DNA of 64,000 nucleotides, taken from Patescibacteria group bacterium (lineage in GTDB: Bacteria; Patescibacteriota; Patescibacteriia; UBA9934; GWF2-40-263). The stretch lies in NCBI GenBank assembly GCA_041661745.1, contig JBAZTR010000002.1, positions 132,368 through 196,367 on the forward strand. Reading direction: 5' to 3'. Shown piece by piece: positions 1 to 64,000 of the stretch. Positions within the stretch are counted from its first letter, which is position 1, and each line of letters begins with the position of its first letter. The translations under genes and the position numbers were made by a program. The notes beneath the pieces were generated by a model. The model searched no databases. It had not been told where the DNA came from and was given only the letters and a program-made list of their open reading frames with translations.

Positions 1-261
1 TTCATATTCCATTGGCGGCGGGTAACAAAATCTGTACGTACTATTTCCGTCTGGGTTACATGCCTTATTCGACGCCTTATCATTAGAGTCGGCGAATCGA
101 CCGTCCGGACCGTCTTTTCTGTCAGCATCATTCGTACAAATTTCCTCAGTCCAGCAACGCGGATCTGTCGTGGGATCAACAACAGCCTCGGCCGCCATAA
201 TCGGACCAGCCGGAAAGAGTAAAAACAAACTGATTAAAATTAACCAAACTTTCATAAAAAA

Positions 262-999
262 TTATTCAGTCATTTTTTCCATAACGCCGCGCAACAAATC
301 AGCCGGAACCGCCCCTTCGATCATTTGGTCACCTAAAAACATTGTTGGCGTGCCATAAACACCGGCCTGCAAGCCTTCAGCCAAATCGGCTTCAACCAAA
401 CTGGCTTTAACTCCGGAATTAAGACAAGAAATGAATTTCCCCATTTCTAAATCTAAGGCGCGGGCGTATTCGACAATGGCTGTTTGAGATAAATCGGATT
501 GATTTTGGTACAACTTATCAAACATTTCCCAAAACTTCCCTTGATCTTGAGCACATCCAGCGGCTTCGGCGGCCAAAATTGCTTCAGGATGAAGATCAGC
601 CAAAGGGAAATCTTTATAAACAAAATAAACTTTGTCACTAAACTGAGTGGTCAACGAACGCAGAGTAAACGCCAACTGTTGAGAATATGGACAGGCAAAA
701 TCACCAAACATGACAATTTTTAGAGCCGCCCCAGGATTACCAAAGGCCGGCTCTTCGGCTAAAGAAAAATTTGCAATTTTGTTGGAAGTTGACGCGGCAG
801 CCGCCGTTAACTCACTAACGGTCATGTCCCTGGCCTGCTCAATCCGATTTTCGGCGATTTGACCCGATTTAATCAAATCAAAATAGTAAAAGATACGCCA
901 AACAAATAAAGCCACGCCCAGTAAAACCACAAAAGTGACTATGGCCGGCCACCAATGGCGGTGTGGCGATAAACTTTTTTCCCCCTTAATTATTGGCAT
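262..999 (-). CDS. DsbA-like thiol:disulfide oxidoreductase (thioredoxin fold) with N-terminal membrane anchor
   Basis: 245-aa ORF. CxxC-type active site in FGDFACPYSQQ. Hydrophobic N-terminus (WWPAIVTFVVLLGVALFVW). Confidence 0.7.
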   Translation of the reverse strand: MPIIKGEKSLSPHRHWWPAIVTFVVLLGVALFVWRIFYYFDLIKSGQIAENRIEQARDMTVSELTAAAASTSNKIANFSLAEEPAFGNPGAALKIVMFGDFACPYSQQLAFTLRSLTTQFSDKVYFVYKDFPLADLHPEAILAAEAAGCAQDQGKFWEMFDKLYQNQSDLSQTAIVEYARALDLEMGKFISCLNSGVKASLVEADLAEGLQAGVYGTPTMFLGDQMIEGAVPADLLRGVMEKMTE

Positions 1000-1135
1000 A
1001 GAAATGAAAAAATTCCTTGATAAAAGTATAACAGAATCTTAGGATTAACAAAAGAAAAAAATATCGTCAATTGACATAAGCGGCCATCTCTGGTATCTTT
1101 AAACTTGTTGTTTTGCTAGTTATCCCTCTGTAATT

Positions 1136-1354
1136 ATGATCGAGAACATCTTAAATATCTCCCAAGCCGTATTAGCCGTAATTCTTGTTGTTTGTATTCT
1201 TCTGCAAGCCCGCGGCACTGGTTTGGGCGCAGCCTTTGGTGGCGACAGCAATGTTTATCGTACCAAACGCGGCATTGAAAAACGACTTTTCCAAGCCACT
1301 ATTGTCGTGGCAATTCTCTTCTTTGGTGTCTCTTTGGCCAACGTGGTTTTCTAA
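1136..1354 (+). CDS. secG: Preprotein translocase subunit SecG
   Basis: 72-aa, two-TM protein with the SecG-type LLQ..G.G.G..FGG motif (ILLQARGTGLGAAFGG). Confidence 0.7.
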   Translation: MIENILNISQAVLAVILVVCILLQARGTGLGAAFGGDSNVYRTKRGIEKRLFQATIVVAILFFGVSLANVVF

Positions 1355-1373
1355 AACAAGAGACAAATTTTTT

Positions 1374-3239
1374 GTGCCATTAGGCATACTCTTAAAATCC
1401 GGTTTTAAAAATCTATTCAGACGCTTAAAGGGCGCTTGGTCTGATTTACGTTCCCCAAAAAACCAAACCGGCAATTTGACCAAAAAACAAATCCTGCAAC
1501 TCTCAACCAACCATCGTTTTCCAACCTTGGCTCAATGGAAACATTTGCCTTCAGTCCTTTCTGAGACGGAAAAGAAAACCCTGCAAGTTGTTTTGGCTGT
1601 GGGAGCAGTCTCTTTCATTACCTTGGGTAGTTGGTGGTTGGTTACTCATCGGGCCGAGGTTCCGATGGTTGGTGGTTCGTATACCGAGGGTTTGGTTGGC
1701 TCCCCACAATTTATCAATCCCCTTTATTCCTCAACCAGTGATGTTGATTCTGATTTGGTCAGCTTAATCTATTCCGGACTTTTTAAATGGACTCAGGCCG
1801 ACGGCCTGCAACCCGATCTGGCCGAATCCTTTACGGTTTCCGAAGACCAGAAAACTTATACTATTAAATTGCGCGGCAACGCCGTCTGGCATAACGGCGA
1901 CCCGGTTCGTTCCAGTGACGTCTTATTCACTATTCAAAGCATTCAGGATCCGGCTTATCACAGTCCTTTGGCTATAAGTTTTCGCGGCGTAACCGTTTCA
2001 GAAGTTGATGAGTTGACTGTTCAGTTTGTTTTAAGTGAACCGTTTGCCCCGTTTCTTTCTTCCTTAATTGTCGGTATTTTACCATCGGCTATTTGGGCGG
2101 AATTGCCAGCCAAAAATGTTCCTTTAACCTCATTCAATCTTTCCCCTATTGGTAGCGGCCCGTACAAATTCGAAAAATATGCCGTGGAAAAAAGTGGTGA
2201 AATAAAATCATATTCACTAGTTCGTAACCCGGCCTACTACGGTGAGCCAGCTAAAATCGAACATTTAATTTTTAAATTTTATAACGATGCCACCAGCGCG
2301 GTGGCCGCTTTGCAAAACCAAAATGTCGAAGGGGTCGGTTTTGTGCCTAGTTACTTAGTTGAGGAAATAGCTGAAGACAAATCAGTTAATCTGTTTTACC
2401 CCAGCATGCCACAGGCCGTAACCCTCTTCTTTAATTCCGACACACAACCGCTTCTTGACGACGAAGACATTAGGCAAGCTTTGTCTTTAATTATCGACAA
2501 AGATCAAATCATTAACGAGGCCCTGGGCGGCAAAGGAACAAAGATCAATTCACCAATCCTGCCCGGCACCCTCGGTTACGACGAAACAATTGGCCAAACG
2601 GCCATTGATTCGGCCCAGGCCCTTGCTTTATTGGATAAGACCGATTATACTCAAACCTCTTCGGAAGGCTATCGAGCCAAAACCGTCAAAAAAACCGAAA
2701 ACGGAACAACTGTCGAAGCCCTCGAAGAGTTGACTTTAACTTTAACCGTTATTAATCAACCGACCTTTATTAAGGTGGCCGATCTGATTACGGCTCAGGC
2801 TAAAAGTGTTGGTATTAAAATCCAAACCGAAACCGTTGAACCAACCTCGCTTTATAATGAAGTTATCAAACCGCGAGCTTATCAAATTCTTTTAACAGCC
2901 ACACAATACGGTTTGGATTCTGATCCATATCCGTTCTGGCATAGTTCGCAAATTAAAGATCCCGGTCTAAACCTTTCACTTTACAGCAACCGAACGGTTG
3001 ATGAATTGTTAGAAAAAGCTCGGGCTACCAATAATTCTGAAGAACGGGCCACAGCTTATAAAGATTTTCAAACACAAATCGTTAAAGATTTACCAGCTAT
3101 TTTCTTGTATCAACCAGCCTACACCTACGCCGTCGGTTCGAAAATAAAAAATGTTTCTCTTCAAAAAATTCAGTCACCGGCCGATCGTTTCCAAGACATT
3201 ACCGGTTGGTATATCAAAACAAAAAATGTCATCAAATAA
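1374..3239 (+). CDS. ABC transporter substrate-binding protein, family 5 (oligopeptide/nickel type), membrane anchored
   Basis: Long ORF 1185..3239. Its 5' part overlaps secG, so the start is placed at GTG 1374 just after the secG stop. There is an N-terminal TM segment and then an SBP_bac_5-like length and composition. Confidence 0.6.
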   Translation: MPLGILLKSGFKNLFRRLKGAWSDLRSPKNQTGNLTKKQILQLSTNHRFPTLAQWKHLPSVLSETEKKTLQVVLAVGAVSFITLGSWWLVTHRAEVPMVGGSYTEGLVGSPQFINPLYSSTSDVDSDLVSLIYSGLFKWTQADGLQPDLAESFTVSEDQKTYTIKLRGNAVWHNGDPVRSSDVLFTIQSIQDPAYHSPLAISFRGVTVSEVDELTVQFVLSEPFAPFLSSLIVGILPSAIWAELPAKNVPLTSFNLSPIGSGPYKFEKYAVEKSGEIKSYSLVRNPAYYGEPAKIEHLIFKFYNDATSAVAALQNQNVEGVGFVPSYLVEEIAEDKSVNLFYPSMPQAVTLFFNSDTQPLLDDEDIRQALSLIIDKDQIINEALGGKGTKINSPILPGTLGYDETIGQTAIDSAQALALLDKTDYTQTSSEGYRAKTVKKTENGTTVEALEELTLTLTVINQPTFIKVADLITAQAKSVGIKIQTETVEPTSLYNEVIKPRAYQILLTATQYGLDSDPYPFWHSSQIKDPGLNLSLYSNRTVDELLEKARATNNSEERATAYKDFQTQIVKDLPAIFLYQPAYTYAVGSKIKNVSLQKIQSPADRFQDITGWYIKTKNVIK

Positions 3240-3240
3240 T

Positions 3241-3327
3241 GGGCGAGTGGCGGAATTGGTATACGCGTAGGTCTCAGAAGCCTATGTCTGCAAAGACTTG
3301 AGAGTTCGAGTCTCTCCTCGCCCACCA
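3241..3327 (+). tRNA. tRNA-Leu (anticodon CAG), long variable arm, encoded CCA
   Basis: Cloverleaf GGGCGAG..CTCGCCCACCA. Anticodon loop CTCAGAA. Long extra arm TGTCTGCAAAGACTTGA. Confidence 0.8.
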
Positions 3328-3419
3328 AGCTTAGCTTGGCCCACCATTGAGAGTTTCCCGCCTTTGGCGGGACCCCGCCGAGGCCACCGAAGGCGGGGCG
3401 AGTCTCTCCTCGCCCACCA
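3328..3419 (+). repeat. tRNA-associated GC-rich double-hairpin element followed by a 20-nt duplicate of the tRNA-Leu 3' end
   Basis: TCCCGCCTTTGGCGGGACCCCGCC..GGCGGGGC at 3356-3398. Exact copy of GAGTCTCTCCTCGCCCACCA (tRNA 3308-3327) at 3400-3419. Confidence 0.75.
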
Positions 3420-3550
3420 AGTAGTTTTCCTTCTTATTTGTCTTCCCCTAAAAGCTTTGGGAGAAAACAAATAACGAGGAGAAATCCCCGTCTCTTCCCT
3501 TAATTAAATAATCGTTTTGCTGTTTTTACGTATTAAAAACAAAAATATTT

Positions 3551-5419
3551 ATGGTAGAAAAAATTCAACCTAAACAAGCCCATCGTGGCGGCCAACGTCG
3601 CCATCACCGGGCCGGTTTTCAAAAAACCAAACCGCTCGCCGTTAAAACACCAGAGGTCCCAAAGCCATTGGATAGTTTTAATCGCTTTCGCGGAAAAATT
3701 TTCCGTCGTCAAGACGCCAAACCGCTTCCTTCTAATCAACCGTCGTCACCCGGTGACACCCTGCGGGTGGTTATTATCGGCGGCTGCGAAGAAGTTGGCC
3801 GCAACATGACTGTATTCGAATACGGTAACGATATTGTCATCCTCGACATGGGTATTCAATTCCCCGAGGAGGACATGCCCGGCATTGATTACATTATTCC
3901 GAATATTAGTTACCTGCGCGGCAAAGAAAAAAATATTCGCGCCGTAATTTTTAGCCACGGCCACTTGGACCACATTGGCGCGGCCCCAATTCTTTTAGAA
4001 AAATTGGGTTATCCGCCAATTGTTGGTCGCAGCCTGACCTTGGCCATGATCAAAAAACGCTTGGAAGACCACGAACCAGGCTCAGCCAAAAAATTAAAAA
4101 CCATTCTAATTAAAAATATTAGCGATCGTTTTACTTTTGGTAAATTCAAAGTTGGTTTCTTTGATATCGAGCATTCCATTATGGACGCCGTTGGCGTTAT
4201 TTTGGGCACCCCGGCCGGCAACGTTCTTCACCCCGGTGACTGGACCATGGGTAAGGATGTGGAAAAGAATCAAGTTATTTCTTATCGTCACTTAACCAAA
4301 ATCCCCAGCCCGCGCATTTTAATGCTCGAAAGTTTGGGAGCCATTGATTTTCGAACCGAAACCGTCTCTGACAAAGAAATGTACGAAAATCTACAACTGT
4401 TAATTGATAAGGCCCCGGGCCGAGTGATTATCGGAACTTTCTCTTCGCAGATTAAACGCATTGGTAAACTAATCGAGTACGCCGAAAAAATCGGCAAAAA
4501 AGTTGCTCTCGATGGTTTTAGTATGAAGATGAACGTGGAAATCGCTCAGTCACTTGGTTACATTAAAGTTGCCCGAAACACCCTTATTCCCATCAATGAG
4601 GTTAATAGCCACCCTGATGAAAAAATCGTGATTATTTGTACCGGCGCCCAAGGCGAAGGCAACGCCGTGTTGTCGCGCATCATCAGTGATAACCATCGCT
4701 TCGTTAAAATTAAAAAGAAGGACACTGTCATCTTCTCTTCCTCGGTTATTCCTGGTAACGAACGCACTGTGCAGCGTCTAAAAGACAATCTGTATCGCAA
4801 ATGTGACAACGTTATTCACACCAGTATCATGGATGTGCACGTCAGCGGTCACTCCAACGCCGAAAACATCAAAGAAATGATTCGCCAAACTAAACCCGAC
4901 TTCTTTATTCCGGTTTATGGCAACCACTTCTTCTTAAAGGAGGCCGCCAAACGGGCCGTGGAAATCGGTTTCCCCAAAGAACGAATTATTGTGCCGGACA
5001 ACGGCTCGGTTATTGAATTCAAAAACCGCCAAGCCAAAATATCCGACCAAAAAGTTGATACCAGTTATATCTTTGTCGACGGTTTGGGCATCGGCGATGT
5101 CTCGCAAATCGTTTTGCGTGACCGCCAGGTTTTGTCCGAAGACGGTATGATTGTCGTCATCGTCCAAATCGATCGCAAAACCGGTAAACTGGTCGGCTCG
5201 CCCGACATTATCAGTCGCGGCTTTATCTTCATGAAAGAACATAAAGATTTAATCGAAGCGACTCGTCAAAAAGTCCGCGACATTGCCGCTGATAAGGATC
5301 CAAAAACCGAAGCCGACTCGGATGACATCAAAAACAACATCCGAAACGGCTTAGGCCAGTTCTTGTTCCAAAAAACCGAACGCCGGCCAATGATTCTGCC
5401 GGTTGTAATCGAAGTTTAA
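3551..5419 (+). CDS. rnj: Ribonuclease J (metallo-beta-lactamase / beta-CASP RNase) with basic N-terminal extension
   Basis: HGHLDHIG zinc motif, beta-CASP layout, 622 aa. Confidence 0.85.
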   Translation: MVEKIQPKQAHRGGQRRHHRAGFQKTKPLAVKTPEVPKPLDSFNRFRGKIFRRQDAKPLPSNQPSSPGDTLRVVIIGGCEEVGRNMTVFEYGNDIVILDMGIQFPEEDMPGIDYIIPNISYLRGKEKNIRAVIFSHGHLDHIGAAPILLEKLGYPPIVGRSLTLAMIKKRLEDHEPGSAKKLKTILIKNISDRFTFGKFKVGFFDIEHSIMDAVGVILGTPAGNVLHPGDWTMGKDVEKNQVISYRHLTKIPSPRILMLESLGAIDFRTETVSDKEMYENLQLLIDKAPGRVIIGTFSSQIKRIGKLIEYAEKIGKKVALDGFSMKMNVEIAQSLGYIKVARNTLIPINEVNSHPDEKIVIICTGAQGEGNAVLSRIISDNHRFVKIKKKDTVIFSSSVIPGNERTVQRLKDNLYRKCDNVIHTSIMDVHVSGHSNAENIKEMIRQTKPDFFIPVYGNHFFLKEAAKRAVEIGFPKERIIVPDNGSVIEFKNRQAKISDQKVDTSYIFVDGLGIGDVSQIVLRDRQVLSEDGMIVVIVQIDRKTGKLVGSPDIISRGFIFMKEHKDLIEATRQKVRDIAADKDPKTEADSDDIKNNIRNGLGQFLFQKTERRPMILPVVIEV

Positions 5420-5423
5420 TAGA

Positions 5424-5452
5424 AACCCCTGGGGTAAACCCGGGGGTTTTGA
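5424..5452 (+). terminator. Rho-independent terminator after rnj
   Basis: AAACCCCTGGGGTAAACCCGGGGGTTTT: GC hairpin followed by a T-run. Confidence 0.55.
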
Positions 5453-5469
5453 TTTTTCCCCAACGGCCC

Positions 5470-5498
5470 TTGACAACAAAATGGCTATATACTACTAT
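5470..5498 (+). promoter_or_regulatory. sigma70-like promoter (TTGACA, 17-nt spacer, TACTAT)
   Basis: TTGACA at 5470-5475, 17-nt spacer, TACTAT at 5493-5498, about 15 nt before the ATG at 5513. Confidence 0.5.
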
Positions 5499-5512
5499 AC
5501 TAGTATAACAAT

Positions 5513-5794
5513 ATGGAAAAAAAATCTGCTTGGCGTCGGGAATTAGAAAAGACTCTAAGTCTGGCGGCCCGCGACCCAAAAACTCTCAACCTTTTCTTAG
5601 ACGATTTACTCTCCCCCGAGGAATTACTGGCCTTGCCAGTGCGTTGGCAAGTTATCAAACGTCTCAATCAAGGCCTGCCTCAACACCAAATCGCCAAAAA
5701 ACTGGGAATTGGCGTAGCCACCGTAACGCGCGGGGCTAAAATGTTAAAAAATCAACAGGGTGGTTTTCGAAAAATTCTCAATACCCTCAAATAA
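5513..5794 (+). CDS. TrpR-like YerC/YecD family DNA-binding protein
   Basis: 93 aa. LSPEELLALPVRWQVIKRL..IAKKLGIGVATVTRGA matches the Trp-repressor-like HTH family. Confidence 0.6.
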   Translation: MEKKSAWRRELEKTLSLAARDPKTLNLFLDDLLSPEELLALPVRWQVIKRLNQGLPQHQIAKKLGIGVATVTRGAKMLKNQQGGFRKILNTLK

Positions 5795-5996
5795 TTTATT
5801 ATGTCGTTTCGCATAAAAGACAACCTAATTTGGTGGCGAACTTGTCAAAGGTAAGGCAAGATTCGTTTTGATTTTTCGAATATTTAACGAAACATCCCGG
5901 ATCTGGCCGGGATGTTTTTTTATTCGAAAGGGGTCAACGAATTGTTCGTTTGTCCTGACGGACAAAAAACCGTCACTTCACCTCAAGAGGTCTGTC

Positions 5997-6620
5997 ATGC
6001 TCGCGACTCCCTTCGCTCCTTCTGCCGTTTCTGCCAACGGATTCAAAATCGTTGTCAGAATCCCCGACCCGGAACAGGCAACCTTGGCCGCTTCGGAAGG
6101 CTTCGGCAAACCAATCGACCCGGCTCTAGAAAAAGACGTGACCGAACATCTGGCCGCCTGCCATTTCGGTCTGTCTTTCTTTAGCTCCGAGGACGAATTC
6201 GCCGGCTTTGCTCTCTACCGAAGACTCGGCAATATTCTCTGCGGTGGTGGCATGGTTCTGCGAACAGCTTTCCAAGCTCATGGGCTTGGACAAATTGCCA
6301 TCCAAACCGCGCGGGTCGTAAGCCAAACCGAATACCTGGCCTTCCGAACTCAATCGTTGCGTATGTGGACGGCTGGGAAAAAGGCTGTCTCGATCTGGCG
6401 ACCAAATCCCTCAGGCACGGACGATCCGGCGTTGGCTGAAGCAATCGAAAGAGCGGCGATCTTTCTTAAGGTCAATCAGACCGTGACCTCAGGATTCTAC
6501 GGCGGCCCGCTTTACGGGAAAAAGCCGCTCTACACCAAAGACGCGGCGCGTCAGGCCTGGTGGGACTCCATTTGCTCTTTCGAACGTGGCGACGCTATTC
6601 TTTGCGTCGGACGCTTTTAA
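5997..6620 (+). CDS. GNAT-family N-acetyltransferase (GC-rich gene)
   Basis: ORF 5868..6620 with probable start at the MLATPFAP Met. Acetyl-CoA motif-A-like VLRTAFQAHGLGQIA. Local GC is clearly higher than the flanks. Confidence 0.4.
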   Translation: MLATPFAPSAVSANGFKIVVRIPDPEQATLAASEGFGKPIDPALEKDVTEHLAACHFGLSFFSSEDEFAGFALYRRLGNILCGGGMVLRTAFQAHGLGQIAIQTARVVSQTEYLAFRTQSLRMWTAGKKAVSIWRPNPSGTDDPALAEAIERAAIFLKVNQTVTSGFYGGPLYGKKPLYTKDAARQAWWDSICSFERGDAILCVGRF

Positions 6621-6621
6621 C

Positions 6622-6660
6622 TTCAATGGCCGGCGGTGCTAAACCGCCGCCGGCCGAACC
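6622..6660 (+). terminator. GC-rich hairpin terminator after the GNAT gene
   Basis: GGCCGGCGGTGCTAAACCGCCGCCGGCC hairpin followed by TTTTTTT. Confidence 0.55.
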
Positions 6661-6667
6661 TTTTTTT

Positions 6668-7399
6668 ATGAAAATCATCATTAACCGAAAAATAACAAAA
6701 CCTTTTGTTTCCGTGGTGTGTTGTTTGCATGGCAATGAAAAATTCGGCTTGCGAATTTTTAACGCCCTCAAAAAACAGATCAATCGCTATCCCGGTCTGC
6801 AACTTATTGTTGCGAACGAAGAAGCAATAAAAATTAATAAACGCTTTGTCGATCAAGACCTAAATCGCTCGTTTCCTGGACGACCACAGGGAAACCACGA
6901 GACAAAATTGGCTTACAAAATTCTTAAAAAAGTTTTTCAAAGCGATTATGTTTTGGATATTCACACCACGGTTTCCGCGGCTGGTTTTTTAACGCCGATT
7001 TTTGCCAAACAAAATAAAAACACTCAGAGAATAATCAACTTACTGCCCGAAGAAAAAATAGTCATGGTTCGACAACCGCTGGCTAATCTTTCTCTTATCG
7101 GTAATGTCAAAAACGGGGTTTCTTTAGAATTTGGTAAAAAAGAAGCTAAGGGAAAACCAGCAGTTAAAACAGTTATGGAATTAATTGAAAATTTATATGC
7201 CGGACAAACAAACCGACCGCGACAACGACAGATTTTTTGTGTAAATGGAGTAATTCCAAAAGAAACAAAACTTCCAACCAAAGCTAAAAATTTTCAGTTA
7301 GTTAAAAAATATAAATTTTATCCAGTTTTGTTAAAAGACGCTTCTTATATTGGTAATCAGGGTTTAAAGGCTAATAAAAAAATCCAAAAGTTGATATAA
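6668..7399 (+). CDS. AstE/AspA-family zinc deacylase (succinylglutamate desuccinylase / aspartoacylase-like)
   Basis: VVCCLHGNEKFG (HGNE zinc-binding motif) near the N-terminus. Start at the MKIIINRK Met. Confidence 0.5.
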   Translation: MKIIINRKITKPFVSVVCCLHGNEKFGLRIFNALKKQINRYPGLQLIVANEEAIKINKRFVDQDLNRSFPGRPQGNHETKLAYKILKKVFQSDYVLDIHTTVSAAGFLTPIFAKQNKNTQRIINLLPEEKIVMVRQPLANLSLIGNVKNGVSLEFGKKEAKGKPAVKTVMELIENLYAGQTNRPRQRQIFCVNGVIPKETKLPTKAKNFQLVKKYKFYPVLLKDASYIGNQGLKANKKIQKLI

Positions 7400-7429
7400 A
7401 ATACAAAAAACTGCTAAACTGATTACGTT

Positions 7430-8422
7430 ATGTCTAAATTTCTAACTGCCATCCAGCCGAGCGGCCTTCTGCACCTCGGTAACTATATCGGGGCCATTGA
7501 ACCGGCCGTGGAATCGCAACGCGGCAACGAGCTGCGAATGTTTGTTGTTGATTACCACGCCATCACTGTGCCGCAAAAGCCGGAGGAACTGCGTAAAAAT
7601 ATTCTCCTTGCCACCGCCACTTATCTGGCCTGCGGTATTGATCCAAAAAAGACCATACTCTTTCAGCAATCGCGCGTGCCCCAACACGCCGAGCTGGCTT
7701 GGATTTTAAACTGCACGGCACGCATGGGCGAGCTGGAACGCATGACTCAATACAAAGACAAGGCCCGAACCCGCGGCGAAACCACCACCGTCGGTCTTTT
7801 CGACTACCCGGTGCTCATGGCCGCTGATATTCTTCTTTACGACACGGCCATTGTTCCGGTTGGCGAAGATCAAAAGCAACATGTGGAGCTGGCTCGCGAT
7901 TTAGCCATTCGTTTTAATCGCGATTTCGGCGAAACTTTTGTTGTTCCGCAGCCGAAAATCCGCGAAGTTGGGGCGCGTATTATGGGCCTTGATGATCCGA
8001 CCAAAAAAATGTCGAAATCGGCTTCCAATCCAAAAAATTACATCTCGCTAATGGACGACACTGAGACTGTCCGAAAAAAAATCATGAGCGCAGCCACCGA
8101 TTCCGAGGGACTTGTTGCTTTTGACGAAAAACGTCCGGGAATAGCCAACCTTATGACGATCTATACAGCTGTAGCCAAAAAAGACAATGAAAACATGGAA
8201 CGGCTCGAGGCTGAATACGACGGTAAAGGCTACGGCGAATTCAAAAAAGATTTGGCCGAAAAAATAAATGAATTCCTCGTGCCACTGCAGGCCAAAATTA
8301 GAACTAATCTGAAAAACGAAAAGGCCTTAATCAAAATTTTGGAAGCCGGCTCAAAACGCGCGGCCAAAGAAGCCGAGAAAAAAATGGAGTTGGTGCGGAA
8401 AAGGATTGGAATAAAATTATAA
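7430..8422 (+). CDS. trpS: Tryptophanyl-tRNA synthetase
   Basis: HIGH-type motif HLGNYIGA and KMSKS motif (KKMSKSASN). 330 aa. Confidence 0.9.
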   Translation: MSKFLTAIQPSGLLHLGNYIGAIEPAVESQRGNELRMFVVDYHAITVPQKPEELRKNILLATATYLACGIDPKKTILFQQSRVPQHAELAWILNCTARMGELERMTQYKDKARTRGETTTVGLFDYPVLMAADILLYDTAIVPVGEDQKQHVELARDLAIRFNRDFGETFVVPQPKIREVGARIMGLDDPTKKMSKSASNPKNYISLMDDTETVRKKIMSAATDSEGLVAFDEKRPGIANLMTIYTAVAKKDNENMERLEAEYDGKGYGEFKKDLAEKINEFLVPLQAKIRTNLKNEKALIKILEAGSKRAAKEAEKKMELVRKRIGIKL

Positions 8423-8436
8423 AAAAGATATACAAA

Positions 8437-8462
8437 AAATCGTCCTTGCGGACGTTTTTTTG
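8437..8462 (+). terminator. Rho-independent terminator after trpS
   Basis: CGTCCTTGCGGACG hairpin followed by TTTTTTT. Confidence 0.6.
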
Positions 8463-8463
8463 A

Positions 8464-8872
8464 CACAGAACCATCTGTAAGCCGAATTTTGTCTGCCCGA
8501 TCTTACGACCGAGGAGGCAATCATTTATCTAGATTAGACATTGCTGCCTAATTCATCAGCGAGCTACCAGTAAAACTTGCTCTTGTACCAGAAGGGGTTT
8601 TCCACGCGTCCATGTTGCCATGGAGCGAAAGGCGTTCGACGCCTTACTTTTCACCTTTCATCCCGCCAGAGGCGGGACTAGTATTGTCTCTGTGGCACTA
8701 ATCCCTAAGCTTTTGAACTTGAACAACAGAGATCTCTCAAGGTCGTCCAGATTCATTATGCTTGGTCGCCGTTAGCGACTTTCCTTTTCATCAGCCGTTG
8801 CCGACTGAAGGGTATTCGGACTTTCCTCAACTCACCTTTCGGCAAATCGCGATTGCCCGATGGTCTGTGCCC
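8464..8872 (-). ncRNA. rnpB: RNase P RNA (bacterial type) candidate
   Basis: About 410-nt ORF-free gap. The minus strand has GAGGAAAGTCCGAAT (P4 5' strand) near the 5' end and ACAGATGGTTCTGTG / CGGCTTA near the 3' end. The P1 strands pair (GCACAGACCATC with GATGGTTCTGTG). There is a GGTGAAAAGTAAGGCG-like element. Confidence 0.55.
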
Positions 8873-8944
8873 GAAGAAGATATCATAAAAAGGCGTTATT
8901 GTCAATGAAGCAAAAAAAGATTAAAATGGAGCTACTTCATTTTT

Positions 8945-10366
8945 ATGAAAAAAAGCGAACTTTTTCTTACCTTCCTTTTACTGCCTTTGGATATTTCAGC
9001 AATTGTTGCCGGCGGTCTAACAGCCTATGCCCTGCGCTTTCACCCGGCTTTAGCCGAAATAAAGCCGGTCATCTTTCAGCTACCGCTTGATCGCTACGCC
9101 GGTATTCTGGCCTTGGCCGTGGTGTTATGGATTGTTGTTTTTGCTTTCGCTGGACTATACAACACCCACCCCCGTCCTTTAAAAAAAGAATTGGTCCGCC
9201 TTTTTATTGCTTCGGCAGCCAGCATGGCGGTAATTTTTTCTGTCTTGTTTTTCTCACGTTCTTTTTTTGAATCGCGTTTTATTGTCATGGCTGGCTGGGC
9301 TTTAGCCCTAGCCTTTACGGGGTTGGAACGCGTGGCCATACGCCTGTTGCAACGAGCTCTATTAGTCTGGGGTATTGGCATACACCGTGTGGTTGTAATA
9401 GGTAAAAACAAAACTGCCGAAGCCTTAATTAAAGAATTTAAACACAAGGGCCGCCTGGGTTTTAGAGTTATAGCTCACCTTGCCAAATACGACGAATCGA
9501 CCCAAAAAGTTTTAGCTGATTTAGTAAAAAAGGATGCTGTTGATGAAATTCTTTTAACCGATCAAAATGTTTCGCGCGAAGATACCCTCGAGCTTTTGGC
9601 TTTCACTGATGCTGAACATATTTCTTTCAAATACACGGCTGATTTGTTTGCCGCGGCCATTGGTCGTACTGACATTGGCACTTACGCCGGCATTCCGGTC
9701 GTGGAAATTCGCAAAACTCCGCTTGATGGTTGGGGGGCAATTTACAAAAGATTTTTTGATATCGCTGTTTCTCTAACTTTAATTGTCATTACCTTACCTA
9801 TTCAAATCATCACGGTTATCGCCCTTTTTATTGAACAGCCCGGACGAGTTCTTTTCTCGCGTTTGCCTGATGGTAAAAAAACCGTTCGCGTCGGACAACA
9901 TGGAAAAAACTTTCACTATTTTAAATTTCGTTCAATGATCAAGGATGCTCACAAATACCGCTTTGATCCTGACTTTATAAAAAAATACGGCAACGAACGT
10001 GAGGGCACGCCGCTCTTTAAACTTAAAGATGATCCGCGCATCACTCCCGTTGGCCGTTTTATTCGCAAATTCAGTATTGACGAATTACCGGAATTTTATT
10101 TGGTCTTTTTTGGCCGTATGTCGCTTATTGGTCCACGACCACACCTGCCGGAAGAGGTGGCCGAATACAAACCACATCATCGTCGCGTTTTAACCATTAA
10201 ACCGGGCATTACTGGCTTAGCCCAAATCAGCGGTCGGGCTGACCTTGATTTTGAGGACGAAGTGCGGTTAGATACTTACTACATCGAACATTGGAGCCCT
10301 TGGCTCGATTTAACGATTTTACTCAGAACACCCTTTGTTGTCCTATTTGGACACGAAGGGGGGTAG
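8945..10366 (+). CDS. Polyprenyl-phosphate sugar phosphotransferase (WbaP / bacterial sugar transferase family)
   Basis: N-terminal TM helices plus a C-terminal bacterial-sugar-transferase domain (SIDELPEF..LIGPRP). Confidence 0.8.
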   Translation: MKKSELFLTFLLLPLDISAIVAGGLTAYALRFHPALAEIKPVIFQLPLDRYAGILALAVVLWIVVFAFAGLYNTHPRPLKKELVRLFIASAASMAVIFSVLFFSRSFFESRFIVMAGWALALAFTGLERVAIRLLQRALLVWGIGIHRVVVIGKNKTAEALIKEFKHKGRLGFRVIAHLAKYDESTQKVLADLVKKDAVDEILLTDQNVSREDTLELLAFTDAEHISFKYTADLFAAAIGRTDIGTYAGIPVVEIRKTPLDGWGAIYKRFFDIAVSLTLIVITLPIQIITVIALFIEQPGRVLFSRLPDGKKTVRVGQHGKNFHYFKFRSMIKDAHKYRFDPDFIKKYGNEREGTPLFKLKDDPRITPVGRFIRKFSIDELPEFYLVFFGRMSLIGPRPHLPEEVAEYKPHHRRVLTIKPGITGLAQISGRADLDFEDEVRLDTYYIEHWSPWLDLTILLRTPFVVLFGHEGG

Positions 10367-10367
10367 T

Positions 10368-11453
10368 ATGAAATTAGCTTTAGTTCACGATCACCTTATC
10401 CAAGACGGAGGAGCGGAAAAGGTGCTAAGGGTCATGCAAGACATTTGGCCCAAGGCACCCACTTACGCTCTCTTTTATGATAAAAACAATTTCCCTGACT
10501 TTCAGGAAAAGGAAATTAGGACTTCGTTTTTACAAAAACTCCCCCTGGCTTTAAAAAAATATCAGTGGTATATCGGCCTTATGCCGGCCGCAACCGAAGG
10601 TCACAATCTTTCGGAATTTGATGTTGTGGTTTCCAGTTCCAGTGCTTTCAGCAAAGGCGTCATTACCCGTCCCGACGCCAAACATATTTGTTATTGTCAC
10701 ACCCCGACGCGCTATCTTTGGAGCGACACCCACAGCTATGTGGCCGAATTGCGCGCCCCAAAAATTCTAAAGATGTTTTTACCACCAGTTCTCTCTCGTC
10801 TCCGTTCGTGGGATCAAATAGCCGCTCAACGTGTCGATCTTTTTGTCGCTAATTCTAAAACCGTTCAGGAAAGAATCAAAAAATATTATGGTCGCGATTC
10901 CGTGGTAATCCATCCACCAGTGGAGACGGAAAAATTTTCCATAAGTCATGAACCAAAAAAATATTTTCTGGTCGGTGGTCGCCTGGTGCCATACAAGCGT
11001 TACGATTTAATCGTCGAAGCCTTTAATCGCACCGGACTGCCCCTTAAAATTTTCGGAACAGGCCCAATGGAAGCTGATTTAAAAAAACAAGCCAAAGGAA
11101 ATATTGAATTTCTTGGTCGAATTTCTGACGAAGAACGTGCCAAGTTATATTCGGGCTGTCTGGCTTTCTTACATCCACAAGAAGAGGACTTTGGCATTAC
11201 CGCGGTTGAGGCCATGGCCGCCGGCCGACCGGTTATCGCCTTAAAAAAAGGCGGAGCCACGGAAACCGTGGTCGAAGGTGTAACTGGCGAATTTTTCGAA
11301 GAACAAATTTGGGAGGAATTGGCTGATCGTGTTCTTCGTTTTGATGAGACAAAATATAATCCAGAAGTCATTAAAGCCCATGCGGAAAAATTCGGGGTGG
11401 AACAGTTTAAACAACAAATGAGACATTTGGTGGAACGAATGGCTGGTGTATGA
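10368..11453 (+). CDS. Glycosyltransferase family 4
   Basis: EEDFGITAVEAMAAGRPVIA motif (GT4 E-x7-E region). Start at ATG 10368. Confidence 0.8.
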   Translation: MKLALVHDHLIQDGGAEKVLRVMQDIWPKAPTYALFYDKNNFPDFQEKEIRTSFLQKLPLALKKYQWYIGLMPAATEGHNLSEFDVVVSSSSAFSKGVITRPDAKHICYCHTPTRYLWSDTHSYVAELRAPKILKMFLPPVLSRLRSWDQIAAQRVDLFVANSKTVQERIKKYYGRDSVVIHPPVETEKFSISHEPKKYFLVGGRLVPYKRYDLIVEAFNRTGLPLKIFGTGPMEADLKKQAKGNIEFLGRISDEERAKLYSGCLAFLHPQEEDFGITAVEAMAAGRPVIALKKGGATETVVEGVTGEFFEEQIWEELADRVLRFDETKYNPEVIKAHAEKFGVEQFKQQMRHLVERMAGV

Positions 11454-12592
11454 AAATCGTCATCGACATTAGACATCTGACCAAACCAGAACCCAGTGGG
11501 GTCGGACAATACACAACAGAGCTGCTTAAAGCTCTTTTTGCTTTAGATAAGGAAAACGAATATTTTCTTTTTTCCAGCGGTTCTAATCGCGCCAAAGCCA
11601 ATCTGCCAGTTTTCGATTATCCGAATGTTAAATCAATTCATCTAAATCTCCCCAACCGCCTTCTTAATCTTTCGCTGCTAACAACCGGCCGACCAAAATT
11701 CGATGAAATAATTACCAATAAAATCGGTGCGGGTGAAAAACTTCTTTTCTTTTTTCCTAACCTGAATATTATTTCTCTTTCTCCCGGGACGTCGTATGTC
11801 CTGACTCTGCATGATCTGTCGTTTGAATTTTTCCCCGAGCTGTACAATCCAAAAGCCCGCTTGTGGCATCGTCTCACTCGCGCTCGAGCCCTGGCCCAAA
11901 ACGCAAAAGCGATAATTGTTCCTTCGAAGTCAGCCGCTCATGATGTTAACTTTGTTTTCGGCGTACCAAAAGAAAAAATCTTTGTCGTGCCGCACGGTGT
12001 TGATCCTCGTTTTTCGCAAAAAATTGAAGCGCAAGATTCTGGGGTTCGTTCGCGCTACCATTTACCAAAAAAATTCGCCCTGTTTGTCGGCACACTTGAA
12101 CCTCGCAAAAATATCGCTCTAATGATAGAAGCGGTTGCGGCCTACCGCAAAGAAACTAAGGACGATCTTCGTTTGGTTCTGGTTGGCAAACCGACAAAAT
12201 ACAGCCAACGCTTAATAACTCGTAAACATAAAGAATTTATCCATGAGCTCGGTTACGCCCGCAGCCAAGACCTCCCCGCTCTTTTCCGTCTAGCCGATGT
12301 TACTTTGTTTCCCTCGCTCTACGAAGGTTTTGGTTTACCAATTGTCGAATCAATGGCCTGTGGTACGCCAGTTATTGCCGGAAAAACCTCGTCTATGCCC
12401 GAGGTTGGCGGCCGAGCGGCTCTTTATATTGATCCGCACAAAACCAACGATTTAACCGCAGCCCTACGTGAATTGTTGAGTTCACCAGAATTACAAAGAC
12501 AAAAAATTGCTCAAGGACTGGAAAGATCAGGGGATTTTAATTGGCAAAAGGCGGCGGCCGCCACCCTTGCTGTTTTTAACTCTCTTTCGTAA
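11450..12592 (+). CDS. Glycosyltransferase family 4
   Basis: YEGFGLPIVESMACGTPVIAG motif. Overlaps the previous gene by 4 nt, which suggests an operon. Confidence 0.8.
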   Translation: MKIVIDIRHLTKPEPSGVGQYTTELLKALFALDKENEYFLFSSGSNRAKANLPVFDYPNVKSIHLNLPNRLLNLSLLTTGRPKFDEIITNKIGAGEKLLFFFPNLNIISLSPGTSYVLTLHDLSFEFFPELYNPKARLWHRLTRARALAQNAKAIIVPSKSAAHDVNFVFGVPKEKIFVVPHGVDPRFSQKIEAQDSGVRSRYHLPKKFALFVGTLEPRKNIALMIEAVAAYRKETKDDLRLVLVGKPTKYSQRLITRKHKEFIHELGYARSQDLPALFRLADVTLFPSLYEGFGLPIVESMACGTPVIAGKTSSMPEVGGRAALYIDPHKTNDLTAALRELLSSPELQRQKIAQGLERSGDFNWQKAAAATLAVFNSLS

Positions 12593-12679
12593 TTTTAGAT
12601 GCTTGATACAGACCCTTATCTCTGAAAAATCGGAAACAAAGGCCTTTACCAAATCGGACCAGCTTCAAGAAGGTGACAA

Positions 12680-13342
12680 ATGGAGGAAAACAAAAAGAAC
12701 GGTCTCGGGGACCTAAAAAAAGCCTCACGATCGTGGCTAAAGAACACGCTCCTGTTGTCGCTAATTATTGGCTCTGTGGCGACCCTCCTGGCTACTCTGG
12801 TCTTCAAAGAACCAACATGGAAGGACAATCTTCTGGTAGTCTCAAGTTTCATGATAACCAGTCTCACGACCTTCACCACAATAATGAGTATTAAACTCCT
12901 AAGGTTTGACTGGCACCCGGTCTTTCTCACCCGACAACTCGCCTTAAAAAATGAAGCTATCGAAAAGCTGACTGGGGAACGTGATCGGTTGGCCTTTGCC
13001 GCTGACCACTTAATCGCGGCTCTGGTCCAAGAGGTTCTACTGCCTCTCTGGAGACACCGCGATGAACAATCGGTGTATGATCCAATTGCACAACAGATCG
13101 GGGTGCTCGTCCTCAGACTTGCTGAAAGAATACCTGATCATGTTATGTCCAGTGGAAACTTCATTGGGCTCTTTGAGAACGAGGCAGGCCTGGTCAGGAG
13201 TATCTTCGACACAGCGACCAACCTTGGAGTAGTCGACTCGGCCAGCCCGTTAATCAAAGAACTCAGATTCTGGCTCAACATTGCCGCGGCCGAAGAACCA
13301 AGACAACCACCGCCAGACGACGATCTTCTCTCCGACCACTGA
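12680..13342 (+). CDS. Hypothetical membrane protein
   Basis: 220-aa ORF with two N-terminal hydrophobic segments. No recognisable motif. Confidence 0.4.
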   Translation: MEENKKNGLGDLKKASRSWLKNTLLLSLIIGSVATLLATLVFKEPTWKDNLLVVSSFMITSLTTFTTIMSIKLLRFDWHPVFLTRQLALKNEAIEKLTGERDRLAFAADHLIAALVQEVLLPLWRHRDEQSVYDPIAQQIGVLVLRLAERIPDHVMSSGNFIGLFENEAGLVRSIFDTATNLGVVDSASPLIKELRFWLNIAAAEEPRQPPPDDDLLSDH

Positions 13343-13375
13343 AAGGTGGCCGGATTTTTTATCTATTGGTATTAA

Positions 13376-13482
13376 AGGGTTTTGAAGGGTTGGGAAGAGT
13401 TAGGAAGGGTTATTGAGATATATTTCTCTCATAAAAAAGTCCATCCCCCTTCTCAACCCTTCAAGACACTTCCAAACCCAAC
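13376..13482. repeat. Inverted arrays of degenerate GAAGGGTT octamers around an AT-rich core
   Basis: Left arm GGGTTTTGAAGGGTTGGGAAGAGTTAGGAAGGGTT. Right arm CCCTTCTCAACCCTTCAAGACACTTCCAAACCCAACC. Confidence 0.6.
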
Positions 13483-13535
13483 CAATGTTGATAACTTCTG
13501 AACAGCTAGCCAAAAATTTGATATAATAAAGTCGC

Positions 13536-14645
13536 ATGAAAATCGGAATTGACGCAAGAATGTATGGGCCAAAGGTGGGGGGCGGTGGTCTTGGGCGCTA
13601 TGTTGAACAACTAGTGACCAAATTGCAAGAAATTGACCAAGAAAACCGCTATATTTTGTTTCTAAAGAAGGAAAATTTTCACCTCTGCCCCATTACTAAT
13701 CCTAACTTTGAAAAACGCCTGGCCGATGTCCCGTGGTATTCCTTTGCCGAACAGTGGGTTCTACCAAGAATAATTGACCGCGAAAGGCTTGATTTGGTTC
13801 ATTTCCCTCACTGGAACATTCCTCTGCTCATTAAAACCCCATTTGTCGTAACTATTCATGATTTGATTCTTTTGGATGATCTCTCCTCAGCCAAAGCCAC
13901 AACTTTGGGACCGGTTCTTTACGCCATTAAACGTTTTGCCTACCGCACCACTTTAATAAATGTCGTTTCAATGAGCGAAAAAATTATCGCCGTTTCCGAG
14001 GCCACCAAACTTTCTATTTTGAAACATTTTCCCAAGGCTAATCAAAAAAAGATCGAAGTGGTTTACGAAGGAGTAATCACTCTTCAGTCTCCCCAGTCTC
14101 TTCAGTCCCCTCAGTCCCTCCTTTATGTCGGTAATTCCTATCCACACAAAAACCTGAAAACCTTACTCGACGCTTTCAAAACATTTTCTGAAAAAAATCC
14201 CGAAGCAAAGCTGATCATGGCCGGGCACAAAGATTTATTCTCCGAAGCGATTGAAAAATACGCACGAGAAAAACAAATAACCAAGGTTGAGTTCTTCCGA
14301 GATATCGATGATACAAAATTAGCTGAACTTTACGCTGAGGCTAAGCTCTATATCTTTCCTTCGCGTCTGGAGGGCTTTGGTCTGCCGGCTCTGGAAGCTA
14401 TGAGTATGAAAGTACCGGTCATTGCTGCCCGAGCTGGCTCGCTGCCTGAAGTGTTGGGCGAGGCCGCGGAATATTTTGACCCGGATAACACCACTGAACT
14501 GGTCGACTTAATGGAAAAACTTTGGCATGACGAAAATCATCGCAACGAACTGATTGCTAAAGGCCTTGAACAAATCAAAAAATACTCTTGGAAAAAAATG
14601 GCGGAGGAGATCAAAAAAATTTATCAAAAGGGACTAGGTGACTGA
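13536..14645 (+). CDS. Glycosyltransferase family 4 with internal SPQSLQ repeat
   Basis: FPSRLEGFGLPALEAMSMKVPVIAA motif. In-frame repeat SPQSLQSPQSL encoded by CTCAGTC-type octamers at 14082-14122. Confidence 0.8.
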   Translation: MKIGIDARMYGPKVGGGGLGRYVEQLVTKLQEIDQENRYILFLKKENFHLCPITNPNFEKRLADVPWYSFAEQWVLPRIIDRERLDLVHFPHWNIPLLIKTPFVVTIHDLILLDDLSSAKATTLGPVLYAIKRFAYRTTLINVVSMSEKIIAVSEATKLSILKHFPKANQKKIEVVYEGVITLQSPQSLQSPQSLLYVGNSYPHKNLKTLLDAFKTFSEKNPEAKLIMAGHKDLFSEAIEKYAREKQITKVEFFRDIDDTKLAELYAEAKLYIFPSRLEGFGLPALEAMSMKVPVIAARAGSLPEVLGEAAEYFDPDNTTELVDLMEKLWHDENHRNELIAKGLEQIKKYSWKKMAEEIKKIYQKGLGD

Positions 14646-14728
14646 AGAGACTGAGATACTGAGTTATGGAAAATCCATAAACTCAGTCCCTCAGTGCCGC
14701 CAGTATCACAGTCCCCCAAACCAAACCA
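14641..14728. repeat. Inverted arrays of degenerate ACTGAG heptamers around a small palindromic core
   Basis: ACTGAAGAGACTGAGATACTGAG .. ATGGAAAATCCAT .. CTCAGTCCCTCAGTGCCGCCAGTATCACAGTCCCCC. Confidence 0.6.
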
Positions 14729-14746
14729 CTCCTGCTTGTCGGAGTT

Positions 14747-17494
14747 ATGGAGGTCAAACGCAAAATAAAAAATAAGAAGAAGCTCGCGGCTAAAAAGCCG
14801 GCGGTTTTGCGTTATCGCGCCCCAAAAACCACCAAGATGTTCGACGAAGGCGTGCCAGCTAATCTTCTTAATTTCTCCGGCTTAAAATTAAATAAACCAA
14901 CAATAAAATTTACCGAGCGAACCGACCTGTCGCCGTTTATTGTCTCTTTTGTTTCAGAAAAACCGGCTATTGAGGAATTGCCGTTGGCCCAATTAAATTT
15001 TGCCGTTCCTGAATACGAATTTCGTCCAATTAAAACAGCTGCAGACGAGTCTTTATTGCACGAAGACTTGCTCGAACAATTTTTAGAAGAGGAACGCACG
15101 CCGTTCCGCTCAAAAAAAATCATACCAGCCGCCGCGCCCGTTTGGCCATCGTTTGAATCAATTAAACAGGCACTGCGAAACTTCACCGGTCGTGAAGAAA
15201 TCATTGAACCGGTCGTCGCCCGATTTGATTTAGATGTTCTTCAACCAGTTTATTCAAAACCAGCCATGATTGTTGAAGAAAAAATTGAGGAAAAACAAAA
15301 CGAATACATTGCTCAGTTCGACTTGCCGGAAATGGAAGAAAACGAAACCGCGGAATCAGAAATTTTAACTTGGGACGATGTTGTTCGTTCCACCATCAAA
15401 GAAGGACCACAGGTTTTTGAGGAAACCGAGGAAGAAATTGAAGCTGAAGAAAAACCAGTCAGTTGGCTTGAATGGTGGAGCACGGTTAAGGTCCCTGTTC
15501 ATTTCGGTTCCCTCGAAATGTCGGCTGGCTGGCATCGCGCCCTAGTGGCTTTTGTCTTGTTATCTTTCGTGTTTGTTCTACCGCTCCACGCCATGGAAAC
15601 AATTCACGACTTACAGAGTGTTAAAAATAATTTATCATCAGCCGGCGTTTCCGCGGTTACTAAACTAAACGAAGCCGTCTTACAGATTACGGCCAATTCC
15701 GCTTCAGCCGCTACTTCATTTGAAGCGGCCAAAAAAGATTTCAGTGCGGCTCGCTCAAATATTGAAAGTCTAAACACCACCGCCGAATTACTTCTTTCTG
15801 TTCTGCCTTCAACCCACAAAGTTTACACTTCCGGCGTCAATTTAATTTCAGCCGGTGAAGAAATCTCCTCGGCTGGTGAAAAAATAAGTCAGGGTCTTTC
15901 CGCCATGCAGACTGATGGGCTGGATACAACCGGCAAGCTAGCAATTTTAACCAAAACTTTCGAAGCGGTTCTGCCAGCGTTGGAACGCGCTGAAAAAAAT
16001 CTTAAAAAAGTTGATCCAACTGTTCTGCCAGCTGAATATCAAGACCGTTTTTCTGAATTACAAACCCTTCTCCCCAGTTTCCTTGCTTCGGCTAAAAACG
16101 TCACGGAATTTTCCGATGTTTTGGCCACCCTACTCGGCGCCGAAGGAAAAAAACGTTATCTACTTCTCTTTCAAAACAACACCGAGATAAGACCAACTGG
16201 TGGTTTTATCGGCAGTTTTGCTATTCTTGATGTTTCGCACGGTGAAATCACCAACTTAGAAGTACCAGAAGGCGGCAGCTACGATTTACAGGGCTCGCTT
16301 AAAGAAAATATCGTTGCCCCGTTACCGTTACAATTAATTTCCGCACGTTGGGAATTTCAGGACAGCAACTGGTTCCCTGATTTCCCCACCTCGGCGCGCC
16401 AAGCCCTAGAATTTTACGAGGATGCCGGTTGGCCGACGGTTGATGGCGTTGTGGCTGTAAACGCAACTTTTGTTTCATCCCTTTTGTCATTACTCGGACC
16501 AGTCGAAATGAGTGAATACGACCGAACCATTGATTCGGAAAACTTTTTGTTTGAAACACAAAAAATGGTTGAGACTGATTACGTTAATTATCAAGATGAA
16601 ACCAGCGAGCGCGAGGAGGCCGCCCCCAAAGCTTTCATTGGTGACCTGGCCGAAGCCCTACTTAGCCGAGTTGGTGATCTCGACACGGCCTTTTTGTTAC
16701 AAGCGCTTGATGCGATTCAAAGCGGTTTGACTCAAAAAGATATTCAACTTTATTTCCCCGACGAAGCAATTCAAAAAGTCGCACAAAAACTGGATTGGAC
16801 CGGCGAAATAAAACAAACCGATCGCGATTACCTAATGATCACCGACACTAACTTGGGCGGCGGAAAAACCGATTTGATTATCAGCGAAAAAGTTGATCTT
16901 AAGGTTTCCGTTCAACCCGATGGTCGCATTATCAACACGCTTACCATTAATCGAAAACACAACGGTATTAACGGAGCCATGTTTACCGGCGTCAATAATG
17001 TAAATTTCATGCGGGTATACGTACCAAAGGGCAGTCGACTTATTTCATCCAATGGTTTTTCCATTCCCGATGTTTCATTGTTTGAAAAACCTGGAGCTGA
17101 CTGGGAACGCGATGTTGATGTTCTATTTGGTGAAGAAAATACTGAAGTCGATCCGATTAGCGGCACCATGGTTAGCGAGGAAGCCGGTAAAACGGTTTTT
17201 GGTAACTGGACACAAACCCGACCAGGCGAAGCTTCAATAATAACTTTTGTCTACGAGTTGCCGTTTGATTTATCCCAACCAACCGGACTTGTTCAAATGG
17301 TAAAAGATAAGGTTGGTTTATCTAGCGGGCTTACTTATTCTCTTTTAACCCAAAAACAATCGGGTTTTCTTGATCGTCAGACCTCCGTTACGGTTGATGC
17401 CCCGAATTTAAAAACGGTCTGGTCATCGGAAGCTACCAATCAAAACACTTTCAGCAACGAAACCGATTCCTTCATAAGTTTTGTCTTTGAGTAA
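14747..17494 (+). CDS. DUF4012-domain protein (large secreted/membrane protein of glycan clusters)
   Basis: 915 aa with a TM segment. NTEIRPTGGFIGSFAILD and WEFQDSNWFPDFP motifs are typical of DUF4012. Confidence 0.55.
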   Translation: MEVKRKIKNKKKLAAKKPAVLRYRAPKTTKMFDEGVPANLLNFSGLKLNKPTIKFTERTDLSPFIVSFVSEKPAIEELPLAQLNFAVPEYEFRPIKTAADESLLHEDLLEQFLEEERTPFRSKKIIPAAAPVWPSFESIKQALRNFTGREEIIEPVVARFDLDVLQPVYSKPAMIVEEKIEEKQNEYIAQFDLPEMEENETAESEILTWDDVVRSTIKEGPQVFEETEEEIEAEEKPVSWLEWWSTVKVPVHFGSLEMSAGWHRALVAFVLLSFVFVLPLHAMETIHDLQSVKNNLSSAGVSAVTKLNEAVLQITANSASAATSFEAAKKDFSAARSNIESLNTTAELLLSVLPSTHKVYTSGVNLISAGEEISSAGEKISQGLSAMQTDGLDTTGKLAILTKTFEAVLPALERAEKNLKKVDPTVLPAEYQDRFSELQTLLPSFLASAKNVTEFSDVLATLLGAEGKKRYLLLFQNNTEIRPTGGFIGSFAILDVSHGEITNLEVPEGGSYDLQGSLKENIVAPLPLQLISARWEFQDSNWFPDFPTSARQALEFYEDAGWPTVDGVVAVNATFVSSLLSLLGPVEMSEYDRTIDSENFLFETQKMVETDYVNYQDETSEREEAAPKAFIGDLAEALLSRVGDLDTAFLLQALDAIQSGLTQKDIQLYFPDEAIQKVAQKLDWTGEIKQTDRDYLMITDTNLGGGKTDLIISEKVDLKVSVQPDGRIINTLTINRKHNGINGAMFTGVNNVNFMRVYVPKGSRLISSNGFSIPDVSLFEKPGADWERDVDVLFGEENTEVDPISGTMVSEEAGKTVFGNWTQTRPGEASIITFVYELPFDLSQPTGLVQMVKDKVGLSSGLTYSLLTQKQSGFLDRQTSVTVDAPNLKTVWSSEATNQNTFSNETDSFISFVFE

Positions 17495-17495
17495 T

Positions 17496-19346
17496 ATGTC
17501 AGTTCTCTCCCGTCGAAAGCGACCTTACAATCGTGTTTCTAAAAGTCTAGAAAAAAGCCTGAAAGATATCTACAGTCATGACGGTGATTTAAACATGACT
17601 AAGATTGATCGTCACAAACGGTCCCGCTTGACCGCTTTTTTAATTCGCCTGGTCGGCGTTCTTTTTCTTTTGGCTTTAATTTCTTGGGGTGGTTTTCTAT
17701 GGTGGCAATCTAATCCAACTTCAACCAGCCAACCGCTCAGGGCGGAAATTGAAACACCACAAACCATTACTTCAGGGGCAACTTCGTGTTTCAAGGTGCG
17801 TTACGAAAACGCCGGCCGTGTGCCGATTGCCGCTTTGTCTGTTTCAATTAATCTCCCCGAGACTTTCACCTTAAAGGAAGCTAAACCGGAAGCAACTGGA
17901 GAAAATTATCAATGGACCTTATCGCCCCTCGGCGTTGGTTCGGACGGTTCGGTCGACCTTTGTGGTATCTTCCGTTCTGTCACCCCCGGTTCGGAAAAAA
18001 TCCAAGCTGTCTTTACTTATCGGGCAGCTAATTTCAGTTCTGATTTTCAAGATATCGCCGGCACAACCGTGACTATTGAAAAATCTATTCTAGCCCTTGA
18101 AGTAACCGGGGCAACCGAAACCGTAGTCGGCGATCAAACCATTTATACGGCTAAAATAAAAAATAACGATACCGAAACAACAGAAAATCTTCGACTGCGC
18201 GCCGTCTTGCCAGAATCGTTTACCATTACTTCCGCCGATCCGGCCGTCTCCGAAATTGGCTCGGCTTACTGGGACTTCACCACTCTGCAACCGGGCGAAG
18301 AAAAAACCATCACCTTTACCGGCTCGTTCACCAGCTCGGCTTCGGGGATTTTGCCGATTACTATGGAGGCCGGTTTCTTAAACGCCAAAAAAGATTTTAT
18401 CGAGCAAGCGGAGAGCAAGACTGAGACAAAAGTCATGGGCGGCGACCTGGCCTTTAACCTTATCGTCAATGGCTCAGACAAGGAACAGACCGTTGATTTA
18501 AGCAGTCGGTTACGTTTATCACTTTCCTATACCAATCGCGGTGGGGAAACTATGGAAGATGTTTCTTTTGCCCTGACTATCGAAAGTGGTGGAAAAACCA
18601 TTCCGATTGATTTTCAAAATTCCGATCTTGTCGGAGGAAGTAAAACCGGCAATACCATTACTTGGAACAAAACAAACACGGCTGGGTTGGCTCTTCTTTC
18701 TCCAAGCGCTTCCGGAACGGTTGACCCGGTTCTAATTGCTGTCAGTTCGCTTGATCCAAACACCACTGCCGACTCCATTACTCTCCTTGTTAAGGCCTTA
18801 GTCGGAAAAGTTAATGGTACGGTCACGACCAGAACAATTTCTTCCACACCATTAACAATAAAATTTAATTCTGATGCCAAACTTTTAACCGAAGCACGTT
18901 ACTTTGATCGCGATGGTAACTCGCTTGGCTCGGGCCCCTTACCGCCAACCGTTGATGAGGTTACAACCTATCGAATTTTCTGGACAATCGAAAATAAATT
19001 GCACGATTTAAATAATCTTTCCACCACCATGAACCTGCCAGCCAACGTGGCCTGGACTAACAATGTCCAAGCCGACAGTGGTTCAATCACTTTCAACGAA
19101 ACAACCAGACAAGTAACTTGGACGGTTAGTTCTCTCGCTAAAAGTGCCGCCTCGACTTCAACTTGGTTCGACTTGGCTATCACTCCTTCGGTCAGTGACA
19201 TTGGTTCATTCATCAACCTGACTAATCCAGCCGCTTTCGAGGCCACCGATGCCTCGACTGGTGATACTGTTCACGACTCGACTGATACATTAACCACCGC
19301 CCTGCCCTTCGACGAGTTAGCTGAAGGTAAAGGAGTGGTGGAATAA
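17496..19346 (+). CDS. Hypothetical cell-surface protein with N-terminal TM anchor and repeated beta-sandwich (DUF11/CARDB-like) segments
   Basis: ATG at 17496 right after the upstream stop. TM helix, then Thr/Ser-rich repetitive segments. Confidence 0.5.
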   Translation: MSVLSRRKRPYNRVSKSLEKSLKDIYSHDGDLNMTKIDRHKRSRLTAFLIRLVGVLFLLALISWGGFLWWQSNPTSTSQPLRAEIETPQTITSGATSCFKVRYENAGRVPIAALSVSINLPETFTLKEAKPEATGENYQWTLSPLGVGSDGSVDLCGIFRSVTPGSEKIQAVFTYRAANFSSDFQDIAGTTVTIEKSILALEVTGATETVVGDQTIYTAKIKNNDTETTENLRLRAVLPESFTITSADPAVSEIGSAYWDFTTLQPGEEKTITFTGSFTSSASGILPITMEAGFLNAKKDFIEQAESKTETKVMGGDLAFNLIVNGSDKEQTVDLSSRLRLSLSYTNRGGETMEDVSFALTIESGGKTIPIDFQNSDLVGGSKTGNTITWNKTNTAGLALLSPSASGTVDPVLIAVSSLDPNTTADSITLLVKALVGKVNGTVTTRTISSTPLTIKFNSDAKLLTEARYFDRDGNSLGSGPLPPTVDEVTTYRIFWTIENKLHDLNNLSTTMNLPANVAWTNNVQADSGSITFNETTRQVTWTVSSLAKSAASTSTWFDLAITPSVSDIGSFINLTNPAAFEATDASTGDTVHDSTDTLTTALPFDELAEGKGVVE

Positions 19347-19361
19347 ACGAACAAAAACTAA

Positions 19362-19395
19362 AAGACACTCGGTTCAAACCAAGTGTCTTTTATTT
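19362..19395 (+). terminator. Rho-independent terminator
   Basis: AAGACACTCGGTTCAAACCAAGTGTCTTTTATTT. Confidence 0.6.
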
Positions 19396-19456
19396 AAAAC
19401 ACCAAAAATAAAACCCGCATGGAACCAGATGTTTTCAGCGGGTAGGGAGAGCGTGA

Positions 19457-19732
19457 TCATTCCTTGTAGGCATTCACTGCCTTGATGATCAGCTCGGCGT
19501 CGGCAGGCATCAGATGCTCAGCGACCGGATCGCCGAAGCGATCCAACACGGCGTGGGTGCCGTGCCCGAAACCTCGGTCGCAGTACCCGAGCCGCCAAGG
19601 ACGCGGCCGTGGTGTGAAGTAACCCTTGGCTTCCAGAGAGGCCATCGCCTTTTCCGGAGGCACACTACCTTCAGCCCTTAGGGCTTCAAGCAGCGGCGGC
19701 CTTCGTTCGTTCAAATACGATTCCGGGGGCAT
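19457..19732 (-). CDS. Hypothetical small protein (GC-rich, probably acquired)
   Basis: 91-aa ORF with much higher GC than its surroundings. Sits next to a tRNA with att-like repeats. Confidence 0.4.
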   Translation of the reverse strand: MPPESYLNERRPPLLEALRAEGSVPPEKAMASLEAKGYFTPRPRPWRLGYCDRGFGHGTHAVLDRFGDPVAEHLMPADAELIIKAVNAYKE

Positions 19733-19965
19733 TTACCTTCCTCCTGTGACGATTATCGAATCGTTACTTTGGTCGAGCACAATATCATAATAAAACTTAA
19801 AGGTCAATACTAAACCAAAAACCGCCCGGTTTAATCCGAGCGGTTTTTTATTTTTAAGATTGGTGCGTCGAGCTGTGCTCGACTCGCACCATCGAGCTTA
19901 TCTGACTTCTATGCCAGGCAAAAGCTAAGCTTTTGCCATTGTAACAGAAATCGAGCTAAGCTCGA

Positions 19966-20042
19966 TGGTGCGCCCAAGACGATTCGAACGTCTGACTTCT
20001 TCCTTCGGAGGGAAGCGCTCTATCCAGCTGAGCTATGGGCGC
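19966..20042 (-). tRNA. tRNA-Arg (anticodon CCG), encoded CCA
   Basis: Reverse complement reads GCGCCCATAGCTCAGCTGGATAGAGCGCTTCCCTCCGAAGGAAG..TTCGAATCGTCTTGGGCGCACCA. Anticodon loop CTCCGAA. Confidence 0.8.
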
Positions 20043-20264
20043 ATATTATTTTGTTGCGCCTAGCGAAGCTGGCAATTTTTCCAGCTGCCCCGCCGACGGT
20101 GGCCTTTGGCGGGGTCCCGCCAAAACGAAGTGACGGCGGGAAGCTATGGGCGCATATTATTTTGTTGCGCCTAGCGAAGCTGGCAATTTTTCCAGCTGCC
20201 CCGCCGGCGGTGGCCTTTGGCGGGGTCCCGCCAAAACGAAGTGACGGCGGGAAGCTATGGGCGC
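20043..20264 (-). repeat. Two tandem 111-bp units, each made of a tRNA-associated GC-hairpin element plus a 12-nt copy of the tRNA-Arg 5' end
   Basis: AGCTATGGGCGC (reverse complement of the tRNA 5' end GCGCCCATAGCT) recurs at 20031, 20142 and 20253. The units differ by a single A/G. Confidence 0.85.
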
Positions 20265-20406
20265 ATATTGTTTTGCCCTCTTCTGTAAGCTCATACTGTT
20301 GAGCTACGAAGTCCACCGAAGCTCCGAAGCCTATAGATGAAGGCGAGGAGCGAAGGTGGGTGGGCGCATTAAACGAGAGCTTAAACCTCTTTTTTCAACA
20401 AGTCAA

Positions 20407-21102
20407 CTACTTCTCTAGCCTCTTCAAAATAAAAAAACCGTGTCTTACCTTATCTGGTTTTATTTCATGAACTTGTTTTGTTTCAAAACCATGCGCTTTA
20501 AAAAAAGCTTCCCACTCTGGAATACTTTTATAGCCATGCGGTCCGTTCCTTAATTCCAAATTAATCTTCTTATCAATACTAGTAGTTATTTGGCGCTCGG
20601 CTTCACTTTCAACAATATCTTCAGCAATAAAAATTCTACCATCTTTATTTAAGACTCTGTCTATTTCAGAAAAAACGTCTTCCAAATCTTCACCTTCGAC
20701 ATGGTGCAAAACGAAAAACAAAGTCACGGCGTCTTGTGATCCGTCCTCAATCTCCCGCAAATCGCCACCATGTATACTTTCATGCAAATAAGAAGCGTTA
20801 TGGCCTAACCTTTCTAATCTTGCTTTAACTGGTGGCGCCCAATGGTCGTGCGGGTCAACGCCGGTCACAGTTGTCTCTGGCAGCTGGGAATCGATCTGAT
20901 CCATTTCATGACCCTTTCCCGCGCCTAAACACAAAATTGATAAACCACGGCCTTTCTTTTCTCGTAAGGGACGAAGCTCTCCGACCAAACCAACTTCCTT
21001 TAACATCCACTGAGCCCGTTCGGTAAGGGTCTTGTCAACCTGCCCACGAGAAAACTCTCTGATAATCGTCGGCCACAAATCATGTCTTCTTGACTCGTTC
21101 AT
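20407..21102 (-). CDS. Class I SAM-dependent methyltransferase
   Basis: Motif I ILCLGAGKGHE. Acidic motif II. Confidence 0.6.
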   Translation of the reverse strand: MNESRRHDLWPTIIREFSRGQVDKTLTERAQWMLKEVGLVGELRPLREKKGRGLSILCLGAGKGHEMDQIDSQLPETTVTGVDPHDHWAPPVKARLERLGHNASYLHESIHGGDLREIEDGSQDAVTLFFVLHHVEGEDLEDVFSEIDRVLNKDGRIFIAEDIVESEAERQITTSIDKKINLELRNGPHGYKSIPEWEAFFKAHGFETKQVHEIKPDKVRHGFFILKRLEK

Positions 21103-21110
21103 ATCTTTTA

Positions 21111-22043
21111 TTATTTTATCGTCTCTAATCTTTTTTCGTCTCTAATTTCTCTAATCGACAATCCTAAAAAAACAATCAACAAAACAGCGGTGTTAAGCGG
21201 GGCCACCCAGAACGGAAACTCCTTACCAAAACTTTCTAAAACCATTATTCCACCAAGCATACCAATGGAATACATGGCCCCATTTTTTAAATATGCAAAC
21301 TTGTTTATAAAATTAAGACCGTGAACGGTGAACTCTCGGACAACTAGGGCACCAATACCGTTACCAATCAAAATGAGCGGCACGGACATGGTAAAGGCAA
21401 AGGCGCCAATCACCCCATCAATGGAAAAAGAGGCATCGAGGACTTCCAAATAAATTAATTTGCTCCAAGCGCTCATGTTGCCCTTCTTCTCCAATTTTTT
21501 TTCCATTTCTTCGGCGTTCTTTCTGAAACCATCGGTCAAAAAGAAAGCTGTAGCTCCGATCGAAGCGGCCAAAGCCAAAAAGGGATTCACAACAATGGAA
21601 AAATAAATCACCGCGGTGATGAAAAGCGAGGAAATGGCATAAAACCACACCCCTTGGCGATGGATAAATCCCTCGACTAAAAACGCGTACTTTTTTTCTT
21701 CCAAAAATAGCCAAGCTAAAAAGACAAAGAAAAGATAAACCCCACCACCGAGAAGCAATAACGGTTTAGAATGTTCTAAAGCTCTTTCCATTAATTCTGG
21801 ATTGGAAAAAACTAAACTAAAAACTTCACTCAGCGGTTGACCGGCGTTGGCTAACCAAACGATCACGAACGGCAAGACCCCGCGCATGACAAAGACCGCT
21901 AAAAGCAAACCCCAAATCAAAAAAAACTTACGAAACTTTTCCGGAACGGTTTTTAAGACATTGGCGTTAACAATGGCGTTATCAATCGAGCTGATAATTT
22001 CAAAAAGAACCAAACCAAAAATTATAATTAACGTTTGAACCAT
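21111..22043 (-). CDS. TerC/DUF475-like integral membrane protein
   Basis: Polytopic. N-terminal EIISSIDNAIVNA resembles the TerC-family signature. Confidence 0.45.
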   Translation of the reverse strand: MVQTLIIIFGLVLFEIISSIDNAIVNANVLKTVPEKFRKFFLIWGLLLAVFVMRGVLPFVIVWLANAGQPLSEVFSLVFSNPELMERALEHSKPLLLLGGGVYLFFVFLAWLFLEEKKYAFLVEGFIHRQGVWFYAISSLFITAVIYFSIVVNPFLALAASIGATAFFLTDGFRKNAEEMEKKLEKKGNMSAWSKLIYLEVLDASFSIDGVIGAFAFTMSVPLILIGNGIGALVVREFTVHGLNFINKFAYLKNGAMYSIGMLGGIMVLESFGKEFPFWVAPLNTAVLLIVFLGLSIREIRDEKRLETIK

Positions 22044-22046
22044 AAA

Positions 22047-23003
22047 CTAACGAACTAACCGCGCCAGGCGGCGAGTAACTTTATAAAATAAGTAACCGAA
22101 GGGTTTAATTATGTAATCAAAGGTGCCTGGATATTTTACCACTTCACCGCCAAAACCTTTTTTGAAGCGAGTAATCCCGGCCCAAGGATCCTTGGGATCA
22201 TCACTCGAGGCAATGCCCCACCAATCGTAAAACTTTAAACCTTTTTCTTTTGCCTCTTTCATTAACTCCCAGTGTAATAAAAACGGCGCCATCAAATTCC
22301 GGTCTTGGTTTGATGAGGCCCCGTGGAGGTAGGTTCTGGTTTCGTTAAAATCAACCATGATGTTTGCGGCAATTGCTTTACCTTCAAAAAATACGGCGAC
22401 CAAAAAGACCTGCAGGCTGTCGTCGGATAAATTCAACAAATTCTGATAATGCATTTTTGGATGAATCCGGAACCCGTCGCGTTTAGCCGTTTCTTGAAAC
22501 AACGACCAAACCGAATCGAGGGCACCAGACTTCAAAAATTTAACCTCTAAATTTTTGCGCTGAGCCAGGCCGATGTTGTATCTAGTTTTTGGATGCATGG
22601 CCCCCAAAAGTTCTTGTACGCTTGGCTGAAGAGAAGTAATCAAGGTGGTAGCCGGGGTAATGGAAATAGTTTTTCTAATTCGGGGTGACTCAATTTTGTC
22701 TGATGGCTCGAAACGAATAAATAAAGAATGCTTATCGGCCAGAGTTTCTAAAATTTTTAAAATATTTTTCTTATCTGTGGCCATTGGTCCGCAAATGCCG
22801 GAAATATACGACTGTCCTAATGGTAAAAAGATTCGGCCAACGCTGGCCAAGCCGACCAGCTCATTATTTTCAATAAATTCATAACGCTGACCGCTGGCCA
22901 ACTCACTCCACTCCCAAGCATACAAAAAAGCTCCGGAGCGTGGCCCGTACTTTTTTACAAAACTGTTCCATTTTTCTTTTTCCGTAGCTTCCCTCTTTTC
23001 CAT
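22047..23003 (-). CDS. FemAB-family peptidyltransferase (peptidoglycan interpeptide bridge formation)
   Basis: 318 aa. C-terminal RFKKGFGGEVVKYPGTFD is typical of the FemAB family. Confidence 0.5.
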   Translation of the reverse strand: MEKREATEKEKWNSFVKKYGPRSGAFLYAWEWSELASGQRYEFIENNELVGLASVGRIFLPLGQSYISGICGPMATDKKNILKILETLADKHSLFIRFEPSDKIESPRIRKTISITPATTLITSLQPSVQELLGAMHPKTRYNIGLAQRKNLEVKFLKSGALDSVWSLFQETAKRDGFRIHPKMHYQNLLNLSDDSLQVFLVAVFFEGKAIAANIMVDFNETRTYLHGASSNQDRNLMAPFLLHWELMKEAKEKGLKFYDWWGIASSDDPKDPWAGITRFKKGFGGEVVKYPGTFDYIIKPFGYLFYKVTRRLARLVR

Positions 23004-23007
23004 ATTG

Positions 23008-23118
23008 CCCTCTCCTCTTATCCTCCCCCGTCGTGGCGACGAGGGAGGAAGATTAGAATTTTTTAAAAATTAGTTCTCCCTCTCTCGCTGCCACAGCGGG
23101 GGAGGGCTGGGGTGGGGG
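23008..23118. repeat. Pair of pyrimidine/purine perfect-stem palindromes (CCTCCCCCGTCG..CGACGAGGGAGG and CTCCCTCTCTCGCTG..CAGCGGGGGAGGG)
   Basis: Read directly in the 23004-23120 intergenic region. Confidence 0.6.
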
Positions 23119-23119
23119 A

Positions 23120-23668
23120 TTATCGCGACAAAATTTTTAAAGCCGCTCTAATACGATCTTCAGTCGTCGAGCCTTCCAATCCAGATAAAACATCTTCCGC
23201 TTGGCGGCGAGCGTAACCAAGCCCAACCAAACCTTCAACGGCGTCGGCGTCAAAACCAACCGGCCGTCCGGTATCTTCAACCAATACTCCCTTCATTTCA
23301 AGAATAATCTTTTGAGCTGTCTTTTTACCAACCCCGGGGATGTCCGTCAAAAAAGCAATGTCGCCTTTCATTATTTTCTCCTTAACATTTTCGACTGTAT
23401 TGGCAAAAACGATTTTTTGTCCCACCTTTGGTCCAACTCCGGAAACACTTGTCAGCTTCCAAAACAAATTTAGCGCCTCCATCGACAAAAAACCAAACAG
23501 CTCGTGTTGATCTTCTCGCTGAACCTCGTGAGTATAGAGCAAAACCTCGCCGGAAAGTTCGTGGGCCCGATCTTCGGGTAAGTTAACCTTATAACCAACT
23601 CCGCCGACTTCGAGAATGACGAAACCGATTCCGTGATATTCAATTTTGCCACGTAAAGAAGTAATCAT
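23120..23668 (-). CDS. ruvA: Holliday junction DNA helicase RuvA
   Basis: MITSLRGKIEYHGIGFVILEVGGVGYKVNLPED N-terminus. HhH and C-terminal domains present. Confidence 0.85.
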   Translation of the reverse strand: MITSLRGKIEYHGIGFVILEVGGVGYKVNLPEDRAHELSGEVLLYTHEVQREDQHELFGFLSMEALNLFWKLTSVSGVGPKVGQKIVFANTVENVKEKIMKGDIAFLTDIPGVGKKTAQKIILEMKGVLVEDTGRPVGFDADAVEGLVGLGYARRQAEDVLSGLEGSTTEDRIRAALKILSR

Positions 23669-24597
23669 AATGATCTAAACGTCGTCACTCGATTTAGTAT
23701 TTTGCTTTTAACCTCGGCCGACATCTCCGGTGCTTCAGCTTCACCTTTGGCAAAGGCGTGAATCGACGCCAACAACCTACCAAATTCCGGCCCGGGTTTC
23801 ATATTTAAAAGTTTCATTAAATCATCACCGGCCAGACCAGCTTCATGCCAACGTATCTGTTCGGCCCTTTTCTTTTTTTCTGTCTGGCGAAGAAGTCTGG
23901 CCGCCCCGCGCTCGGGGGCGTGATGGCGCTCAGCTGACAAAAAATTGAAACAAACTTTAGACAAGCGTTCGGCATCAGTGGTCATGAGCAAAATAAGTGC
24001 CGACAAAAGCAGATCAAGAAAGTCATCAGCATCACGCCCGTATTTTTGGCAGTACTTTTCTAAATACTCATAAGTCGGCTTGGCCGGACCATGCGAAAAA
24101 TCCTCGATAACTTTTTCGTGCAAAATAATTAGATGAAAAACATCCTCAGTATCCTCCGGTGAAAGCCGAAAATTCTTTGCCAATTCTTGAAACCCGGCTA
24201 AGTATTCTTTATTAACGATTCTGTGAGCATAGGCTTGCTCGACCTCAAGTTTTCCTAATTTATGGGCCAGGATAAAAACCTCGAGTGAAGCCGCTTTTTC
24301 TTTTATGGTTTCTTCGGCCTCGTCAATTTCGCCAAAAAACATTTTGTCGCGCCTTAATTCCTCGATCTCTGACAGATGGATCTTATCGTTAACTATGGCA
24401 TACAAAAAACTCAAAGGTAGCCCAAGCCCATTTATTGATATAGACGAAAAAAGCCGAGCCATAATTTTATCAGCTTGGGCTTTTTCTAAAACCTCGCTCA
24501 CTTGTCTACCAATCTCCTGGTCAGCCAAAACCATCTCCGTGGCCTCGGCCAAAAACTTAGTTTCTTTAGGCTGGTGAGTAGTCCAATCACGCCACAT
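23665..24597 (-). CDS. Hypothetical protein with CCA-adding-enzyme-like C-terminal segment but no nucleotidyltransferase head
   Basis: C-terminal LAGDDLMKLLNMKPGPEFGRLLASIH resembles the tail motif of class II tRNA nucleotidyltransferases. No GG..D.D head motif. Confidence 0.4.
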   Translation of the reverse strand: MWRDWTTHQPKETKFLAEATEMVLADQEIGRQVSEVLEKAQADKIMARLFSSISINGLGLPLSFLYAIVNDKIHLSEIEELRRDKMFFGEIDEAEETIKEKAASLEVFILAHKLGKLEVEQAYAHRIVNKEYLAGFQELAKNFRLSPEDTEDVFHLIILHEKVIEDFSHGPAKPTYEYLEKYCQKYGRDADDFLDLLLSALILLMTTDAERLSKVCFNFLSAERHHAPERGAARLLRQTEKKKRAEQIRWHEAGLAGDDLMKLLNMKPGPEFGRLLASIHAFAKGEAEAPEMSAEVKSKILNRVTTFRSL

Positions 24598-24751
24598 ATT
24601 TCGTCATAATTTTATCTAAAAAACGGTCTTCTGTCTATTAAATACTCCTGAAAGCCCCGAGATCAATCGAGGGGTTGACTTTTTTCGGCCAATCTCGTAC
24701 ACTTTTGGCACCGTCCAAGCTCTAAAGACGAAACCTGAAAAGTAATAAACT

Positions 24752-25087
24752 ATGTTATCAATCCGTTTTTCTAAAGTCGGCAAGCGCAATCGCCCGGAAT
24801 TCCGCCTGATTGTTGTCGACAAACACAAAGATCCGTGGGGCAAAGCTGTCGAAATTCTCGGCTCCCGCAACCCGCGTACCAAGGCCAATGTCTTTAATCT
24901 TGATCGCATCAAGTATTGGCTCAGCCAAGGTGCCCAACCGTCGGCCACAGTTCACAACCTTTTGGTTGATTTGAAACTGGTCGAAGGCAAAAAGCAGTCG
25001 GTTACTAATATTTCAAACAACCGTACCGCCAAAATGGCCAAAGAAGCCGGCGAGAAAAAGAAAAAAGAAGAAACTCCGGCCGCCTAA
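24752..25087 (+). CDS. rpsP: 30S ribosomal protein S16
   Basis: MLSIRFSKVGKRNRPEFRLIVVD N-terminus. Confidence 0.85.
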   Translation: MLSIRFSKVGKRNRPEFRLIVVDKHKDPWGKAVEILGSRNPRTKANVFNLDRIKYWLSQGAQPSATVHNLLVDLKLVEGKKQSVTNISNNRTAKMAKEAGEKKKKEETPAA

Positions 25088-25126
25088 AAACAACATTTTA
25101 AAAGAGACCGCAACGCGGTCTCTTTT

Positions 25127-25795
25127 TTAAACTTTCTTTTGCTGTTTCCTTCGCCACTCAGCAATCTTTTTATGATCACCGGAAAGCAAAACCTCCGGCA
25201 CCTTCCACTTTTTATAAACTTCCGGTTTGGTGTATTGCGGATATTCAAGTAGCCCTTCTTCGGTATGTGATTCCTCGGCCAGCGACTCTTTTGCTCCAAG
25301 AACGCCGGGAACATTGCGGGCAATGGCATCGGCCATAATCATAGCCGGAAGCTCCCCGCCAGTTAAGACATACGGACCAACAGAGAATGATTCATCAACC
25401 AAATTTTCTTCCACCCGGGCATCGATTCCTTCATATCGCCCACAGAGAAAAATAATTCGATCGTATTTCGCCAAACGAATGGCATCTTTTTGAGTGAAGG
25501 GTTTCCCTGAGGCCGAAGTCAAAATAACCCGAGTCTTAGAGCCCCTCAACGCCTTAATGTCCTTTAGTGCCCTATCAAAAGCCTCCACTTTCATAACCAT
25601 ACCTGGCCCCCCACCATACGGCGTGTCATCAACCCGATGATGCTTATCTAGAGCCCAATCGCGTAAATTGTGTGATTCTATCTTAATTAGACCGCTTTTC
25701 TGGGCCCGCCCCAAAATTGACTCATTGGTATACAAGGTGATCATTTCGGGAAAAATAGTGAGAAAATCGTATTTGTGAATTTTGGCTTTGGACAT
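25127..25795 (-). CDS. trmD: tRNA (guanine37-N1)-methyltransferase TrmD
   Basis: FLTIFPEM..GGGPGMVMK SPOUT motifs. Confidence 0.9.
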   Translation of the reverse strand: MSKAKIHKYDFLTIFPEMITLYTNESILGRAQKSGLIKIESHNLRDWALDKHHRVDDTPYGGGPGMVMKVEAFDRALKDIKALRGSKTRVILTSASGKPFTQKDAIRLAKYDRIIFLCGRYEGIDARVEENLVDESFSVGPYVLTGGELPAMIMADAIARNVPGVLGAKESLAEESHTEEGLLEYPQYTKPEVYKKWKVPEVLLSGDHKKIAEWRRKQQKKV

Positions 25796-25876
25796 ATTGT
25801 CTACATCCTACCGATTTTTTGTCTAAAAATCAAAACCCCACCGTAAAAACGATGGGGCTTTGTTTTGACTTTGGTT

Positions 25877-26200
25877 TTAAATACCGAGGTCGTCAACCGA
25901 GGCGCTGTCCGTAGCCGGGGCTTCCGCGTTGTGAAAACGACGGGAACCTTCCGGTTCGTAAATCTTCAAATTGACGCGGGCATTGTTCTTGGCCCCGACA
26001 ATCTTTAGAAGAATGCGGATGGCGCGAGCGGTTTGACCCTGGCGACCGATGACGTAGCCCATATCCTCAGGATTGATGTGGAGGGTGATGAGCACGCCGC
26101 GCTCGTCGACAATTCGGTCAGTCTTCACGTCATCCGGATGGTTGACGATCTGCTTAACCAGACTCTCGACAAACAGTTGGTCTTGTTCCATGTCTGCCAT
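25877..26200 (-). CDS. KH-domain RNA-binding protein (KhpA-like)
   Basis: Start at MADMEQ. VIGRQGQTARAIRILL is a KH GXXG motif. The longer ORF to 26392 is likely an over-extension. Confidence 0.6.
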   Translation of the reverse strand: MADMEQDQLFVESLVKQIVNHPDDVKTDRIVDERGVLITLHINPEDMGYVIGRQGQTARAIRILLKIVGAKNNARVNLKIYEPEGSRRFHNAEAPATDSASVDDLGI

Positions 26201-26410
26201 AACTGCTTTTGCATTAATTTCTGTTAGATTCGGCCTGTTCGACCTGTCCGTAAAGATACGGAGCAACAAGCTATTACTAACCAAAACAAGAGTATCATAA
26301 AGAAGTCGAGGCGTCAATGTGTGTAAGTAATTAAAATGGCTTAAATGAGCAAAATAATTAACACTTTTTAACAGTCCACAGCTTCCCCACACCTAAACAC
26401 CCCAAATCTC

Positions 26411-26439
26411 TTGACAGCCTAAATGAATACAAGTAAAAT
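26411..26439 (+). promoter_or_regulatory. rRNA promoter (TTGACA, 17-nt spacer, TAAAAT)
   Basis: Consensus -35 and near-consensus -10, about 260 nt upstream of the 16S 5' end. Confidence 0.55.
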
Positions 26440-26694
26440 ACTGCCGTTCGCTACAATTCAATTTTTCAAGAAAAAAGGCTCATTCATCCAGTCTTTGGAG
26501 AATGGGTTTTAAAACTCCAGCGAACAACGATCATTCACAATTGAAGACCTGCAACAAACAAGCAAAAAGAATCAATTGTCAATTATACGATTGTAACGTC
26601 TATCAATGACAAATATTTAACTCCAAACAATAACGGAGCTAGTCATTTCTCAGAGTTCCTCCGAAGCCCGTAAGGGCAAAGGGGAATTTCTTCT

Positions 26695-28187
<1,493 letters not shown>

Positions 28188-28406
28188 AAAGGAATCCGAG
28201 GCTTAGGCCTCTATCCTATTAGGTCGACCAGTTAACCGAGTTCGCTCGGCTTAACAGGCAAGGATCAGTCTCGCAAGAGAATGATTTACAGACGTTACAA
28301 TCGTATAGAAGACAATTGCTTGAAGACACCTGAAATATGGTGTTTTTTGTTTATTTTTCCTCTTGACCTTATTGGGTTAATTTTCTATAATATCACTCGT
28401 CAATAC

Positions 28407-28488
28407 GGGCGTGTAGCTTCCCCCTTCGCCTTCGGGCTTCGGAGGACAGGCAGCTGGTCCAGCTTCGCTACACGTTCAAAAATAACCC
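28407..28488 (+). repeat. 12-nt duplicate of the tRNA-Ile 5' end (GGGCGTGTAGCT) followed by a 70-nt tRNA-associated element (TCCCCCTTCGCC..CAGCTGGTCCAGCTTCGCTAC..)
   Basis: Exact repeat of tRNA nucleotides 1-12 lies immediately upstream of the element, and the element abuts the intact tRNA. Confidence 0.8.
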
Positions 28489-28565
28489 GGGCGTGTAGCT
28501 CAGCTGGTTAGAGCGCAACACTGATAATGTTGAGGTCACAGGTTCGAGTCCTGTCACGCCCACCA
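28489..28565 (+). tRNA. tRNA-Ile (anticodon GAT), encoded CCA
   Basis: GGGCGTGTAGCTCAGCTGGTTAGAGCGCAACACTGATAATGTTGAGG..CACGCCCACCA. Confidence 0.85.
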
Positions 28566-28567
28566 GA

Positions 28568-28642
28568 GCCGAGGTAGCTCAGTGGTAGAGCAGAGGACTG
28601 AAAATCCTCGTGTCGCGAGTCCGATTCTCGCCCTCGGCACCA
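28568..28642 (+). tRNA. tRNA-Phe (anticodon GAA), encoded CCA
   Basis: GCCGAGGTAGCTCAGTGGTAGAGCAGAGGACTGAAAATCCTC..CCTCGGCACCA. Sits 2 nt after tRNA-Ile. Confidence 0.8.
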
Positions 28643-28797
28643 CACCACGTCGCTGCATTTTAAATGGAGCTATGTGGTGTGTCCCTCCGAAGTCCTGCCT
28701 GTGGCGGGACGAAGGGGGACATCAAAACATCCAGACTCGTTCTGGGTTTTTTGTTTTATCCATGTTATACTCTTTCCGACAGAAATCTTATAAATAT

Positions 28798-29535
28798 ATG
28801 CGCAAAATATTCACTCTTTTCTTTGCCGTCGCCTTAATTAGTTTTATTGGCCTGCCGGCAGCCAAAGCCGAGGAGGATACTGCCTTAAACGAACCAGTGT
28901 TAATCTCAGAGCAAATCGAAGCTTGTAATGGCAATCAAGGCTTAGTAGTAAAACGTTTAAATAATGACGGCGTCAATGCTATACCAACAGTTTTCGTTTT
29001 AGGTTGCTATGACACCATCCATATTTTTCCTAATGAGCAAACCTACAAAACATGGTGGACTGATTTTGAAGACATCTCTTACGTTGATGGCGCCTATATT
29101 GCTGACAAAAAACTGGAAGGCAATGTGACGATTAGACCAGGAACCTACTTGGTTAAACAACCTTCGAGTCCCAAAGTTTACGCTGTTGAACCCGGTGGTG
29201 TTCTCCGTTGGATCCCCGACGAAACCACGGCCGAGGCTCTTTATGGAAAAAAATGGAATACAATAATCCTAGACCTATCTGACGAACTCTTTTCTGACTA
29301 CACTATCGGTGCAACTCTAACGACCACAGCATATCCTAACGGCGTCTTGGGTTATTTGCCGGAAGGTCGAGTGGTTTACTTGTCGGGAACCTCTTATTAC
29401 AATCTTCCTGGTAGTGTAATGGACCCTCTTCGATTAGAAAGTAAATTTTTAGTTCCTCTCTCGGCCGGAGTTATGGCTACCTATACCGATGGCGGTGACC
29501 TGGCCTACGACCAAGCAATTGCTTTTCCTTTTTAA
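28798..29535 (+). CDS. Hypothetical secreted protein (signal peptide)
   Basis: Start at MRKIFTLFFAVALISFIGLPAAKA. The upstream part of ORF 28582..29535 overlaps tRNA-Phe and is not coding. Confidence 0.6.
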   Translation: MRKIFTLFFAVALISFIGLPAAKAEEDTALNEPVLISEQIEACNGNQGLVVKRLNNDGVNAIPTVFVLGCYDTIHIFPNEQTYKTWWTDFEDISYVDGAYIADKKLEGNVTIRPGTYLVKQPSSPKVYAVEPGGVLRWIPDETTAEALYGKKWNTIILDLSDELFSDYTIGATLTTTAYPNGVLGYLPEGRVVYLSGTSYYNLPGSVMDPLRLESKFLVPLSAGVMATYTDGGDLAYDQAIAFPF

Positions 29536-29554
29536 AAAAATAATAGAAAAATCT

Positions 29555-29770
29555 ATGGACGATACCATGTTTATCTTAATTTTTGGATTAATGGGTCTCT
29601 TTATTCCGTTATTAGGTCTGGCCAGTTTAGCTTTTTGGGTCTGGATGTTGGTCGATTGTCTTCAACGTAAACTTGCTGAGAACGACAAAATTCTTTGGAT
29701 GTTAGTCATAATCTTCGGCAATATCATTGGAGCACTTATTTATTTCTTCATGATAAAGAACAAAAAATAA
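29555..29770 (+). CDS. Small membrane protein, PLD-nuclease N-terminal domain-like
   Basis: Two TM helices. LWMLVIIFGNIIGALIYFF is PLDc_N-like. Confidence 0.45.
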   Translation: MDDTMFILIFGLMGLFIPLLGLASLAFWVWMLVDCLQRKLAENDKILWMLVIIFGNIIGALIYFFMIKNKK

Positions 29771-29868
29771 CAATAATAAAGCAACAAACAGCCTTGTTTA
29801 CCAGGGCTGTTTTAATATCTTTAAACAGTTGCCAAAAGATAAAGAAACTGTTATAGTTTCCCCCGTAT

Positions 29869-29947
29869 CGGGCCGTAGCTTCCCGCCTTTGGCGGGACCC
29901 CGCCAGAGGCGGGGCAGTAGTTTTTCTTCGCTACGGCTGATAAATGT
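29869..29947 (+). repeat. 12-nt duplicate of the tRNA-Pro 5' end (CGGGCCGTAGCT) plus a 67-nt GC double-hairpin element
   Basis: TCCCGCCTTTGGCGGGACCCCGCCAGAGGCGGGGCAG..CTTCGCTACGGCTGATAAATGT directly precedes the intact tRNA. Confidence 0.85.
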
Positions 29948-30024
<77 letters not shown>

Positions 30025-30029
30025 TTTCT

Positions 30030-30881
30030 ATGAAAAAGGCATTAATAATTTCTGTTTTAATTTTTGTTCCGTTTTTCTGTTCAGCTGCCGACATTCGTCC
30101 GGGCACTGATGATTATTTAATTGCCAACGGATGGACCGAGGAACAACTGACGACAACAATGGCCACCGAGGGTCGTGAAACTTTTGCCGCAACTACCGGA
30201 GAAGCCAAGGTTGAAGATCCGTCTGGCGATGTCTTAAGTCGCACTGGCACTCATCCTTTAATCAATAATGCTTGGGGCGATATCACCGCGGTTGAAATTA
30301 AAAAGGATGAAACTCGTCAATGTTGGTCAGCCGATTTCACCATGGCCGCAGATATTCCGGCCACGTCTTCTGTTCAGGCTAATTTCTTGATCTACATGGA
30401 TGGCGACAATGACGTTACTAACAACGCACCGGAAGGGGTTCGAGCCAACACTGACAAAGAGTTCTCTATAAAAAATTCTGAGGATGGTTGGTCTGCCGAT
30501 TATCGTTGGTACAACAGTGCCTACAACGCCTTAACTTGGGCTATTAACAAAGACACAACTTCGACTTTCGCTTTCAACGGAAACAAATTGAATGTCTGTA
30601 TTCCCTTCGCCGAAGTTGGTGCGGATATTACACCGATCTGGCGGGCCGCGGTCGCGATTTATGATGGCACCAACACACAAGTTGATGTTGCTCAAAACAC
30701 CGGCTTTCCACCAATCAAGGGCGAGACTGATAACACTGTCAATCAAACATCTGTAAATTATTTAAAAAATCTATTAAGTTGGCAAACACTGGAATTTTTT
30801 GGCGGACTTGTAGTTTTGGCTGGCTTGGTTAAGTTAGTAGTTTGGTTGATTAAAAGAAAGAAAAAAGCGGGTGTCGTATAA
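30030..30881 (+). CDS. Hypothetical secreted protein with C-terminal membrane anchor
   Basis: Signal peptide at the N-terminus. C-terminal hydrophobic segment followed by KRKKK. The 3' end overlaps tRNA-Gly by about 15 nt. Confidence 0.5.
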   Translation: MKKALIISVLIFVPFFCSAADIRPGTDDYLIANGWTEEQLTTTMATEGRETFAATTGEAKVEDPSGDVLSRTGTHPLINNAWGDITAVEIKKDETRQCWSADFTMAADIPATSSVQANFLIYMDGDNDVTNNAPEGVRANTDKEFSIKNSEDGWSADYRWYNSAYNALTWAINKDTTSTFAFNGNKLNVCIPFAEVGADITPIWRAAVAIYDGTNTQVDVAQNTGFPPIKGETDNTVNQTSVNYLKNLLSWQTLEFFGGLVVLAGLVKLVVWLIKRKKKAGVV

Positions 30882-30940
30882 TGGTAATACCTCAGCTTTC
30901 CAAGCTGATGCCAGGGGTTCGATTCCCCTCACCCGCTCCA
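30867..30940 (+). tRNA. tRNA-Gly (anticodon TCC), encoded CCA
   Basis: GCGGGTGTCGTATAATGGTAATACCTCAGCTTTCCAAGCTGATGCCAGGGGTTCGATTCCCCTCACCCGCTCCA. Confidence 0.8.
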
Positions 30941-31041
30941 AATATTGTCACCACGATTTTAATCTCTAATAATTCAGTGGTCGGGGTGAATCAAAATAAA
31001 AGCCATTAAAAAAGACAGGGTGTGATCCTGTCTTTTTTATA

Positions 31042-31266
31042 CTAACCTCGAGGAGGAAAGAGGTCGGGTTTACCATAGGTGTTTCGTCCACGGATTTTAC
31101 CATTCAAACCATGGATTATTACATCTCCACCTTGATTATCGGCAATTTCTTTTGCTATAGAAAAAGCCTGAAGTTGAGTATCTAGGTGCAAGGTGTCGCG
31201 CGAATTACCCTCGCCTAGTATAGCCCAACTCCCATCTGACCTATGAACAATGTGTTGATTGGCCAT
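31042..31266 (-). CDS. DUF2188-like small protein
   Basis: 74 aa. VHRSDGSWAILGEG..AFSIAKEIADNQGGDVIIHGLNGKIRGRNTYG matches the DUF2188 pattern. Confidence 0.45.
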   Translation of the reverse strand: MANQHIVHRSDGSWAILGEGNSRDTLHLDTQLQAFSIAKEIADNQGGDVIIHGLNGKIRGRNTYGKPDLFPPRG

Positions 31267-31473
31267 ATAATTTATGTGCCTTCGCTCTAGATTCCGGCCG
31301 GTGTTAATTAGCTAATTTCTAGAGAATTAGGAATTGACTTTTCACGGGGCAGTCTAACACAAGACGTGCCTTTTGTCAATAAAATGATTAACCTATTGTG
31401 TTAATAACTTTCTTGACACACCAATTTTTATGATTTATAATAATATCGTTATGCAAGGTCAATAACGCAACAT

Positions 31474-31791
31474 ATGGAGCTGTCTTTTAAAAACGAGAGG
31501 TTGAAAAAGCTTTGCGAAAATCATAAAAAAATGTTCATAAAATATGGCTGCGACCAGGCGGAGAAAATAATACAAAGGATAAACGAGCTACAAGCCGCGG
31601 AAACCTTATATGACATTTCCAAACTGCCGCAAACCAACTTGCACCCATTGGCCGAAGATCTCAATGGCTTTTTTGCTGTTAATCTAATTAATCCTTATCG
31701 ATTATTATTTTCACCGGTCAACGGTGTTAGTAGCGACCTAAAAACAATTACGAAAATTAAAATTTTCGAACTAAAAATCAACTATCACTAA
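31474..31791 (+). CDS. higB: HigB-like toxin (RelE/ParE superfamily, 'plasmid maintenance system killer')
   Basis: 105 aa. KKLCENHKK..AEKIIQRINELQAAETLYDISKLPQTNLHPL matches the HigB family pattern. Confidence 0.6.
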   Translation: MELSFKNERLKKLCENHKKMFIKYGCDQAEKIIQRINELQAAETLYDISKLPQTNLHPLAEDLNGFFAVNLINPYRLLFSPVNGVSSDLKTITKIKIFELKINYH

Positions 31792-31794
31792 AAT

Positions 31795-32886
31795 ATGGCT
31801 GAAACTAATTTTCAACCAGATAAGGCTATACACCCCGGTAAAACGCTGCAAGAAACGTTGGACGTTTTAGGTATGAGCCAAATTGATTTAGCACAACGAA
31901 CCGAATTAACAACGAAAACTATTAACGAAATAATTCAGGGTAAAAATCCTATAACTTCCGAAACAGCGATGAAACTCGCCAATGTCTTCGGTATGGATCC
32001 TAATTTTTGGAGTAACTTACAAAAAAATTATGACGCCCAAATAGCAAAACTGCGAGAAGACGAACATCTGAAGGAAGAATCCGAATATTTAATAAAGTTC
32101 AAATGTTATAAGAAGTTGGAGGAACTGGGCTTTGTACCTAAAGTATCCGGAAAAAAAGAAAAAGTGAAGAATCTTTTAAACTTTTTCGGCATCAGCTCTC
32201 TCGATTTAGTATGTAATGTTCAACAAGTCGCCTTTAGGAAACACGAACAAAAAAAACTAGAAGAAGAATCTCTGGCGGCGTGGTTAAGGTGTGGGGAATT
32301 AGAAGCTTCAAAAATAGACACTGCTCCCTTTGACGAAAAAAAAATACAAAACAGTCTTCAAAAATTGAGAGGATTAACTCTGGAAAAGGCGGAAGCTTTT
32401 GAAAGCAAACTAATAAATGAATGTGCTTCCTTCGGAGTCGCTGTGGTCTTTATACCATACTTCAAAAATACCTATGTTTGTGGCGCTACACGATGGATCA
32501 ATCCTGAAAAAGCAATGATTCAGCTGAGTCTAAAAGGTGGACATAGTGACATTTTCTGGTTTACCTTTTTTCATGAATTGGGTCACTTATTAAAGCATGG
32601 GAAAAAAGGACGGTTTATTGAATTCGAAAAAAATAAAATCGCAAACATAGAGGAAGAACAGGCTAATAAATTTGCGTCTGATGTTTTGATTCCTCCCGTT
32701 GAGTACGCTCGATTCAAGGAGACACGAATATTTAATGACGACACAATTAAAAAATTTGCTCAGAAAATTAATGTCTCGGCAGGAATAATCGCCGGCCGCC
32801 TAGCACATGATTATGGATCTGGAAAAGCATATCGAAATTTTGAACATCTAAGGAGTAAAATTAAGTTCCGTGATAAATCCACATAA
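31795..32886 (+). CDS. HigA-like XRE-family HTH antitoxin fused to an ImmA/IrrE-type zinc metallopeptidase domain
   Basis: N-terminal HTH (LDVLGMSQIDLAQRTELTTKTINEIIQGKN). C-terminal HEXXH (FFHELGHLL). Starts 4 nt after higB. Confidence 0.6.
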   Translation: MAETNFQPDKAIHPGKTLQETLDVLGMSQIDLAQRTELTTKTINEIIQGKNPITSETAMKLANVFGMDPNFWSNLQKNYDAQIAKLREDEHLKEESEYLIKFKCYKKLEELGFVPKVSGKKEKVKNLLNFFGISSLDLVCNVQQVAFRKHEQKKLEEESLAAWLRCGELEASKIDTAPFDEKKIQNSLQKLRGLTLEKAEAFESKLINECASFGVAVVFIPYFKNTYVCGATRWINPEKAMIQLSLKGGHSDIFWFTFFHELGHLLKHGKKGRFIEFEKNKIANIEEEQANKFASDVLIPPVEYARFKETRIFNDDTIKKFAQKINVSAGIIAGRLAHDYGSGKAYRNFEHLRSKIKFRDKST

Positions 32887-32951
32887 AACAAAACTCTGAA
32901 GTCAGAAGTAGCAAAATTAAAACCGCCCCACCAATTGGGACGGTTTTTTGG

Positions 32952-33440
32952 TTATCGAATATTTCTACTTATTAATCCGGTTGAGGCCGTAAGGGCAATG
33001 GCCAAGGCGTCGGCGGCGTCATCTGGTTTAGGCACACACGACAGGTTAAAAAGGCGCGTGACCATTTTTTGCATGGCTTTTTTGTCGGCCGCCCCATTGC
33101 CAGTGACGGCTGATTTAACCTGGTTTGGGGTGAATTCGACTGTTGGGAGTTTACAGCGAGCCGCTGTCAGAGTCACCACTCCGCGGGCTTCAGCCACCTT
33201 CATGGCGGTTTTTTGGTTAACCGTGGTGTAAAGTTTTTCCATTGAAAGCAGATCCGGTTTATGCTCTTTCAAAAGACAAAGCAAGTCTTTTTCAAGCTGT
33301 AACAGCCGACTCCCAAATTCGTCTTTTTTGTCTGTGGTAATAACACCAAAATCAATGGCCCGAACGCGACAGCCGTCGACAACAATAATAGCAAAACCAA
33401 GACGATCAAAGCCTGGATCAATACCAATGATCTTAGACAT
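32952..33440 (-). CDS. ruvC: Holliday junction resolvase RuvC
   Basis: MSKIIGIDPGFDRLGFAII N-terminus (catalytic Asp). C-terminal DAADALAIAL. Confidence 0.85.
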   Translation of the reverse strand: MSKIIGIDPGFDRLGFAIIVVDGCRVRAIDFGVITTDKKDEFGSRLLQLEKDLLCLLKEHKPDLLSMEKLYTTVNQKTAMKVAEARGVVTLTAARCKLPTVEFTPNQVKSAVTGNGAADKKAMQKMVTRLFNLSCVPKPDDAADALAIALTASTGLISRNIR

Positions 33441-33441
33441 A

Positions 33442-34167
33442 TTAAGCTTCGTTGGTAAAAACCGCATCGACGTCGTCGTTTTCTTCCACTGTTTCAATAA
33501 ATTCTTCGATTTGTTTTTGAACGGCCGGGTCGTCAACCTTGGTTGTAGTCTTGGCTAAAAATTCTATACCCACACCGTCCGGTTTAAGTTTAAGAGCTTC
33601 GGCAGCATCAACGACTTTTTTTAAATCTTTTACATCACAAATAACTTGCAGACCTTCTCCAGAAGAAATAATATCTTCAGCCCCGGCCTCGATCATGGCC
33701 ATTTCAAAAGTTTCACGATCACCAACAGCACTCGAGTCAACAAAACTGACTACCCCCTTCTTATCAAACATCCACATGACACTGCCTTGGCCGCCAACTG
33801 AACCGCCGTTTTTGCTGACAATATTTTTAATCTCACCGACCGTACGATTACGATTATCAGTTGTACAACGAATAAGCAGGGCCACGCCGCCCGGAGCAAA
33901 GCCCTCGTAAATAACCTCGTCGATACTGGCCCCCTCCCCACCACCGGCCCCACGAGCCACGGCCCGCTCAATATTATCCTTGGGCATGTTTACAGCCTTA
34001 GCCGCATCAATAGCCATGCGCAACTTAAAATTAAAAGACGGGTCAGTTCCCCCTTCTTTGACGGAAACTGTAATATTTTTTGCCACCTTAGAAAAAGTAT
34101 TTGCCCGAATAGCATCGGCTTTACCTTTTACGTCTTGAATGTTATGAGAGTGAGAGTGTCCGGACAT
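33442..34167 (-). CDS. YebC/PmpR-family transcriptional regulator
   Basis: MSGHSHSHNIQDVKGKADA N-terminus typical of YebC. Confidence 0.85.
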   Translation of the reverse strand: MSGHSHSHNIQDVKGKADAIRANTFSKVAKNITVSVKEGGTDPSFNFKLRMAIDAAKAVNMPKDNIERAVARGAGGGEGASIDEVIYEGFAPGGVALLIRCTTDNRNRTVGEIKNIVSKNGGSVGGQGSVMWMFDKKGVVSFVDSSAVGDRETFEMAMIEAGAEDIISSGEGLQVICDVKDLKKVVDAAEALKLKPDGVGIEFLAKTTTKVDDPAVQKQIEEFIETVEENDDVDAVFTNEA

Positions 34168-34227
34168 ATTGAAGGGGTTAATTAAAAACCGCCATAATTT
34201 TAGCAATCTGGGCGGTTTCTGTCGAGG

Positions 34228-34686
34228 TTATTTTTCCATTTGGAAATACTTGGACAAAATGGCATGGTAAATGGTTTTACGTCCGACCATGCCAATCAAT
34301 TTTCCATTCTCGACAACCGGAACCTGATGAATGCCGCTGGCCGACATAAGCGCCCCGACTTTAAGGACCGGGGTTTCCGGATCAGCCACCAATGTTCGAG
34401 AAGACATAATCTCGGACACGGTACGCTCGGTTGCCGCCCGGGCTTCTTCTTCCATTAATTCGAAATCTTGATAAGCGTGCGGCGCTTCCATCCAATCTTT
34501 GTAAAGAGGAAAGAGCGCACGAAATAAATCTTTTTCAGAAAGTACACCAACAACCGTACCGTTCGCGTCAACCACAGGCACGGCTGGTAATTGTTTTTCA
34601 ATCAAAAGCATTGCGGCTTTTGACCATGACGTCTCGGGTGAACAAGTGTGCACCTCAGACGGCGTAAAGATATCTTTGATCTTCAT
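34228..34686 (-). CDS. CBS domain-pair protein
   Basis: Two CBS-like repeats (VVDANGTVVGVLSEKDL / VENGKLIGMVGRKTI). Confidence 0.7.
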   Translation of the reverse strand: MKIKDIFTPSEVHTCSPETSWSKAAMLLIEKQLPAVPVVDANGTVVGVLSEKDLFRALFPLYKDWMEAPHAYQDFELMEEEARAATERTVSEIMSSRTLVADPETPVLKVGALMSASGIHQVPVVENGKLIGMVGRKTIYHAILSKYFQMEK

Positions 34687-34779
34687 ATACTTCTACTAAA
34701 CCACGGGCGTGAAAGGGACGCAAGGGGTGGAAGGGTTTGAAGGGGACAAAGGGAATTTCTTTATTAAATATTTTATATT

Positions 34780-34810
34780 AAAACAACGACCTTGCTGGCC
34801 GTTGTTTTAA
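34780..34810 (-). terminator. Terminator hairpin after rpoC
   Basis: AACAACGACCTTGCTGGCCGTTGTT hairpin flanked by A/T runs. Confidence 0.5.
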
Positions 34811-34818
34811 TTAAATGA

Positions 34819-37800
34819 TTAACCGTTTTTTTCTAGGTCGGCTTCGGTCTGACTGACGTTGACCTCGCCTTCGTCATCCTCTTCACATGCGTGATGACCA
34901 AAGCCAGTGCCGGCTGGGATCAAACGACCGATGATAACGTTTTCTTTAAGACCTCGAAGTGTATCAACCTTACCGGTAACCGAAGCGTTAATAAGAACCC
35001 GAGCGGTTTCCTGGAAAGACGCGGCCGAAAGCCACGACTCGGTTGAGAGAGAAACTTTGGTAATACCGAGGAAGATTTGATCGGCCGAGGCTTCACGTTT
35101 ACCCAAGGCTTTGACACGATCGTTTTCATCAAGGAAACAATTCTTTTCTGTGATCTCGCCAGGCAACAATTCAGTATCGCTCGAATCAACAATACGCACG
35201 CGGCTAAACATTTGTTTAATGATAAGCTCGATGTGTTTGTTGTTCAGTTTCTGACCTTGGCTCGCATAAACAAACTGAATTTCTTTTGAAAGATAACGTT
35301 GCACGGCGTCTTGACCCTTGTGTTTGAAAAGAATCTGCAAATCAAGACCACCATCAGTTAACGGGTCGCCGGCCTGAATTTCATCACCGTCCTTAACAAT
35401 TAACGAGTAACCTGGCGGGATAATATATTCACGTGCTTTTTGGCTTTCCGCGACAAACTTGATGATGCCCTTGGCAATGGCTGAGATGGTACAACTCTTT
35501 TCGGCCAAAATCTTGGAACCGTCGGACTTTTCGGCCAAAACATCACCTGGCATAACCTTATCACCAACTTTAACCTTGGCTTCAGAACTCTTACCAATAA
35601 CCATGGCTTCGTCTTCGACACTACTATACATGATACGGACAATCTTTTGACCGGAACGAGTGTCGACAATTTGTTTACCTGTACCAACTTGAACAATTTC
35701 ACGTTCCACTGTTTCGATTTGCGCTTTACCGGAAACTTCGGACATAACTGCCTTGAGTTTCGGGTTACGCGCTTCGAATAATTCTTCCACGCGCGGCAAA
35801 CCTTGAGTAATGTCTTTGCCAGCCACACCTCCAGTATGGAAAGTACGCATGGTGAGCTGAGTACCAGGTTCACCGATGGATTGAGCGGCCATGATACCGA
35901 CCGAGGTGCCAAGTTTAACCAGCTTGTTAAAGGCCAGGTCGTAACCATAACACTGCTGACACACACCGCGGCGCGACTTGCAGGTCATAACCGAACGCAC
36001 ATGAGCCTCTTCCAATTCCTTGCCAGACTTTTCTACTTCACGAATATGATCTTCGGTAATCAAATCACCGGCTTTAACCAAAGCCTTTTTGCTACCTGGT
36101 AATTTAATGTCAGACAAAGCTGTACGACCAAGAACACGAATTAAAAGTGGTTCGCCAATTTCATCAGACTCGGCTTTGGTAAGTAACACACCGTCACGAT
36201 CACCGCAGTCAATTTCACGAACCACCACGTCTTGAGCCACATCAACCAGACGACGGGTAAGGTAACCAGCGTTGGCTGTACGAAGAGCCGTATCAGACAA
36301 ACCTTTACGCACACCGTGGCTGGAAATAAAGAACTCCAAGACATCAAAACCTTCTTTAAACGAACGTTTAACTGGCAGCTCGATAATTTCACCGGCCGGG
36401 TTAGCCACCAAGCCTTTCATACCAACCATCTGAGTAAACTGACCCCACGAACCACGAGCTCCAGATTCAATCATGGTATAAACCGGACCATTGTGAACCA
36501 GGGATTTCTTGGCTAGGTCGGAAACACGATCTTTAATTTCGTTCCAAATTTTTACAACAGAGTTGTGGCGTTCAGCTTGCGTTAACAAACCTTGAGCGAA
36601 AAAGTTGTCGACTTCACGAATACGCGTATCACCTTCGTCAAGCAATTCTTTTTTGGCTGAAAGATCCGGCAAGTCGGCCATACCCCACGAGTAACTTAAA
36701 AGGGTGGCGTTGCGGAAACATAAATCTTTAATAGCATCGAGGGTACCGGCCGTTTTTTCTTGGCCCTCGAGTTCAACTGAAGTACGAATAATGTTAGCCA
36801 ATTCTTTGCGACCGAACGGTTGGTTCATGAAAGGAATAACCGCCGGAATGACACTGTTAACAATAACGCGACCAATGGTTGTGACAGTAATCTGACTTTC
36901 ATCCTTCATGCCTTCCTTTAAGCTGCCGCGCAAACGAATCCATTCACGCAAACCGATCTTCTTTGTTTCGTAAGCGTAACGAGCATCGGACACGCTGGCA
37001 AAAGCCTTCATGTCTTTTTCTTCTGGCTTATCGGCAGTCATAGACATGCAATAAGCTGTCCAGGCCAAATCACGACCAGGCGTGGCCACTGGGCCGCCGT
37101 GGGCTGGTTTCAACAAGTTCTTGGTAGCCATCATCAAATCACGAGCTTCGTTCTTGGCTTCCTCGGTCAACGGAACGTGAACAGCCATCTGGTCGCCGTC
37201 GAAGTCAGCGTTAAAAGCGTCGCAAACTAGCGGGTGAATTTGAATTGCTTTACCTTCAATCAAAATCGGTTGGAAGGCTTGGATACCGAGACGGTGCAAG
37301 GTTGGGGCGCGGTTTAACATGACATAAGCGTCTTTGGTAATTTCTTCCAAAATGTCCCAAGTCTCAGGATGATCGCCTTCAATAAAACGGTTAGCTGAAC
37401 GAATGTTGTGAACAAACTCGCGTTCAATTAACTTGGCAATAACAAACGGTTTAAAAAGTTCCATGGCCATGGTCTTTGGCAAACCGCATTGATTCATGCG
37501 GAGGTGTGGACCAACAACAATAACCGAACGACCAGAATAGTCGATACGTTTACCAAGCAAGTTTTGACGGAAACGACCCTGTTTACCCTTCAAGAAATCA
37601 GCCAAAGATTTTAACTGACGCTTTTTGCCGGTGGCGGCCAAAACCGTTTTGGAATGTCGGGCGTTGTTATCAATAAGCGAGTCAACGGCTTCTTGCAGCA
37701 TGCGCTTTTCGTTTCGAGCAATAACTTCCGGAGCGTTCAATTCGCGTAAACGATTAAGACGGTTGTTACGGTTGATAACGCGACGGTACAAATCGTTTAA

Positions 37801-38793
37801 GTCGGAAGTGGCGAAACGGCCGCCATCAAGAGCGACCATTGGGCGCAGGTCCGGTGGGATAACCGGAATAACCTGAAGAATCATCCACTCCGGACGAATG
37901 TGATTTTTAGATAAAGCCCGCAAAAGTTTTAAGCGGCGCATGAGACGATCTTTTTTGGCCCCAATAGCTTTCGTCAAACCTTCCTCGATAAGAACAATGG
38001 TTTCTTCCAAGTTAATGCGTTGCAAAAGTCTTTGAATGGCCCCGGCACCGATATCGGCATCAAACAAATGACCATAACGAAGCGACCATTCATGATAGGT
38101 AGCTTCGTTAACCACCTTAAGTGGTTTTAATTCCTTAAGTTCTTTATCAACGGTTAAAAAGTCTTCTTCTAATTCGGCCAGTTTGCGATCACGGATACCG
38201 GCCAAGTGTTCGGCCTCTTTGCTTATTTTCTTTTCATCACCGGCAAAGCGTTGTGCCAAACGATCGACATCACGGCTGTATTCGCCTTCGATCATTTTCT
38301 TCTTACTCTTATACTCCTGCTTAACTTGTTCCAAGGTTTGTTCCTTGGCGGCTTCGTTAACATCGGTAATTAAGTAGCTGGCAAAATAAATAACCTTTTC
38401 AAGCGACTGCACCGACATATCAAGAACTGTCCCGATTTTGCTTGGCAAGCCACGCAAAAACCAAATATGGCTGACTGGCGCGGCCAATTCAATGTGACCC
38501 ATGCGTTCGCGACGAACAATCGAATGAGTAACTTCCACGCCGCATTTGTCGCAGACGATTCCTTTAAAACGAATCTTTTTGTATTTACCGCAATAACACT
38601 CCCAGTCTTTGGAAGGTCCAAAAATTTCTTCGGCAAAAAGTCCGTGCTTTTCCGGTTTCTGAGTACGATAGTTAATGGTTTCCGGCTTGGAAACTTCCCC
38701 ATAGGACCAGTTGCGCATTTCTTCCGGCGAAGCCAGACGAAGACGAATGGCGTCAAAGTCCGTGGTTTTTAAGGTGTCGAGTTTCTGAAACAT
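34819..38793 (-). CDS. rpoC: DNA-directed RNA polymerase subunit beta'
   Basis: 1324 aa. [12 protein letters not shown] catalytic motif. Zinc-ribbon cysteines. Confidence 0.95.
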
Positions 38794-38805
38794 ATTTATA
38801 TAAGA

Positions 38806-41800
38806 TTAGGCTTTTTTGAGAGCACGAGCTTTCTTTTCCTTTTCCTCGGCCAACTCGACAACTTGGCCGTTCTTCATAAGTTCAACACCTAAACACAAGC
38901 CTTTAAGTTCGCGTAAAAGCACGTTGAACGATTCTGGAATATTAACTTTTCTGATGGTCTCGTTTTTAATAATTGATTCGTACGCTTTGGAACGGCCGGG
39001 CACGTCATCTGATTTGATTGTCAAAATTTCTTGCAAGGTATGTGCCGCGCCATAAGCTTCAAGGGCCCAGACTTCCATTTCACCAAAACGCTGACCGCCA
39101 AATTGGGCCTTACCACCAAGCGGCTGCTGAGTAATGAGTGAGTACGGACCAGTGGAACGCTGGTGAATCTTGTCCTCGACCATGTGGTTAAGTTTCAACA
39201 TGTACATGTAACCAACAGTGACCGGATTGGCAAAAGCCTCGCCAGAGCGACCATCGTGCAAAATCAACTGACCGGACTTGGGGAAACCGGCTCTTTCCAA
39301 TTCATCACGAATTTCAATTTCCTTGACTCCGTTCAAAACCGGAGTAGCCACCTTATAACCAAGAGCGTTGGCGGCTAACCCTAAATGTGTTTCCAAAATC
39401 TGACCAAGGTTCATACGAGAAACAACGCCGAGTGGTGTCAAAATAACATCAACCGGGGTGCCATCCTCAAGGAACGGCATGTCTTGAACCGGAACCACTT
39501 TTGAAATAACCCCTTTGTTACCGTGACGACCGGCAACCTTGTCACCAACCTGAATCTTACGAAGATCGGCCACGGCCACCTGAACCGACTTCACCACGCC
39601 CGGCGGAAGTTTGTCGCCAGATTCGCGAGAGAAGACTTTAATGTCAACCACCTTGCCGTGTTCACCGTGTTCCAAATACATGGAAGAGTCACGAACATCA
39701 CGAGCTTTTTCACCAAAAATGGCGCGCAACAATTTTTCTTCAGCGGAAAGTTCGGTCTCGCCTTTCGGAGTGATTTTACCAACCAAAATGTCGCCGGATT
39801 TAACTTCAGCACCAACACGAATAACACCTTCGGCATCAAGATTTTTTAATTTCTCTTCCGAGACATTAGGGATGTCACAAGTTATGACCTCGGAACCTAA
39901 TTTAGTATCTCGAACATCAAGGGTGTAATTTTCAATATGAACTGAGGTAAAACGATCATCGTGCACCATGCGTTCATTAATGATTACGGCGTCCTCGTAG
40001 TTATAACCTTCCCACACCATGAAAGCGACGAGGGCGTTTTGTCCCAAAGCCAACTCACCTTTTTCAACAGCTGAGGAGTCGGCAATCAAATCGCCTTTTT
40101 TAACCTTATCCCCGACATCAATCGAAGGAACTTGGTTAATACAAGTTGAAGCGTTTGAACGCAAGAACTTATTAAGACGTTGAACATGAACATTATCTTT
40201 TTTATCAGTAATTTCAATGCGATTACCATCAACAGCAGTAACCGTGCCTTCAGCATCGGCCAAAACTACGTGACCGGAATCGCGTGCCGCCCGTCTTTCT
40301 GACCCGGTGCCGACAATCGGCGACTGTGGTTTGATGGTTGGCACAGCCTGACGTTGCATGTTCGTACCCATGAGAGCACGAGTAGCGTCGTCGTGTTCCA
40401 AAAACGGCACGAGTGAGGAACCAATAGACACGATTTGTTTGGAAGAGACGTCAACGTAGTCGACTTCTTCGACTGGAACAATTTGTGGCTCGCCAAATTT
40501 ACGAGCACTGACAAAATCGTCGACAATGAAACCTTCGGCATCCATTTTAATGGTGGCCGGAACGGTAACATGCTTGTCTTCCTTAAAAGCGTTGATGTAT
40601 TCAATCTCGTCAGTCACGTGCACGCGAACCTTACCCTTCTTGTCAGTAATTTTTTCGGTTTTGCGATAAGGTGTTTCGATGAAACCGTATTTGTTAACCA
40701 CGGCATAGCTGGCCAGCTGGCCAACCAAACCAATGTTTGGACCTTCTGGGGTTTGAATCGGGCAAATACGACCGTAGTGTGTTGGGTGAACGTCGCGAAC
40801 TTCGAAACCAGCGCGTTCGCGGGAAAGACCGCCCGGACCCATGGCTGATAAACGACGTTTGTGTTCCAATTCGGACAACGGATTCATTTGGTCCATGAAT
40901 TGCGACAACTGTGAGGACATGAAAAATTCACGTACTGCCCCAATGACCGGTCGAGCATTAATAAGACGAGCCGGTGTTAAGAGTTCGACCTCTTGTGTCG
41001 ACATGCGATCTTTAATAATGCGCTCCATGCGCGCCAAACCAACGCGGAAACGGCTTTGGATAAGTTCACCAACCGCGCGGACACGGCGGTTGCCCAAGTG
41101 ATCAACGTCATCAGGATCTTCTTGAGTAATATTTAAACGAATAATTTCGCGGATGATTTGTACCAAATCTTCTTTGTGCAAAATGCGCTTTTCTTCTGGA
41201 GTAATTTCTGTCTCGGAAGCATCCAAACCAAAACGCAGGTTAAACTTAAAGCGACCAACTTTACCCAAATCATAACGATCGAAATTGAAGAACATGGAGT
41301 GGATCAAAGACTTGGCGTTGTCTGGGGTAGCCAGGTCGCCCGGACGAATGCGCTTGTAAACTTCGATCAAACCACCGTTCTCATCTTTAGAAGGATCCTT
41401 AGCCAGAGTCGATTCAATGTAATGGTTCATTGGGTGAGTATCGATGTCCTCGAATAGCTTGATGATTTCTTCATCGGTAAAATAACCGAAAGCGCGGAGC
41501 AAAGCTGTTACCGTAACCTTGCGCTTGCGATCGATTTTAACCCACATGACATTTTTTGGATCAGTCTCAAATTCCAACCAGGCTCCGCGATTAGGAATAA
41601 TCTTGGCGCCGTAATAACGGCGACCGCGTTGTACCTCGGCCGTGAAAAAAGCTCCGGCCGAACGCACCAACTGCGAAACAATAACGCGCTCAATGCCGTT
41701 GATGATAAAGGTGCCGCGCGGGGTCATGACCGGCAAGTCGCCCAAATAAATTTCCTGTTCCTTGCTGGTGTTGTTGCGCTTGTTGGTTAAACGAGCCTTG

Positions 41801-42081
41801 ATGCGCAACGGTGCTTCGAAGGTAATATTTTTATTACGGGAAGTAACCTCGTCAAACTTTGGTTCATCCATGTAATAGTCGTCAAAATGCAATTCCAAAT
41901 CGCGACCAATAAAATCACGAATCGGATTGATTTCATCAAACAGTTCGCGCAAACCTTCTTTCATGAACCAGTCGTAAGAACTTAACTGGATTTCCGTAAG
42001 CTCGGGCAGTTCCATGCTGTCCGGTACGGTCGTAAAAGTGCGACGTTCCTTCTCCTTCGGAGGTGTTAAGCGGTAAATCAT
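38806..42081 (-). CDS. rpoB: DNA-directed RNA polymerase subunit beta
   Basis: 1091 aa. Conserved beta-subunit blocks ([13 protein letters not shown], etc.). Confidence 0.95.
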
Positions 42082-42487
42082 AATTTGGCTTATAGAACAA
42101 AAAATCCGTCCCTAAAATAAAGGAAGGTTAATTATGTTTTTTTATTGTTAGGCAGGACAGTTCCAGCGCGCTCGTCAAGCGGGTCGCGTTAGTAACCGTT
42201 AAATATTGCGCCAGCATGGAAAATATTTTTTCATGCCTCGAATCCCGTCAAACGGGAGAAGAAGCTTTTGCTGGAGGTCCGCCCGGTAGACCTGTCTGCC
42301 TCAAACGGGGCGAATTTTAGCCGAAAAACTTCGGCCAGCTCGACGCAAATATATCAAAGCTGTGGACAAACGTCAAGAGGAAAAAGAGTGAATAAAAAAC
42401 AAGCTGTCAAGACTAGAACTTTTTTAGCTTAATTTAGCTAAAAGACAGTATAAAACCAACTTTTAACCCGGAAGTTATCCCCAAAAT

Positions 42488-42521
42488 CCCCCTTCGTCGA
42501 GCCTAGCTCGACTTCGGAGGG
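42488..42521 (+). repeat. CCCCCTTCGTCGAG..CTCGACTTCGGAGGG hairpin motif (copy 1)
   Basis: Shares CCTTCGTCGAG and TCGACTTCGGA cores with the copy at 44204-44241. Confidence 0.6.
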
Positions 42522-43081
42522 ATTGTTCAAACATTCATGGAACAAACACAAATGCTCCACCAAAAGCCACAAAGCAACAGCGATGACTTGAGCGAAGAAA
42601 CACTAAGCCAATATTGTTTGAACGCGAGGAGAGAGATTTGCATTCAAGACATTGATCTAGCGGCATCACGTGCTTTGCGGCTTCCGATGGAGCATCCGAG
42701 GGTATTATTAAATCATTTTTTTATTATTTCGACAAGGTAACTAAAACGCCCCAAAACGGAAGACAAGAACCATGAGTGGCCGGGCTTACGCTAGGCATCG
42801 TGGGTAGAAGTCGAAGGCGGTCAGAAGAAAGCCGAGGCCTTGTTCTGATCGAATCGAGTTCAAATTATCTTATTCGGCAACAAAACCGAACAAAATGTGG
42901 CTCCTCTTGTCCTCCGTTTTAGGGCGGAATCAATCATTTTTGACCGAAAAATATACCACAAAATCACGACTTTGTCAATGTTCGCGTCTTCTAATTGATA
43001 AAACAAAACCTCTCGCAAACTTCTAATCCCTAAAGATTAAATATCTGCGAGAGGCTTCCGAACGCGCTGGGCACGCTCGGA

Positions 43082-43339
43082 TTAGACGTCGATCGCCTTG
43101 GTGCGGTCGACTTCGAGCTGGTCGGGCTTCTTGCGGCGGCGGATCTCGATGATCGCCCGCCAGCCGATGAACCCGAGCGTCAGCTCGTCCATGAGAGGAA
43201 TGGTGTCCGGAGTGAGAATGCCGATCCCGAGGATCAGCAGAATCGCCCACAGAATCCAGCTTGGAAGTCTGCGAAGGATCTTCTTGTCCGCCCAGTCGAG
43301 GACGGAATGATGAAGGAACTTGGCCGGAAGCATAAGCAT
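43082..43339 (-). CDS. DUF1232 (YkvA)-like small membrane protein, GC-rich
   Basis: 85 aa. LTPDTIPLMDELTLGFIGW resembles the DUF1232 D.IPD.IP..G..DD motif. High GC. Confidence 0.45.
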   Translation of the reverse strand: MLMLPAKFLHHSVLDWADKKILRRLPSWILWAILLILGIGILTPDTIPLMDELTLGFIGWRAIIEIRRRKKPDQLEVDRTKAIDV

Positions 43340-43497
43340 CGATTTTTCCTCCAGGCTTAATAGCCTGTTTACTCGTTGTTAAGTCCAAAAAACTAAACTA
43401 TCGGATATAAAATATACCATAAAAAAGCCCTTTTGTCAATGGTCAATAAAAAACCACACAGCCGTAAAGCTGTGCGGGGAGAGGGGGTTGTCGGGTA

Positions 43498-43980
43498 CTA
43501 CGCCACGCGGCGGAGGAGGCGCCCGTTTTCGAACCAGCCGCCGGGGATGTTGCACCAGTCCTTGATCCACCGGCCACCGATCCACCGAACACAAGCGCAT
43601 CTTGAAGAATCGCTAGGGTCCAGCCAGTTCAGGAAGGCGATGAATACCTTACGTAAAGCAGCGGGAATCTCGTCCTGATGATCCAGGAAATGTTGGCCTT
43701 CTCCTTCACCCTGAGCGGCACACATCTCCTTAGACCTCTCGAGCAACCTACGGCTATCGATAGACTTCTCACTATCGGAGAGGTAGGAGAGAACCTCGTA
43801 GGTTCGTCTGCCGATAACCATAGTGGTCGGTAGGGGCTGACCATCTTCCACCAGCTTCTGGAGACCTTCCAGAAGTCTCGCCGGATCGTGGGGATACTCC
43901 GCCTGCCCGAGCTGACGCTCGATCTCACTAAGGCGCCGAAGCGCCGTTCGAAGCTGATCGCCAGTGAGGATATACCTCAT
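43498..43980 (-). CDS. Hypothetical protein, GC-rich
   Basis: Start at MRYILTGDQL. No recognisable motif. GC is far above the genome background. Confidence 0.4.
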   Translation of the reverse strand: MRYILTGDQLRTALRRLSEIERQLGQAEYPHDPARLLEGLQKLVEDGQPLPTTMVIGRRTYEVLSYLSDSEKSIDSRRLLERSKEMCAAQGEGEGQHFLDHQDEIPAALRKVFIAFLNWLDPSDSSRCACVRWIGGRWIKDWCNIPGGWFENGRLLRRVA

Positions 43981-44203
43981 GACAATCTCCTTGTGATAGT
44001 GGCTCACGCCCGCCAGTGCGACATACACCAACAGACATTCGCCGTCCGAAACCGGTTGTGTCCCGATCTTCTCTCAAGTTTCTTATTAAAAAATCTAAAA
44101 GAAAACCAGGACATTTTGGTTCCCGACTATACTTTAAAATAGGCAAAATGTCAATGTTTGTACCTAACCGATTAAAAATGCTAAAATAGATGAGCTTTCA
44201 CTT

Positions 44204-44241
44204 TGTCCGCCTTCGTCGAGACTTAAATTCGACTTCGGACG
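44204..44241 (+). repeat. CCGCCTTCGTCGAG..TCGACTTCGGACGG hairpin motif (copy 2)
   Basis: Same orientation as copy 1. Together they bracket the 43.05-44.04 kb GC-rich island. Confidence 0.6.
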
Positions 44242-44325
44242 GATGTCGCTATAAGGCGGATAATCCCACCATAGCCCCGCGAATGCGGGGCGAAGGGGGA
44301 TGATGCCTGTGGGGCTCCATTTTTT

Positions 44326-46692
44326 ATGTCCAGAAGAAGAAAACATCGTTATCAAACTGATTCGCCAAGATTTGAACTGCCGCCGCTGAATCCGGAAACC
44401 AAGCGCGGCATTATCGTAGTCTTTTTATTTGCCGCCGCGGCTCTACTTCTTCTTTCGTTCTTCCAAATAGCTGGAACAGCTGGAATAACTTTGGACACTT
44501 TAATGGCCAAAGGTTTTGGCGTTGATCGTTTTTTGGTTCCTTTTCTTTTTGTGGTCATTGGCTTTTCCCTTCTCTTCCCGGAACGCAGCAAAATGGGACC
44601 ATGGAATTATTTGGGAACACTTTTTTTCTTTCTATCATTAAACGGTTTAATTAATTTGATTTGGAACCAAAAACAACTAGCTACTCCGGAGCGTTTAATG
44701 GCGACTGGTGGTTTGGTTGGACAAGCCCTTGGTTCCACGCTTGAAAAAGCTACAAGTTTTTGGGCAGCCTTACTTATCTTAGCTGCCTTACTACTAATCT
44801 CTGTCATTCTGACTCTTAACACCTCTCTGCGTTCAATTGTCGGCTTTCATCGCCACCTAACTGGTTGGTTTGGTGAGATGTTGCACCGCCGCCGCACCGA
44901 AGCTTTGGAGCGCGAATTAAATTCTGGAATCACCGTGTCTGAAGAGGACGAAGGGGTTGAGGGGGACGAAGAGGACGAGGGGATTGAAACCGAAGAAGTT
45001 GATGAAGACGAAGCCAAAAAGAATTTCCGCACAACTAATCTGGTGCCAGCTGAAGCGGAAAAGGTTTTAACCACTCGCCAACATCGTCAGATAAATCTTC
45101 CAATTGATCTTTTGGAATACCGTTCGATGAAAGTAAATTCCGGGGACACTGATCGCAACAAGGAAATTATTCGTCGGACTTTTGAACAATTTCATATTCC
45201 AGTGGAGATGGGGGAAATTGCTGTTGGCCCAACCATTGCTCAATACACTTTACGTCCGCATGAAGGCGTTAAACTTTCTAAAATTGTCGCCCTTAATAAC
45301 GACTTGGCTTTGGCTTTGGCCGCTCACCCAATTCGTATCGAAGCACCAATCCCAGGTAAGTCATTGGTTGGCGTTGAGGTTCCAAACCAATCAATCGCCA
45401 CTGTCTCCTTGCGTGACTTGCTTGAATCAAAAGCTTTTAAAAATCGCCCCAGCAACTTAAGTGTGGCCGTTGGTAAAGATGTTACCGGTAAAGTTTGGGT
45501 CGCCCCTCTGGAAAAAATGCCGCACATGTTGATTGCCGGAGCCACCGGTTCCGGTAAAAGCGTTTGTATCAACACGATTATTGTTTCTTTGCTTTACACC
45601 AATGGTCCTGATGATCTTAAACTCATCATGGTTGATCCAAAGCGTGTTGAACTCACGGCTTACGAAGGAATTCCTCATCTTCTGGTACCACCTATCACCA
45701 AAGTCGACGACACTGTTAATGCTTTGAAATGGACTGTCCGTGAAATGGATCGCCGTCTTGATTTACTTTCCAAATTTGGCGCCCGTGATATTAATTCCTA
45801 CAACCAACGGGTGGAAGAAAAAATGCCACGCATTGTCGTGTTGATTGATGAGTTGGCTGACCTTATGGCCTCGAGCGGTCACGAGATTGAAGGAACAATT
45901 GTCCGCATTGCTCAGATGGCTCGTGCTGTTGGTATTCACTTAGTCTTGGCCACTCAGCGACCGAGCGTTGATGTTATTACCGGACTTATCAAAGCCAACT
46001 TTCCAACCCGCGCTGCTTTTGCCGTAGCCTCGCAAACTGATTCGCGCACCATTCTTGATTGTGCCGGTGCAGAAAAACTTCTGGGTCGCGGCGACATGCT
46101 TTACAGCTCAGCTGAATTATCCAAACCGGTTCGCTTGCAAGGCGCTTATGTTTCGGAAGCCGAAGTTAATCGTATTGTTGAACACTTAAAACAAGAGTCC
46201 ACACCTGATTACAACTACTCGGTTTTAGAAAAAGAAAAAATGGGTTCTATTTTCGATGGCGCGGCCGATGTTGGTGACTCTGATCCAGTCTTGGTCGAGG
46301 CGGCCCAGATTGTTATTCAAGCCGGCCGAGCTTCCACTTCCCTTTTGCAACGTCGTCTAAAAATCGGCTATGGCCGAGCGGCCCGTATCCTGGATGTCTT
46401 GGAAGAAAATGGCGTTATCGGCCCACCTGATGGTTCCAAGCCTCGAGAGATCTTGGTGGAATCATGGCCGCCGAATAGTAATTTACGAGATCCGGAATTT
46501 GCTGAACGAAAAGAGTTCTTAAAAATCGAAGAACTACCAGTGCCTCCGGATGCCGTTGATCTTGAAATAGAAGAGGTTGAAGAAGAGGCCGTGATAAAGG
46601 AAGAGGACATTAATAATTATGTTCCTTCGCCGGATCAAAATTTTCTCGATGCTCAAGAGGGTGAATATTTAGATGAAAAAGAAGAAAAGTAG
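44326..46692 (+). CDS. ftsK: DNA translocase FtsK/SpoIIIE
   Basis: N-terminal TM helices. Walker A GATGSGKS, Walker B VVLIDELADL. C-terminal gamma (winged-helix) domain. Confidence 0.9.
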   Translation: MSRRRKHRYQTDSPRFELPPLNPETKRGIIVVFLFAAAALLLLSFFQIAGTAGITLDTLMAKGFGVDRFLVPFLFVVIGFSLLFPERSKMGPWNYLGTLFFFLSLNGLINLIWNQKQLATPERLMATGGLVGQALGSTLEKATSFWAALLILAALLLISVILTLNTSLRSIVGFHRHLTGWFGEMLHRRRTEALERELNSGITVSEEDEGVEGDEEDEGIETEEVDEDEAKKNFRTTNLVPAEAEKVLTTRQHRQINLPIDLLEYRSMKVNSGDTDRNKEIIRRTFEQFHIPVEMGEIAVGPTIAQYTLRPHEGVKLSKIVALNNDLALALAAHPIRIEAPIPGKSLVGVEVPNQSIATVSLRDLLESKAFKNRPSNLSVAVGKDVTGKVWVAPLEKMPHMLIAGATGSGKSVCINTIIVSLLYTNGPDDLKLIMVDPKRVELTAYEGIPHLLVPPITKVDDTVNALKWTVREMDRRLDLLSKFGARDINSYNQRVEEKMPRIVVLIDELADLMASSGHEIEGTIVRIAQMARAVGIHLVLATQRPSVDVITGLIKANFPTRAAFAVASQTDSRTILDCAGAEKLLGRGDMLYSSAELSKPVRLQGAYVSEAEVNRIVEHLKQESTPDYNYSVLEKEKMGSIFDGAADVGDSDPVLVEAAQIVIQAGRASTSLLQRRLKIGYGRAARILDVLEENGVIGPPDGSKPREILVESWPPNSNLRDPEFAERKEFLKIEELPVPPDAVDLEIEEVEEEAVIKEEDINNYVPSPDQNFLDAQEGEYLDEKEEK

Positions 46693-46702
46693 TTGAAAAG
46701 TT

Positions 46703-47371
46703 ATGTCCTTCTTTGTCCGAAATTTGAAACAGGAGGAAGGCCTTGGCGAAAAAATTCGCGCCTTGCGCAAACACAAAAACATCACTTTAAACGAAGTGGT
46801 GAGTATTACCAAAATCCAAAAAAAACATCTTGAGGCTTTCGAGTCCGGCCGATACGATCAATTGCCTGAACCAATTTACGCCAAAAATTTTCTGCGAAAA
46901 TATATTCAGGCTCTAGGCGGTGACCCTAATTATTTTGTCACCCGTTTTGAGGAAGAGACAAAAAAATGTGATCTACTCACCCCACACCGTCTGCCAGTTC
47001 AACGCACTCGAGCCGCGGCTTTGTTTGCCTCGCATCGTTTGTGGAAACTTTTAGTTGGTTTATGTTTTGTTGGAGCGATTATTTTCTACCTGGGCTGGCA
47101 AGTTAATGCTTTAATGGCCCTGCCGGAAATAACTGTTTTCGAACCATTGGACGGCATCGAGGTTACCAAGGCAACCATTACTGTCAAAGGAAAAGTTGAT
47201 CGTGAGGCAGAAATATTTGTAAACAACGATGCCGTTGTCTCAGACATTGACGGAAATTTCAGCACAGAAGTAACGCTTGAGCGAGGTTTAAACATAATCA
47301 CGATCGAGGCGAATACCAGACATTCCAAAAAAGCCGCGGTTTATCGAAAGGTTGTGTTAAAACAAGAATAA
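46703..47371 (+). CDS. RodZ-like XRE-HTH membrane protein
   Basis: N-terminal HTH (LGEKIRALRKHKNITLNEVVSITKI), TM segment, and C-terminal beta-rich domain. Confidence 0.55.
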   Translation: MSFFVRNLKQEEGLGEKIRALRKHKNITLNEVVSITKIQKKHLEAFESGRYDQLPEPIYAKNFLRKYIQALGGDPNYFVTRFEEETKKCDLLTPHRLPVQRTRAAALFASHRLWKLLVGLCFVGAIIFYLGWQVNALMALPEITVFEPLDGIEVTKATITVKGKVDREAEIFVNNDAVVSDIDGNFSTEVTLERGLNIITIEANTRHSKKAAVYRKVVLKQE

Positions 47372-47476
47372 ATATTTATCCACATCGCCCTGAAAATTGG
47401 GCGATTTTGTTTATTGCCTTTTCTTCCTTTCACCTTTAAGATGGAAGGGCTACTGAGAAAACGGGTGGGTATTTTT

Positions 47477-47545
47477 GAGGGCGTTAAGGCCTTAAGGCCG
47501 GGCTCCCTCATTTCCTCAACGCCTAAACGCCTTAGCGCCCCCCCC
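47477..47545. repeat. GC-rich palindromic intergenic repeat, family GGGCG(T/C)TAAGG / CCTTA(A/G)CGCCC (copy R1)
   Basis: GAGGGCGTTAAGGCCTTAAGGCCGGGC..CAACGCCTAAACGCCTTAGCGCCCC. Confidence 0.7.
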
Positions 47546-47582
47546 CACAATTTAACCCCCTCTATCCACCCCAACAAAAAAT

Positions 47583-48629
47583 ATGCCTAAACATGTTATC
47601 GAAGAGCCGACGGGTAAATCCCAGGCGGCCACTGAAGCCATTGCCCAAATTCGCCAACGTTTTGGTGAAGGTTCCATTATGAAACTCGGCGAAGCCAAAA
47701 CCATGAAGGTCGATGCTGTAACCACCGGTTGTTTGTCGCTCGACATCGCTCTTGGCGTTGGCGGGGTGCCGCGCGGGCGCATTATCGAAATCTTTGGACC
47801 GGAATCGTCCGGTAAAACCACTTTGGCCCAACACATTGTGGCCGAAGTGCAAAAAGCCGGCGGCGTGGCCGCCTTCGTTGATGCCGAACACGCCCTGGAT
47901 CCTGATTATGCCCAAAAAATCGGCGTCAATATCAACGACCTGCTAATTTCACAGCCTGATAACGGCGAACAAGCTTTAGAAATTGTCGAAACCTTGGTTC
48001 GCTCAAACGGCGTTGATGTTGTGGTAGTTGACTCGGTCGCTGCTCTCACGCCAAAAGCCGAAATCGAAGGCGACATGGGTGACCAGCACATGGGTTTGCA
48101 GGCTCGTCTCATGAGCCAGGCCTTGCGTAAACTCGCGGCCATTGTCGGCAAAACCCACACCATTGTTATTTTCATCAACCAAATCAGAATGAAGATTGGC
48201 GTCTTTTTCGGCAATCCGGAAACCACCACTGGCGGCAATGCTTTAAAATTCTATTCCTCCATGCGCATCGAAATTCGTCGTTCAGCGCAAATCAAACAAG
48301 GCGAAAGAATTATTGGCAACCGCACCCGCGTTAAGGTGGTTAAAAATAAAATGGCTCCGCCTTTCCGCACTTGTGAGTTCGACATTCTTTATAACGAAGG
48401 TATTTCCATTGCCGGTGACATCCTTGATGTTGGTGTGCCGAGCGGGGTTGTTAAAAAGAGCGGCAACTCATACATGTTTAACGAAGAGAAGTTGGGTGTC
48501 GGTCGCGAAGTTGTTAAACAATATCTGCGCGAACATCCCGAAACCATGGCGGCCATTCGCAAAGTGATTACTGACAAAATGGAAGCCGGCGAATTGGAGA
48601 TGGAGGCGTCCGAAGGCGAAGGGGAATAA
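47583..48629 (+). CDS. recA: Recombinase RecA
   Basis: GPESSGKTT Walker A. Conserved L1/L2 regions. 348 aa. Confidence 0.95.
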
Positions 48630-48640
48630 AGTCATAAACA

Positions 48641-48672
48641 AAAAACCAACCGGACAAACGGTTGGTTTTTAA
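48641..48672 (+). terminator. Rho-independent terminator (AAAAACCAACCGGACAAACGGTTGGTTTTTA)
   Basis: Perfect 9-bp stem plus T-run. An identical copy lies at 49319-49350. Confidence 0.7.
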
Positions 48673-48728
48673 TTCCTTTACGGTTAACCTTCAAAATTGT
48701 ATATTAAGACTGGCTTAAAACAACCAAT

Positions 48729-49316
48729 ATGGAAGAAAATCTAAAACCAATCGCCAATTTCTTATTTGAAACCGGCATGCTACAAAAAACACCACGTAGC
48801 GGTTTTTTCTTTTTAGGTAGTGGCAACCAGTCAGTGGCCGAACATATTAACCGCGTTTCATATGCCGGTTTCACTTTAGCTAAAATGAATGGCCAAGCTG
48901 ATCTAAATAAAATTCTCCAGATGTGCATGTTCCACGATCTTTCCGAGGCCCGAGTTTCCGACCTGAATTATGTTCACCAAAAATACAATGAGCGTTTGGA
49001 AACCAAAGCTGTGGAAGATTTAGCTAATACTCTACCTTTTGGTGATGACATGAAGAAGATAATCGATGAATACGAAGCTAGAGAAACCATCGAAGCCAAA
49101 TTAACAAAAGACGCTGACAACATTGAACTTCTGTTATCACTAAAAGAACAATCAGACATTGGTAACGACCGTGCTGATACTTGGATCCAACCATTACTTG
49201 GTCGTCTACTAACAGAAGAAGGAAAACAACTGGCTCAAGTAATTCTTAATACCGATTCTGATCAATGGTGGTACGGAAACAAAGATGACAAGTGGTGGAT
49301 TAATAGAGATAAGTAA
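48729..49316 (+). CDS. HD-domain phosphohydrolase (YfbR-like 5'-deoxynucleotidase)
   Basis: H..HD..E motifs (EHINRVSYAG, MFHDLSEARVSD). Confidence 0.65.
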   Translation: MEENLKPIANFLFETGMLQKTPRSGFFFLGSGNQSVAEHINRVSYAGFTLAKMNGQADLNKILQMCMFHDLSEARVSDLNYVHQKYNERLETKAVEDLANTLPFGDDMKKIIDEYEARETIEAKLTKDADNIELLLSLKEQSDIGNDRADTWIQPLLGRLLTEEGKQLAQVILNTDSDQWWYGNKDDKWWINRDK

Positions 49317-49318
49317 TC

Positions 49319-49350
49319 AAAAAACCAACCGGACAAACGGTTGGTTTTTA
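49319..49350 (+). terminator. Rho-independent terminator, exact duplicate of the recA terminator
   Basis: AAAAACCAACCGGACAAACGGTTGGTTTTTA. Confidence 0.7.
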
Positions 49351-49400
49351 AATTTTCCAAAGCCTCTCAAGCCTTTCCCGCCTTTCCAGCATCTCAAGCG

Positions 49401-49967
49401 TTAGTTATTCACCCTTTCCGAATATTCCCCATTATCCGTGCTGACCAAAACTTCTTCGTTTTCTTTTAAAAAGATCGGCACGCGAATTTTCATTCCATTA
49501 TCAAGGGTCGCTTCTTTAGTAACATTGCCTGAGGCGGTATCACCTTTAACAGCCGGTTCGGTGGAAACAACTTTGTACTGAATTTTCATTGGCAGGTTAA
49601 TGGTGAGTGGGGTTTCGCCGTGCATAATGATCATCACTTCCAAACCTTCTTTCAGAAACTTGGCGTCATCACCGACATCATCAACCCCGAGCTGTACTTG
49701 CTCGTAAGTCTGATTATCCATGAAGGTGTAGAAAGTTCCGTCGCCGTATAAGTACTGCATTTTTTTGTATTGTACTTCCTCAAATTCCAGTGATTCGGCT
49801 GACTTGAAATTTTGTTCGACGATTTTTCCGGTTTTGATGTTTTTGGCGCGGGTGCGCACAAAAGAACTACCTTTGCCCGGCGAAACGCGTTGGAAATAGA
49901 CGACTACCCACAACTCGCCGTTTAGCCGAAGCACGGTGCCTTTTTTGATATCATTTGGTGATGACAT
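49401..49967 (-). CDS. efp: Elongation factor P
   Basis: IKKGTVLRLNGELWVV..SPGKGSSFVRTRAKN with the conserved KPG-loop region. Confidence 0.9.
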   Translation of the reverse strand: MSSPNDIKKGTVLRLNGELWVVVYFQRVSPGKGSSFVRTRAKNIKTGKIVEQNFKSAESLEFEEVQYKKMQYLYGDGTFYTFMDNQTYEQVQLGVDDVGDDAKFLKEGLEVMIIMHGETPLTINLPMKIQYKVVSTEPAVKGDTASGNVTKEATLDNGMKIRVPIFLKENEEVLVSTDNGEYSERVNN

Positions 49968-49970
49968 AAT

Positions 49971-50210
49971 TTATCTTTGAATGAACGGAAGAAGGGCCAT
50001 GATACGAGCACGCTTGATGGCGTCGGCCAAGACCCGTTGGTGTTTGGCGCAAACGCCGCTGCGATGACGCGGCACGATTTTAGCGAAGGACGAAGTAAAG
50101 CGTCGCAAAAACTGCGAGTCTTTATAATCGATTTCGATTTTTTTATTAACGCAAAACGGACAATGGCGTTGTTTGGCGTTATTATTTTTCTTATTGTTAT
50201 TATCTTTCAT
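49971..50210 (-). CDS. rpsR: 30S ribosomal protein S18
   Basis: CPFC..IDYKD..LRRF..GKI.PRR.TG.CAK.QR.L motif. Confidence 0.85.
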   Translation of the reverse strand: MKDNNNKKNNNAKQRHCPFCVNKKIEIDYKDSQFLRRFTSSFAKIVPRHRSGVCAKHQRVLADAIKRARIMALLPFIQR

Positions 50211-50223
50211 AAATTGTCATTCT

Positions 50224-50658
50224 TTAAAAAGGAATATCTTCAACCTTGATTTCCGTGGTCGGATCGATTGACGGATCATCTGGCAATGAAGTCGCGGCCG
50301 GAGCAAAGCTGCCGCCACCGGCACTGCCGGCGCGATCAAGAATAATGGCATTCTCGGCCACCACTTCGGTGCGATAACGCTTAACACCATCCTGACCCTC
50401 CCAGTCACGGGTTTGCAAACGACCTTCAATATAAACTTTTTTACCTTTGGCTAAATACTGTCCAAGAATTTCCGCGAGCTTGCCCCAAGCCACGATGTTA
50501 TGGAATTCTGCTTTATCCTGTTTAACTCCATTGGCATCGGTCCAGTTGCGATTGGTGGCCACACCAAAAGTGCAGACACTTTGGCCAGACGGCAATTGTT
50601 TAACTTCCGGATCCCTGGTGACGTTACCAAGAATCGTCGCGCGATTGAGTGAAAACAT
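50224..50658 (-). CDS. ssb: Single-stranded DNA-binding protein
   Basis: OB-fold N-terminus (NRATILGNVTRDPEV). C-terminal acidic tip DDIPF. Confidence 0.9.
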   Translation of the reverse strand: MFSLNRATILGNVTRDPEVKQLPSGQSVCTFGVATNRNWTDANGVKQDKAEFHNIVAWGKLAEILGQYLAKGKKVYIEGRLQTRDWEGQDGVKRYRTEVVAENAIILDRAGSAGGGSFAPAATSLPDDPSIDPTTEIKVEDIPF

Positions 50659-50669
50659 ATGTTCGATGA

Positions 50670-51176
50670 TTAAATATTTTCGGAAGTGTTAACATCCAAA
50701 ATTTCATCAAGTTTTTTATCCAAGTCTTCCATGGACAATGGTTTTTCGTCACGCAATACTGGTTCGGTTTCCGTTACTTCGGCTGGTTTAACCGGCGCAG
50801 CTTCGGCCGCGCGATGTGGGCGACGGATTTCCTCTTCCTCTTCCGACAACGGGGCCACATAGGATTCGAGCAGGAACGAACGTTCCGGCACGCCCTTAGG
50901 AAGTTGCACCAACATGTGACGCAAAACCTCCGTGGCTAAACGGAGTTGATTTTCGATTTCGGCGACCACCGAAGTTTCGGCTTCGAGGTAGGCCAAAATA
51001 TATGAACCATGGCGCGTTTGCTTGATAGGATAGGCCAAGCGAATGCGACCAAGATTTTCCTCCTTAACGACTTTGGCTCCGGCCTTTTCGATTAGACCGC
51101 GAACCGTTCCTTGGATCCCCTCAATTTCCGCGTCAGTGAAGCGGGTGGGGATGATGTAAAGTAATTCGTACATCAT
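50670..51176 (-). CDS. rpsF: 30S ribosomal protein S6 with acidic C-terminal extension
   Basis: MYELLYII..RHGSY S6 pattern. Operon order rpsF-ssb-rpsR. Confidence 0.85.
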   Translation of the reverse strand: MMYELLYIIPTRFTDAEIEGIQGTVRGLIEKAGAKVVKEENLGRIRLAYPIKQTRHGSYILAYLEAETSVVAEIENQLRLATEVLRHMLVQLPKGVPERSFLLESYVAPLSEEEEEIRRPHRAAEAAPVKPAEVTETEPVLRDEKPLSMEDLDKKLDEILDVNTSENI

Positions 51177-51416
51177 AGAGTGTCGCCCCGCACCGTACGG
51201 TGCAGGGACTCTGGTTAAATAACGCCCCAGAGTATGGACGACTTAAATTGTAAGTGCCCAGACTTTAATATATTTGGCGGTTTTGGTCAAGACTTATGGC
51301 TTGAGATGCCTTAGGGGCCGGCGAGGCTGGAAAGGCCTCTGTTATCCACTTCTGCCTAATAAGGCTTGTGATAAACTGACTGCGGTTCATTCGTTTTTCA
51401 CGGAAGGAGGCGGGCT

Positions 51417-52070
51417 GTGATTTCTCACTTTTTCGACTCGTGGTCCCGTCAACTGGCCATCAAGCTCGATGCCTGGCTCATTGCCAAAGGATACGTTCCT
51501 GAACGCCAGCAGGTGAGAGATGAAAACGAGCACAATGGCCGGATCATCGTCATCACCGGCGAAATGTTCTCGGGCAAGACCGAAGAGCTGATTCGTCTGG
51601 TCAGGCGCAATGTTTTTGCCAAGGTTTCCTTCGCCACCTTCAAGCCGCGGCGCGACACGCGAGAAAGTGGCCTAGTAAAATGTCGCAACGGTCACCACTT
51701 GGAAGCAATCGAGGTGGGGGATTCCAAGGAAATCCTCCGACACATCGTGGCCCATCCGGAGATCAGAGTCGTCGGCGTCGACGAAGCCCAGTTCTTCGAC
51801 GAAGGAATCGTCGAGGTTCTGCGGACTCTGGCCGACATACGCCACATCACGGTCATCGTGGCCGGCCTGGACATGGATTTCGAAGGCAAACCGTTCGGAC
51901 CAGTGCCCGGCCTCATGGCCATCGCTTCCGAAGTCCGTAAAGTCCACGCCGTCTGTGTCGAGTGTGGTCGTACTGCCGCCTACAGTCGCCGCAAGGTGCC
52001 CGACACCGCGCAGATCGTGGTCGGCTACGATGGCTACGAGGCCGTCTGCCGCGCCCATCGTTCTTTCTAG
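51417..52070 (+). CDS. tdk: Thymidine kinase (GC-rich, GTG start, N-terminal extension)
   Basis: P-loop GEMFSGKTEELIRL. C-terminal zinc ribbon CVECGRTAAYSRR..C..H. GC is much higher than the neighbours. Confidence 0.7.
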   Translation: MISHFFDSWSRQLAIKLDAWLIAKGYVPERQQVRDENEHNGRIIVITGEMFSGKTEELIRLVRRNVFAKVSFATFKPRRDTRESGLVKCRNGHHLEAIEVGDSKEILRHIVAHPEIRVVGVDEAQFFDEGIVEVLRTLADIRHITVIVAGLDMDFEGKPFGPVPGLMAIASEVRKVHAVCVECGRTAAYSRRKVPDTAQIVVGYDGYEAVCRAHRSF

Positions 52071-52121
52071 GTTCCTAGTTCTCTGTCCCGCACCCACTCA
52101 GGGTCGCGGGTTTTTAATAAA

Positions 52122-52511
52122 TTGACAAAGTTACCATGTTCTAGCATCCTTAAAATAGTCACCAACCACCCGATCGGAGAAAAAATGTTCATTCCCGTCA
52201 CAGATCTTCCACCAGAAGCTTACAAGCTCGCCTATATCTTTGTCATTTTTAGTGCGATAGGTTTCTGGTCACACCTCCTGCTCTTTCATGGCAGAAAACG
52301 GAAGCTTATCCAACATCTATTCTTCATGATGTTTATACTTGGCGTGATTACTGGGCTTGAGGTATTAAGCCGTACAAACTATATAACCGGCTTAGACGGT
52401 GCAATATCTTTTACTGCCTCCGTTTGCCTGATTTCTGGTTGGTTTACCAGTGTAATGTACGACCTTGTTGAAAAAAAATGGTGGGAACCACAAAATCCGA
52501 CCAAGAACTAG
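52122..52511 (+). CDS. Hypothetical membrane protein
   Basis: Several hydrophobic segments. The true start is possibly at MFIPV (52185). Confidence 0.35.
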   Translation: MTKLPCSSILKIVTNHPIGEKMFIPVTDLPPEAYKLAYIFVIFSAIGFWSHLLLFHGRKRKLIQHLFFMMFILGVITGLEVLSRTNYITGLDGAISFTASVCLISGWFTSVMYDLVEKKWWEPQNPTKN

Positions 52512-52611
52512 TTTCGGTCGGTCAAACTCCCCGAGCCCGACATGCGACTCGGATTTTTATTTTGCGACACATTGTGATATTATCGGGGGGATAAATATGA
52601 TTAATCGGCGT

Positions 52612-52669
52612 CAGGGCGCTAAGGCGTTTAGGCCTTAGGGGCATAACCTTAAAGCCCTTTAACGCCCGG
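52612..52669. repeat. GC-rich palindromic intergenic repeat (copy R2), abutting the methyltransferase start codon
   Basis: CAGGGCGCTAAGGCGTTTAGGCCTTAGGGG..CCTTAAAGCCCTTTAACGCCCGG. Shares the 20-mer GGGCGCTAAGGCGTTTAGGC with the reverse complement of R1. Confidence 0.7.
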
Positions 52670-53995
52670 ATGCCGACCATCCAAACCAATCCCCAAAATA
52701 TGACATTTTTTGTACTCGGTTCTCACCCGGCCCTTTCGGTCGCAGAAATTGCGAACGTGCTTGGTGTGGAAATAAACCACTCACAATATTCAAAAGAAAT
52801 TTTATTGCTCGATGAAATCGGCACTTCACCCGAAGCCCTGCAAGGTCGTTTGGGTGGTACGATTAAAATCGGCGACATTGTCGGCGAAGTGAACCCCCCT
52901 TCGCCGGGCTTCGGCGGGGCAAGAAAAATTGATAAGGAAGAGGTCGCTGATCTTTTTGTTTCGCTTCTCGCCCACCCCTCACCCCTGCCCCTCTCCCTGA
53001 GGGAGAGGGGGGAGGAGGAGAGGGGTAACCGTGTTGTTTTCGGCATCAGCACCTATTCACTCGATGCCCACCGCGATCTTTCGACTGAAGTCAAACAAAT
53101 TGGCATGACCATAAAAACCAAGTTAAAAGAAGAAGGCCGAACCGCTCGTTTTGTTTCGACCAAAACTGCCGCCCTGCCAAGCGCGGCGGTGACCGGCGAA
53201 AAGCTTCTGGAAAACGGAGCTGAATTTGTAATCATTGTCTCTAAAGAAAAAATATACCTTGGTCAAACCCGCATTGTGCAGGATTTTCAAAGCTGGTCAG
53301 CCCGTGACTACGGTCGACCGCGTCGCGATGCCAAGTCCGGCATGTTGCCGCCAAAACTCGCGCGCATGATGATTAATTTGTCCGGCGCCAAAACCTCGGC
53401 TGCTTTGCTCGATCCGTTTTGTGGCTCGGGCACAGTGCTTATGGAAGCGGCGCTAATGGAATTTACCAATCTTATCGGCAGTGATATTTCCGAAAAAGCC
53501 ATTAAGGACACAACAATAAATTTAGATTGGTTAAATCAAAACGAAGAAGTTGATACTTCCGGAATTCGTCTTTTTAATAAACCAATCGAAACCCTGGCCG
53601 GAGACTTAAAAGAAAAAGTTGAGGTGATTGTCGGTGAAACCTATCTCGGTCCACCGCTCTCGGGTCGCGAAACACCGTTTCGACAAAAACAAATCATGGA
53701 CGAGCTGCTTGAACGCACCGCTTCCGGCCTGGCCGCCTTACTTCAACTTCTTAAAAAAGGTGGAACCGTGGTTTTGGCTCTCCCGGCTTTCTGTGCCCGC
53801 CATAGCCCGGCGACGGCGGGTCAGAATGGAAAAAATATTCAATATCTACCAACCAAAAAACTGGCCGAGGCCGTTGGTTTACAAATTGTTCCCTTCACCG
53901 GCGAACCAAACGAGGTTTCGCCTAATGGTGGGCTACTGTATGTTCGTGAAAATCAAAAAGTGGGAAGAGAAATTGTGAAAATGGTTCTTAAATAA
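52670..53995 (+). CDS. THUMP-type class I SAM-dependent RNA methyltransferase (RlmL/Trm11-like) with an in-frame palindromic insertion
   Basis: Motif I LLDPFCGSGTVLMEAA preceded by MLPPKLARMMINLSG. Low-complexity insert HPSPLPLSLRERGEEERGNR encoded by the palindrome at 52988-53010. Confidence 0.55.
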   Translation: MPTIQTNPQNMTFFVLGSHPALSVAEIANVLGVEINHSQYSKEILLLDEIGTSPEALQGRLGGTIKIGDIVGEVNPPSPGFGGARKIDKEEVADLFVSLLAHPSPLPLSLRERGEEERGNRVVFGISTYSLDAHRDLSTEVKQIGMTIKTKLKEEGRTARFVSTKTAALPSAAVTGEKLLENGAEFVIIVSKEKIYLGQTRIVQDFQSWSARDYGRPRRDAKSGMLPPKLARMMINLSGAKTSAALLDPFCGSGTVLMEAALMEFTNLIGSDISEKAIKDTTINLDWLNQNEEVDTSGIRLFNKPIETLAGDLKEKVEVIVGETYLGPPLSGRETPFRQKQIMDELLERTASGLAALLQLLKKGGTVVLALPAFCARHSPATAGQNGKNIQYLPTKKLAEAVGLQIVPFTGEPNEVSPNGGLLYVRENQKVGREIVKMVLK

Positions 53996-54023
53996 ATACC
54001 AAAGGGATTCTTGAATTTAGACG

Positions 54024-54112
54024 GCACTCGGGCCTTAAGGGGCGTTAAGGTTTTGTCTGGGCTTGGATAAAAATTCCATGCCCTAGTGCCCTAAAACGCC
54101 TTAACGCCCGAC
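54024..54112. repeat. GC-rich palindromic intergenic repeat (copy R3)
   Basis: CGGGCCTTAAGGGGCGTTAAGG..GCCCTAAAACGCCTTAACGCCCG. The arms are exact reverse complements (GGGCGTTAAGG / CCTTAACGCCC). Confidence 0.7.
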
Positions 54113-54180
54113 CGTGTCCGTCATAGCTCGCCTCGAGCGACGGCGGAATGCCACCTAGCCACCGCGATTCCAAAAACACT

Positions 54181-55101
54181 ATGCCAACTCAAATCGATAA
54201 ACTCTTAACTGACTTCCTTGAATATCTCGAAGTCGAACGCGGTCGCTCGGCCCGGACGATTAGAAATTACGATTTTTATTTGCGCCGGTTTATTAAATGG
54301 GCACGCCACCCTTCGCCGGCCGGCATTACCGATGATTTGATTCGCAAATTTCGCCTGTGGCTTAATCGTGCTGTGCCCGGACGACTTGATTCCACCATAA
54401 AAAAGAACACACAAAATTATCACCTTATTGCCTTGCGAGCTTTTCTTAAATACTTGGCTCGTCGCGATATAAAATCCATGTCCCCGGAAAAAATCGAGTT
54501 GGCTAAAGCCCCCTCGCGCATTGTTGCTTTTTTAGAAGCCGATGAATTGGATCGTGTTTTACAAATTCCCCTAGCCGCCGGCGAAGATTTAATCGGCTTG
54601 CGCGACAAAGCCATTTTGGAAATGCTTTTTTCGACCGGCCTACGCGTGTCCGAATTGGCTAATTTAAAAATCGATCAGGTAAATTTGAAACGCGACGAAT
54701 TCACTGTCCGCGGCAAAGGCGACAAACCGCGCGTTGTTTTTTTATCCGACTCGGCCAAAGAGTGGTTAAAAAAATATTTAAACAAACGCCACGATACTTC
54801 GCCTTACATGTTCATTTGCCACGACCGTGCCAAACGCGGCCGTGAGGATTCCGGTCCAATTACTCCGCGTTCAATCGAACGGATGGTTGAGTATTGTGCC
54901 AAAGCCGCCGGGGTCACCAAACGCATTACCCCGCACACCTTGCGCCACACTTTTGCCACTGACCTTTTAATGAACGGTGCCGATATTCGTTCAGTTCAAT
55001 CGCTCCTCGGCCACGCTTCCATCACCACCACCCAGGTGTATACTCATATTACGAATAAACAGCTAAAAGAAGTGCATAAAAAATTTCACGATAAGAAATA
55101 A
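54181..55101 (+). CDS. Tyrosine site-specific recombinase XerC/XerD
   Basis: HTLRHTFATDLLMNGADIRSVQSLLGHASITTTQVYTH catalytic box (R, H-x-x-R, Y). Confidence 0.85.
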   Translation: MPTQIDKLLTDFLEYLEVERGRSARTIRNYDFYLRRFIKWARHPSPAGITDDLIRKFRLWLNRAVPGRLDSTIKKNTQNYHLIALRAFLKYLARRDIKSMSPEKIELAKAPSRIVAFLEADELDRVLQIPLAAGEDLIGLRDKAILEMLFSTGLRVSELANLKIDQVNLKRDEFTVRGKGDKPRVVFLSDSAKEWLKKYLNKRHDTSPYMFICHDRAKRGREDSGPITPRSIERMVEYCAKAAGVTKRITPHTLRHTFATDLLMNGADIRSVQSLLGHASITTTQVYTHITNKQLKEVHKKFHDKK

Positions 55102-55104
55102 AAT

Positions 55105-57465
55105 ATGCGTACCATAGAAAAATCAGAAGCACCTCCGGTCAAAGACACTCGGGAACCGAAAAATTCAAGCGAAATTATTAATGAAATTTTTCAGTACCTG
55201 GAAGAAAGAGAATTGATTGAGAGAAAACCGGATGGTGTACTTATCGTAGATAGCCAACTTTTATCCCGGTACGATGTCAGAGACGCTTTATTTCGAAAAC
55301 TCAACGGCCGGTTAGGTAAAACAAGGGCCGAGCAAATAGGCAACTTATTTCTAGAAGAAAAAGTTGTTATAAATTATTCAGAAGATGAAGTCGTCCCAAT
55401 CGGCAGCCAGAAACCAGAGCCACTTTTTTATTCACCTAAATCAAAAGAGGACGCCTTTGATTTAGAAAAAATCAAAGGCGCTAATTTTCATTTTGGCCTC
55501 TGGGAAGATTACAAGGGCTTTGTCGACAAAAACGGAAACACTGTCGAACAGCCGGGGGCAACAGATGGTTTATCTTTAATTGAGGCTTCGCTAGCCTGTC
55601 TTATTTTTCATCCTAAATTTGGTAATGGCCACCGCAACGAAAAGGGACAACTGGTTGTTCGGAGACCTAATGGACAAGAAACGGTTTTTTCGTCCAATTG
55701 GCTGAAGGAATGGCCCGGCATGCATACCAGAGTCAATGAAAAAAACAGTCGACCGTTGTTTGAATATTTTTTTACCAACAGTCAAACCATGGCCGCCAAC
55801 CTGCTAGAACAAGGTTTGCTTAATCGAGCTGATTTTGCCCGAACCAAAGAAGTAAGGACTTCGGAAACACGAGTTAGTAGTAATGGTATGGTTTCGATTG
55901 ATTCGGTCAAACACTACTTGGGTCGGCAGTATGCCGGAACCAGAGTTGAACCGCTTGGTGAAATATTAGCAGTGATTAGAGCCGACGAATCGGGAAACGA
56001 AACCTTAGTCGCCACAAGTCGACAGCTTAAAAAAGGTGATGTTGGCCTGGTCCAAAGAAAAACGGCCACCGGAACCTTTCTCGAAGCTCCGGTTGATCTA
56101 TGCCAACCAATACCTTTCGACCCAAAAAAACCGCACACCCTAGACGATTCCGCGGATATAGAAAAAAAAATTGAACAAGCCAAAGTCCTTAATGGCTTGC
56201 AAATGAAATTGGATTTTGATAATCACTTAAATCGCTCCGGATCCGAAGCCAGACTCAGCCTTCTTCCGTCTTTTTTGCAAAAGAAAATCCAAAAAAATAT
56301 TGCCAATCTGCCAACAATTTTTTCGCCTGGTTTAAAACTAAGTGAAGAAGACGGTCAGGACGGTTTAGAAATTTTTGCCATGACTATCGACCAACCGATT
56401 TTATTTTTACAAACTTTTTATTCACTTAAGGATTTGTCTGAAAGTGAACGTCTCAAGGCCCAGGAAACAATAAAAGAACTTTGCCACTTAAGACTGGCTG
56501 TACAGCATCTTTCTAGGAACCTCGGCAAAAAAGATTCAGAAAAAATTGGTGAAATGGTTAATGAAAGTTTAGTTAAAAGAGAAGAAGGCGGATTGGAAAA
56601 ACTCCGAACAGCTGTGGTTTCTGAACTGGCCACGGTTTTGGGAGCTGAATCATTACGGGTTGAACTACAAAATGCCGCGGAAACCGGCGAGGCTTATTTA
56701 AAATCAGTTTTTGAAGATCTATTGCGAGTCATGAGTCCGGAAACACCTAATAATGTCAAAACCAGTCTTAGAAAGTTATATAAAGAAATTAAATTTGAAC
56801 AATACAAACTCAACGAGTTATCGCAACAAAGAGATGAAAACTTTTTGAGGAAAAACTTGCAACTGGGTAGTCGTGTCGCCGACTTAGGTGCCGGCACCGG
56901 ACGCCTTTCCCAGCCATTGTCCGAAGCGGGAATTAAGGTAACTGCCGTTGACAATGTTCAACGCCACGTAGATTTAATGCGCCGAAAATTTCCAAAAGTT
57001 GAAGTTGTAAATGCTGATTGGACCAGAACCGGATTGCCAAATGAAAGTCAGGAAACCGTTTTCTCTTTGGGCCGTTCGATTCTTCACGAATTTACTTTGG
57101 CTAGACAAAATGCTTTGTTTCGCGAGGCCAACCGCATTCTTCAAGATGGTGGAAAATTTATTATCGATATTCCCGATCGCACCAAAGGCAACTACGCCCA
57201 TTTGGTTGAAAGCTACCGAGCCGCCATGGCCGAAAGAAACATTCCGGTTCGAGAGGGTTTAATTTACGACAGCCCCGATGGTCAAAACTTTTTTACAAGA
57301 TACGCTTATTCCCTGGAAGACATTAGGCACTTGGCCGAAGACAACGGTTTCCAAATTGAGACAACTGAAACCGCCCAGGTTGAAACAGGAGAAGGTGACG
57401 AAAACATTTATATTGTTATGAAGAAGGTTGGGCAACCAAAGGAGCAACTTCCTCTGGCGGCATAA
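55105..57465 (+). CDS. Large hypothetical protein with C-terminal class I SAM-dependent methyltransferase domain
   Basis: 786 aa. C-terminal VADLGAGTGRLSQPL motif I and IIDIPD motif. The N-terminal 550 aa are uncharacterised. Confidence 0.6.
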   Translation: MRTIEKSEAPPVKDTREPKNSSEIINEIFQYLEERELIERKPDGVLIVDSQLLSRYDVRDALFRKLNGRLGKTRAEQIGNLFLEEKVVINYSEDEVVPIGSQKPEPLFYSPKSKEDAFDLEKIKGANFHFGLWEDYKGFVDKNGNTVEQPGATDGLSLIEASLACLIFHPKFGNGHRNEKGQLVVRRPNGQETVFSSNWLKEWPGMHTRVNEKNSRPLFEYFFTNSQTMAANLLEQGLLNRADFARTKEVRTSETRVSSNGMVSIDSVKHYLGRQYAGTRVEPLGEILAVIRADESGNETLVATSRQLKKGDVGLVQRKTATGTFLEAPVDLCQPIPFDPKKPHTLDDSADIEKKIEQAKVLNGLQMKLDFDNHLNRSGSEARLSLLPSFLQKKIQKNIANLPTIFSPGLKLSEEDGQDGLEIFAMTIDQPILFLQTFYSLKDLSESERLKAQETIKELCHLRLAVQHLSRNLGKKDSEKIGEMVNESLVKREEGGLEKLRTAVVSELATVLGAESLRVELQNAAETGEAYLKSVFEDLLRVMSPETPNNVKTSLRKLYKEIKFEQYKLNELSQQRDENFLRKNLQLGSRVADLGAGTGRLSQPLSEAGIKVTAVDNVQRHVDLMRRKFPKVEVVNADWTRTGLPNESQETVFSLGRSILHEFTLARQNALFREANRILQDGGKFIIDIPDRTKGNYAHLVESYRAAMAERNIPVREGLIYDSPDGQNFFTRYAYSLEDIRHLAEDNGFQIETTETAQVETGEGDENIYIVMKKVGQPKEQLPLAA

Positions 57466-58228
57466 CTATTCCCTTTGAAGATAAAATAAACTTTATTGCC
57501 GAACGCAAAGTTGCGGCCAAAGAAGAGCTTTCAATAATCGTTCCGATAAGCTCTTCTTTTTTGTAACTGATAAAAGCCACCTTGTCACCAAAAACATCAA
57601 TCTCACCATGAAAATCATAAAGGTCGTGATCGACCGTGGCCACGGAACGCATTTGTTCTTTACTACTTTTAACGTAACTTTCAATATTCTTTTCACCAGA
57701 AGCCACAACATAAGCGTAAATACCCTTTTCAGCCCTGGCCGAACCGTAAGTTTTGGAAAGCCAACGGAAAATCTCCGGAGCCGGGTCATCGGGCCCAACC
57801 AGAGCAAAAATTGTCTTTTTGTCTTCCAGTGTTTCCCGATAGATTTCTTTCAGACTATCAATTCCTTCGAACATTCTAACTGTCGGACGCTTGGTAACCA
57901 GGTTGTATTGAGACTTAAGGGTTGGTAACGCTGCCGATAACTGGTTTAAAAGGTCATGACTGGCGGCCACCTTGGCCTGGGCAAGCCTACGCAAAGTCTC
58001 GGGATCAGCCGCTTTAAACACGGTTTTGGCCCCGGACTCCTCAAAAATTAGCCCCTTTTTCTTTAAAGAAGCCATTACATTATATAGGTTGCCACGGCCT
58101 AAACCCGAAGGAACCAGTAAATCCTGGGCCGGTTTTGGCCCTAATTCCAATAAAAGCTCATAAACCAGGGCCTCGGAATCATTTATTCCCAGTTGGGAAA
58201 GGATTGGGTAATGGACTTCGTGAATCAT
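57416..58228 (-). CDS. TrmB-like HTH transcriptional regulator
   Basis: Start at MIHEVHYPILSQLGINDSEALVYELLLELGP (winged helix of the TrmB family). The upstream extension to 58372 runs into a repeat and is unlikely to be coding. Confidence 0.55.
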   Translation of the reverse strand: MIHEVHYPILSQLGINDSEALVYELLLELGPKPAQDLLVPSGLGRGNLYNVMASLKKKGLIFEESGAKTVFKAADPETLRRLAQAKVAASHDLLNQLSAALPTLKSQYNLVTKRPTVRMFEGIDSLKEIYRETLEDKKTIFALVGPDDPAPEIFRWLSKTYGSARAEKGIYAYVVASGEKNIESYVKSSKEQMRSVATVDHDLYDFHGEIDVFGDKVAFISYKKEELIGTIIESSSLAATLRSAIKFILSSKGIVMPPEEVAPLVAQPSS

Positions 58229-58230
58229 AG

Positions 58231-58325
58231 AAAAGGGAGGGAAAGGGTTGGAAAGAGAGTGGAAGAGAGGGAAAGTTTTTCTTACTTTCCTTCCCTTTAA
58301 TCCCCTTTCCTTCTCTTTCATTCTT
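58231..58325. repeat. Inverted arrays of degenerate GGAAAG hexamers (purine arm / pyrimidine arm)
   Basis: GGGAGGGAAAGGGTTGGAAAGAGAGTGGAAGAGAGGGAAAG .. TTTCCTTCCCTTTAATCCCCTTTCCTTCTCTTTC. Confidence 0.6.
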
Positions 58326-58430
58326 TTACAAATACAGTATAACATCAAAATGCCATATTGTAAATGACACAAAGTGGATAACTATCTTGGCTTAAATTGG
58401 CCTAAATATGTAATATCTGCCACTAAAGTC

Positions 58431-58459
58431 TTGACAAGTTTCCTCTTTTATGATACTAT
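58431..58459 (+). promoter_or_regulatory. sigma70-like promoter (TTGACA, 17-nt spacer, TACTAT) in a gene-free region
   Basis: Consensus -35 with good spacing. No ORF follows. Confidence 0.5.
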
Positions 58460-58465
58460 AGTGTC

Positions 58466-58668
58466 ATCAAGATGAGGTACAGGGAAGCGAAGACCAGTAC
58501 TTCACCAGATCTTTAAAAAATAACGAGCGAGAGAGCCCTAGTCCAGGGTTAAATGGACATCTACTGAACAAGTAGTCTCCCCTATCCTTATATAGGGGGG
58601 CGAAAGAACAGTGGAAAAGACAGGTTTGTGTATCTTTCTCAAATAAGAACATAAACCTGTCTTTTTCT
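58466..58668 (+). ncRNA. Candidate small RNA of about 200 nt (unknown family), bounded by a promoter and an intrinsic terminator
   Basis: Promoter at 58431-58459. Internal hairpins (CCCCTATCCTTATATAGGGGG). Terminator AGACAGGTTT..AAACCTGTCTTTTT at 58618-58668. No ORF longer than 14 codons. Confidence 0.4.
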
Positions 58669-58974
58669 TTAAGACTCTGTCCTGGCCAGACTTGCCAGGA
58701 ATTAACTTGGATGAAAAGGAGATAAACACGCTATCGGTTGAGTCCAACTCAATGGATTCCCGAGGAGATACGGCGAGAGAGATTATCACCCTTTCAACTA
58801 AGCCAAACTTCTTAACGAGTGCGCAGTGGCCTAATTCCCTACGGGTTGAGTTGGACCACCTGCAGTCTTTAAGAAGACTATGAGGTTCTGCAAGAGGTGT
58901 TGGAACCATCTTCTGCCGGATGAACTTTCACAATTGAATATTCATCAAAAAAACTGACCGATACTTCGGGGGCA

Positions 58975-59017
58975 ATTCGTAATTCGTATATTCGTACGAA
59001 TTCGTAATTTCGTCCCC
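58975..59017 (+). repeat. Array of five TTCGTA hexamers with an embedded palindrome ATTCGTACGAAT
   Basis: AATTCGTAATTCGTATATTCGTACGAATTCGTAATTTCGT. Confidence 0.6.
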
Positions 59018-59215
59018 TCTCTGGAACAAGCCGATTTCGGATACTCGACCTTTAACCAGCCATGCTTGGATTAAAGATCATCGAGCCCGAGACTCAGGAC
59101 GTTCTGGAAGATTCGGTCTTCTTAACGAGGAGGGTTCTTCTTCCTCGGTTCGAATAAGTTCTTAACCCCTCTCCCCAACCCTCCCCCAAGGTGGGAGGGA
59201 GATCTAACTTGAGAA

Positions 59216-59396
59216 CTTTGAGAAAAATATGATTTACCAAATTACCTACATCGCTTCGGCGATCGGAACACTTGGGTTCATGCTCGGATTGAGCTAACCC
59301 AAAAAGCACGAGAGAAAAATCTCACGCGTGCTTCATGATTTATAACCTCACCCCACCCTCTCCTTAGTAAGGAGAGGGAGTTACAGATCACGAAGC
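59216..59396 (+). repeat. 180-bp leader repeat, copy A: mini-ORF + hairpins
   Basis: About 90% identical to 60578-60760. Contains the 22-aa ORF at 59229-59297, an imperfect hairpin AGCACGAGAG..CTCACGCGTGCT, and a perfect hairpin CCCTCTCCTTAGTAAGGAGAGGG. Confidence 0.85.
59229..59297 (+). CDS. 22-aa hydrophobic mini-ORF (MIYQITYIASAIGTLGFMLGLS), leader peptide or type-I-toxin-like
   Basis: Conserved in both copies of the leader repeat (paralog MIYYFVYVASAIGTLGVLLGLS). The differences are largely conservative hydrophobic substitutions. Confidence 0.4.
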   Translation: MIYQITYIASAIGTLGFMLGLS

Positions 59397-59466
59397 ATTC
59401 GAGGAGATCCACCTTCGCCGAGCTTCGGCGGACAAGGAGTCCACGATTGCGAATCCTGTCCATGTT

Positions 59467-59498
59467 GGACGGGTCCGGCAGGCATGCCGTCCTTTTTT
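59467..59498 (+). terminator. Intrinsic terminator / attenuator immediately upstream of the ribosome-binding site and ATG of the first GC-rich gene
   Basis: GGACGGGTCCGGCAGGCATGCCGTCC hairpin, then TTTTTT, then GGAGGAAAACATG. Confidence 0.55.
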
Positions 59499-59508
59499 GG
59501 AGGAAAAC

Positions 59509-60372
59509 ATGCGCTTCGTCATCAGCAGCAATCCCGTCGTCCTCGCCGCCGCCCTGCAGGACAAGCCGTCCGCAACGGTCGAGGCCGAGTACGGCAACGC
59601 CGTGGTCGAGGGCTCTGTCCTCACCATGGCGCACCACGGCCCCCGCGCCGGCCAGCCCGCGCCCTGTGCCTACGAGAACGGCTGCGCCGACGGGGTCGAG
59701 GTGGTGGGCCTGTCCCACTTCGATCTCGACACCCTCGGCGGGTGCGCGGCCATCCTCGGCCGCAAGGTCGAGGCCCCGACCTTCTGGCAGCTCGCCGAGT
59801 TCATCGACCTCAACGGGGCTCACAAGCTCAACGAGGGGATCGAGAAGACCGGCGCGACGCCCGACGACGTGGCCAAGCTCTTCGCCTTCTGGGCGTGGTC
59901 GCGCAACTTCCGCGTCTTCCCGAACCGCGACGGCAGCGTCAGCGACGTCACCGACAAGGTCATCGAGGGCTGCAACGTCCTCGACAAGATCATGAACGGC
60001 GATGCCGACCTGATGAAGGCCGGAACGGTCTACAAGGACGCGGAAGGGAAACTCAACGCCGACTCGTTCGTGGAGGCGAAGGACGGCGTGGTGGTGCGGG
60101 TCTCGTCCCAGTTCACCAACCACCTGTACAACACCCCCGACGGGAAGGCCCACGCCGCGGTCGTGGCCTACACCACGACGACCGGCGCAGTCACGGTCAG
60201 CTTCGCGGACTCCCCCAAGGGCAAGAACGCCCGCCAGATCGTGCAGGAGCTCTGGGGTGAGCTCGCCGGTGGCCACGCCGGAATCGCCGGCAGCCCCCGC
60301 GACCGTCGCATGTCCCTCATCGACCTCACCGCGGCGGTCGAGGCCCTCCGCGCCGCGCTCGCCGGCAAGTAG
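59509..60372 (+). CDS. Hypothetical protein (about 68% GC, foreign composition)
   Basis: ORF 59497..60372 with ATG at 59509 behind a GGAGG ribosome-binding site. Strong GC3 bias. No motif recognised. Confidence 0.55.
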   Translation: MRFVISSNPVVLAAALQDKPSATVEAEYGNAVVEGSVLTMAHHGPRAGQPAPCAYENGCADGVEVVGLSHFDLDTLGGCAAILGRKVEAPTFWQLAEFIDLNGAHKLNEGIEKTGATPDDVAKLFAFWAWSRNFRVFPNRDGSVSDVTDKVIEGCNVLDKIMNGDADLMKAGTVYKDAEGKLNADSFVEAKDGVVVRVSSQFTNHLYNTPDGKAHAAVVAYTTTTGAVTVSFADSPKGKNARQIVQELWGELAGGHAGIAGSPRDRRMSLIDLTAAVEALRAALAGK

Positions 60373-60577
60373 TCACATAGGTTTCTTTCCCAATTTCTTC
60401 TCCTTAGGGCGAAAAAAGTAAATTGGCCATGTGTGCTTTCGAACTCGAGCACGCGTGGAACCGTAGAGTTCAAAAGGAAAGTCGTCTCCCTTTAAGTAGA
60501 CGGCAAAAACAATGCACTCGATTGGCGGATTCACTCCCCGCCTCTTCGACTAAACTCTTGAATTTTCTTTCGAGGGC

Positions 60578-64000: not shown

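What the first reader, a model, noticed from the sequence alone, without database searches (positions are those of the whole stretch)
28407..28565. Same insertion architecture inside the 16S to tRNA-Ile spacer
GGGCGTGTAGCT (tRNA-Ile nt 1-12) is duplicated 70 nt upstream of the intact tRNA. The intervening element starts with TCCC, like the others, and ends with CAGCTGGTCCAGCTTCGCTAC plus an AT-rich box, like the tRNA-Arg units. Its internal hairpins differ, though (TCCCCCTTCGCC..GGCTTCGGAGG). This is a third, diverged member with the same termini and the same target position. That points to one insertion mechanism recognising the TAGCTCAG D-arm of several different tRNAs.
Basis: seen in the sequence. 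Interest (0 to 1): 0.7.

Follow-up and report, generated by a model that had tools for sequence, protein, structure and literature searches.

The report
Hairpin insertion scar in tRNA-Ile gene
A 70-base GC-rich hairpin insert has split off the first 12 bases of the tRNA-Ile gene, and the gene was rebuilt intact just downstream; this is one copy of a widespread and apparently undescribed family of elements that invade tRNA genes, some of which carry a small GIY-YIG nuclease gene.

Summary
GGGCGTGTAGCT occurs at 28407-28418 and again as nt 1-12 of tRNA-Ile(GAT) at 28489-28500, with 70 nt between the two copies.

The insert has four parts:
- a GC-rich hairpin;
- a copy of tRNA nt 13-20;
- a reverse-complement copy of nt 4-19, with GA replaced by TC opposite the insertion point;
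- an AT-rich spacer.

The tRNA 5' segment is therefore present as direct, inverted and direct copies.

It does not lie in a co-transcribed 16S spacer. A terminator and a near-consensus promoter separate it from the 16S gene, so it forms the leader of a tRNA-Ile/tRNA-Phe operon.

About 22 of the 50 tRNA genes in this 0.98-Mb genome carry such stubs. The hairpin sits in the D-, anticodon- or T-loop of a gene fragment, never in an intact tRNA.

Longer versions carry a stand-alone GIY-YIG nuclease ORF. In relatives, 26 of 32 such ORFs lie within 300 nt of a tRNA.

Sister species show both filled and empty sites. The same design recurs in Omnitrophota, Planctomycetia, Neomarinimicrobiota and Bacteroidota.

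Best reading: an ORF-less scar of a mobile hairpin and nuclease cassette that regenerates its target gene. The enzymology is inferred. There is no Rfam match, and I found no paper describing it.

The parts
28322..28347 (+). Terminator-like hairpin with T-run after the 16S gene and its processing-stem arm
   Evidence: 16S at 26689-28185; processing-stem arms 26570-26607 and 28284-28321 (I1)
28363..28391 (+). Promoter-like site TTGACC-17-TATAAT (11 of 12) of the tRNA-Ile/tRNA-Phe operon; it stays attached to the old 5' stub
   Evidence: same promoter position relative to tRNA nt 1 in relatives without the unit (G002)
28407..28418 (+). Old 5' stub: copy of tRNA-Ile nt 1-12 (GGGCGTGTAGCT)
28419..28450 (+). 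GC-rich hairpin element, single-hairpin type (TCCCCC..GCC-UUCG-GGC..GGAGGA), plus CAGG, which looks like the remnant of a second hairpin
   Evidence: sits at the same place as the double hairpin TCCCGCC..GGCGGGA CCCCGCC..GGCGGGG of the Arg and Pro units
28451..28458 (+). Direct copy of tRNA-Ile nt 13-20 (CAGCTGGT)
   Evidence: sequence; in genus G012 this segment reads CAGGTGGTT, matching that species' own tRNA
28459..28474 (+). Inverted copy: reverse complement of tRNA nt 4-19, with TC in place of GA opposite the insertion point (CCAGCT-TC-GCTACACG)
   Evidence: score 12; shuffled mean 5.8, max 11; same rule in 8 of 10 units tested in G000 and in other phyla
28475..28488 (+). AT-rich spacer, now the immediate 5' leader of the functional tRNA
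28489..28565 (+). Intact tRNA-Ile(GAT)
   Evidence: 77.1 bits
28568..28642 (+). tRNA-Phe(GAA), same operon
28682..28719 (+). Trailer hairpin of the same family in the opposite orientation (CGAAG instead of CTTCG); it can pair with the leader hairpin
28729..28747 (+). Operon terminator-like hairpin with T-run
20043..20365 (-). Family members: two 111-nt units plus one diverged unit upstream of tRNA-Arg(CCG)
29870..29947 (+). Family member upstream of tRNA-Pro(TGG)
3328..3420 (+). Mirror-image member: a 3' stub of tRNA-Leu(CAG) (T-arm, acceptor 3' strand and CCA) with the double hairpin in the T-loop, downstream of the intact gene

Best explanation
The 70-nt insert is an ORF-less copy of a family of mobile GC-rich hairpin elements that invade the loop-coding parts of tRNA genes and rebuild the gene in the same event. 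Here the element entered tRNA-Ile between nt 12 and 13. The promoter, the short leader and nt 1-12 were left behind as a stub carrying the hairpin. The tRNA's first roughly 20 nt were then re-copied twice, once inverted and once direct, so that a complete tRNA-Ile now starts 82 nt downstream. Transcription from the original promoter should therefore produce a structured leader of about 90 nt, which RNase P would remove (RNase P RNA is at 8461-8868). Autonomous relatives of the element carry a stand-alone GIY-YIG (UPF0213-type) nuclease ORF between the hairpin and the regenerated tRNA. I infer that this nuclease, acting in trans for short units like this one, makes the break, and that the direct-inverted-direct triplication is the footprint of snap-back or template-switch repair. 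Shown: the anatomy, the family, the insertion polymorphism, the linkage to GIY-YIG ORFs, and the cross-phylum distribution. Inferred: the nuclease's role, the repair route and the RNase P processing.
For: (1) Anatomy: stub, hairpin, nt 13-20 copy, reverse complement of nt 4-19, AT spacer, intact tRNA.
(2) Genome-wide family: 17 tRNAs have upstream disrupted copies and 6 have downstream ones (about 22 of 50). All 14 double hairpins lie within about 300 nt of a tRNA, inside tRNA fragments and never inside intact tRNAs.
(3) The hairpin always sits in the loop nearest the truncated end of the fragment (nt 12, 15, 21, 23, 30, 35, 55) and 5-16 nt from that end, so hairpin and truncation look like one event.
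(4) Long forms read old nt 1-X, hairpin, 5-16 nt more tRNA, GIY-YIG ORF, intact tRNA. Three are in G000 and 12 of 13 examined in other genera have the hairpin. The ORFs match PF01541 and UPF0213 structures.
(5) All 6 GIY-YIG ORFs in G000 adjoin a tRNA or tmRNA gene. In relatives, 26 of 32 lie within 300 nt of a tRNA, always on the same strand.
(6) Insertion polymorphism: a clean 93-nt insert at nt 12/13 of tRNA-Arg in G001 against an empty G003 site with identical promoter and tRNA. tRNA-Ile is filled in G000, G001, G012 and two metagenome contigs, and empty in G002, G004 and about 10 other genera.
(7) The hairpin itself moves. Identical 34-nt copies sit in the Pro and Thr stubs; there are at least 14-21 dispersed copies in G001 and G003, one of them in-frame in ligA; and its distribution among relatives is patchy.
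(8) Some stubs derive from a different functional allele than the adjacent intact tRNA (Gly-CCC, Thr-CGT, Arg-CCT, Ser-GGA), which points to gene replacement.
(9) The leader array is 99.6% identical between the two tRNA-Arg loci, whereas the tRNA and trailer are 89% identical, which looks like conversion or homing.
(10) The same design, including the TC substitution, occurs in at least 17 loci of other phyla.
(11) The a/a' stem is largely lost in the G001-type Ile units, which argues for a scar rather than a constrained RNA.
Against: The Ile unit has no ORF, and the ORF-bearing forms lack the inverted arm, so the short units are not simple ORF deletions. No nuclease activity or target site is known for these UPF0213-type proteins, which lack a DNA-binding domain. 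Nine of the 26 tRNA-linked ORFs lie downstream of a tRNA without the stub-and-hairpin arrangement. The invariant TC at the junction, conserved across phyla, is unexplained and could reflect a constrained three-way-junction RNA or a recombination core. If the nuclease recognised the tRNA gene, the regenerated tRNA should remain a target. In G001 and G003 the hairpin also inserts in non-tRNA sites without obvious triplication. GIY-YIG presence does not discriminate: all 11 hairpin-positive relatives have it, but so do 36 of 41 overall.
Confidence: 0.6

Rival explanations
1. The unit is a functional structured leader RNA. It would form a three-way junction of stub paired with the inverted arm, the GC hairpin, and a D-loop-like hairpin. 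This could control processing or folding of the downstream tRNA, for example through alternative pairing of the inverted arm with either the stub or the true tRNA 5' half, or through a leader-trailer helix serving as an RNase III-type processing stem.
For: The unit folds at -31.1 kcal/mol, z = -2.35. In the fold of the whole operon the leader hairpin pairs with the trailer hairpin and the inverted arm pairs with the real tRNA 5' end, z = -6.8. The junction nucleotides (U, C and UC) and the CUUCGCUA motif are conserved across phyla. The arms track each tRNA's acceptor sequence: Pro-TGG versus Pro-CGG, and G001 versus G000 tRNA-Arg.
Against: The unit is absent upstream of the orthologous tRNA-Ile in most relatives, including two species of the same genus. 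The stub/inverted-arm stem is mostly deleted in the G001-type units from three assemblies. Unit copy number varies from 1 to 4 per gene. About half of the units in other phyla have lost the arm. No Rfam family matches. Complementarity between leader and trailer is expected for any two copies of a near-palindrome.
Confidence: 0.15
2. This is the first reader's model: a simple miniature transposon that recognises the TAGCTCAG D-arm sequence and makes a 12-bp target-site duplication.
For: A clean insert flanked by a 12-nt direct repeat in the filled versus empty comparison. At least 9 tRNAs in G000 and at least 17 loci in other phyla share the GTAGCT^CAG junction.
Against: Repeat length is not fixed: 12, 15-16, 21-23, 24-31, and up to about 39 nt including leader. 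Most of the 'insert' is templated from the target itself (nt 13-20, the reverse complement of nt 4-20, and nt 1-12), which a cut-and-paste element cannot carry from one tRNA to another. Insertion points lie in all three loops with unrelated local sequences. No transposase is evident.
Confidence: 0.1
3. The direct-inverted-direct arrangement is a spontaneous replication error, an inverted triplication or tandem inversion duplication seeded by short palindromes such as CAGCTG in the D-loop. It was tolerated because one intact copy remains, and the hairpin later colonised the dead copy. No dedicated machinery would be involved.
For: Inverted triplications arising at short inverted repeats are a known class of replication error (PMC4689423). 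tRNA genes are rich in short inverted repeats. The same direct-inverted-direct pattern is seen at 3' ends: the Arg trailer and the Met and His downstream copies.
Against: The hairpin is tightly coupled to the fragment end in every case. The same TC junction recurs across phyla. About 22 of 50 tRNA genes are affected in a 0.98-Mb genome. There is a strong physical link to GIY-YIG ORFs. These features all point to a specific mechanism rather than random error.
Confidence: 0.1
4. The hairpins are removed at the RNA level as intron-like inserts, and hairpin-bearing tRNA copies can be functional.
For: G035 has a complete tRNA-Thr(CGT) with its own promoter and terminator, perfect stems, and two hairpins (D- and T-loop), and no other close copy in that genome.
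Against: In the Ile unit, as in nearly all others, the hairpin sits in a truncated stub next to an intact gene. There is no bulge-helix-bulge or group I signature. tRNA-Thr(CGT) is dispensable when Thr(TGT) is present (general knowledge of wobble decoding).
Confidence: 0.04

Closest known systems
Free-standing GIY-YIG homing-endonuclease cassettes that carry a replacement piece of their target gene (fungal mitochondrial HEGs with partial gene duplications; T4 segB in the tRNA cluster). The Allomyces atp6 case and segB are recalled from memory and were not verified here.
   Same: A small GIY-YIG ORF sits next to or inside the target gene. A partial duplicate of the target is left beside an intact or replaced copy. 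Presence varies among relatives. Some stubs come from a different allele than the working gene.
   Different: The nuclease here is an 80-aa catalytic domain only (UPF0213-like) with no DNA-binding domain. The targets are many different chromosomal tRNA genes. A hairpin element always marks the stub. An inverted copy of the target accompanies the short forms. No cleavage data exist.
Repetitive hairpin-forming, double-hairpin and GC-cluster elements of mitochondrial genomes (PMC2800124, PMC4478555; the Allomyces DHE is recalled from memory)
   Same: Short GC-rich single or double hairpins in an AT-rich background. They are multi-copy and patchily distributed, and are found next to tRNA genes and inside rRNA and protein genes.
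   Different: These are bacterial with no sequence similarity. Here the hairpins sit inside tRNA gene fragments and come with a templated regeneration of the gene.
Rickettsia palindromic elements (from memory)
   Same: [quoted passage not shown] The hairpin reads through ligA in sister species G001.
   Different: They are not known to be coupled to target-gene duplication or to a nuclease ORF, and they belong to a different lineage and sequence family.
Inverted triplications and tandem inversion duplications formed by template switching at short inverted repeats (PMC4689423)
   Same: The same direct-inverted-direct arrangement of the duplicated segment, with junctions at small palindromes.
   Different: The scale is about 20 nt rather than kilobases. 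The event recurs at a defined position of many tRNA genes, is always associated with an inserted hairpin, and shows an invariant TC substitution.
Integrative elements that target tRNA genes and restore them with a carried gene fragment
   Same: The target tRNA gene stays functional because the incoming DNA supplies the displaced part, and a direct repeat of tRNA sequence flanks the insert.
   Different: Those use the 3' part of the tRNA, are kilobases long and encode an integrase. This insert is 70-110 nt, uses the 5' part and has no recombinase.

Membership tests
MITE or IS-derived miniature transposon | Fixed-length target-site duplication characteristic of the family | tested here: not met
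   Direct repeats are 12, 15-16, 21-23, 24-31 and up to about 39 nt.
MITE or IS-derived miniature transposon | The same element sequence, including its termini, at unrelated targets | tested here: not met
   Only the hairpin is shared. The rest of the insert is templated from each local tRNA.
Free-standing homing-endonuclease cassette | Endonuclease ORF within or adjacent to the insert | tested here: not met
   There is no ORF in the 70-nt Ile unit. The feature is met only in long family members: Glu-CTC, Ser-CGA and Thr-GGT in G000 and 12 loci in relatives.
Free-standing homing-endonuclease cassette | Presence/absence polymorphism at the same site in related genomes | tested here: met
   tRNA-Ile is filled in G000, G001 and G012 and empty in G002, G004 and others. 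tRNA-Arg is filled in G001 and empty in G003.
Free-standing homing-endonuclease cassette | The endonuclease cleaves the insert-free allele | not testable with these tools
   This requires a biochemical assay.
tRNA intron (group I or archaeal bulge-helix-bulge) | The insert interrupts the only functional copy and carries a splicing signature | tested here: not met
   The insert lies in a 12-nt stub beside an intact gene. No group I or other Rfam match at E up to 10.
Curated structured RNA family (Rfam 15) | A covariance-model match at or near the gathering score | tested here: not met
   Only the tRNA model matched; nothing matched the unit.
16S-23S type rRNA operon spacer tRNA | tRNA co-transcribed between rRNA genes | tested here: not met
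   A terminator-like site and an 11-of-12 promoter lie between the 16S gene and the unit, and no 23S gene lies downstream. Transcription itself was not measured.
Mitochondrial-type mobile hairpin elements (DHE, RHE, GC cluster): analogy only | A multi-copy GC-rich hairpin with insertion polymorphism in intergenic, RNA-gene and coding sites | tested here: met
   There is no sequence relationship, so this shows a shared mode of behaviour, not membership.

The most novel reading that the evidence does not exclude
A cross-phylum, previously undescribed class of selfish element. It would be a GC-rich (double) hairpin, optionally carrying a stand-alone UPF0213-type GIY-YIG nuclease, that homes into the D-, anticodon- or T-loop coding positions of tRNA genes (and perhaps the 5' end of 16S). 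It would regenerate the essential gene in the same event by a templated direct-inverted-direct re-copying of the flank. This would leave arrays of promoter-proximal stubs and occasionally swap in foreign tRNA alleles. It would also assign a biological role to the widespread UPF0213/YhbQ-like GIY-YIG proteins.
Probability: 0.35. Interest if true: 0.85.

Novelty: new variant of a known kind. Interest (0 to 1): 0.72.

Why it matters
If this reading is right, essential single-copy tRNA genes in small-genome bacteria are routinely invaded and rebuilt by a mobile hairpin and nuclease module.

- **tRNA gene turnover.** It would explain the arrays of tRNA stubs, the tRNA allele replacement, and the movement of promoter-tRNA cassettes between genomic contexts.
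- **UPF0213 proteins.** It gives a testable function to UPF0213-type GIY-YIG proteins, whose role is unknown.
- **A compact model.** It offers a naturally recurring, about 20-nt example of inverted-triplication repair.
- **Annotation.** These stubs can be mistaken for split or permuted tRNAs or for assembly errors, and the hairpins also interrupt protein genes in-frame in sister species.

Tried and rejected
- **Known RNA families.** Rfam scans found nothing on the units, the hairpins, or the roughly 110-nt insert downstream of tRNA-Met and tRNA-His. I ran the window at gathering scores and the unit regions and eight other loci at E up to 10.
- **Ribozyme or splicing cores.** I looked by eye for hammerhead, other ribozyme and bulge-helix-bulge signatures and found none.
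- **Old tRNA 3' end.** I tested whether the 3' arm of the units is a remnant of the old tRNA's 3' end. Alignment to the tRNA 3' part scores no better than shuffles, whereas the reverse complement of nt 1-30 beats the shuffle maximum in 8 of 10 units.
- **Gap between tRNA-Ile and tRNA-Phe in sister species.** I checked whether the 630-700-nt gap holds a cassette. It is an ordinary MgtC/SapB-like membrane protein gene.
- **Phage origin.** The GIY-YIG ORF gave only weak partial matches to phage GIY-YIG genes.
- **Literature.** Nine searches on GIY-YIG with tRNA, CPR/Patescibacteria, tRNA gene fragments, palindromic elements, double-hairpin elements and inversion duplications found no description of this arrangement in bacteria.
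- **Origin of the TC junction.** I could not derive the invariant TC from hairpin bypass or partial-copy models.
- **Assembly artefact.** Rejected, because the unit recurs in independent assemblies.

Full report
**1. Observation**

The 12-mer GGGCGTGTAGCT occurs at 28407-28418 and again at 28489-28500, where it forms nt 1-12 of tRNA-Ile(GAT), which spans 28489-28565. tRNA-Phe(GAA) follows at 28568-28642. With one mismatch allowed the window holds 3 matches against 0.10 expected, and none of 100 shuffles reached 3. The 70 nt between the copies read as follows:

- hairpin TCCCCCTTCGCCTTCGGGCTTCGGAGGA, then CAGG (28419-28450);
- CAGCTGGT (28451-28458), which equals tRNA nt 13-20;
- CCAGCTTCGCTACACG (28459-28474);
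- TTCAAAAATAACCC (28475-28488).

**2. Setting**

The 16S gene is at 26689-28185. Its processing-stem arms are at 26570-26607 and 28284-28321. A terminator-like hairpin with a T-run follows at 28322-28347. An 11-of-12 sigma-70-type promoter lies at 28363-28391. A second terminator-like site lies at 28729-28747. No 23S gene follows.

The unit is therefore the leader of a separate tRNA-Ile/tRNA-Phe operon, not a transcribed 16S spacer. The order 16S, terminator, promoter, tRNA-Ile, tRNA-Phe is shared by many relatives.

**3. Anatomy of the unit**

Segment 28459-28474 is the reverse complement of tRNA nt 4-19. The exception is the two bases opposite the hairpin insertion point, which read TC instead of GA (score 12; shuffled mean 5.8, max 11). 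The tRNA 5' segment is thus present three times:

- direct, as the stub interrupted by the hairpin;
- inverted;
- direct again, as the working gene.

As RNA the unit folds into a three-way junction at -31.1 kcal/mol, z = -2.35.

The same rule holds in 8 of the 10 units tested in the genome. This includes the acceptor-specific bases of each arm and an unpaired TC, or CTT in the Gln units. The eight are Ile, Pro x2, Arg, Lys, Ala-GGC and Gln x2. Ala-TGC and Ser-GGA did not beat shuffles.

**4. The family in this genome**

The window lies in a 980-kb, 10-contig, 45.5% GC genome with 50 tRNA genes.

- Seventeen tRNAs carry an upstream disrupted copy of themselves, and six carry a downstream one.
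- The GC-rich double hairpin TCCCGCC..GGCGGGA CCCCGCC..GGCGGGG occurs 14 times, always within about 300 nt of a tRNA gene.
- It sits inside tRNA fragments, never inside an intact tRNA. Positions are nt 12/13, 15/16 or 23/24 (D-loop), 35/36 (anticodon loop, inverted orientation) and 55/56 (T-loop).
- Identical 34-nt copies lie in the Pro and Thr stubs, so the hairpin itself has moved recently.
- In every case the hairpin is in the loop nearest the truncated end of the fragment and 5-16 nt from that end. This argues that hairpin insertion and truncation belong to one event.
- Some stubs derive from a different, cloverleaf-consistent allele than the adjacent intact tRNA. Examples are Gly-CCC, Thr-CGT and Arg-CCT in G000, and Ser-GGA and Thr-GGT in relatives.

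**5. Link to a nuclease gene**

Three long versions exist, upstream of Glu-CTC, Ser-CGA and Thr-GGT. Each reads: old nt 1-X, hairpin, 5-16 nt more tRNA, an ORF of about 80 aa, then the intact tRNA.

- The ORFs match the GIY-YIG catalytic domain (PF01541, E 7e-18 to 1e-9).
- Their closest solved relatives are the UPF0213 proteins EF2693 and BH0048.
- All six such ORFs in the genome adjoin a tRNA or tmRNA gene. One has an in-frame TGA.
- Among 41 genomes searched (40 relatives plus G000), 36 have such ORFs.
- In 30 fetched loci, 26 of 32 ORFs lie within 300 nt of a tRNA, all on the same strand, and 17 have the tRNA immediately downstream.
- Twelve of 13 inspected cassettes have a double hairpin 15-35 nt upstream of the start codon, inside a stub of the downstream tRNA.

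At Thr-GGT the layout is [old 1-12, hairpin, 13-24][ORF][intact tRNA][old 45-55, hairpin, 56-76]. A cassette has replaced the anticodon arm of an older gene.

**6. Evidence that the units are insertions**

- Upstream of tRNA-Ile, the unit is present in sister species G001, in two G001-like metagenome contigs from other samples, and in genus G012.
- In G012 the post-hairpin segment reads CAGGTGGTT, matching that species' own tRNA.
- The unit is absent in G002 and G004 of the same genus and in about ten other genera.
- A more distant contig (16S about 84% identical) has two disrupted tRNA-Ile copies followed by an intact one.
- The cleanest case is tRNA-Arg(CCG). G001 and G003 share an identical 42-nt promoter region and an identical tRNA. 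G001 has a 93-nt insert exactly between nt 12 and 13.
- That insert consists of the hairpin, a copy of nt 13-20, a loop, the reverse complement of nt 20-3 with TC, an 11-nt AT spacer, and a copy of nt 1-12.
- Within G000, the leader arrays of the two tRNA-Arg loci are 99.6% identical over 229 nt, whereas the tRNA and trailer are 89% identical. This suggests recent conversion of the leader.

**7. Breadth**

- The exact hairpin is patchy among relatives: 11 copies in G000, 10 in G001, 9 in G003, 1 in G004 and 0 in G002, with sporadic occurrence in other families.
- G001 and G003 hold at least 14-21 dispersed copies. One reads through ligA in-frame, just before the KxDG motif.
- A scan of one genome per species for GTAGCT followed by TCCCGCC..GGCGGGA gave 84 matches.
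- At least 17 of these, in other phyla, have a same-strand tRNA within 700 nt whose first 12 nt match the stub (at least 11 of 12). The phyla include Omnitrophota, Planctomycetia, Neomarinimicrobiota, Ignavibacteriales, Saprospiraceae and other Bacteroidota.
- Several of those carry the inverted arm with the same TC.
- In those loci the direct repeat often extends into the leader, to about 39 nt in total. It is therefore not a fixed target-site duplication.
- One match is a MAG labelled Candidatus Uhrbacteria whose tRNA-Lys unit is identical to that of G003. This places the genus among the Patescibacteria.

**8. Interpretation**

The unit is best read as an ORF-less member of a family of hairpin elements that enter loop-coding positions of tRNA genes and regenerate the gene in the same event. 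The ORF-bearing members encode a stand-alone GIY-YIG nuclease, which I take to be the driver.

The direct-inverted-direct triplication resembles inverted triplications made by template switching at short inverted repeats (PMC4689423). I infer snap-back repair of a nuclease-made break.

The consequence for the cell is a structured leader of about 90 nt on the tRNA-Ile/tRNA-Phe transcript, presumably removed by RNase P (RNase P RNA at 8461-8868).

What is not shown:
- any nuclease activity;
- the repair route;
- the origin of the invariant TC;
- why the regenerated tRNA would be immune to the nuclease.

**9. Rivals**

A functional leader RNA is the main alternative. In its favour, the junction bases are conserved across phyla, the arms track each tRNA, and the operon fold pairs the leader hairpin with an inverted copy in the trailer at 28682-28719 (z = -6.8).

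Against it:
- the unit is absent from most orthologous sites;
- copy number varies from 1 to 4 per gene;
- the stub/arm stem is largely deleted in the G001-type units;
- about half of the units in other phyla lack the arm.

A plain miniature transposon with a 12-bp target duplication fails, because most of the insert is templated from each local tRNA and the repeat length varies. Random replication error alone does not explain the constant hairpin, the TC or the ORF linkage. An intron-like reading applies at most to rare full-length hairpin-bearing genes such as tRNA-Thr(CGT) of G035.

**10. Comparison with known systems, and novelty**

The behaviour is closest to three things:
- free-standing GIY-YIG homing cassettes that leave target-gene fragments;
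- mobile hairpin or GC-cluster elements of mitochondria (PMC2800124; PMC4478555);
- in-frame palindromic elements of Rickettsia (from memory).

No sequence or family membership could be established. No Rfam family matches, and nine literature searches found no description of the arrangement in bacteria. I rate it a new variant of known kinds of selfish element, with a real chance of being a distinct, widespread class.

Noticed in passing
window 26646-26700: The 16S gene start shows the same design. TTTCTCAGAGTT is followed by a hairpin of the same family (CCTCCGAAGCCCGTAAGGGCAAAGGGG, opposite orientation), then a short spacer, then the true 16S 5' end TTCTGAGAGTTTGATCC. This looks like a stub of 16S nt ~1-11 plus a hairpin.
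   Followed up: partly
window 3328-3420: Downstream of tRNA-Leu(CAG) there is a hairpin built on the CCA end, a second copy of CCCACCA, and then a 3' stub (T-arm, acceptor 3' strand and ACCA) with the double hairpin inserted in the T-loop. This is the mirror image of the 5' units.
   Followed up: partly
window 19880-19965 (- strand): The tRNA-Arg(CCG) trailer repeats the tRNA 3' end as direct, inverted and direct copies (GCGCACCA ... TGGTGCG ... GCACCA), with AGCT-type hairpins between them. The tRNA-Arg(GCG) locus on contig C4 has the same trailer.
   Followed up: partly
L039 1479-1640 (G035:C47): A complete tRNA-Thr(CGT) gene with its own promoter-like and terminator-like sites and perfect stems, carrying two hairpin inserts (D-loop and T-loop). 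No other close copy was found in that 96%-complete genome. It is either a freshly killed gene or the inserts are removed or tolerated at the RNA level.
   Followed up: partly
L036 about 1480-1560 (G001:C4): The 54-nt double hairpin, plus CACTCC-type repeats, lies in-frame inside the NAD-dependent DNA ligase gene just upstream of the KxDG motif. Similar copies lie in other protein-coding genes of G001 and G003.
   Followed up: partly
L066 and L067 (G000 C2:43100-43800 and C2:202400-202950): Downstream of tRNA-Met(CAT) and tRNA-His(GTG) lies a shared structured insert of about 110 nt with no Rfam match. It sits between an inverted partial T-arm and a direct copy of the tRNA's last 20 nt, which differs between the two tRNAs.
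   Followed up: partly
L212 versus L215 (G001:C59, G003:C11): The tRNA-Arg(CCG) unit (42-nt promoter, tRNA and about 25 nt of trailer hairpin) is nearly identical in the two species, but the DNA on both sides is unrelated. The small tRNA transcription unit sits in different genomic contexts.
   Followed up: no
L064 (G000 C4:3359-3598, - strand): The GIY-YIG ORF upstream of tRNA-Thr(GGT) has one in-frame TGA where its paralogues have Arg. It is probably a pseudogene rather than evidence of a recoded stop.
   Followed up: no
L068, L070 (G000 C1:25942-26160; C1:360950-361300): Between tRNA-Asn or tmRNA and their downstream GIY-YIG ORFs lie repeated small hairpins, each followed by a pseudo 3' end (for example GGCGGAGCCA three times after tRNA-Asn).
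   Followed up: no
window 22984-23105: GTAGCTTCCC followed by two long GC-rich inverted repeats, with no tRNA called nearby. Its relation to the family is unclear.
   Followed up: no
L117, L136, L154, L161, L171, L172, L174, L176 (Elusimicrobia MAG bin N2.88): Many copies of ..GTAGCTTCCCGCC..GGCGGGA with non-tRNA left flanks (AGTGTT, TGTTTT, CAAAGT). This is apparently a different dispersed repeat that shares the motif.
   Followed up: no
L102 about 8017-8457: A G001-like metagenome contig has a gap of about 440 nt in its alignment to the window's 16S gene. This probably reflects an insertion in its 16S gene.
   Followed up: no

Follow-up and report, generated by a model that had tools for sequence, protein, structure and literature searches.

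Why should a tRNA gene be preceded by an exact copy of its own beginning? This question is raised by the tRNA-Ile(GAT) gene of a Patescibacteria group bacterium (genome of 0.98 Mb, 45.6% GC and 50 tRNA genes), of which we analysed a stretch of 64,000 nucleotides, hereafter called the window. As the first-pass annotation of this DNA had reported, GGGCGTGTAGCT at 28407-28418 exactly repeats 28489-28500, i.e., nt 1-12 of tRNA-Ile(GAT), the two copies being spaced by 82 nt from start to start with 70 nt (28419-28488) between them. Matches to this 12-mer with at most one mismatch amounted to 3, versus 0.10 in dinucleotide shuffles. The annotation had also considered that the element might be absent from independent assemblies; instead, two groundwater runs carry it identically, since positions 28190-28516 were covered without any difference by contigs of two DNA runs from different groundwater studies (one of which may be the source sample), and the unit is thus not an assembly artefact. 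The parts of the locus are the following.

28322-28357, plus strand: terminator-like hairpin and T-run downstream of 16S (9-bp stem, T-rich tail)
28363-28391, plus strand: sigma-70-like promoter TTGACC-17-TATAAT of the tRNA-Ile/Phe unit (11/12 matches)
28407-28418, plus strand: exact copy of tRNA-Ile nt 1-12, of which nt 1-11 are the 5' strand of the closing stem P1
28419-28450, plus strand: GC-rich 'TTCG-type' hairpin (P2) of 32 nt, inserted between nt 12 and 13 of the copy
28451-28458, plus strand: copied tRNA-Ile nt 13-20 (CAGCTGGT), forming the 5' side of hairpin P3
28459-28477, plus strand: 3' arm CCAGCT-TC-GCTACACGTTC, in which CCAGCT pairs with nt 14-19 and TC is a linker
28478-28488, plus strand: A-rich spacer ahead of the intact tRNA-Ile
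28489-28565, plus strand: intact tRNA-Ile(GAT) (ARAGORN, Rfam)
28568-28642, plus strand: intact tRNA-Phe(GAA), 2 nt past tRNA-Ile (ARAGORN, Rfam)
28682-28719, minus strand: reverse-oriented TTCG-type hairpin copy, in the tRNA-Phe trailer
28729-28757, plus strand: terminator-like hairpin and T-run, end of the tRNA-Ile/Phe unit

Taken as a whole, the Ile unit (82 nt) is a copy of tRNA nt 1-20 split by a GC hairpin, plus a complementary 3' arm; within it, CAGCTGGTCCAGCTTCGCTAC occupies 28451-28471 and is followed by the A-rich box. The intact tRNA, which had been taken as the insertion target, is not where the hairpin sits: the hairpin lies inside an extra, partial tRNA copy, and since tRNA nt 13-20 continue beyond it, the 12-nt repeat is not a target-site duplication. 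Note that the ARAGORN and Rfam calls around the unit correspond to the intact tRNAs alone, the unit itself being scored as neither, and that Rfam returned no match at E up to 1 in 28380-28500, nor any at the gathering threshold.

Regarding its transcriptional setting, the segment had been placed in the spacer between 16S and tRNA-Ile. In our analysis, it is not part of a spacer transcribed together with 16S: a terminator-like site and the TTGACC-17-TATAAT promoter intervene between the 16S rRNA 3' end (28185) and the unit, which consequently lies in the leader of the tRNA-Ile/Phe unit, with its pseudo 5' end 16 nt past the -10 box. As a side observation, the 16S gene has its own terminator-like site (both within window 26689-28357), the tRNA-Ile/Phe pair forms a separate promoter-driven unit and 23S was not found within the 64-kb window, so that the rRNA genes are apparently unlinked. 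It was also observed that a gene for an MgtC-like membrane protein and extra hairpins separate tRNA-Ile from tRNA-Phe in three other genomes of the genus, G001 (locus L016), G004 (L017) and G002 (L018). Metatranscriptome contigs matched conserved tRNA parts from other organisms only, and none of them covered the unit.

The Ile unit is one of many in this genome. Indeed, 14 of the 50 tRNAs have their own first 12 nt within 400 nt upstream, versus 0/50 downstream and 0/50 as the reverse complement, and non-cognate 12-mers match in 6 of 2442 comparisons, solely where a real neighbouring tRNA lies. For these 14 tRNAs, the first 12-23 nt are repeated 79-357 nt upstream, in units of 79-132 nt without an ORF and 314-357 nt with one. 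Four stretches of the window illustrate this recurrence.

3347-3419, plus strand: mirror-image case downstream of the intact tRNA-Leu(CAG), a 3' fragment comprising its T-arm, acceptor 3' strand and CCA
20043-20264, minus strand: two near-identical 111-nt sibling units upstream of tRNA-Arg(CCG)
20265-20367, minus strand: diverged third Arg unit (unit 0)
29869-29947, plus strand: sibling short unit upstream of tRNA-Pro(TGG)

The Arg(CCG) units (minus strand, 20043-20367) and the Ile unit have in common the TAGCT|TCC junction, the CAGCTGG..CCAGCTTCGCTA tail and the A-rich spacer. The 111-nt units read tRNA nt 1-12, CCCGCC double hairpin, nt 13-20, complement arm and A-rich spacer; unit 0 reads nt 1-7, TTCG-type hairpin, TAGCTCA/TGAGCT hairpin and a partial closing arm, and a TTGACT-17-TAAGCT promoter (20406-20378, read by eye) lies ahead of it. 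The 34-nt double hairpin of the Pro(TGG) unit (29881-29914) is identical to that of an ORF-bearing Thr(GGT) cassette. The 3' fragment of Leu(CAG) bears a double hairpin (3356-3398) in its T-loop and is one example of such mirror-image fragments downstream of tRNAs, and Gly(CCC) and Leu(TAG) are preceded by nearly complete pseudo-tRNAs that contain hairpins. Overall, nearly every tRNA fragment inspected has a GC hairpin in its would-be D-, anticodon- or T-loop, and intact tRNAs are never interrupted.

Several other tRNA-related oddities were recorded along the way. Outside the window, tRNA-Met and tRNA-His are followed downstream by 3' tRNA fragments whose T-loop is interrupted by a longer repeat of ~130 nt (G000:C2:43255-43433 and C2:202600-202786; G000 denotes this genome). 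Three odd tRNA-like genes (G000:C1:95898-95970, C1:241212-241287 and C5:11624-11700), labelled Ser(TGA) or Pro(TGG) by ARAGORN, start with GGGCYCGTGGAGGTAAYG and have a common upstream box, TTTTTGGGAGYTGTTTTGTTTTAT. The tRNA-Asn trailer (L026, G000:C1:25942-26160) contains three to four hairpins, all of which terminate with a copied tRNA 3' end (GGCGGAGCCA), and a GIY-YIG ORF comes after them. Finally, the metagenome contig L169 holds tandem near-full-length tRNA-like copies, each with 2-3 different hairpin inserts in the D- and T-loops, which are the most insert-laden pseudo-tRNA copies seen in this analysis.

The first-pass annotation had explained the repeats by a small, transposon-like element with TAGCT|CAG in the D-arms of several tRNAs as its recognition site, where it would insert and duplicate 12 nt. 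Its view of the Ile unit as a third, diverged member of one architecture agrees with our data, since the 12/13 break (TAGCT|C) is common to 11 units at 9 tRNA genes of this genome; an identical 34-nt hairpin at 12/13 in Pro(TGG) and Thr(GGT), hairpin families that are dispersed or repeated, and junctions that mostly read T|C point in the same direction. However, the supposed single target position is only one among many, breaks being also found at 7/8, 15/16, 16/17 and 23/24, in anticodon loops and T-loops as well as in hairpins of non-tRNA origin, and the repeats have no fixed length (11-36 nt). Moreover, the tRNA sequence resumes past the insert (nt 13-20, 13-24 or 16-31 in different units), which leaves no target-site duplication, the intact tRNAs escape interruption altogether, and the 'end' of the element differs with each tRNA, being its complement. 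For the whole unit, this model is already contradicted, and we regard it as very unlikely.

The nature of this 3' end was examined through the predicted RNA fold and the covariation of its stems. The Ile unit would form an 11-bp acceptor-like closing stem on a three-way junction with two hairpins (MFE -31.3 kcal/mol, z -2.56), in which GCTACACGTTC of the 3' arm pairs with nt 1-11, including two G-U pairs, the copied D-loop nucleotides pair with CCAGCT and the insert folds back on itself as a hairpin at the junction; the sibling units (z -4.9 to -7.2) give cloverleaf-like folds closed by a long stem. In an alignment of 13 units, which represent 8 different tRNAs, pairing within the closing stem and D-loop hairpin reached 86%, versus 21-49% in slid controls, and the covariation score was 0.284, versus 0.114 in shuffles (0/500 shuffles as high). 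As an example, the arms match as CGTGTAGC with GCTACACG for Ile and as ACCCATAGC with GCTATGGGT for Arg in relatives, and the D-loop arms as CAGTTGG with CCAACT versus CAGCTGG with CCAGCT. Hence, what had been read as a shared 3' terminus is not an element end; in each unit, it complements, and covaries with, the 5' end and D-loop of the tRNA concerned. Some 3' arms retain remnants of the tRNA 3' strand and ACCA; the complement of the acceptor might in part descend from a tRNA, but that of the D-loop cannot.

The comparison of orthologous loci revealed presence/absence polymorphism at a conserved tRNA-Ile leader. The G002 locus is empty (promoter, 22-nt leader, tRNA) and G004 also has no unit there, whereas the leader is filled in this genome (full short form), in G001 (unit whose inner hairpin is swapped and whose 3' arm is truncated) and in the metagenomic locus L166 (short unit like that of this genome, with compensatory changes in the insert stem), and it holds an ORF remnant in L167 (see below). 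Similar turnover was found elsewhere: the Arg units of G001 and G003 have a TTCG-type insert where this genome has the double hairpin, and a Val(GAC) unit occurs in G002 alone, this genome having none. Nine copies of the signature TAGCTTCC..TTCGCTA of the strict form were counted in this genome; each of four same-genus genomes has one and a single genome from a different genus has two, and a search of 67 further genomes from this family gave none.

These folds and losses bear on the possibility that the Ile unit is a functional structured leader RNA tuning RNase P processing or tRNA folding, either as an acceptor-stem mimic (the 11-bp P1 being about as long as the acceptor/T-arm stack) or as a two-state leader, in which the 3' arm pairs with either the copy or the real tRNA 5' end. 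The stems covary across the 13 units of 8 tRNAs with G-U tolerant substitutions, they are kept between species when loops and spacers diverge, and the z-scores range from -2.6 to -7.2. The 3' arm could also pair with the real tRNA, a pairing that is preferred when leader and tRNA are folded together at equilibrium, but in this thermodynamic prediction the acceptor was paired in the same way with shuffled-arm controls. Furthermore, the P1 complementarity may partly come from the tRNA's own 3' strand, the P1 3' arm is lost at tRNA-Ile in G001-type relatives, G002 and G004 do without any unit, and the strict short form is almost confined to one genus. An RNA function as the primary explanation of the unit therefore appears rather improbable to us, though less so than the transposon-like model.

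The inserted hairpins belong to families that behave differently in the genome. The CCCGCC double hairpin lies within 400 nt of a tRNA at 14/14 loci (3.7% of the genome qualifies), whereas the TTCG-type hairpin, i.e., P2 of the Ile unit, has 24 genome copies (one near-identical to P2 at G000:C1:353655-353681), 15 of them away from tRNAs and mostly intergenic. In the window, TTCG-type copies far from tRNAs are located at 42488-42520, 52895-52917 and 59409-59431, and the 52895 copy may be inside a coding region. A third family with a AGCTTAGCT core has 20 genome copies; such hairpins also abut the 3' ends of tRNA-Leu(CAG) and tRNA-Arg(CCG) (window 3324-3340, 19919-19935 and 19950-19966), and another lies inside the Ala(GGC) unit. 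A CCCGCC hairpin in the RNase P RNA (window about 8662) was considered as an insert and rejected, as it is a native helix.

A feature missed by the first-pass annotation is the link of these units to genes for small GIY-YIG nucleases. The 64-kb window has no such ORF, nor does one lie beside the tRNA-Ile of this genome; genome-wide, we found six, of which five adjoin tRNAs and three stand between a 5' copy and the intact tRNA. Indeed, in 3 of the 14 cases described above (Glu-CTC, Ser-CGA and Thr-GGT), the ORF separates the hairpin-bearing fragment from the intact gene. The ORFs encode 80-96 aa consisting of the GIY-YIG domain alone (Pfam GIY-YIG, E 7e-18), with catalytic residues Y5, Y16, R26, H30, N31 and E62 invariant in 20 sequences. 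Among solved structures, UPF0213 EF2693 (E 1e-6) and BH0048 come closest, SLX1 being a weak match; NCBIfam has no specific family for the nuclease, and its matches in Protein Atlas are generic GIY-YIG clusters only. Note that the Thr(GGT) ORF (L024, G000:C4:3362-3598) has one in-frame TGA where relatives have Arg and is thus probably a pseudogene.

The same association was observed on a larger scale. At the order level, the ORF is present in 102 of 121 genomes sampled, and among the best 30 order loci it lies at most 290 nt upstream of a same-strand tRNA in 26 (25 of them at 4-60 nt), the first 11-36 nt of the tRNA and GC hairpins preceding it in at least 22. Among 80 loci of public genomes (mostly Patescibacteria MAGs, with Uhrbacteria as best match, and some Ignavibacteria, Bacteroidota and Omnitrophota), a tRNA lies just downstream of the ORF in 62 and the 5' copy is found in 39. 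GC hairpins border the ORF directly on its 5' side in at least 22 of the 30 and in 39 of the 80 loci, its 3' side being occupied by the tRNA, and ORF lineages group by the isotype of the neighbouring tRNA (38 label changes versus 54.7 in shuffles). The cassette is widespread in the tRNA gene leaders of ultra-small groundwater bacteria.

The case that ties the tRNA-Ile unit itself to this cassette, and which we consider decisive, is locus L167, obtained by scanning metagenomes for the Ile unit. There, the partial tRNA-Ile copy is split into nt 1-12, 13-21 and 22-38, first by a TTCG-type hairpin at 12/13 and then by a second hairpin, and is followed by a 39-aa ORF and the intact tRNA-Ile. By hhalign, this truncated ORF corresponds to the C-terminal half of the nuclease family (probability 96.4, E 1e-9). 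ORF-bearing cassettes, L167 included, lack the closing 3' arm (P1/P3); hence, loss of the ORF alone does not account for the short form, on which selection of its own may act.

The strength of this linkage also weighs on another reading, in which the segment is a decayed tandem tRNA duplication, i.e., a pseudo-tRNA, and the GC hairpins are unrelated REP-like passengers mobilised by a RAYT-like transposase. The hairpin-bearing pseudo-tRNAs upstream of Gly(CCC) and Leu(TAG), the 3'-strand and ACCA remnants in some 3' arms and a single RAYT/IS200-like Y1 transposase ORF with the HUH motif HIHGI (G000:C2:212613-213194; L021:1614-2195; outside the window) are consistent with such decay. However, hairpins are present in nearly every fragment inspected, the double hairpin is confined to the vicinity of tRNAs, the D-loop complement has no possible source in a tRNA, and the link to GIY-YIG ORFs is very tight. 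The RAYT-like ORF itself scores 54 bits, under the curated cut-off of 80, and comes with its own palindrome of 28 nt (GTAGGGACAACC..GGTTGTCCCTAC), located inside its coding sequence and different from the tRNA-flank hairpins. We give this reading little credit, about as little as the transposon-like model.

Altogether, we favour, with a probability of roughly 0.6, the reading that the 82 nt represent a tRNA-leader nuclease/hairpin cassette in its short form, devoid of the ORF. The full cassette comprises a promoter, a partial tRNA 5' copy split by one or more GC-rich hairpins, a gene for a single-domain GIY-YIG protein of ~80 aa and the intact tRNA, and would represent a selfish nuclease-plus-hairpin element of the Ssn/SRM kind lodged behind tRNA promoters. 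The hairpins would be the single-strand DNA recognition sites of the nuclease and may spread into the loops of stem-loop-forming DNA, and an intact tRNA would be kept because only part of the gene is duplicated. At tRNA-Ile, where the ORF is absent, the remainder would be transcribed as a leader from the promoter at 28363-28391, fold into the 11-bp acceptor-like stem with two hairpins and be removed by an RNase P cut at the true 5' end. Both the movement of the cassette and its role as RNA are inferred. To our knowledge, a plain GIY-YIG nuclease cannot transpose alone, and any target sequence persists in the intact tRNA, which fits poorly with the classical homing model; both points count against this reading, as do the absence of a nuclease ORF from the window and from the vicinity of tRNA-Ile, the missing closing arm of ORF-bearing cassettes and the lack of enrichment of the published SRM consensus (see below).

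More tentatively, and with clearly less confidence than the cassette reading itself, the tRNA-leader cassettes may constitute a distinct, undescribed class of mobile elements in the tRNA genes of Patescibacteria and some other phyla, possibly moved by single-strand hairpin-directed cutting followed by duplicative repair that always leaves an intact tRNA. The ORF-less forms would then be non-autonomous derivatives evolved into acceptor-stem mimics, maybe processed by RNase P or gating tRNA maturation. If the cassette reading is true, a small nuclease family recently characterised in Neisseria gains a new and very specific niche, namely the tRNA gene leaders of ultra-small bacteria, there is an explanation for the partial tRNA copies that flank some 20 of the 50 tRNA genes in a streamlined genome of 1 Mb, and testable nuclease-hairpin pairs become available. 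For annotators, it would mean that tRNA-flanking fragments in such MAGs are real features and neither assembly noise nor integrase scars, and one may ask whether such leaders influence the processing of tRNAs.

Small GIY-YIG nucleases with hairpin repeats are already known, and the tRNA-leader architecture was not met in the literature searched (GIY-YIG with tRNA, tRNA fragments, Patescibacteria), in which a paper on prokaryotic tRNA gene fragments covers integrase and CRISPR cases. Like integrase-type islands (attL/attR), the Ile unit places a partial tRNA copy beside an intact tRNA gene. In such islands, however, it is the 3' part of the tRNA that is duplicated, at both ends of a kilobase-sized element encoding an integrase, whereas here 5' parts lie upstream, the units measure 79-132 nt (314-357 nt with the ORF), no integrase is present and, at tRNA-Ile, nothing is encoded in the 70 nt between the repeats. 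Repeats with a partial tRNA copy beside the intact gene also occur at tyrT of Escherichia coli, but downstream of the tRNA, in contrast to the 5' parts found upstream here. As in REP/BIME sequences with RAYT and in IS200/IS605, GC-rich imperfect palindromes are dispersed, hairpin clusters are mixed and one RAYT-like ORF is present; unlike in REP/RAYT, the double hairpin is confined to tRNA flanks and the partners are GIY-YIG genes, not a Y1 transposase. T4 SegB is a free-standing GIY-YIG homing endonuclease of a phage tRNA gene cluster, and the cassettes resemble endonucleases of this type by a GIY-YIG gene beside conserved tRNA genes, a patchy presence and lineages that track the neighbouring gene, but differ from them by the lack of a DNA-binding domain, by the hairpin repeats and by the duplicated tRNA 5' end.

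The closest known system is Ssn/SRM, in which single-domain GIY-YIG nucleases of ~94 aa bind the single-stranded form of GC hairpin repeats (NTS/SRM) and cleave next to these repeats (Chenal et al. 2025, PMC11893778). The Ssn genes are usually flanked by NTS/SRM repeats, a layout described by these authors as IS-like, and the main text of their paper never mentions tRNA (PMC11893778). Ssn proteins belong to CDD clade cd10448 and cut only single-stranded DNA, next to the hairpin; the proteins described here are putative counterparts that resemble them in domain content and gene layout. The SRM consensus (HGTCWY..YYVSBRH..WNVSBRG..RNCYNB) was not enriched in this genome (2 matches versus 4.65 in shuffles), with none at tRNA flanks. 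In both systems, single-domain GIY-YIG proteins of about 80-95 aa are encoded next to GC-rich hairpin repeats of 20-50 nt that are dispersed in the genome, and the stem cores are of a similar kind (TCCCGCC..GGCGGGA here, TTCCCGCG..CGCGGGAA in Ssn). In contrast to Ssn, the hairpins of the cassettes lie inside partial tRNA copies, and the nuclease gene is placed 4-60 nt upstream of an intact tRNA.

Follow-up and report, generated by a model that had tools for sequence, protein, structure and literature searches.

The window analysed here, a stretch of 64,000 nucleotides from the genome of a Patescibacteria group bacterium, carries three short GC-rich palindromes, R1, R2 and R3, which lie within 7 kb of one another, one in front of recA and the other two on either side of a methyltransferase gene. 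R1 (47479..47540) occupies the predicted leader of recA (47583..48629, forward strand; Pfam RecA, E 1.6e-137) and ends 42 nt upstream of its start. It is preceded by a promoter-like motif, TTGCCT-17 nt-TAAGAT (47414..47442, forward strand), which by alignment is conserved in four genomes, with or without a hairpin after it. Further downstream a terminator-like hairpin with a T-run (52531..52563, forward strand), read from the sequence and conserved in position among relatives, closes the gene upstream of R2. An extended -10 promoter-like motif, TGTGATATTAT (52573..52583, forward strand), follows within a block, TTTATTTTGCGACAC..TGTG.TA...T, that is conserved in an alignment of seven genomes. 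R2 (52606..52675, core 52614-52667) lies in the predicted leader of the methyltransferase gene (52700..53995, forward strand). R3 (54020..54122, core 54030-54109, outer stem GACGGCAC/GTGTCCGTC) takes up most of the spacer between that gene and a xerC/xerD-type tyrosine recombinase gene (54181..55101, forward strand), whose real start is MPTQIDKLLTDFLEYLEV, as in the relative L004. A second small GC-rich palindrome, CCGTCATAGCTCGCCTCGAGCGACGGCGG (54118..54146), abuts R3 and is unrelated to it; the pairing of a CCGTCATAGCTCGCCTCGAGCGACGGCGG-like palindrome with an R3-like element is also present in the Uhrbacteria genome UBA12432 (L017).

A preliminary description of this DNA had R2 ending 1 nt before the ATG of the methyltransferase gene. 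That ATG, at 52670, is the first of the longest open reading frame and is spurious; the outer stem of R2 itself (CGGCGTC/GATGCCG) encloses it. The real start, MTFFVLG at 52700, is that of NCBI's own protein and of 12 homologues, and R2 therefore ends 32 nt upstream of it. The encoded protein is of the UPF0020 / Trm11-Trm14-RlmL-like type, and its closest curated relatives (UPF0020, TIGR01177, Trm14 and RlmL) are RNA guanine-N2 methyltransferases. Scoring of 8,000 candidates gave 3,292 homologues at E<=1e-10, nearly all of them from Patescibacteria.

The arms of R1, R2 and R3 consist of 8-10 nt units (GGCGTTAAG) in short tandem arrays, the opposite arm being inverted, and the centre is usually A+T-rich; the unit length ranges from 8 to 10 even inside one arm. 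In R1, for example, the left arm reads GGGCGTTAA/GGCCTTAA/GGCCGGG and the right arm, reverse-complemented, reads GGGCGCTAA/GGCGTTTA/GGCGTTGA/GG. The right arm of R1 and the left arm of R2 are 96% complementary over 23 nt. R3 has exact terminal inverted repeats of 11 nt (GGGCGTTAAGG, 54040-54050, and CCTTAACGCCC, 54099-54109), which recur with 1 mismatch at the termini of R1 and R2, and the elements measure 54-103 nt. The positions of the three palindromes, the complementarity of R2 to R1 and the exact arms of R3 had all been described from the sequence beforehand and are borne out here at levels above chance: GGCNYTWAGG occurs 11 times in the 64 kb, every time within R1, R2 or R3, and GGGCGTTAAGG at <=1 mismatch is matched 9 times against 1.42 expected, a number that none of 100 shuffles reached. 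The genome had also been called AT-rich, which does not hold, the GC content being 45.4% over positions 1-58900, as against 51-61% in R1-R3.

The predicted folds are long imperfect hairpins, of -29.4 kcal/mol for R1 (z -3.75), -38.2 for R2 (z -4.37) and -50.7 for R3 (z -6.05), and those of R2 and R3 reach into the flanks to cover 52606-52675 and 54020-54122. All three elements are intergenic and present a G-rich array followed by a C-rich one. This order was considered as a signal of transcription direction and rejected: all copies are G-rich first relative to the genes beside them, yet the reverse complement of a palindrome reads alike. Families with the C-rich arm first also exist, with TTTTCTAA units and in the palindrome at 23022. 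R2 and R3 are not assembly artefacts, since two independent Logan assemblies match them at 100% identity; R1 lies beyond both contigs. The exact strain is present in the samples of SRR18595301 and SRR6484324. For the source genome the search covered the 64 kb window and a further ~2.6 kb to its left. A profile built from 13 arms found no further intergenic copy in the window, the only other match being a weak one inside trmD, and there are no copies of the family in the ~2.6 kb beyond the left window end.

The order of genes around the palindromes (recA ... EF-P, S18, SSB, S6, TK, methyltransferase, Xer) is retained in relatives at 59-74% identity. The methyltransferase gene keeps its position and its neighbours in L003, L004, L005, L070 and L071/L072, and at 39-43% identity (L153-L155) it still adjoins the S6-SSB-S18 operon (rpsF-ssb-rpsR). 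In L003, L004, L070 and L071 it stands in place with no repeat of the R1-R3 family alongside. When strains were compared for unit number, L001 and L002 proved identical to the window, and the only difference between L071 and L072 is at an assembly gap.

In the same spacers these relatives have like-built hairpins of unrelated units, half an element or nothing. Upstream of recA, where the window has R1, L003 has GGGTTTA units with a nested second palindrome, L004 has CCACTCCA units and L071 has nothing. At the place of R2, upstream of the methyltransferase gene, there are GGGTTTA units in L003, TTCGTAAT in L004 and nothing in L005, L070 or L071, and L069, the closest relative, holds a half element consisting of the right arm only. 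In the methyltransferase-Xer spacer, the place of R3, we find GGGATTT in L003, TTTTACG in both L004 and L005 and TTTACAAAT in L071, the two genes overlapping in L070; the spacers called here in relatives measure 42-49 nt unless the genes overlap. Hairpins of this kind pervade this sub-branch of the Uhrbacteria: in the L004 block they are found in about 8 of 13 spacers, among them all those between the cistrons of rpsF-ssb-rpsR, where they extend from a few nucleotides past the stop codon to ~8-25 nt before the next start. The window genome has spacers of 3-13 nt at places where L004 has 100-nt hairpins. A strict periodicity filter, itself blind to R1-R3, gave no convincing hairpin in the three more distant relatives (39-43% identity); it flagged none in L153 and one each in L154 and L155, and these two were judged to be GC-rich coding sequence. 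Because unit length varies, the autocorrelation detector misses R1-R3, and its counts are lower bounds only.

The GGCGTTAAG family is also present at non-orthologous sites. It occurs as single arms after recA and after EF-P in L005, in the Uhrbacteria L042 and L017, in L016/L030, and in L115, L095 and L102, and a profile search scores all of these outside copies. The neighbours of the L042 copy, ftsH and the next gene, are without match to the two window ORFs compared. Among species-representative genomes, a collection that does not include the source genome, the pattern GGGCGYTAAGGCGTTN{1,2}AGG gave 63 matches, most of them due to chance or to pure tandem arrays of Bacteroidota that are unrelated. 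With the same pattern in a metagenome scan only L115, L095 and L102, among the at least 80 matches listed, clearly belong to the same family; L127, L131 and L146 were rejected as look-alikes in other organisms. Arrays of the form (GGGCGTTAA)n are seen in Bacteroidota, and high-GC contigs have them in hairpin form. Genomes with methyltransferases 59-74% identical retain the same terminal unit, GGGCGTTAAGG.

As dispersed extragenic palindromes with copies at non-orthologous sites in other Uhrbacteria, R1-R3 may be called REP/BIME/MITE-like, as had been proposed, in the broad sense of that term. The literature searched does not describe such elements from Patescibacteria, and the nearest counterparts are elsewhere. 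REP sequences are imperfect palindromes of 20-40 nt with a GTAG head, present in tens to hundreds of extragenic copies per genome, mostly next to a cognate RAYT gene that the repeats flank, and their REPIN doublets form hairpins of ~100 nt. R1-R3 share with the REP, BIME and REPIN elements of Gammaproteobacteria an extragenic, dispersed distribution, often within operons or untranslated regions, a GC content above that of the genome and an imperfect palindromic form. They differ in having no GTAG head and in arms made of tandem 8-10 nt units rather than of a single palindrome; no RAYT gene was seen among the window proteins scanned. With bacterial MITEs they have in common terminal inverted repeats, a small size of 60-100 nt, an intergenic position and a presence that varies between relatives, whereas the whole of each R1-R3 element is a hairpin of tandem units. 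The flanks of seven copies hold no direct duplication of a target site (a T-run stands on the left in four, and the R2 and R3 flanks are inverted), and neither the window nor the relatives' loci compared contain a parent insertion sequence with matching ends.

Closer in design are the inverted pairs of heptameric repeats described from Xanthomonas (GGGAATC) and Nostoc (GGGGA(C/T)T), which are intergenic and of unknown function (Rehm et al. 2015, PMC4692102); the definition given there has tandem units of 6-9 nt. There too short units of 7-10 nt form two convergent arrays on opposite strands, able to adopt a stem-loop or cruciform, varying in copy number and mostly transcribed or predicted to be so. 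The units of R1-R3, in contrast, are irregular (8-10 nt) and their arms fail the four-G-tract rule, which asks for at least four G3 tracts joined by short loops. Their host is a small-genome Patescibacterium, there are many unrelated unit types side by side, some of them A+T-rich, and related genomes have different families in one spacer. In Beggiatoaceae, Cyanobacteria and Bacteroidetes, tandem TAACTGA heptamers precede start codons, and no vector between these distant phyla is known (MacGregor 2015, PMC4679880). These resemble the present elements in being short tandem units just upstream of the starts of genes without a Shine-Dalgarno sequence and in recurring in distant phyla, but nearly all are direct repeats, whereas the inverted pair is the rule in the R1-R3 type. 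The cyanobacterial STRR heptamers are comparable short tandem repeats, to which the same likeness and difference apply.

The methyltransferase gene itself, compared with its closest homologue, contains two insertions of 30 nt and one of 44 nt, all in frame overall and all GC-rich palindromes. Judged from this alignment, small palindromes insert precisely in the window genome. Rickettsia palindromic elements, of roughly 100-150 nt, are in-frame insertions in protein-coding genes that add an extra peptide loop. The likeness concerns the insertions within the methyltransferase gene only, and these are far shorter (30-44 nt), of another sequence family and from another phylum.

A sub-branch of Candidatus Uhrbacteria, organisms with tiny genomes, carries many such hairpin families in its intergenic spacers, and we consider it probable that R1-R3 are copies of one non-coding palindromic family, formed at the DNA level as inverted pairs of short tandem arrays, with any effects on transcripts secondary. 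Slippage on the short units would lengthen and shorten the arrays. A single array would become a hairpin through inverted duplication, or a hairpin would lose an arm through deletion, as the half element in the closest relative suggests. The families would be copied or inserted into new spacers, what is seen being one family at non-orthologous sites and different families in one spacer. Neither a transposase nor a target-site duplication or donor copy turned up among the window proteins and the loci compared, so that in calling the elements mobile we refer to their distribution. Since a conserved promoter-like motif precedes R1 and R2, with a start codon after them, and R3 stands between co-directional genes, transcription is predicted for all three. 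According to the fold predictions they would then form very stable hairpins, R1 in the recA leader, R2 in the methyltransferase leader and R3 in the spacer before xerC. Any influence on the message, for instance by protecting its ends, by RNase III cleavage or as a roadblock, would be incidental.

The first of the competing explanations, which we regard as rather unlikely, holds that the hairpins are kept for what they do in RNA, as double-stranded stems in leaders and between cistrons that serve end protection, RNase III cutting or the relative expression of neighbours, their sequence turning over freely because only the shape matters. It would account for the three genomes with sequence-unrelated hairpins in the same three spacers, which could reflect selection for a hairpin there and not mere tolerance. 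It also fits the promoter-like motifs ahead of R1 and R2, which are conserved in 4 and 7 genomes, the L004 hairpins of the essential rpsF-ssb-rpsR operon, which span from a stop to near the following start, and the stems of 20-50 bp with energies far below those of shuffles. Yet the close relatives L070, L071 and L005 have no hairpin in the same spacers, the window manages with 3-13 nt where L004 has 100-nt hairpins, and single-arm forms occur. Compensation by wobble pairs offers no support either: over 26 hairpins with 877 Watson-Crick pairs the sense strand has 22 G.T and 26 A.C mismatches, a ratio compatible with 1:1 (p=0.67) but not with 3:1 (p=1.5e-5), and the lack of a G.U over A.C bias thus gives no sign of RNA-level selection in a test with 48 informative mismatches, in which young elements would be unbiased under any model. 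Rfam 15 has no covariance-model match over R1-R3, at the gathering threshold or at E<=1. An intrinsic terminator was likewise considered and set aside: a scan for terminators found nothing at R1-R3, and the stems are not followed by a T-run, the one at R1 standing before it.

The conservation of GGGCGTTAAGG at 59% methyltransferase identity is not expected from pure slippage and points to a sequence-specific partner. The tandem units might accordingly be sites for a protein, either a domesticated Y1 transposase or a nucleoid or topoisomerase protein, that keeps the families uniform and copies them; REP and REPIN elements are paired with RAYT, a Y1 transposase, and BIMEs with gyrase and IHF. 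Besides the persistence of that unit over the whole range of 59-74% identity, the spacing of 8-10 bp, near one helical turn, the symmetry at the DNA level and the presence of a Y1_Tnp gene in one Uhrbacteria relative, L153, speak for such sites. We nevertheless think this improbable, as the window yielded no sequence-specific protein partner for the GGCGTTAAGG arrays, L153 is without such palindromes in 21 kb despite its Y1 gene, several unrelated unit types per genome would need several specific proteins, and unit length is not constant, running from 8 to 10 in a single arm.

It is very improbable that the G-rich arms are quadruplex-forming repeats or that the repeats make up a small TIGR- or CRISPR-like guide array. 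Quadruplexes were proposed for the Xanthomonas GGGAATC inverted pairs, whose architecture is similar (PMC4692102), and TIGR arrays are known in Patescibacteria as 36-nt dual repeats whose units each carry two spacers, next to a Tas gene with a Nop domain (PMC12045711). R1-R3 contain no canonical four-tract G3+ motif, and some sister families are A+T-rich and lack G tracts. Their period is 8-10 nt, not that of a 36-nt dual repeat, and they have neither spacers nor a Nop-domain gene close by.

The preliminary description had tentatively read the methyltransferase gene as a mobilised cassette, with R2 and R3 as recombination or transposition ends and the adjacent Xer recombinase as helper, and although a single gene flanked by R2 and R3 and followed by a tyrosine recombinase gene does invite this reading, it is scarcely credible given that the gene and its neighbours are syntenic in every relative examined, with repeats or without, that it is a widespread core gene which varies in neither presence nor location, that R2 and R3 are each complete hairpins and not the two halves of one element, that a third copy, R1, lies beside recA, and that the Xer is itself a syntenic housekeeping XerC/D. 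Of the two findings named there as telling against a cassette, synteny of the gene in relatives without the repeats is observed, and confinement of the repeats to three sites holds within the window only. The methyltransferase belongs to the ordinary housekeeping genes, fixed in place; it is no mobile or restriction-modification-type cassette, and R1-R3 neither delimit nor move it.

Patescibacteria are seen as having streamlined genomes with little spare DNA, and here one sub-branch of the Uhrbacteria tolerates or uses palindromes of 60-110 nt in many spacers, even inside conserved genes. For annotation the hairpins call for caution, having produced the false methyltransferase start at 52670 and, probably, false Xer starts at 54148 and in L003. 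If the DNA-level elements that we favour are neutral, they would be a handy clock and a marker for strain tracking; if functional, they would structure leaders and operon junctions in a sequence-free manner in genomes whose genes mostly lack ribosome-binding sites. We regard as unlikely an undescribed process of hairpin renewal in this sub-branch, in which spacers, among them all the gaps of an essential ribosomal-protein operon, are repeatedly refilled with palindromes of lineage-specific 7-10 nt units and related ones of 30-44 nt colonise genes in frame. Were it true, it would call for selection for sequence-free hairpins as gene punctuation in hosts that mostly lack Shine-Dalgarno sites, or else for an enzyme devoted to the task, be it a nuclease, a transposase or one that adds templated repeats at breaks before these are joined head to head.

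The GC-rich palindromic repeats upstream of recA (R1) and on either side of the methyltransferase gene (R2 and R3) are real and exceed chance expectation: allowing up to one mismatch, GGGCGTTAAGG is matched nine times in the 64-kb window against 1.42 expected, a count reached by none of 100 shuffles, and all 11 matches to the looser unit GGCNYTWAGG in the same 64 kb lie within R1, R2 or R3. R1 spans 47479-47540, and the R2 and R3 cores span 52614-52667 and 54030-54109. The limits given for R2 and R3 in the preliminary description need extending, as the hairpins run on into their flanks (52606-52675 and 54020-54122). Each repeat folds into a single long hairpin with imperfect pairing (R1, -29.4 kcal/mol, z -3.75; R2, -38.2 kcal/mol, z -4.37; R3, -50.7 kcal/mol, z -6.05). 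The right arm of R1 and the left arm of R2 are 96% complementary over 23 nt, while the R3 arms, described earlier as exact reverse complements, do end in exact 11-nt inverted repeats. R2 and R3 are base-for-base the same in two independent public assemblies, neither of which extends to R1.

Rather than simple palindromes, the arms are short runs of tandem 8-10 nt units, each facing a similar run in reverse complement. The units are GGGCGTTAA/GGCCTTAA/GGCCGGG in the left arm of R1, GGGCGCTAA/GGCGTTTA/GGCGTTGA/GGAAATGA in its reverse-complemented right arm and GGGCCTTAAG/GGGCGTTAAG/GTTTTGTCTG/GGCTTGGATA in the left arm of R3. The arms of one copy are alike rather than identical: they mismatch at some positions and can differ in length by one unit. 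A profile of 13 arms found no further intergenic copy within the window; its weak match inside trmD (25535-25574, minus strand, E 4e-4, encoding RALKDIKALRG) is probably due to chance. At L030, a locus from another genome, a genuine one-arm array makes up the final codons of uvrB.

The source is a Patescibacteria MAG near Candidatus Uhrbacteria, represented by 64 kb and, at 45% GC, not the AT-rich genome it was taken for. Both a terminator-like hairpin and a motif resembling a promoter (TTGCCT-17-TAAGAT, 47414-47442, conserved in four genomes in alignment A3 of the recA upstream region) precede R1, which stops 42 nt short of the recA start. R2 follows a hairpin of terminator type (52531-52563) and TGTGATATTAT, an extended -10 motif (52573-52583, conserved in seven genomes in the corresponding methyltransferase alignment, A2); both promoters are putative, being consensus matches backed by conservation. 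The ATG one base past R2 (52670), previously read as the methyltransferase start, is spurious and falls within the outer stem of R2; the NCBI protein and 12 homologues set the start at 52700 (MTFFVLG). Comparison with the relative L004 puts the Xer start at 54181 (MPTQIDKLL...), and the methyltransferase-Xer spacer is therefore 185 nt, filled by R3 and a second, small palindrome (54118-54146); in relatives the called length is 42-49 nt, or there is an overlap instead of a spacer. A terminator scan found no T-run after R1, R2 or R3, and the three contain no canonical quadruplex motif and have no Rfam match. The genes of the window mostly lack a Shine-Dalgarno site (e.g. starts 3551, 7430, 13536, 47583 and 55105), and the 16S rRNA (3' end near 28175) retains its CCUCC tail. 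Downstream of the 16S gene come tRNA-Ile and tRNA-Phe in place of a 23S gene.

The methyltransferase matches UPF0020 (E 4.8e-14), and its nearest curated families are the RNA guanine-N2 methyltransferases TIGR01177, Trm14, EmtA and RlmL, all below cut-offs. At least 3,292 of 8,000 candidates scored are homologues at E<=1e-10, nearly all from Patescibacteria. The gene order FtsK, HTH protein, recA, HD, EF-P, S18, SSB, S6, TK, methyltransferase, Xer is kept, whole or in whatever part each contig covers, in relatives at 59-74% identity, and at 39-43% identity the methyltransferase still adjoins S6-SSB-S18. The gene is also in place in relatives with no R1-R3-family repeat beside it. The proposal that it is a mobilised cassette is ruled out by this synteny, the number of homologues and the relatives' genes without the family repeat.

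Compared with its closest homologue (L069), the window methyltransferase carries three GC-rich palindromic insertions, overall in frame: 52894-52923 (30 nt, adding NPPSPGFGGA), 52980-53023 (44 nt) and 53791-53820 (30 nt, adding CARHSPATAG). By our own alignment the two 30-mers, which lie in opposite orientations, agree at 23 of 30 positions, and homologues P0003-P0007 and P0012 have comparable GC-rich inserts at another site. Recalling the Rickettsia palindromic elements, the inserts show that precise insertion of short palindromes is under way in this lineage, which makes an insertion origin for R1-R3 plausible.

The comparison of orthologous spacers is the most informative result of the analysis. 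In the spacer ahead of recA, the L003 hairpin is 190 nt long, with GGGTTTA-unit arms and a small extra palindrome within its loop, that of L004 consists of GGAGTG/CCACTCCA units, and L071 lacks a hairpin. Upstream of the methyltransferase, the units are GGGTTTA in L003 and the A+T-rich TTCGTAAT in L004, and there is no hairpin in L005, L070 or L071; the closest relative, L069 (79% protein and 80% DNA identity), has a half-element, a C-rich right arm only, clearly homologous to that of R2. Between methyltransferase and Xer, there are GGGATTT units in L003, TTTTACG units in L004 and L005 and, in L071, TTTACAAAT-like units forming a 150-nt hairpin, and the genes overlap in L070. The architecture thus recurs at these spacers, while its sequence and even its presence do not, one family replacing another.

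R1-R3 belong to a dispersed family. L005 (74% identity) has single-arm GGCGTTAAG-family arrays downstream of recA and EF-P. Pattern scans of public genomes and metagenomes gave chance matches for the most part, and the loci recovered are biased toward the search pattern; among the matches listed are two-arm copies in Uhrbacteria L042 and L017, in L016 and in metagenome contig L115, and single arms in L030, L095 and L102. L017 and L071 belong to one genome, in which the methyltransferase shares only 59% identity with that of the window. Several copies share R1-like flanks, with a T-run on the left side; the right flank CCCCCCCACAA is common to R1 and L042, and L017 has the R3 layout, a CCGCCATAGCTCGCC..GACGGCGG palindrome lying immediately 3' of the hairpin. 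The family is therefore dispersed through a fairly deep clade, at sites that differ by genome. The 8-9 nt unit GGGCGTTAA/GGCGTTTA is also found at L022 (7240-7475), L059/L097, L151, L060 (3960-4050), L127, L131 and L146: in Bacteroidota it builds pure tandem arrays up to 24 units long, of which one lies upstream of a tRNA gene, and in two contigs of high GC (L127, L131) and a 38% GC contig (L146) the arrays are inverted and of the hairpin type; this is either cross-phylum recurrence or chance among very many repeat families.

Sliding-window folding revealed further spacer hairpins of the same build with different units, TTGAAGGG-like (13368-13478), GACTGAGA-like (14630-14715) and GGGAAAG-like (58233-58327), the last of which lies upstream of a gene for a TrmB-family regulator and is wrongly crossed by that gene's longest ORF. 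A nested C-first palindrome (23022-23105) has a clear homologue downstream of uvrB in L030 (5655-5775), with ends CCTCCCCCG..hairpin..GAGGGAGG and CCTCCCTC..hairpin..CGGGGGAGGGCTGGGGTGGGGG; canonical quadruplex motifs are few in the window, and this palindrome contains one of them (23098-23118). About 8 of 13 spacers in the L004 syntenic block hold such a hairpin, including all three of the gaps S6-SSB, SSB-S18 and S18-EF-P, where hairpins start a few nt past the stop codon and leave about 8-25 nt to the next start. In three more distant relatives a strict periodicity filter gave no convincing example: it flagged none in 21 kb of the Uhrbacteria relative L153, which carries a Y1-transposase gene (PF01797, 286 aa, 15124-15984), and the single hairpin flagged in each of L154 and L155 was judged GC-rich coding sequence; the filter misses R1-R3 too, so these counts are lower bounds only.

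Other repeats accompany them. Small GC-rich palindromes of the form CC(G/A)CC(A/T)T(A/C)GC...GC(T/G)(A/T)CGG(C/T)GG, with a core, CCATAGCTC, similar to a tRNA gene 5' end, make up a second dispersed family, which occurs in spacers, nested within larger hairpins and in coding sequence (window 54118-54146, 44206-44315, 59409-59431 and 61568-61590; L005 421-460; L003 700-770; L017 4140-4172; L071 13001-13110 and 13985-14030). A 111-bp unit in about 2.2 tandem copies (20031-20275, 99% identity) has its start in the 5' portion of tRNA-Arg(CCG) and includes a CCCGCC..GGCCTTTGGCGGGGTCCCGCC palindrome also found beside tRNA-Leu (3352) and tRNA-Pro (29877). The HD-domain gene sits between two 38-nt two-way terminator hairpins, AAAAACCAACCGGACAAACGGTTGGTTTTT, 97% alike (48635-48672 and 49314-49351), and L003 and L005 too have terminator-like hairpins of the similar form AAAACCAACCG..CGGTTGGTTTT (or ..TGGTTGGTTTT). 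The last 5 kb (58901-64000; 60.5% GC against 45.4% elsewhere), with a MoxR-like AAA ATPase and two 179-nt direct repeats (59223-59401 and 60588-60766, 88% identity), is either foreign DNA or a chimeric assembly join.

Our literature search found no report of such elements from Patescibacteria. The closest described architecture is that of the Xanthomonas GGGAATC heptamer arrays, 70-75 inverted pairs per genome, intergenic, mostly transcribed and of unknown function (PMC4692102); a second parallel is provided by TAACTGA heptamers directly upstream of start codons in several phyla (PMC4679880). REP/BIME/REPIN elements and MITEs are functional or evolutionary analogues, although R1-R3 have neither the REP/REPIN head tetranucleotide nor a MITE target duplication. 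No RAYT gene was seen among the window proteins scanned, and no parent insertion sequence in the window or the loci compared with it.

If the stems were kept for RNA function, G.U would be expected to exceed A.C among transcribed-strand mismatches. The 26 hairpins of known sense strand contain 877 Watson-Crick pairs, 22 G.T and 26 A.C, compatible with a 1:1 ratio (p=0.67) and incompatible with 3:1 (p=1.5e-5), in a small sample where young elements would lack bias under any model. The hairpins have no strand bias, and no sign of RNA-strand selection on the stems was seen. Selection for RNA hairpins without fixed sequence, to which the recurrent occupation of the same spacers points, is unlikely in the face of these near-equal counts. 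A protein-recognised system of the REPIN with RAYT type, for which the terminal unit, conserved between genomes at 59% identity, argues, seems more doubtful still. TIGR arrays, present in Patescibacteria with 36-nt units, spacers and a Nop-domain protein (PMC12045711), were rejected, as none of the three is found here.

We favour, with some reserve, the reading that R1-R3 are DNA-level repeats, inverted pairs of short tandem arrays that would change by slippage, gain or lose an arm, presumably through a fold-back step, and be copied or inserted into spacers as their probable mode of spread; their transcription into leaders and junctions, assuming that the promoter-like motifs are active, would be incidental.

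Follow-up and report, generated by a model that had tools for sequence, protein, structure and literature searches.

A pyrimidine/purine palindrome within a methyltransferase gene of a 64,000-nt stretch of DNA (the window) is, judging from its sequence, the core hairpin of a repeat of about 51 nt of the BoxC/PIT/TMECO type and not a Rickettsia palindromic element (RPE). We consider it probable, though far from settled, that the palindrome belongs to a DUF559 mini-element as its terminal hairpin, here in the solo state, and that the host enzyme tolerates it as a disordered surface loop. The features discussed below are located in Table 1.

Table 1. Positions of the host gene, the palindrome and related hairpin elements in the window
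Feature	Positions	Strand	Basis	Remarks
Host gene, Trm11-like tRNA m2G10-type methyltransferase	52700..53995	+	ORF, Pfam, AF2, Foldseek	THUMP-type N-terminal module and Rossmann-fold methyltransferase
Insert 1, 30-nt second-family hairpin element CCCCCCTTCGCCGGGCTTCGGCGGGGCAAG	52894..52923	+		encodes N-PPSPGFGGA-R
Solo triplex-motif (BoxC/PIT/TMECO-type) repeat, in frame	52976..53026	.	left end from breakpoint against DUF559-bearing contig	+45 nt relative to empty allele
C-rich third arm CCCTCACCCC	52976..52985	+		minus strand reads GGGGTGAGGG, the third block of a purine-motif triplex
Core hairpin CCCCTCTCCCT-G-AGGGAGAGGGG	52988..53010	.	palindrome detection and folding	
Second purine arm GGAGAGGGG	53017..53025	+		pairs also with 52988-52996
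Insert 3, 30-nt second-family element, reverse orientation	53792..53821	-		encodes CARHSPATAG; 22/30 positions identical to insert 1
Two G/C-rich hairpins, intergenic	23022..23118	+	pattern search	
Triplex-motif variant CCCTCTCCCC-AA-CCCTCCCCC-AAGGT-GGGAGGG	59167..59199	+		similar copy in related locus L003 at 16658
Triplex-motif copy, intergenic, CCTCACCCC-A-CCCTCTCC-TTAGTAA-GGAGAGGG	59346..59378	+		in duplicated cassette of ~180 bp; perfect palindrome 59356-59378
Second-family 30-nt element, intergenic, core CCTTCGCCGAGCTTCGGCGG	59408..59437	+	sequence comparison	
Second intergenic triplex-motif copy, one stem mismatch	60711..60743	+		hairpin 60721-60743; second copy of cassette

The host protein is 431 aa long in the NCBI call and 441 aa, counted from the ATG at 52670, in the JGI/Logan call. 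It is a 100 % match to an NCBI Patescibacteria MAG protein and has homologues in Uhrbacteria as well; the host genome appears to be that of a Uhrbacteria-like member of Patescibacteria. Its Pfam matches are UPF0020/N6_N4_Mtase, the methyltransferase match beginning near residue 208, and the top Foldseek matches of its AF2 model (pLDDT 88.6, pTM 0.90) are archaeal Trm11 structures (5e71, 6zxw; E 2e-21).

An earlier note on this DNA had described the palindrome, and most of its description stands. The sequence and coordinates are correct, the in-frame position in the methyltransferase coding sequence is confirmed by the ORF (52700/52670..53995; encoded peptide ..AHPSPLPLSLRERGEEERGNR..), and the flanking extensions CCCACCCCTCACCCC and GGGGAGGAGGAGAGGGG exist and are complementary, so that they pair. 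The arms, given there as 10 bp, measure 11 nt around a single G, which makes a perfect 11+1+11 pyrimidine/purine palindrome. The insert had also been placed between the THUMP-like and methyltransferase parts, and this has to be corrected: in the predicted structure it occupies residues 91-113 of 431 and forms part of the N-terminal module, as a loop that leads from helix 79-89 to strand 111-120. The ORF is intact, every family-invariant residue is retained and the insert falls in a low-pLDDT loop. Three low-pLDDT blocks of the model (61-80, 91-110 and 361-380) coincide with the three hairpin inserts that the gene contains, two of which, the 30-nt elements of Table 1, had escaped the earlier note.

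The 67 nt of the palindrome region fold as RNA at -42.5 kcal/mol (z -2.7), and the minus-strand DNA of the same region folds at -24.8 kcal/mol (z -3.8). The pattern CCCTCTCC-N(0-12)-GGAGAGGG had two matches in the 64-kb window and none in 100 shuffles, a relaxed TMECO pattern had one match and again none in 100 shuffles, and pyrimidine/purine hairpins with a third arm were found at four loci in 64 kb against 0.34 expected; chance can therefore be ruled out as the source of the palindrome. The second purine arm can pair with the first part of the core hairpin, which gives this copy the form of a two-sided, 'palindromic' triplex motif. A search of Rfam at gathering thresholds returned only rRNA, RNase P and tRNAs, with no match at the palindrome locus. 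The G-rich strand, GGG-AGA-GGGG-CA-GGGG-TGA-GGGG-T-GGG, also has G-quadruplex potential, visible by sequence only.

The family to which we assign the repeat has been described under the names BoxC, PIT (potential intrastrand triplex) and TMECO (Bachellier, 1990s; Hoyne/Maher 2000; Holder et al. 2015, PMC4666352). The TMECO pattern, 5'-CCCTCNCCC N3-6 GGGNGAGGG N3 GGGNGAGGG-3', consists of three consecutive blocks (Holder et al. 2015, PMC4666352). The minus strand of 52976-53009 reads CCCTCTCCC-TCA-GGGAGAGGG-GCAG-GGGTGAGGG and meets this pattern: a C-rich stem is followed by the G-rich sequence complementary to it and then by another G-rich block. It departs from the pattern only in the second loop, which has 4 nt where 3 are specified, and an alternative reading gives 10-nt stems with a 2-nt loop. 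The likeness extends to near-identical stems, to the occurrence of two-sided 'palindromic' forms, to multiple copies, which are present within the window, and to a presence that varies among close relatives together with small indels, as seen here in empty, solo and DUF559-linked states of near-identical contigs. Moreover, the hrpB-mrcB spacer of E. coli K-12 contains the same units as the window repeat. A further hallmark of the family is triplex formation by the single strand in vitro; for the window copy, the computed folds concern the hairpin only. The composite CCTCACCCC-N-CCCTCTCC-loop-GGAGAGGG, which specifies 25 bases, was recovered from at least 120 loci of many phyla and from viral contigs, again at least 120; the sequences on either side of it are unrelated.

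The window repeat is unlike the described family in its Patescibacteria host, in the 4-nt second loop, in its physical linkage to a DUF559 gene in a sister contig and in lying in frame within a gene. Triplex motifs of E. coli K-12 were reported as invariably intergenic, without known function or origin, and the intergenic location that is typical of the family, though not a structural feature of it, is not met by the window copy. In-frame copies were found in other phyla too, in AlaRS, HsdR, nitrilase-family (CN-hydrolase) and radical-SAM genes.

At the insert site, comparison of sequences has shown the 45 nt to be extra DNA relative to an empty allele and to orthologues. The linker at this site has 7-10 residues in 106 of 120 homologues and 23 in the window protein; the closest orthologue, P0002, and orthologue P0005 both have 8-residue linkers. 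The alignment that the earlier note had proposed thus supports an additional insert, and its refuting case, an equivalent linker in all orthologues, was not seen. The empty allele comes from a co-occurring strain: contig A (ENA sample ERZ27249449) is 100 % identical to window positions 46670-52962 and past 52962 encodes VSLL-AASEGRAV-FGIS, 45 nt shorter. However, its identity to the window falls from 100 % to 95.5 % at the insert site, so contig A may be a strain mosaic and not a simple empty allele. There is no clear target-site duplication between the empty and the filled allele, the junction being blurred by substitutions at most 10 nt from the site. The window allele is reproduced over 5,623 nt at 100 % identity by an independent Logan contig (SRR18595301).

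Related inserts are present in orthologues from other samples, and what the orthologues have at the site of the palindrome differs in hairpin family, orientation and net size (+18 to +54 nt); these differences could reflect repeated insertion or turnover in situ, and we cannot decide between the two. Between the window gene and that of orthologue P0003 there is a paired T>C / A>G difference, and the stem is preserved. The DNA of the orthologues was retrieved through exact-protein look-ups, and a metagenome scan for orthologous loci, which used a single-protein query and not an alignment, yielded only two loci.

Insert 1 fits a clean insertion into GTGAA^AAAAATT, and inserts 1 and 3 are each missing from all 119 other homologues (119/119). 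A GTAG-tagged palindrome lies in frame in orthologue P0005, at a different hotspot. No window-specific indels of four or more residues were found in the syntenic neighbour genes with counterparts in related loci (FtsK, HTH protein, RecA, HD hydrolase, EF-P, SSB, S6, TK, XerC, large methyltransferase and TrmB-like). Among these compared neighbours the hairpin inserts appear to be concentrated in the methyltransferase gene, and we have no tested explanation for this. One gene in a reduced Patescibacteria genome has gathered three or more hairpin inserts.

Outside the gene, the same hairpin type recurs in both leader cassettes, as had been claimed, perfect in one and with a single stem mismatch in the other. 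The hairpin that had been noticed near 23027 is also real and spans 23022-23048 (CCTCCCCCGTCG-TGG-CGACGAGGGAGG; 12-bp stem, one mismatch). Its neighbour at 23076-23118 is of the triplex type, CTCCCTCTCTCGCTG-CCA-CAGCGGGGGAGGG followed by GGGGTGGGGG. Triplex-motif copies are present in the related loci L002 and L003 as well.

The link to DUF559 comes from a sister contig, ENA contig B (L262), which is 100 % identical to window positions 52976-64000. Where the identity ends, directly to the left of 52976, there is a DUF559 gene (PF04480) whose ORF starts at the third arm of the motif and whose protein has 3HRL as its closest solved structure (E 4e-28); in this allele the methyltransferase reading frame is disrupted. 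The contig stops 38 nt beyond the DUF559 gene, and the left junction of the cassette is therefore not known. The exact DUF559 protein was present on that contig only, with no second record for the left junction, and without reads it cannot be excluded that the contig is an assembler join of two loci or strains at the repeat.

We also looked at the association more widely. In 1.9 Mb of loci selected for the motif, all seven DUF559 motifs (7/7) lay 115-262 bp from a triplex motif. In the reverse test, starting from DUF559, such hairpins were found at 9 of 10 diverse plasmid loci, against 0.78 expected, and the tenth had variants with a 5-bp stem. The hairpins are consistently flush with both ends of the DUF559 ORFs in unrelated phyla, and motif-encoded tails such as PHPxPLPxxGEG end at least 66 of 120 DUF559 homologues. 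The E. coli gene ycjD has an adjacent BoxC, and in MetRS and LeuRS the DUF559 domain is translated through in frame, intein-like. A DUF559 gene lies close to only about 5 % of triplex-motif copies, which leaves the majority solo. This holds for the window copy, which lacks a DUF559-flanked hairpin cassette, since a DUF559 motif search found none in the 64-kb window; the same search found none in seven orthologous loci, and the NCBI MAG exact-protein record has no DUF559 gene. The link lacks enzymology, and both the mobility and the endonuclease activity are inferred. Searches of the open-access literature on DUF559, ycjD, COG2852, PF04480 and intrastrand triplex/PIT/TMECO gave no DUF559-repeat link, which is no proof of novelty, and searches on palindromic in-frame insertions in Patescibacteria found nothing relevant.

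With the empty contig A, the solo window copy and the DUF559-bearing contig B, the locus appears in three states. We infer a selfish element of minimal size with DUF559 as its only gene; the repeat would be its terminal hairpin or else the site where it prefers to land. The solo state in the window would be either a remnant that has lost the endonuclease gene or a non-autonomous copy. Its persistence would be due to a length divisible by three, to a frame without a stop and to a loop that is disordered and non-disruptive. The encoded loop, Pro/Ser/Leu followed by Arg/Glu/Gly, would be disordered and lie at the surface, leaving the fold undisturbed. The insert is probably without function for the enzyme.

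The most serious competitor, to which we give a minor but real chance, dispenses with the endonuclease. At non-B DNA, a triplex-motif copy may have arisen or been copied through replication slippage, template switching or error-prone repair. In that case the DUF559 adjacency in contig B would stem from an assembler that joined sequences at a repeat common to both, or from DUF559 genes inserting beside pre-existing motifs. Holder et al. (PMC4666352) connected the motifs with small indels and local instability, and in E. coli they saw no association of the motifs with mobile elements. The roughly 95 % of copies without DUF559 nearby, the early end of contig B and the range of hairpin variants and net sizes at one site among the orthologues are all compatible with such an origin. 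However, it does not account for hairpins flush with both DUF559 ORF ends in unrelated phyla, and slippage leaves the cross-phylum 25-base composite unexplained. As for a false join, the contig B assembly was finished at a graph k of 141, against a repeat of about 51 nt, and contigs A and B overlap as a true branch would.

It is much less plausible that the hairpin is kept for use, either as a strong mRNA or DNA structure, with translation slowed between folding units, or as an unstable on/off switch for the methyltransferase. The very stable RNA fold, the site between structural elements, the stem-preserving paired change relative to P0003 and the polymorphism of the locus, where the DUF559 allele breaks the reading frame, could be read in this way, but the insert is missing from most homologues, from the closest orthologue and from the co-occurring strain. 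In addition, inserts at the same site vary in family, orientation and size, and earlier work found the motifs to be without promoter or terminator activity. That a native low-complexity linker drifted into a palindrome without any insertion is already largely refuted. Within the close clade no other part of the N-terminal module varies as much in length as this site, and the linker exceeds 10 residues in 14 of 120 homologues; against this stand the short linkers of the large majority, the empty allele in near-identical flanks, the match to the cross-phylum repeat over all its specified bases and the other copies in the window. An assembly or sequencing artefact, conceivable for a G/C-rich hairpin, which is error-prone, in a metagenome-assembled genome, is for practical purposes refuted: the palindrome is identical in three assemblies (Logan SRR18595301, ENA contig B and the contig common to NCBI and JGI), it leaves the reading frame intact and independent orthologues have related inserts.

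A solo DUF559-element hairpin, the reading we prefer, resembles several known systems in part. The earlier note had drawn an analogy to RPEs, and this is apt inasmuch as a palindromic sequence with non-coding relatives was inserted in frame, adding a surface peptide and leaving the host protein apparently intact. RPEs are ~100-150 bp long and restricted to Rickettsia and close relatives, and we know of no enzyme associated with them. The window unit differs in its size (~51 nt, net +45 nt), its cross-phylum distribution, its Patescibacteria host and its candidate partner gene. RPE membership was rejected on size and host, without a comparison to RPE sequences. Short G/C-rich hairpin repeats in an A+T-richer genome, sometimes inside coding regions, are also known as yeast mitochondrial GC clusters and Correia/NEMIS MITEs, whose sequences and hosts are unrelated to ours; MITEs carry target-site duplications. 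With REP/REPIN sequences and their RAYT partners, including GTAG-tagged REPs (PMC3733652), the window repeat shares the short G/C-rich multi-copy palindromes, a single-gene partner flanked by its own repeats and a majority of solo, non-autonomous copies. In contrast to them it has no GTAG/CGTC tag, and its partner is DUF559, of Vsr/PD-(D/E)XK fold, not an IS200/IS605-type Y1 transposase. Membership in this group was rejected on the absent tag and on DUF559 as the associated gene; RAYT genes themselves were not sought. Homing endonuclease genes (Vsr-fold EDxHD family, I-Bth0305I; PMC3239194) and inteins are likewise small nuclease genes at defined sites in conserved host genes, and the same population has both empty and occupied alleles. 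Unlike them, the element has hairpin-repeat ends and no intron or intein splicing motifs, and its cleavage and homing are undemonstrated.

BoxC/PIT/triplex motifs are among the most widespread short bacterial repeats, and in three decades neither an origin nor a function has been agreed on for them; that they cause local genome instability is the leading proposal. They are now found in reduced Patescibacteria genomes, and since a reading frame can run through a copy, as it does here and in genes of other phyla, the motif contributes to the variation of protein loops. The tie to DUF559 and the natural three-state polymorphism at one site make the identity of the repeat a testable question. A broader proposition, which we find as easy to doubt as to believe, is that these repeats are the terminal hairpins, mostly solo or gene-less derivatives, of unrecognised pan-bacterial minimal selfish elements whose only gene is a DUF559 (Vsr-fold) endonuclease. 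Such elements would sit in frame in essential genes (MetRS, LeuRS, Trm11-like) without intron or intein and would also occur on viral DNA, and the window palindrome would be a solo end in a population that retains empty and endonuclease-bearing alleles. If DUF559 recognises, nicks and spreads the repeats, thousands of genes annotated as 'endonuclease domain-containing', and E. coli ycjD, would gain a role. In that case, many of the puzzling Pro/Ser...Gly/Glu/Arg insertions among database proteins would also have an explanation.

The in-frame palindrome that the earlier note had placed inside the methyltransferase coding sequence was confirmed, and so were its intergenic relatives (see table). 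Flanking CCCACCCCTCACCCC and GGGGAGGAGGAGAGGGG lengthen the core to an imperfect hairpin of ~22 bp, and the peptide encoded in frame by the region is AHPSPLPLSLRERGEEERGNR. The predicted folding energy of the 67-nt palindrome stretch is -42.5 kcal/mol for RNA (z -2.7) and -24.8 kcal/mol for minus-strand DNA (z -3.8). The hairpin pattern matched twice in the window and never in 100 shuffles, the three-block triplex pattern matched once as against none in shuffles, and pyrimidine/purine hairpins were observed at four loci where 0.34 were expected; the palindrome is not explained by chance.

The host protein is 100% identical to a protein of an NCBI 'Patescibacteria group bacterium' MAG, and its relatives carry the labels Uhrbacteria or Trm11. 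The AlphaFold2 model (23 homologues) is confident, with pLDDT 88.6 and pTM 0.90, and its top structural matches are the archaeal Trm11 tRNA m2G10 methyltransferases 5e71 and 6zxw (E 2e-21). According to Pfam, the UPF0020/RMKL-type methyltransferase domain begins at about residue 208. The insert was previously thought to separate the THUMP-like and methyltransferase parts, but residues 91-113 lie in a loop within the N-terminal THUMP-type module. With 23 homologues aligned, and the six closest also aligned by codon, we defined three in-frame extras, NPPSPGFGGA (30 nt), the palindrome region and CARHSPATAG (30 nt), and it is at their positions (blocks 61-80, 91-110 and 361-380) that pLDDT is low.

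NPPSPGFGGA and CARHSPATAG are missing in all 119 other homologues (120 compared), and the segment from LL to FGIS has 7-10 residues in 106 of 120 homologues vs 23 in the window. Look-ups of neighbouring proteins recovered two further contigs. One, a Logan contig of run SRR18595301, has the same allele as the window (5,623 nt at 100% identity). The other, contig A of ENA sample ERZ27249449, agrees at 100% with positions 46670-52962 of the window; past 52962 it reads VSLL-AASEGRAV-FGIS, which is 45 nt shorter than the window, and beyond that the identity is 95.5%. This contig is possibly a mosaic of strains. An equivalent linker of unrelated sequence in all orthologues would have refuted an insertion, but given the short linkers of the homologues and the shorter allele of contig A this is not the case, and the palindrome region is extra DNA.

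A composite of 25 specified bases, CCTCACCCC-N-CCCTCTCC-loop-GGAGAGGG, is common to the window's in-gene copy and to the one between genes at 59346. In species-representative genomes it matched at least 120 loci with unrelated flanks, whereas we estimate a chance expectation well below a handful. The matches listed include Proteobacteria, Bacteroidota, Chloroflexota, Planctomycetota, Cyanobacteria, Acidobacteria, Verrucomicrobia, Actinobacteria and others. At least 120 viral contigs of IMG/VR also contain the composite, one of them (IMGVR_UViG_3300020057_000061) in 13 copies; the E. coli motif was described as having no link to phages or plasmids (Holder et al., PMC4666352). E. coli genomes carry it at a median of 5 places. 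The K-12 hrpB-mrcB spacer contains two units, an inverted BoxC pair separated by 17 nt, which looks like a cassette minus its gene.

From the match of the stem sequence with the literature, the repeat was identified as BoxC, found anew as the 'potential intrastrand triplex' (PIT) element and as TMECO. The TMECO pattern is CCCTCNCCC N3-6 GGGNGAGGG N3 GGGNGAGGG (Holder et al. 2015, PMC4666352), and the window minus strand, CCCTCTCCC-TCA-GGGAGAGGG-GCAG-GGGTGAGGG, meets it except that the second loop has 4 nt. TMECO occurs 3,610 times across 262 proteobacterial genomes, and neither promoter nor terminator activity was detected for it (PMC4666352). The proposed parallel with Rickettsia palindromic elements is apt as a likeness but not as family membership, since the element is too short, the host is wrong and the repeat belongs to a known family. 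A tagged REP identity was also ruled out for the window palindrome. In K-12 TMECO is 'always located intergenically' (PMC4666352), whereas the window copy lies within a gene; an in-frame position in a Patescibacteria genome is a new setting for this repeat.

In-frame copies of the motif exist beyond the window genome. Several of the 148 copies in cross-phylum loci fall within long ORFs, and the Pfam-confirmed genes spanning the motif encode a CN-hydrolase, a type I restriction HsdR, an alanyl-tRNA synthetase and a radical-SAM protein. Two sites, the palindrome linker and the loop following MMINL, are hairpin hotspots in genes closely related to that of the window, and four of six such hairpins in two fetched loci (L002 and L003) fall in the methyltransferase gene alone. 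Judging from the elements of P0005 and P0006, REP-like elements, too, enter this gene in frame. No window-specific indels of at least 4 residues were found in comparable syntenic neighbour genes.

The remaining two extras of the window gene (inserts 1 and 3) represent a second, G/C-rich family. Each is exactly 30 nt long, they are alike at 22/30 positions and their orientations are opposite. Insert 1 has the form expected if CCCCCCTTCGCCGGGCTTCGGCGGGGCAAG had inserted cleanly into GTGAA^AAAAATT. Such elements are nested one within another in in-frame inserts of the orthologues P0004 and P0009.

Other repeats were also seen in the window. A ~180-bp cassette, consisting of a tiny ORF (MIYQITYIASAIGTLGFMLGLS), hairpin and triplex motif in that order, is present in two copies of ~90% identity, each upstream of a gene that belongs to a G+C-rich segment. 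In this segment (59500-64000) the G+C content is 60-63%, after an abrupt change from ~45%. It carries a bpMoxR-type AAA ATPase gene, with a VWA protein following beyond the window's edge. The segment is a foreign island or else has another origin, and its junction recurs in two assemblies. The third hairpin family, CCCGCCTTTGGCGGG then ACCCCGCC...GGCGGGG, adjoins tRNA genes (Leu, Arg, Pro) and at one place is duplicated in tandem (period ~110 bp). Identical hairpins with 12-bp stems, AAAAACCAACCG-GACAAA-CGGTTGGTTTTT, are found on both sides of an HD-hydrolase gene and are probably bidirectional terminators.

Positions of the features in the window and in fetched loci (L numbers); P numbers are orthologues of the window methyltransferase
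Feature	Locus	Position	Remarks
Host ORF	window	52700..53995	431 aa; 441 aa from upstream ATG at 52670
Core hairpin CCCCTCTCCCT-G-AGGGAGAGGGG	window	52988-53010	perfect 11+1+11 palindrome; one arm all pyrimidine, other all purine
Intergenic relative	window	59356-59378	perfect stem
Intergenic relative	window	60721-60743	one mismatch
Intergenic relative	window	23022-23048	one mismatch
Additional intergenic relative	window	23076-23118	
~180-bp cassette	window	59230-59410, 60595-60775	
30-nt hairpin family (core CCTTCGCCGRGCTTCGGCGG)	window	52894-52923 (+), 53792-53821 (-)	in frame
30-nt hairpin family	window	59408-59437 (+)	intergenic
30-nt hairpin family	L003	10634-10708	
30-nt hairpin family	L129	3068-3172	
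Third hairpin family	window	3356-3415, 20086-20124, 20197-20235, 29881-29915	tandem duplication 20068-20244
HD-hydrolase-flanking hairpins	window	48641-48670, 49320-49349	
AAA ATPase gene	window	62243-63451	
Linker hotspot	P0003		CCCCCACCCC-AA-CCCTCCCCC-TG-GGGGGAGGG; orientation as in window
Linker hotspot	P0004		triplex family; reverse orientation
Hotspot after MMINL	P0003, P0004		triplex-type hairpins
Hotspot after MMINL	P0005 (L004/L128)	10640-10672	perfect palindrome GTAGGGGCGAATGGCCATTCGCCCCTAC, GTAG-tagged, in frame
Hotspot after MMINL	P0006 (L005)	~3035-3075	other hairpin, terminal CTAC
Methionyl-tRNA synthetase, betaproteobacterium	L023	2111-2649	DUF559 residues 671-780, E 1e-32, read through in frame
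Leucyl-tRNA synthetase, Cytophagales	L041	6629-7083	DUF559 residues 350-454, read through in frame
PurQ-like gene, Hymenobacter	L076	3763-4288	DUF559 joined to gene's end
DUF559/DUF1156, Synechocystis sp. B12 plasmid	L253	34885-36196	
DUF559/DUF1156, Picosynechococcus PCC 7002 pAQ6	L258		

At three cross-phylum loci an inverted motif pair encloses a DUF559 domain of ~110-130 residues; DUF559 (PF04480) and EDxHD homing endonucleases have the Vsr nuclease fold in common. Motif-selected genomic loci totalling 831 kb contain six DUF559 signatures, each 115-262 bp away from a motif, and viral contigs (1.05 Mb) contain a single signature, at a distance in the same range. By gene orientation one hairpin is located just upstream of DUF559 and the second just downstream. 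Because these loci had been picked for the motif, we also ran the reverse test from the DUF559 side, in which tblastn of a DUF559 protein against plasmids resulted in 37 records and ten diverse loci were taken. Pyrimidine/purine hairpins adjoin the DUF559 ORF in nine of the ten (0.78 expected), flanking it on both sides in at least six, and the tenth has variants with a 5-bp stem. The stem sequence differs by lineage. Motif-encoded C-terminal tails (e.g. PHPxPLPxxGEG) are present in at least 66 of 120 database homologues of a DUF559 protein. The DUF559 gene ycjD of E. coli (L130, K-12 1351000-1351800) is followed at ~170 bp by a BoxC and has a degenerate hairpin at its stop codon; a duplicated piece of the ycjD 3' end lies between them. 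On cyanobacterial plasmids, DUF559 cassettes sit within or beside DUF1156 (DNA methylase-like) genes, and in the Synechocystis plasmid the annotated ORFs either side of the cassette resemble two parts of one interrupted gene.

The association of the repeat with DUF559 genes is thereby demonstrated in general, and it was found at the window locus as well. Contig B (L262, also of ERZ27249449), obtained by look-up of a protein near the window's end, corresponds from its position 371 to window 52976-64000 (100.000% identity, 11,025 nt), and the CCCTCACCCC arm starts at 52976. On its left side contig B lacks the rest of the methyltransferase gene and has instead an opposite-strand DUF559 gene, with its frame open across the motif (..PSPSGRGAGVR-VTIPLARALRRSQTDAERKLW..FRRQ..VELDGGQH..). 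The encoded protein was matched to PF04480 and to the DUF559 structure 3HRL of N. gonorrhoeae (E 4e-28), and its closest relatives come from Elusimicrobia and a betaproteobacterium (72-73% identity). The methyltransferase frame is broken in this allele, and only a fragment of 296 residues is called for the gene. From the alleles of contig A, the window and contig B, the locus is thus seen in three states: empty, with an in-frame solo repeat, and with the repeat plus DUF559. Contig B stops 38 nt past the DUF559 gene with its left junction unassembled, and only reads could rule out an assembly join at the repeat. Such a join would require that the community contained an identical repeat beside a DUF559 gene; contigs A and B have the stretch right of the site in common, as expected for a true assembly-graph branch.

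We infer that DUF559 with its flanking hairpins may constitute a minimal selfish unit, from which solo motifs and gene-less inverted pairs, such as that in the hrpB-mrcB spacer, would be derived. Alternatively, DUF559 genes might home to the hairpins. The main rival is that the repeat spreads without the endonuclease, driven by non-B-DNA instability. TMECO single strands form a triplex in vitro, undetected in vivo, and TMECO has been tied to local instability (PMC4666352). We found no paper in the open-access literature linking the BoxC/triplex motif with DUF559, and the repeat-DUF559 association is new and testable. Of the three sense frames of the repeat unit, just one contains a stop codon. 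We further infer that in-frame copies persist where a length that is a multiple of three, a permissive frame and a loop location make them harmless.
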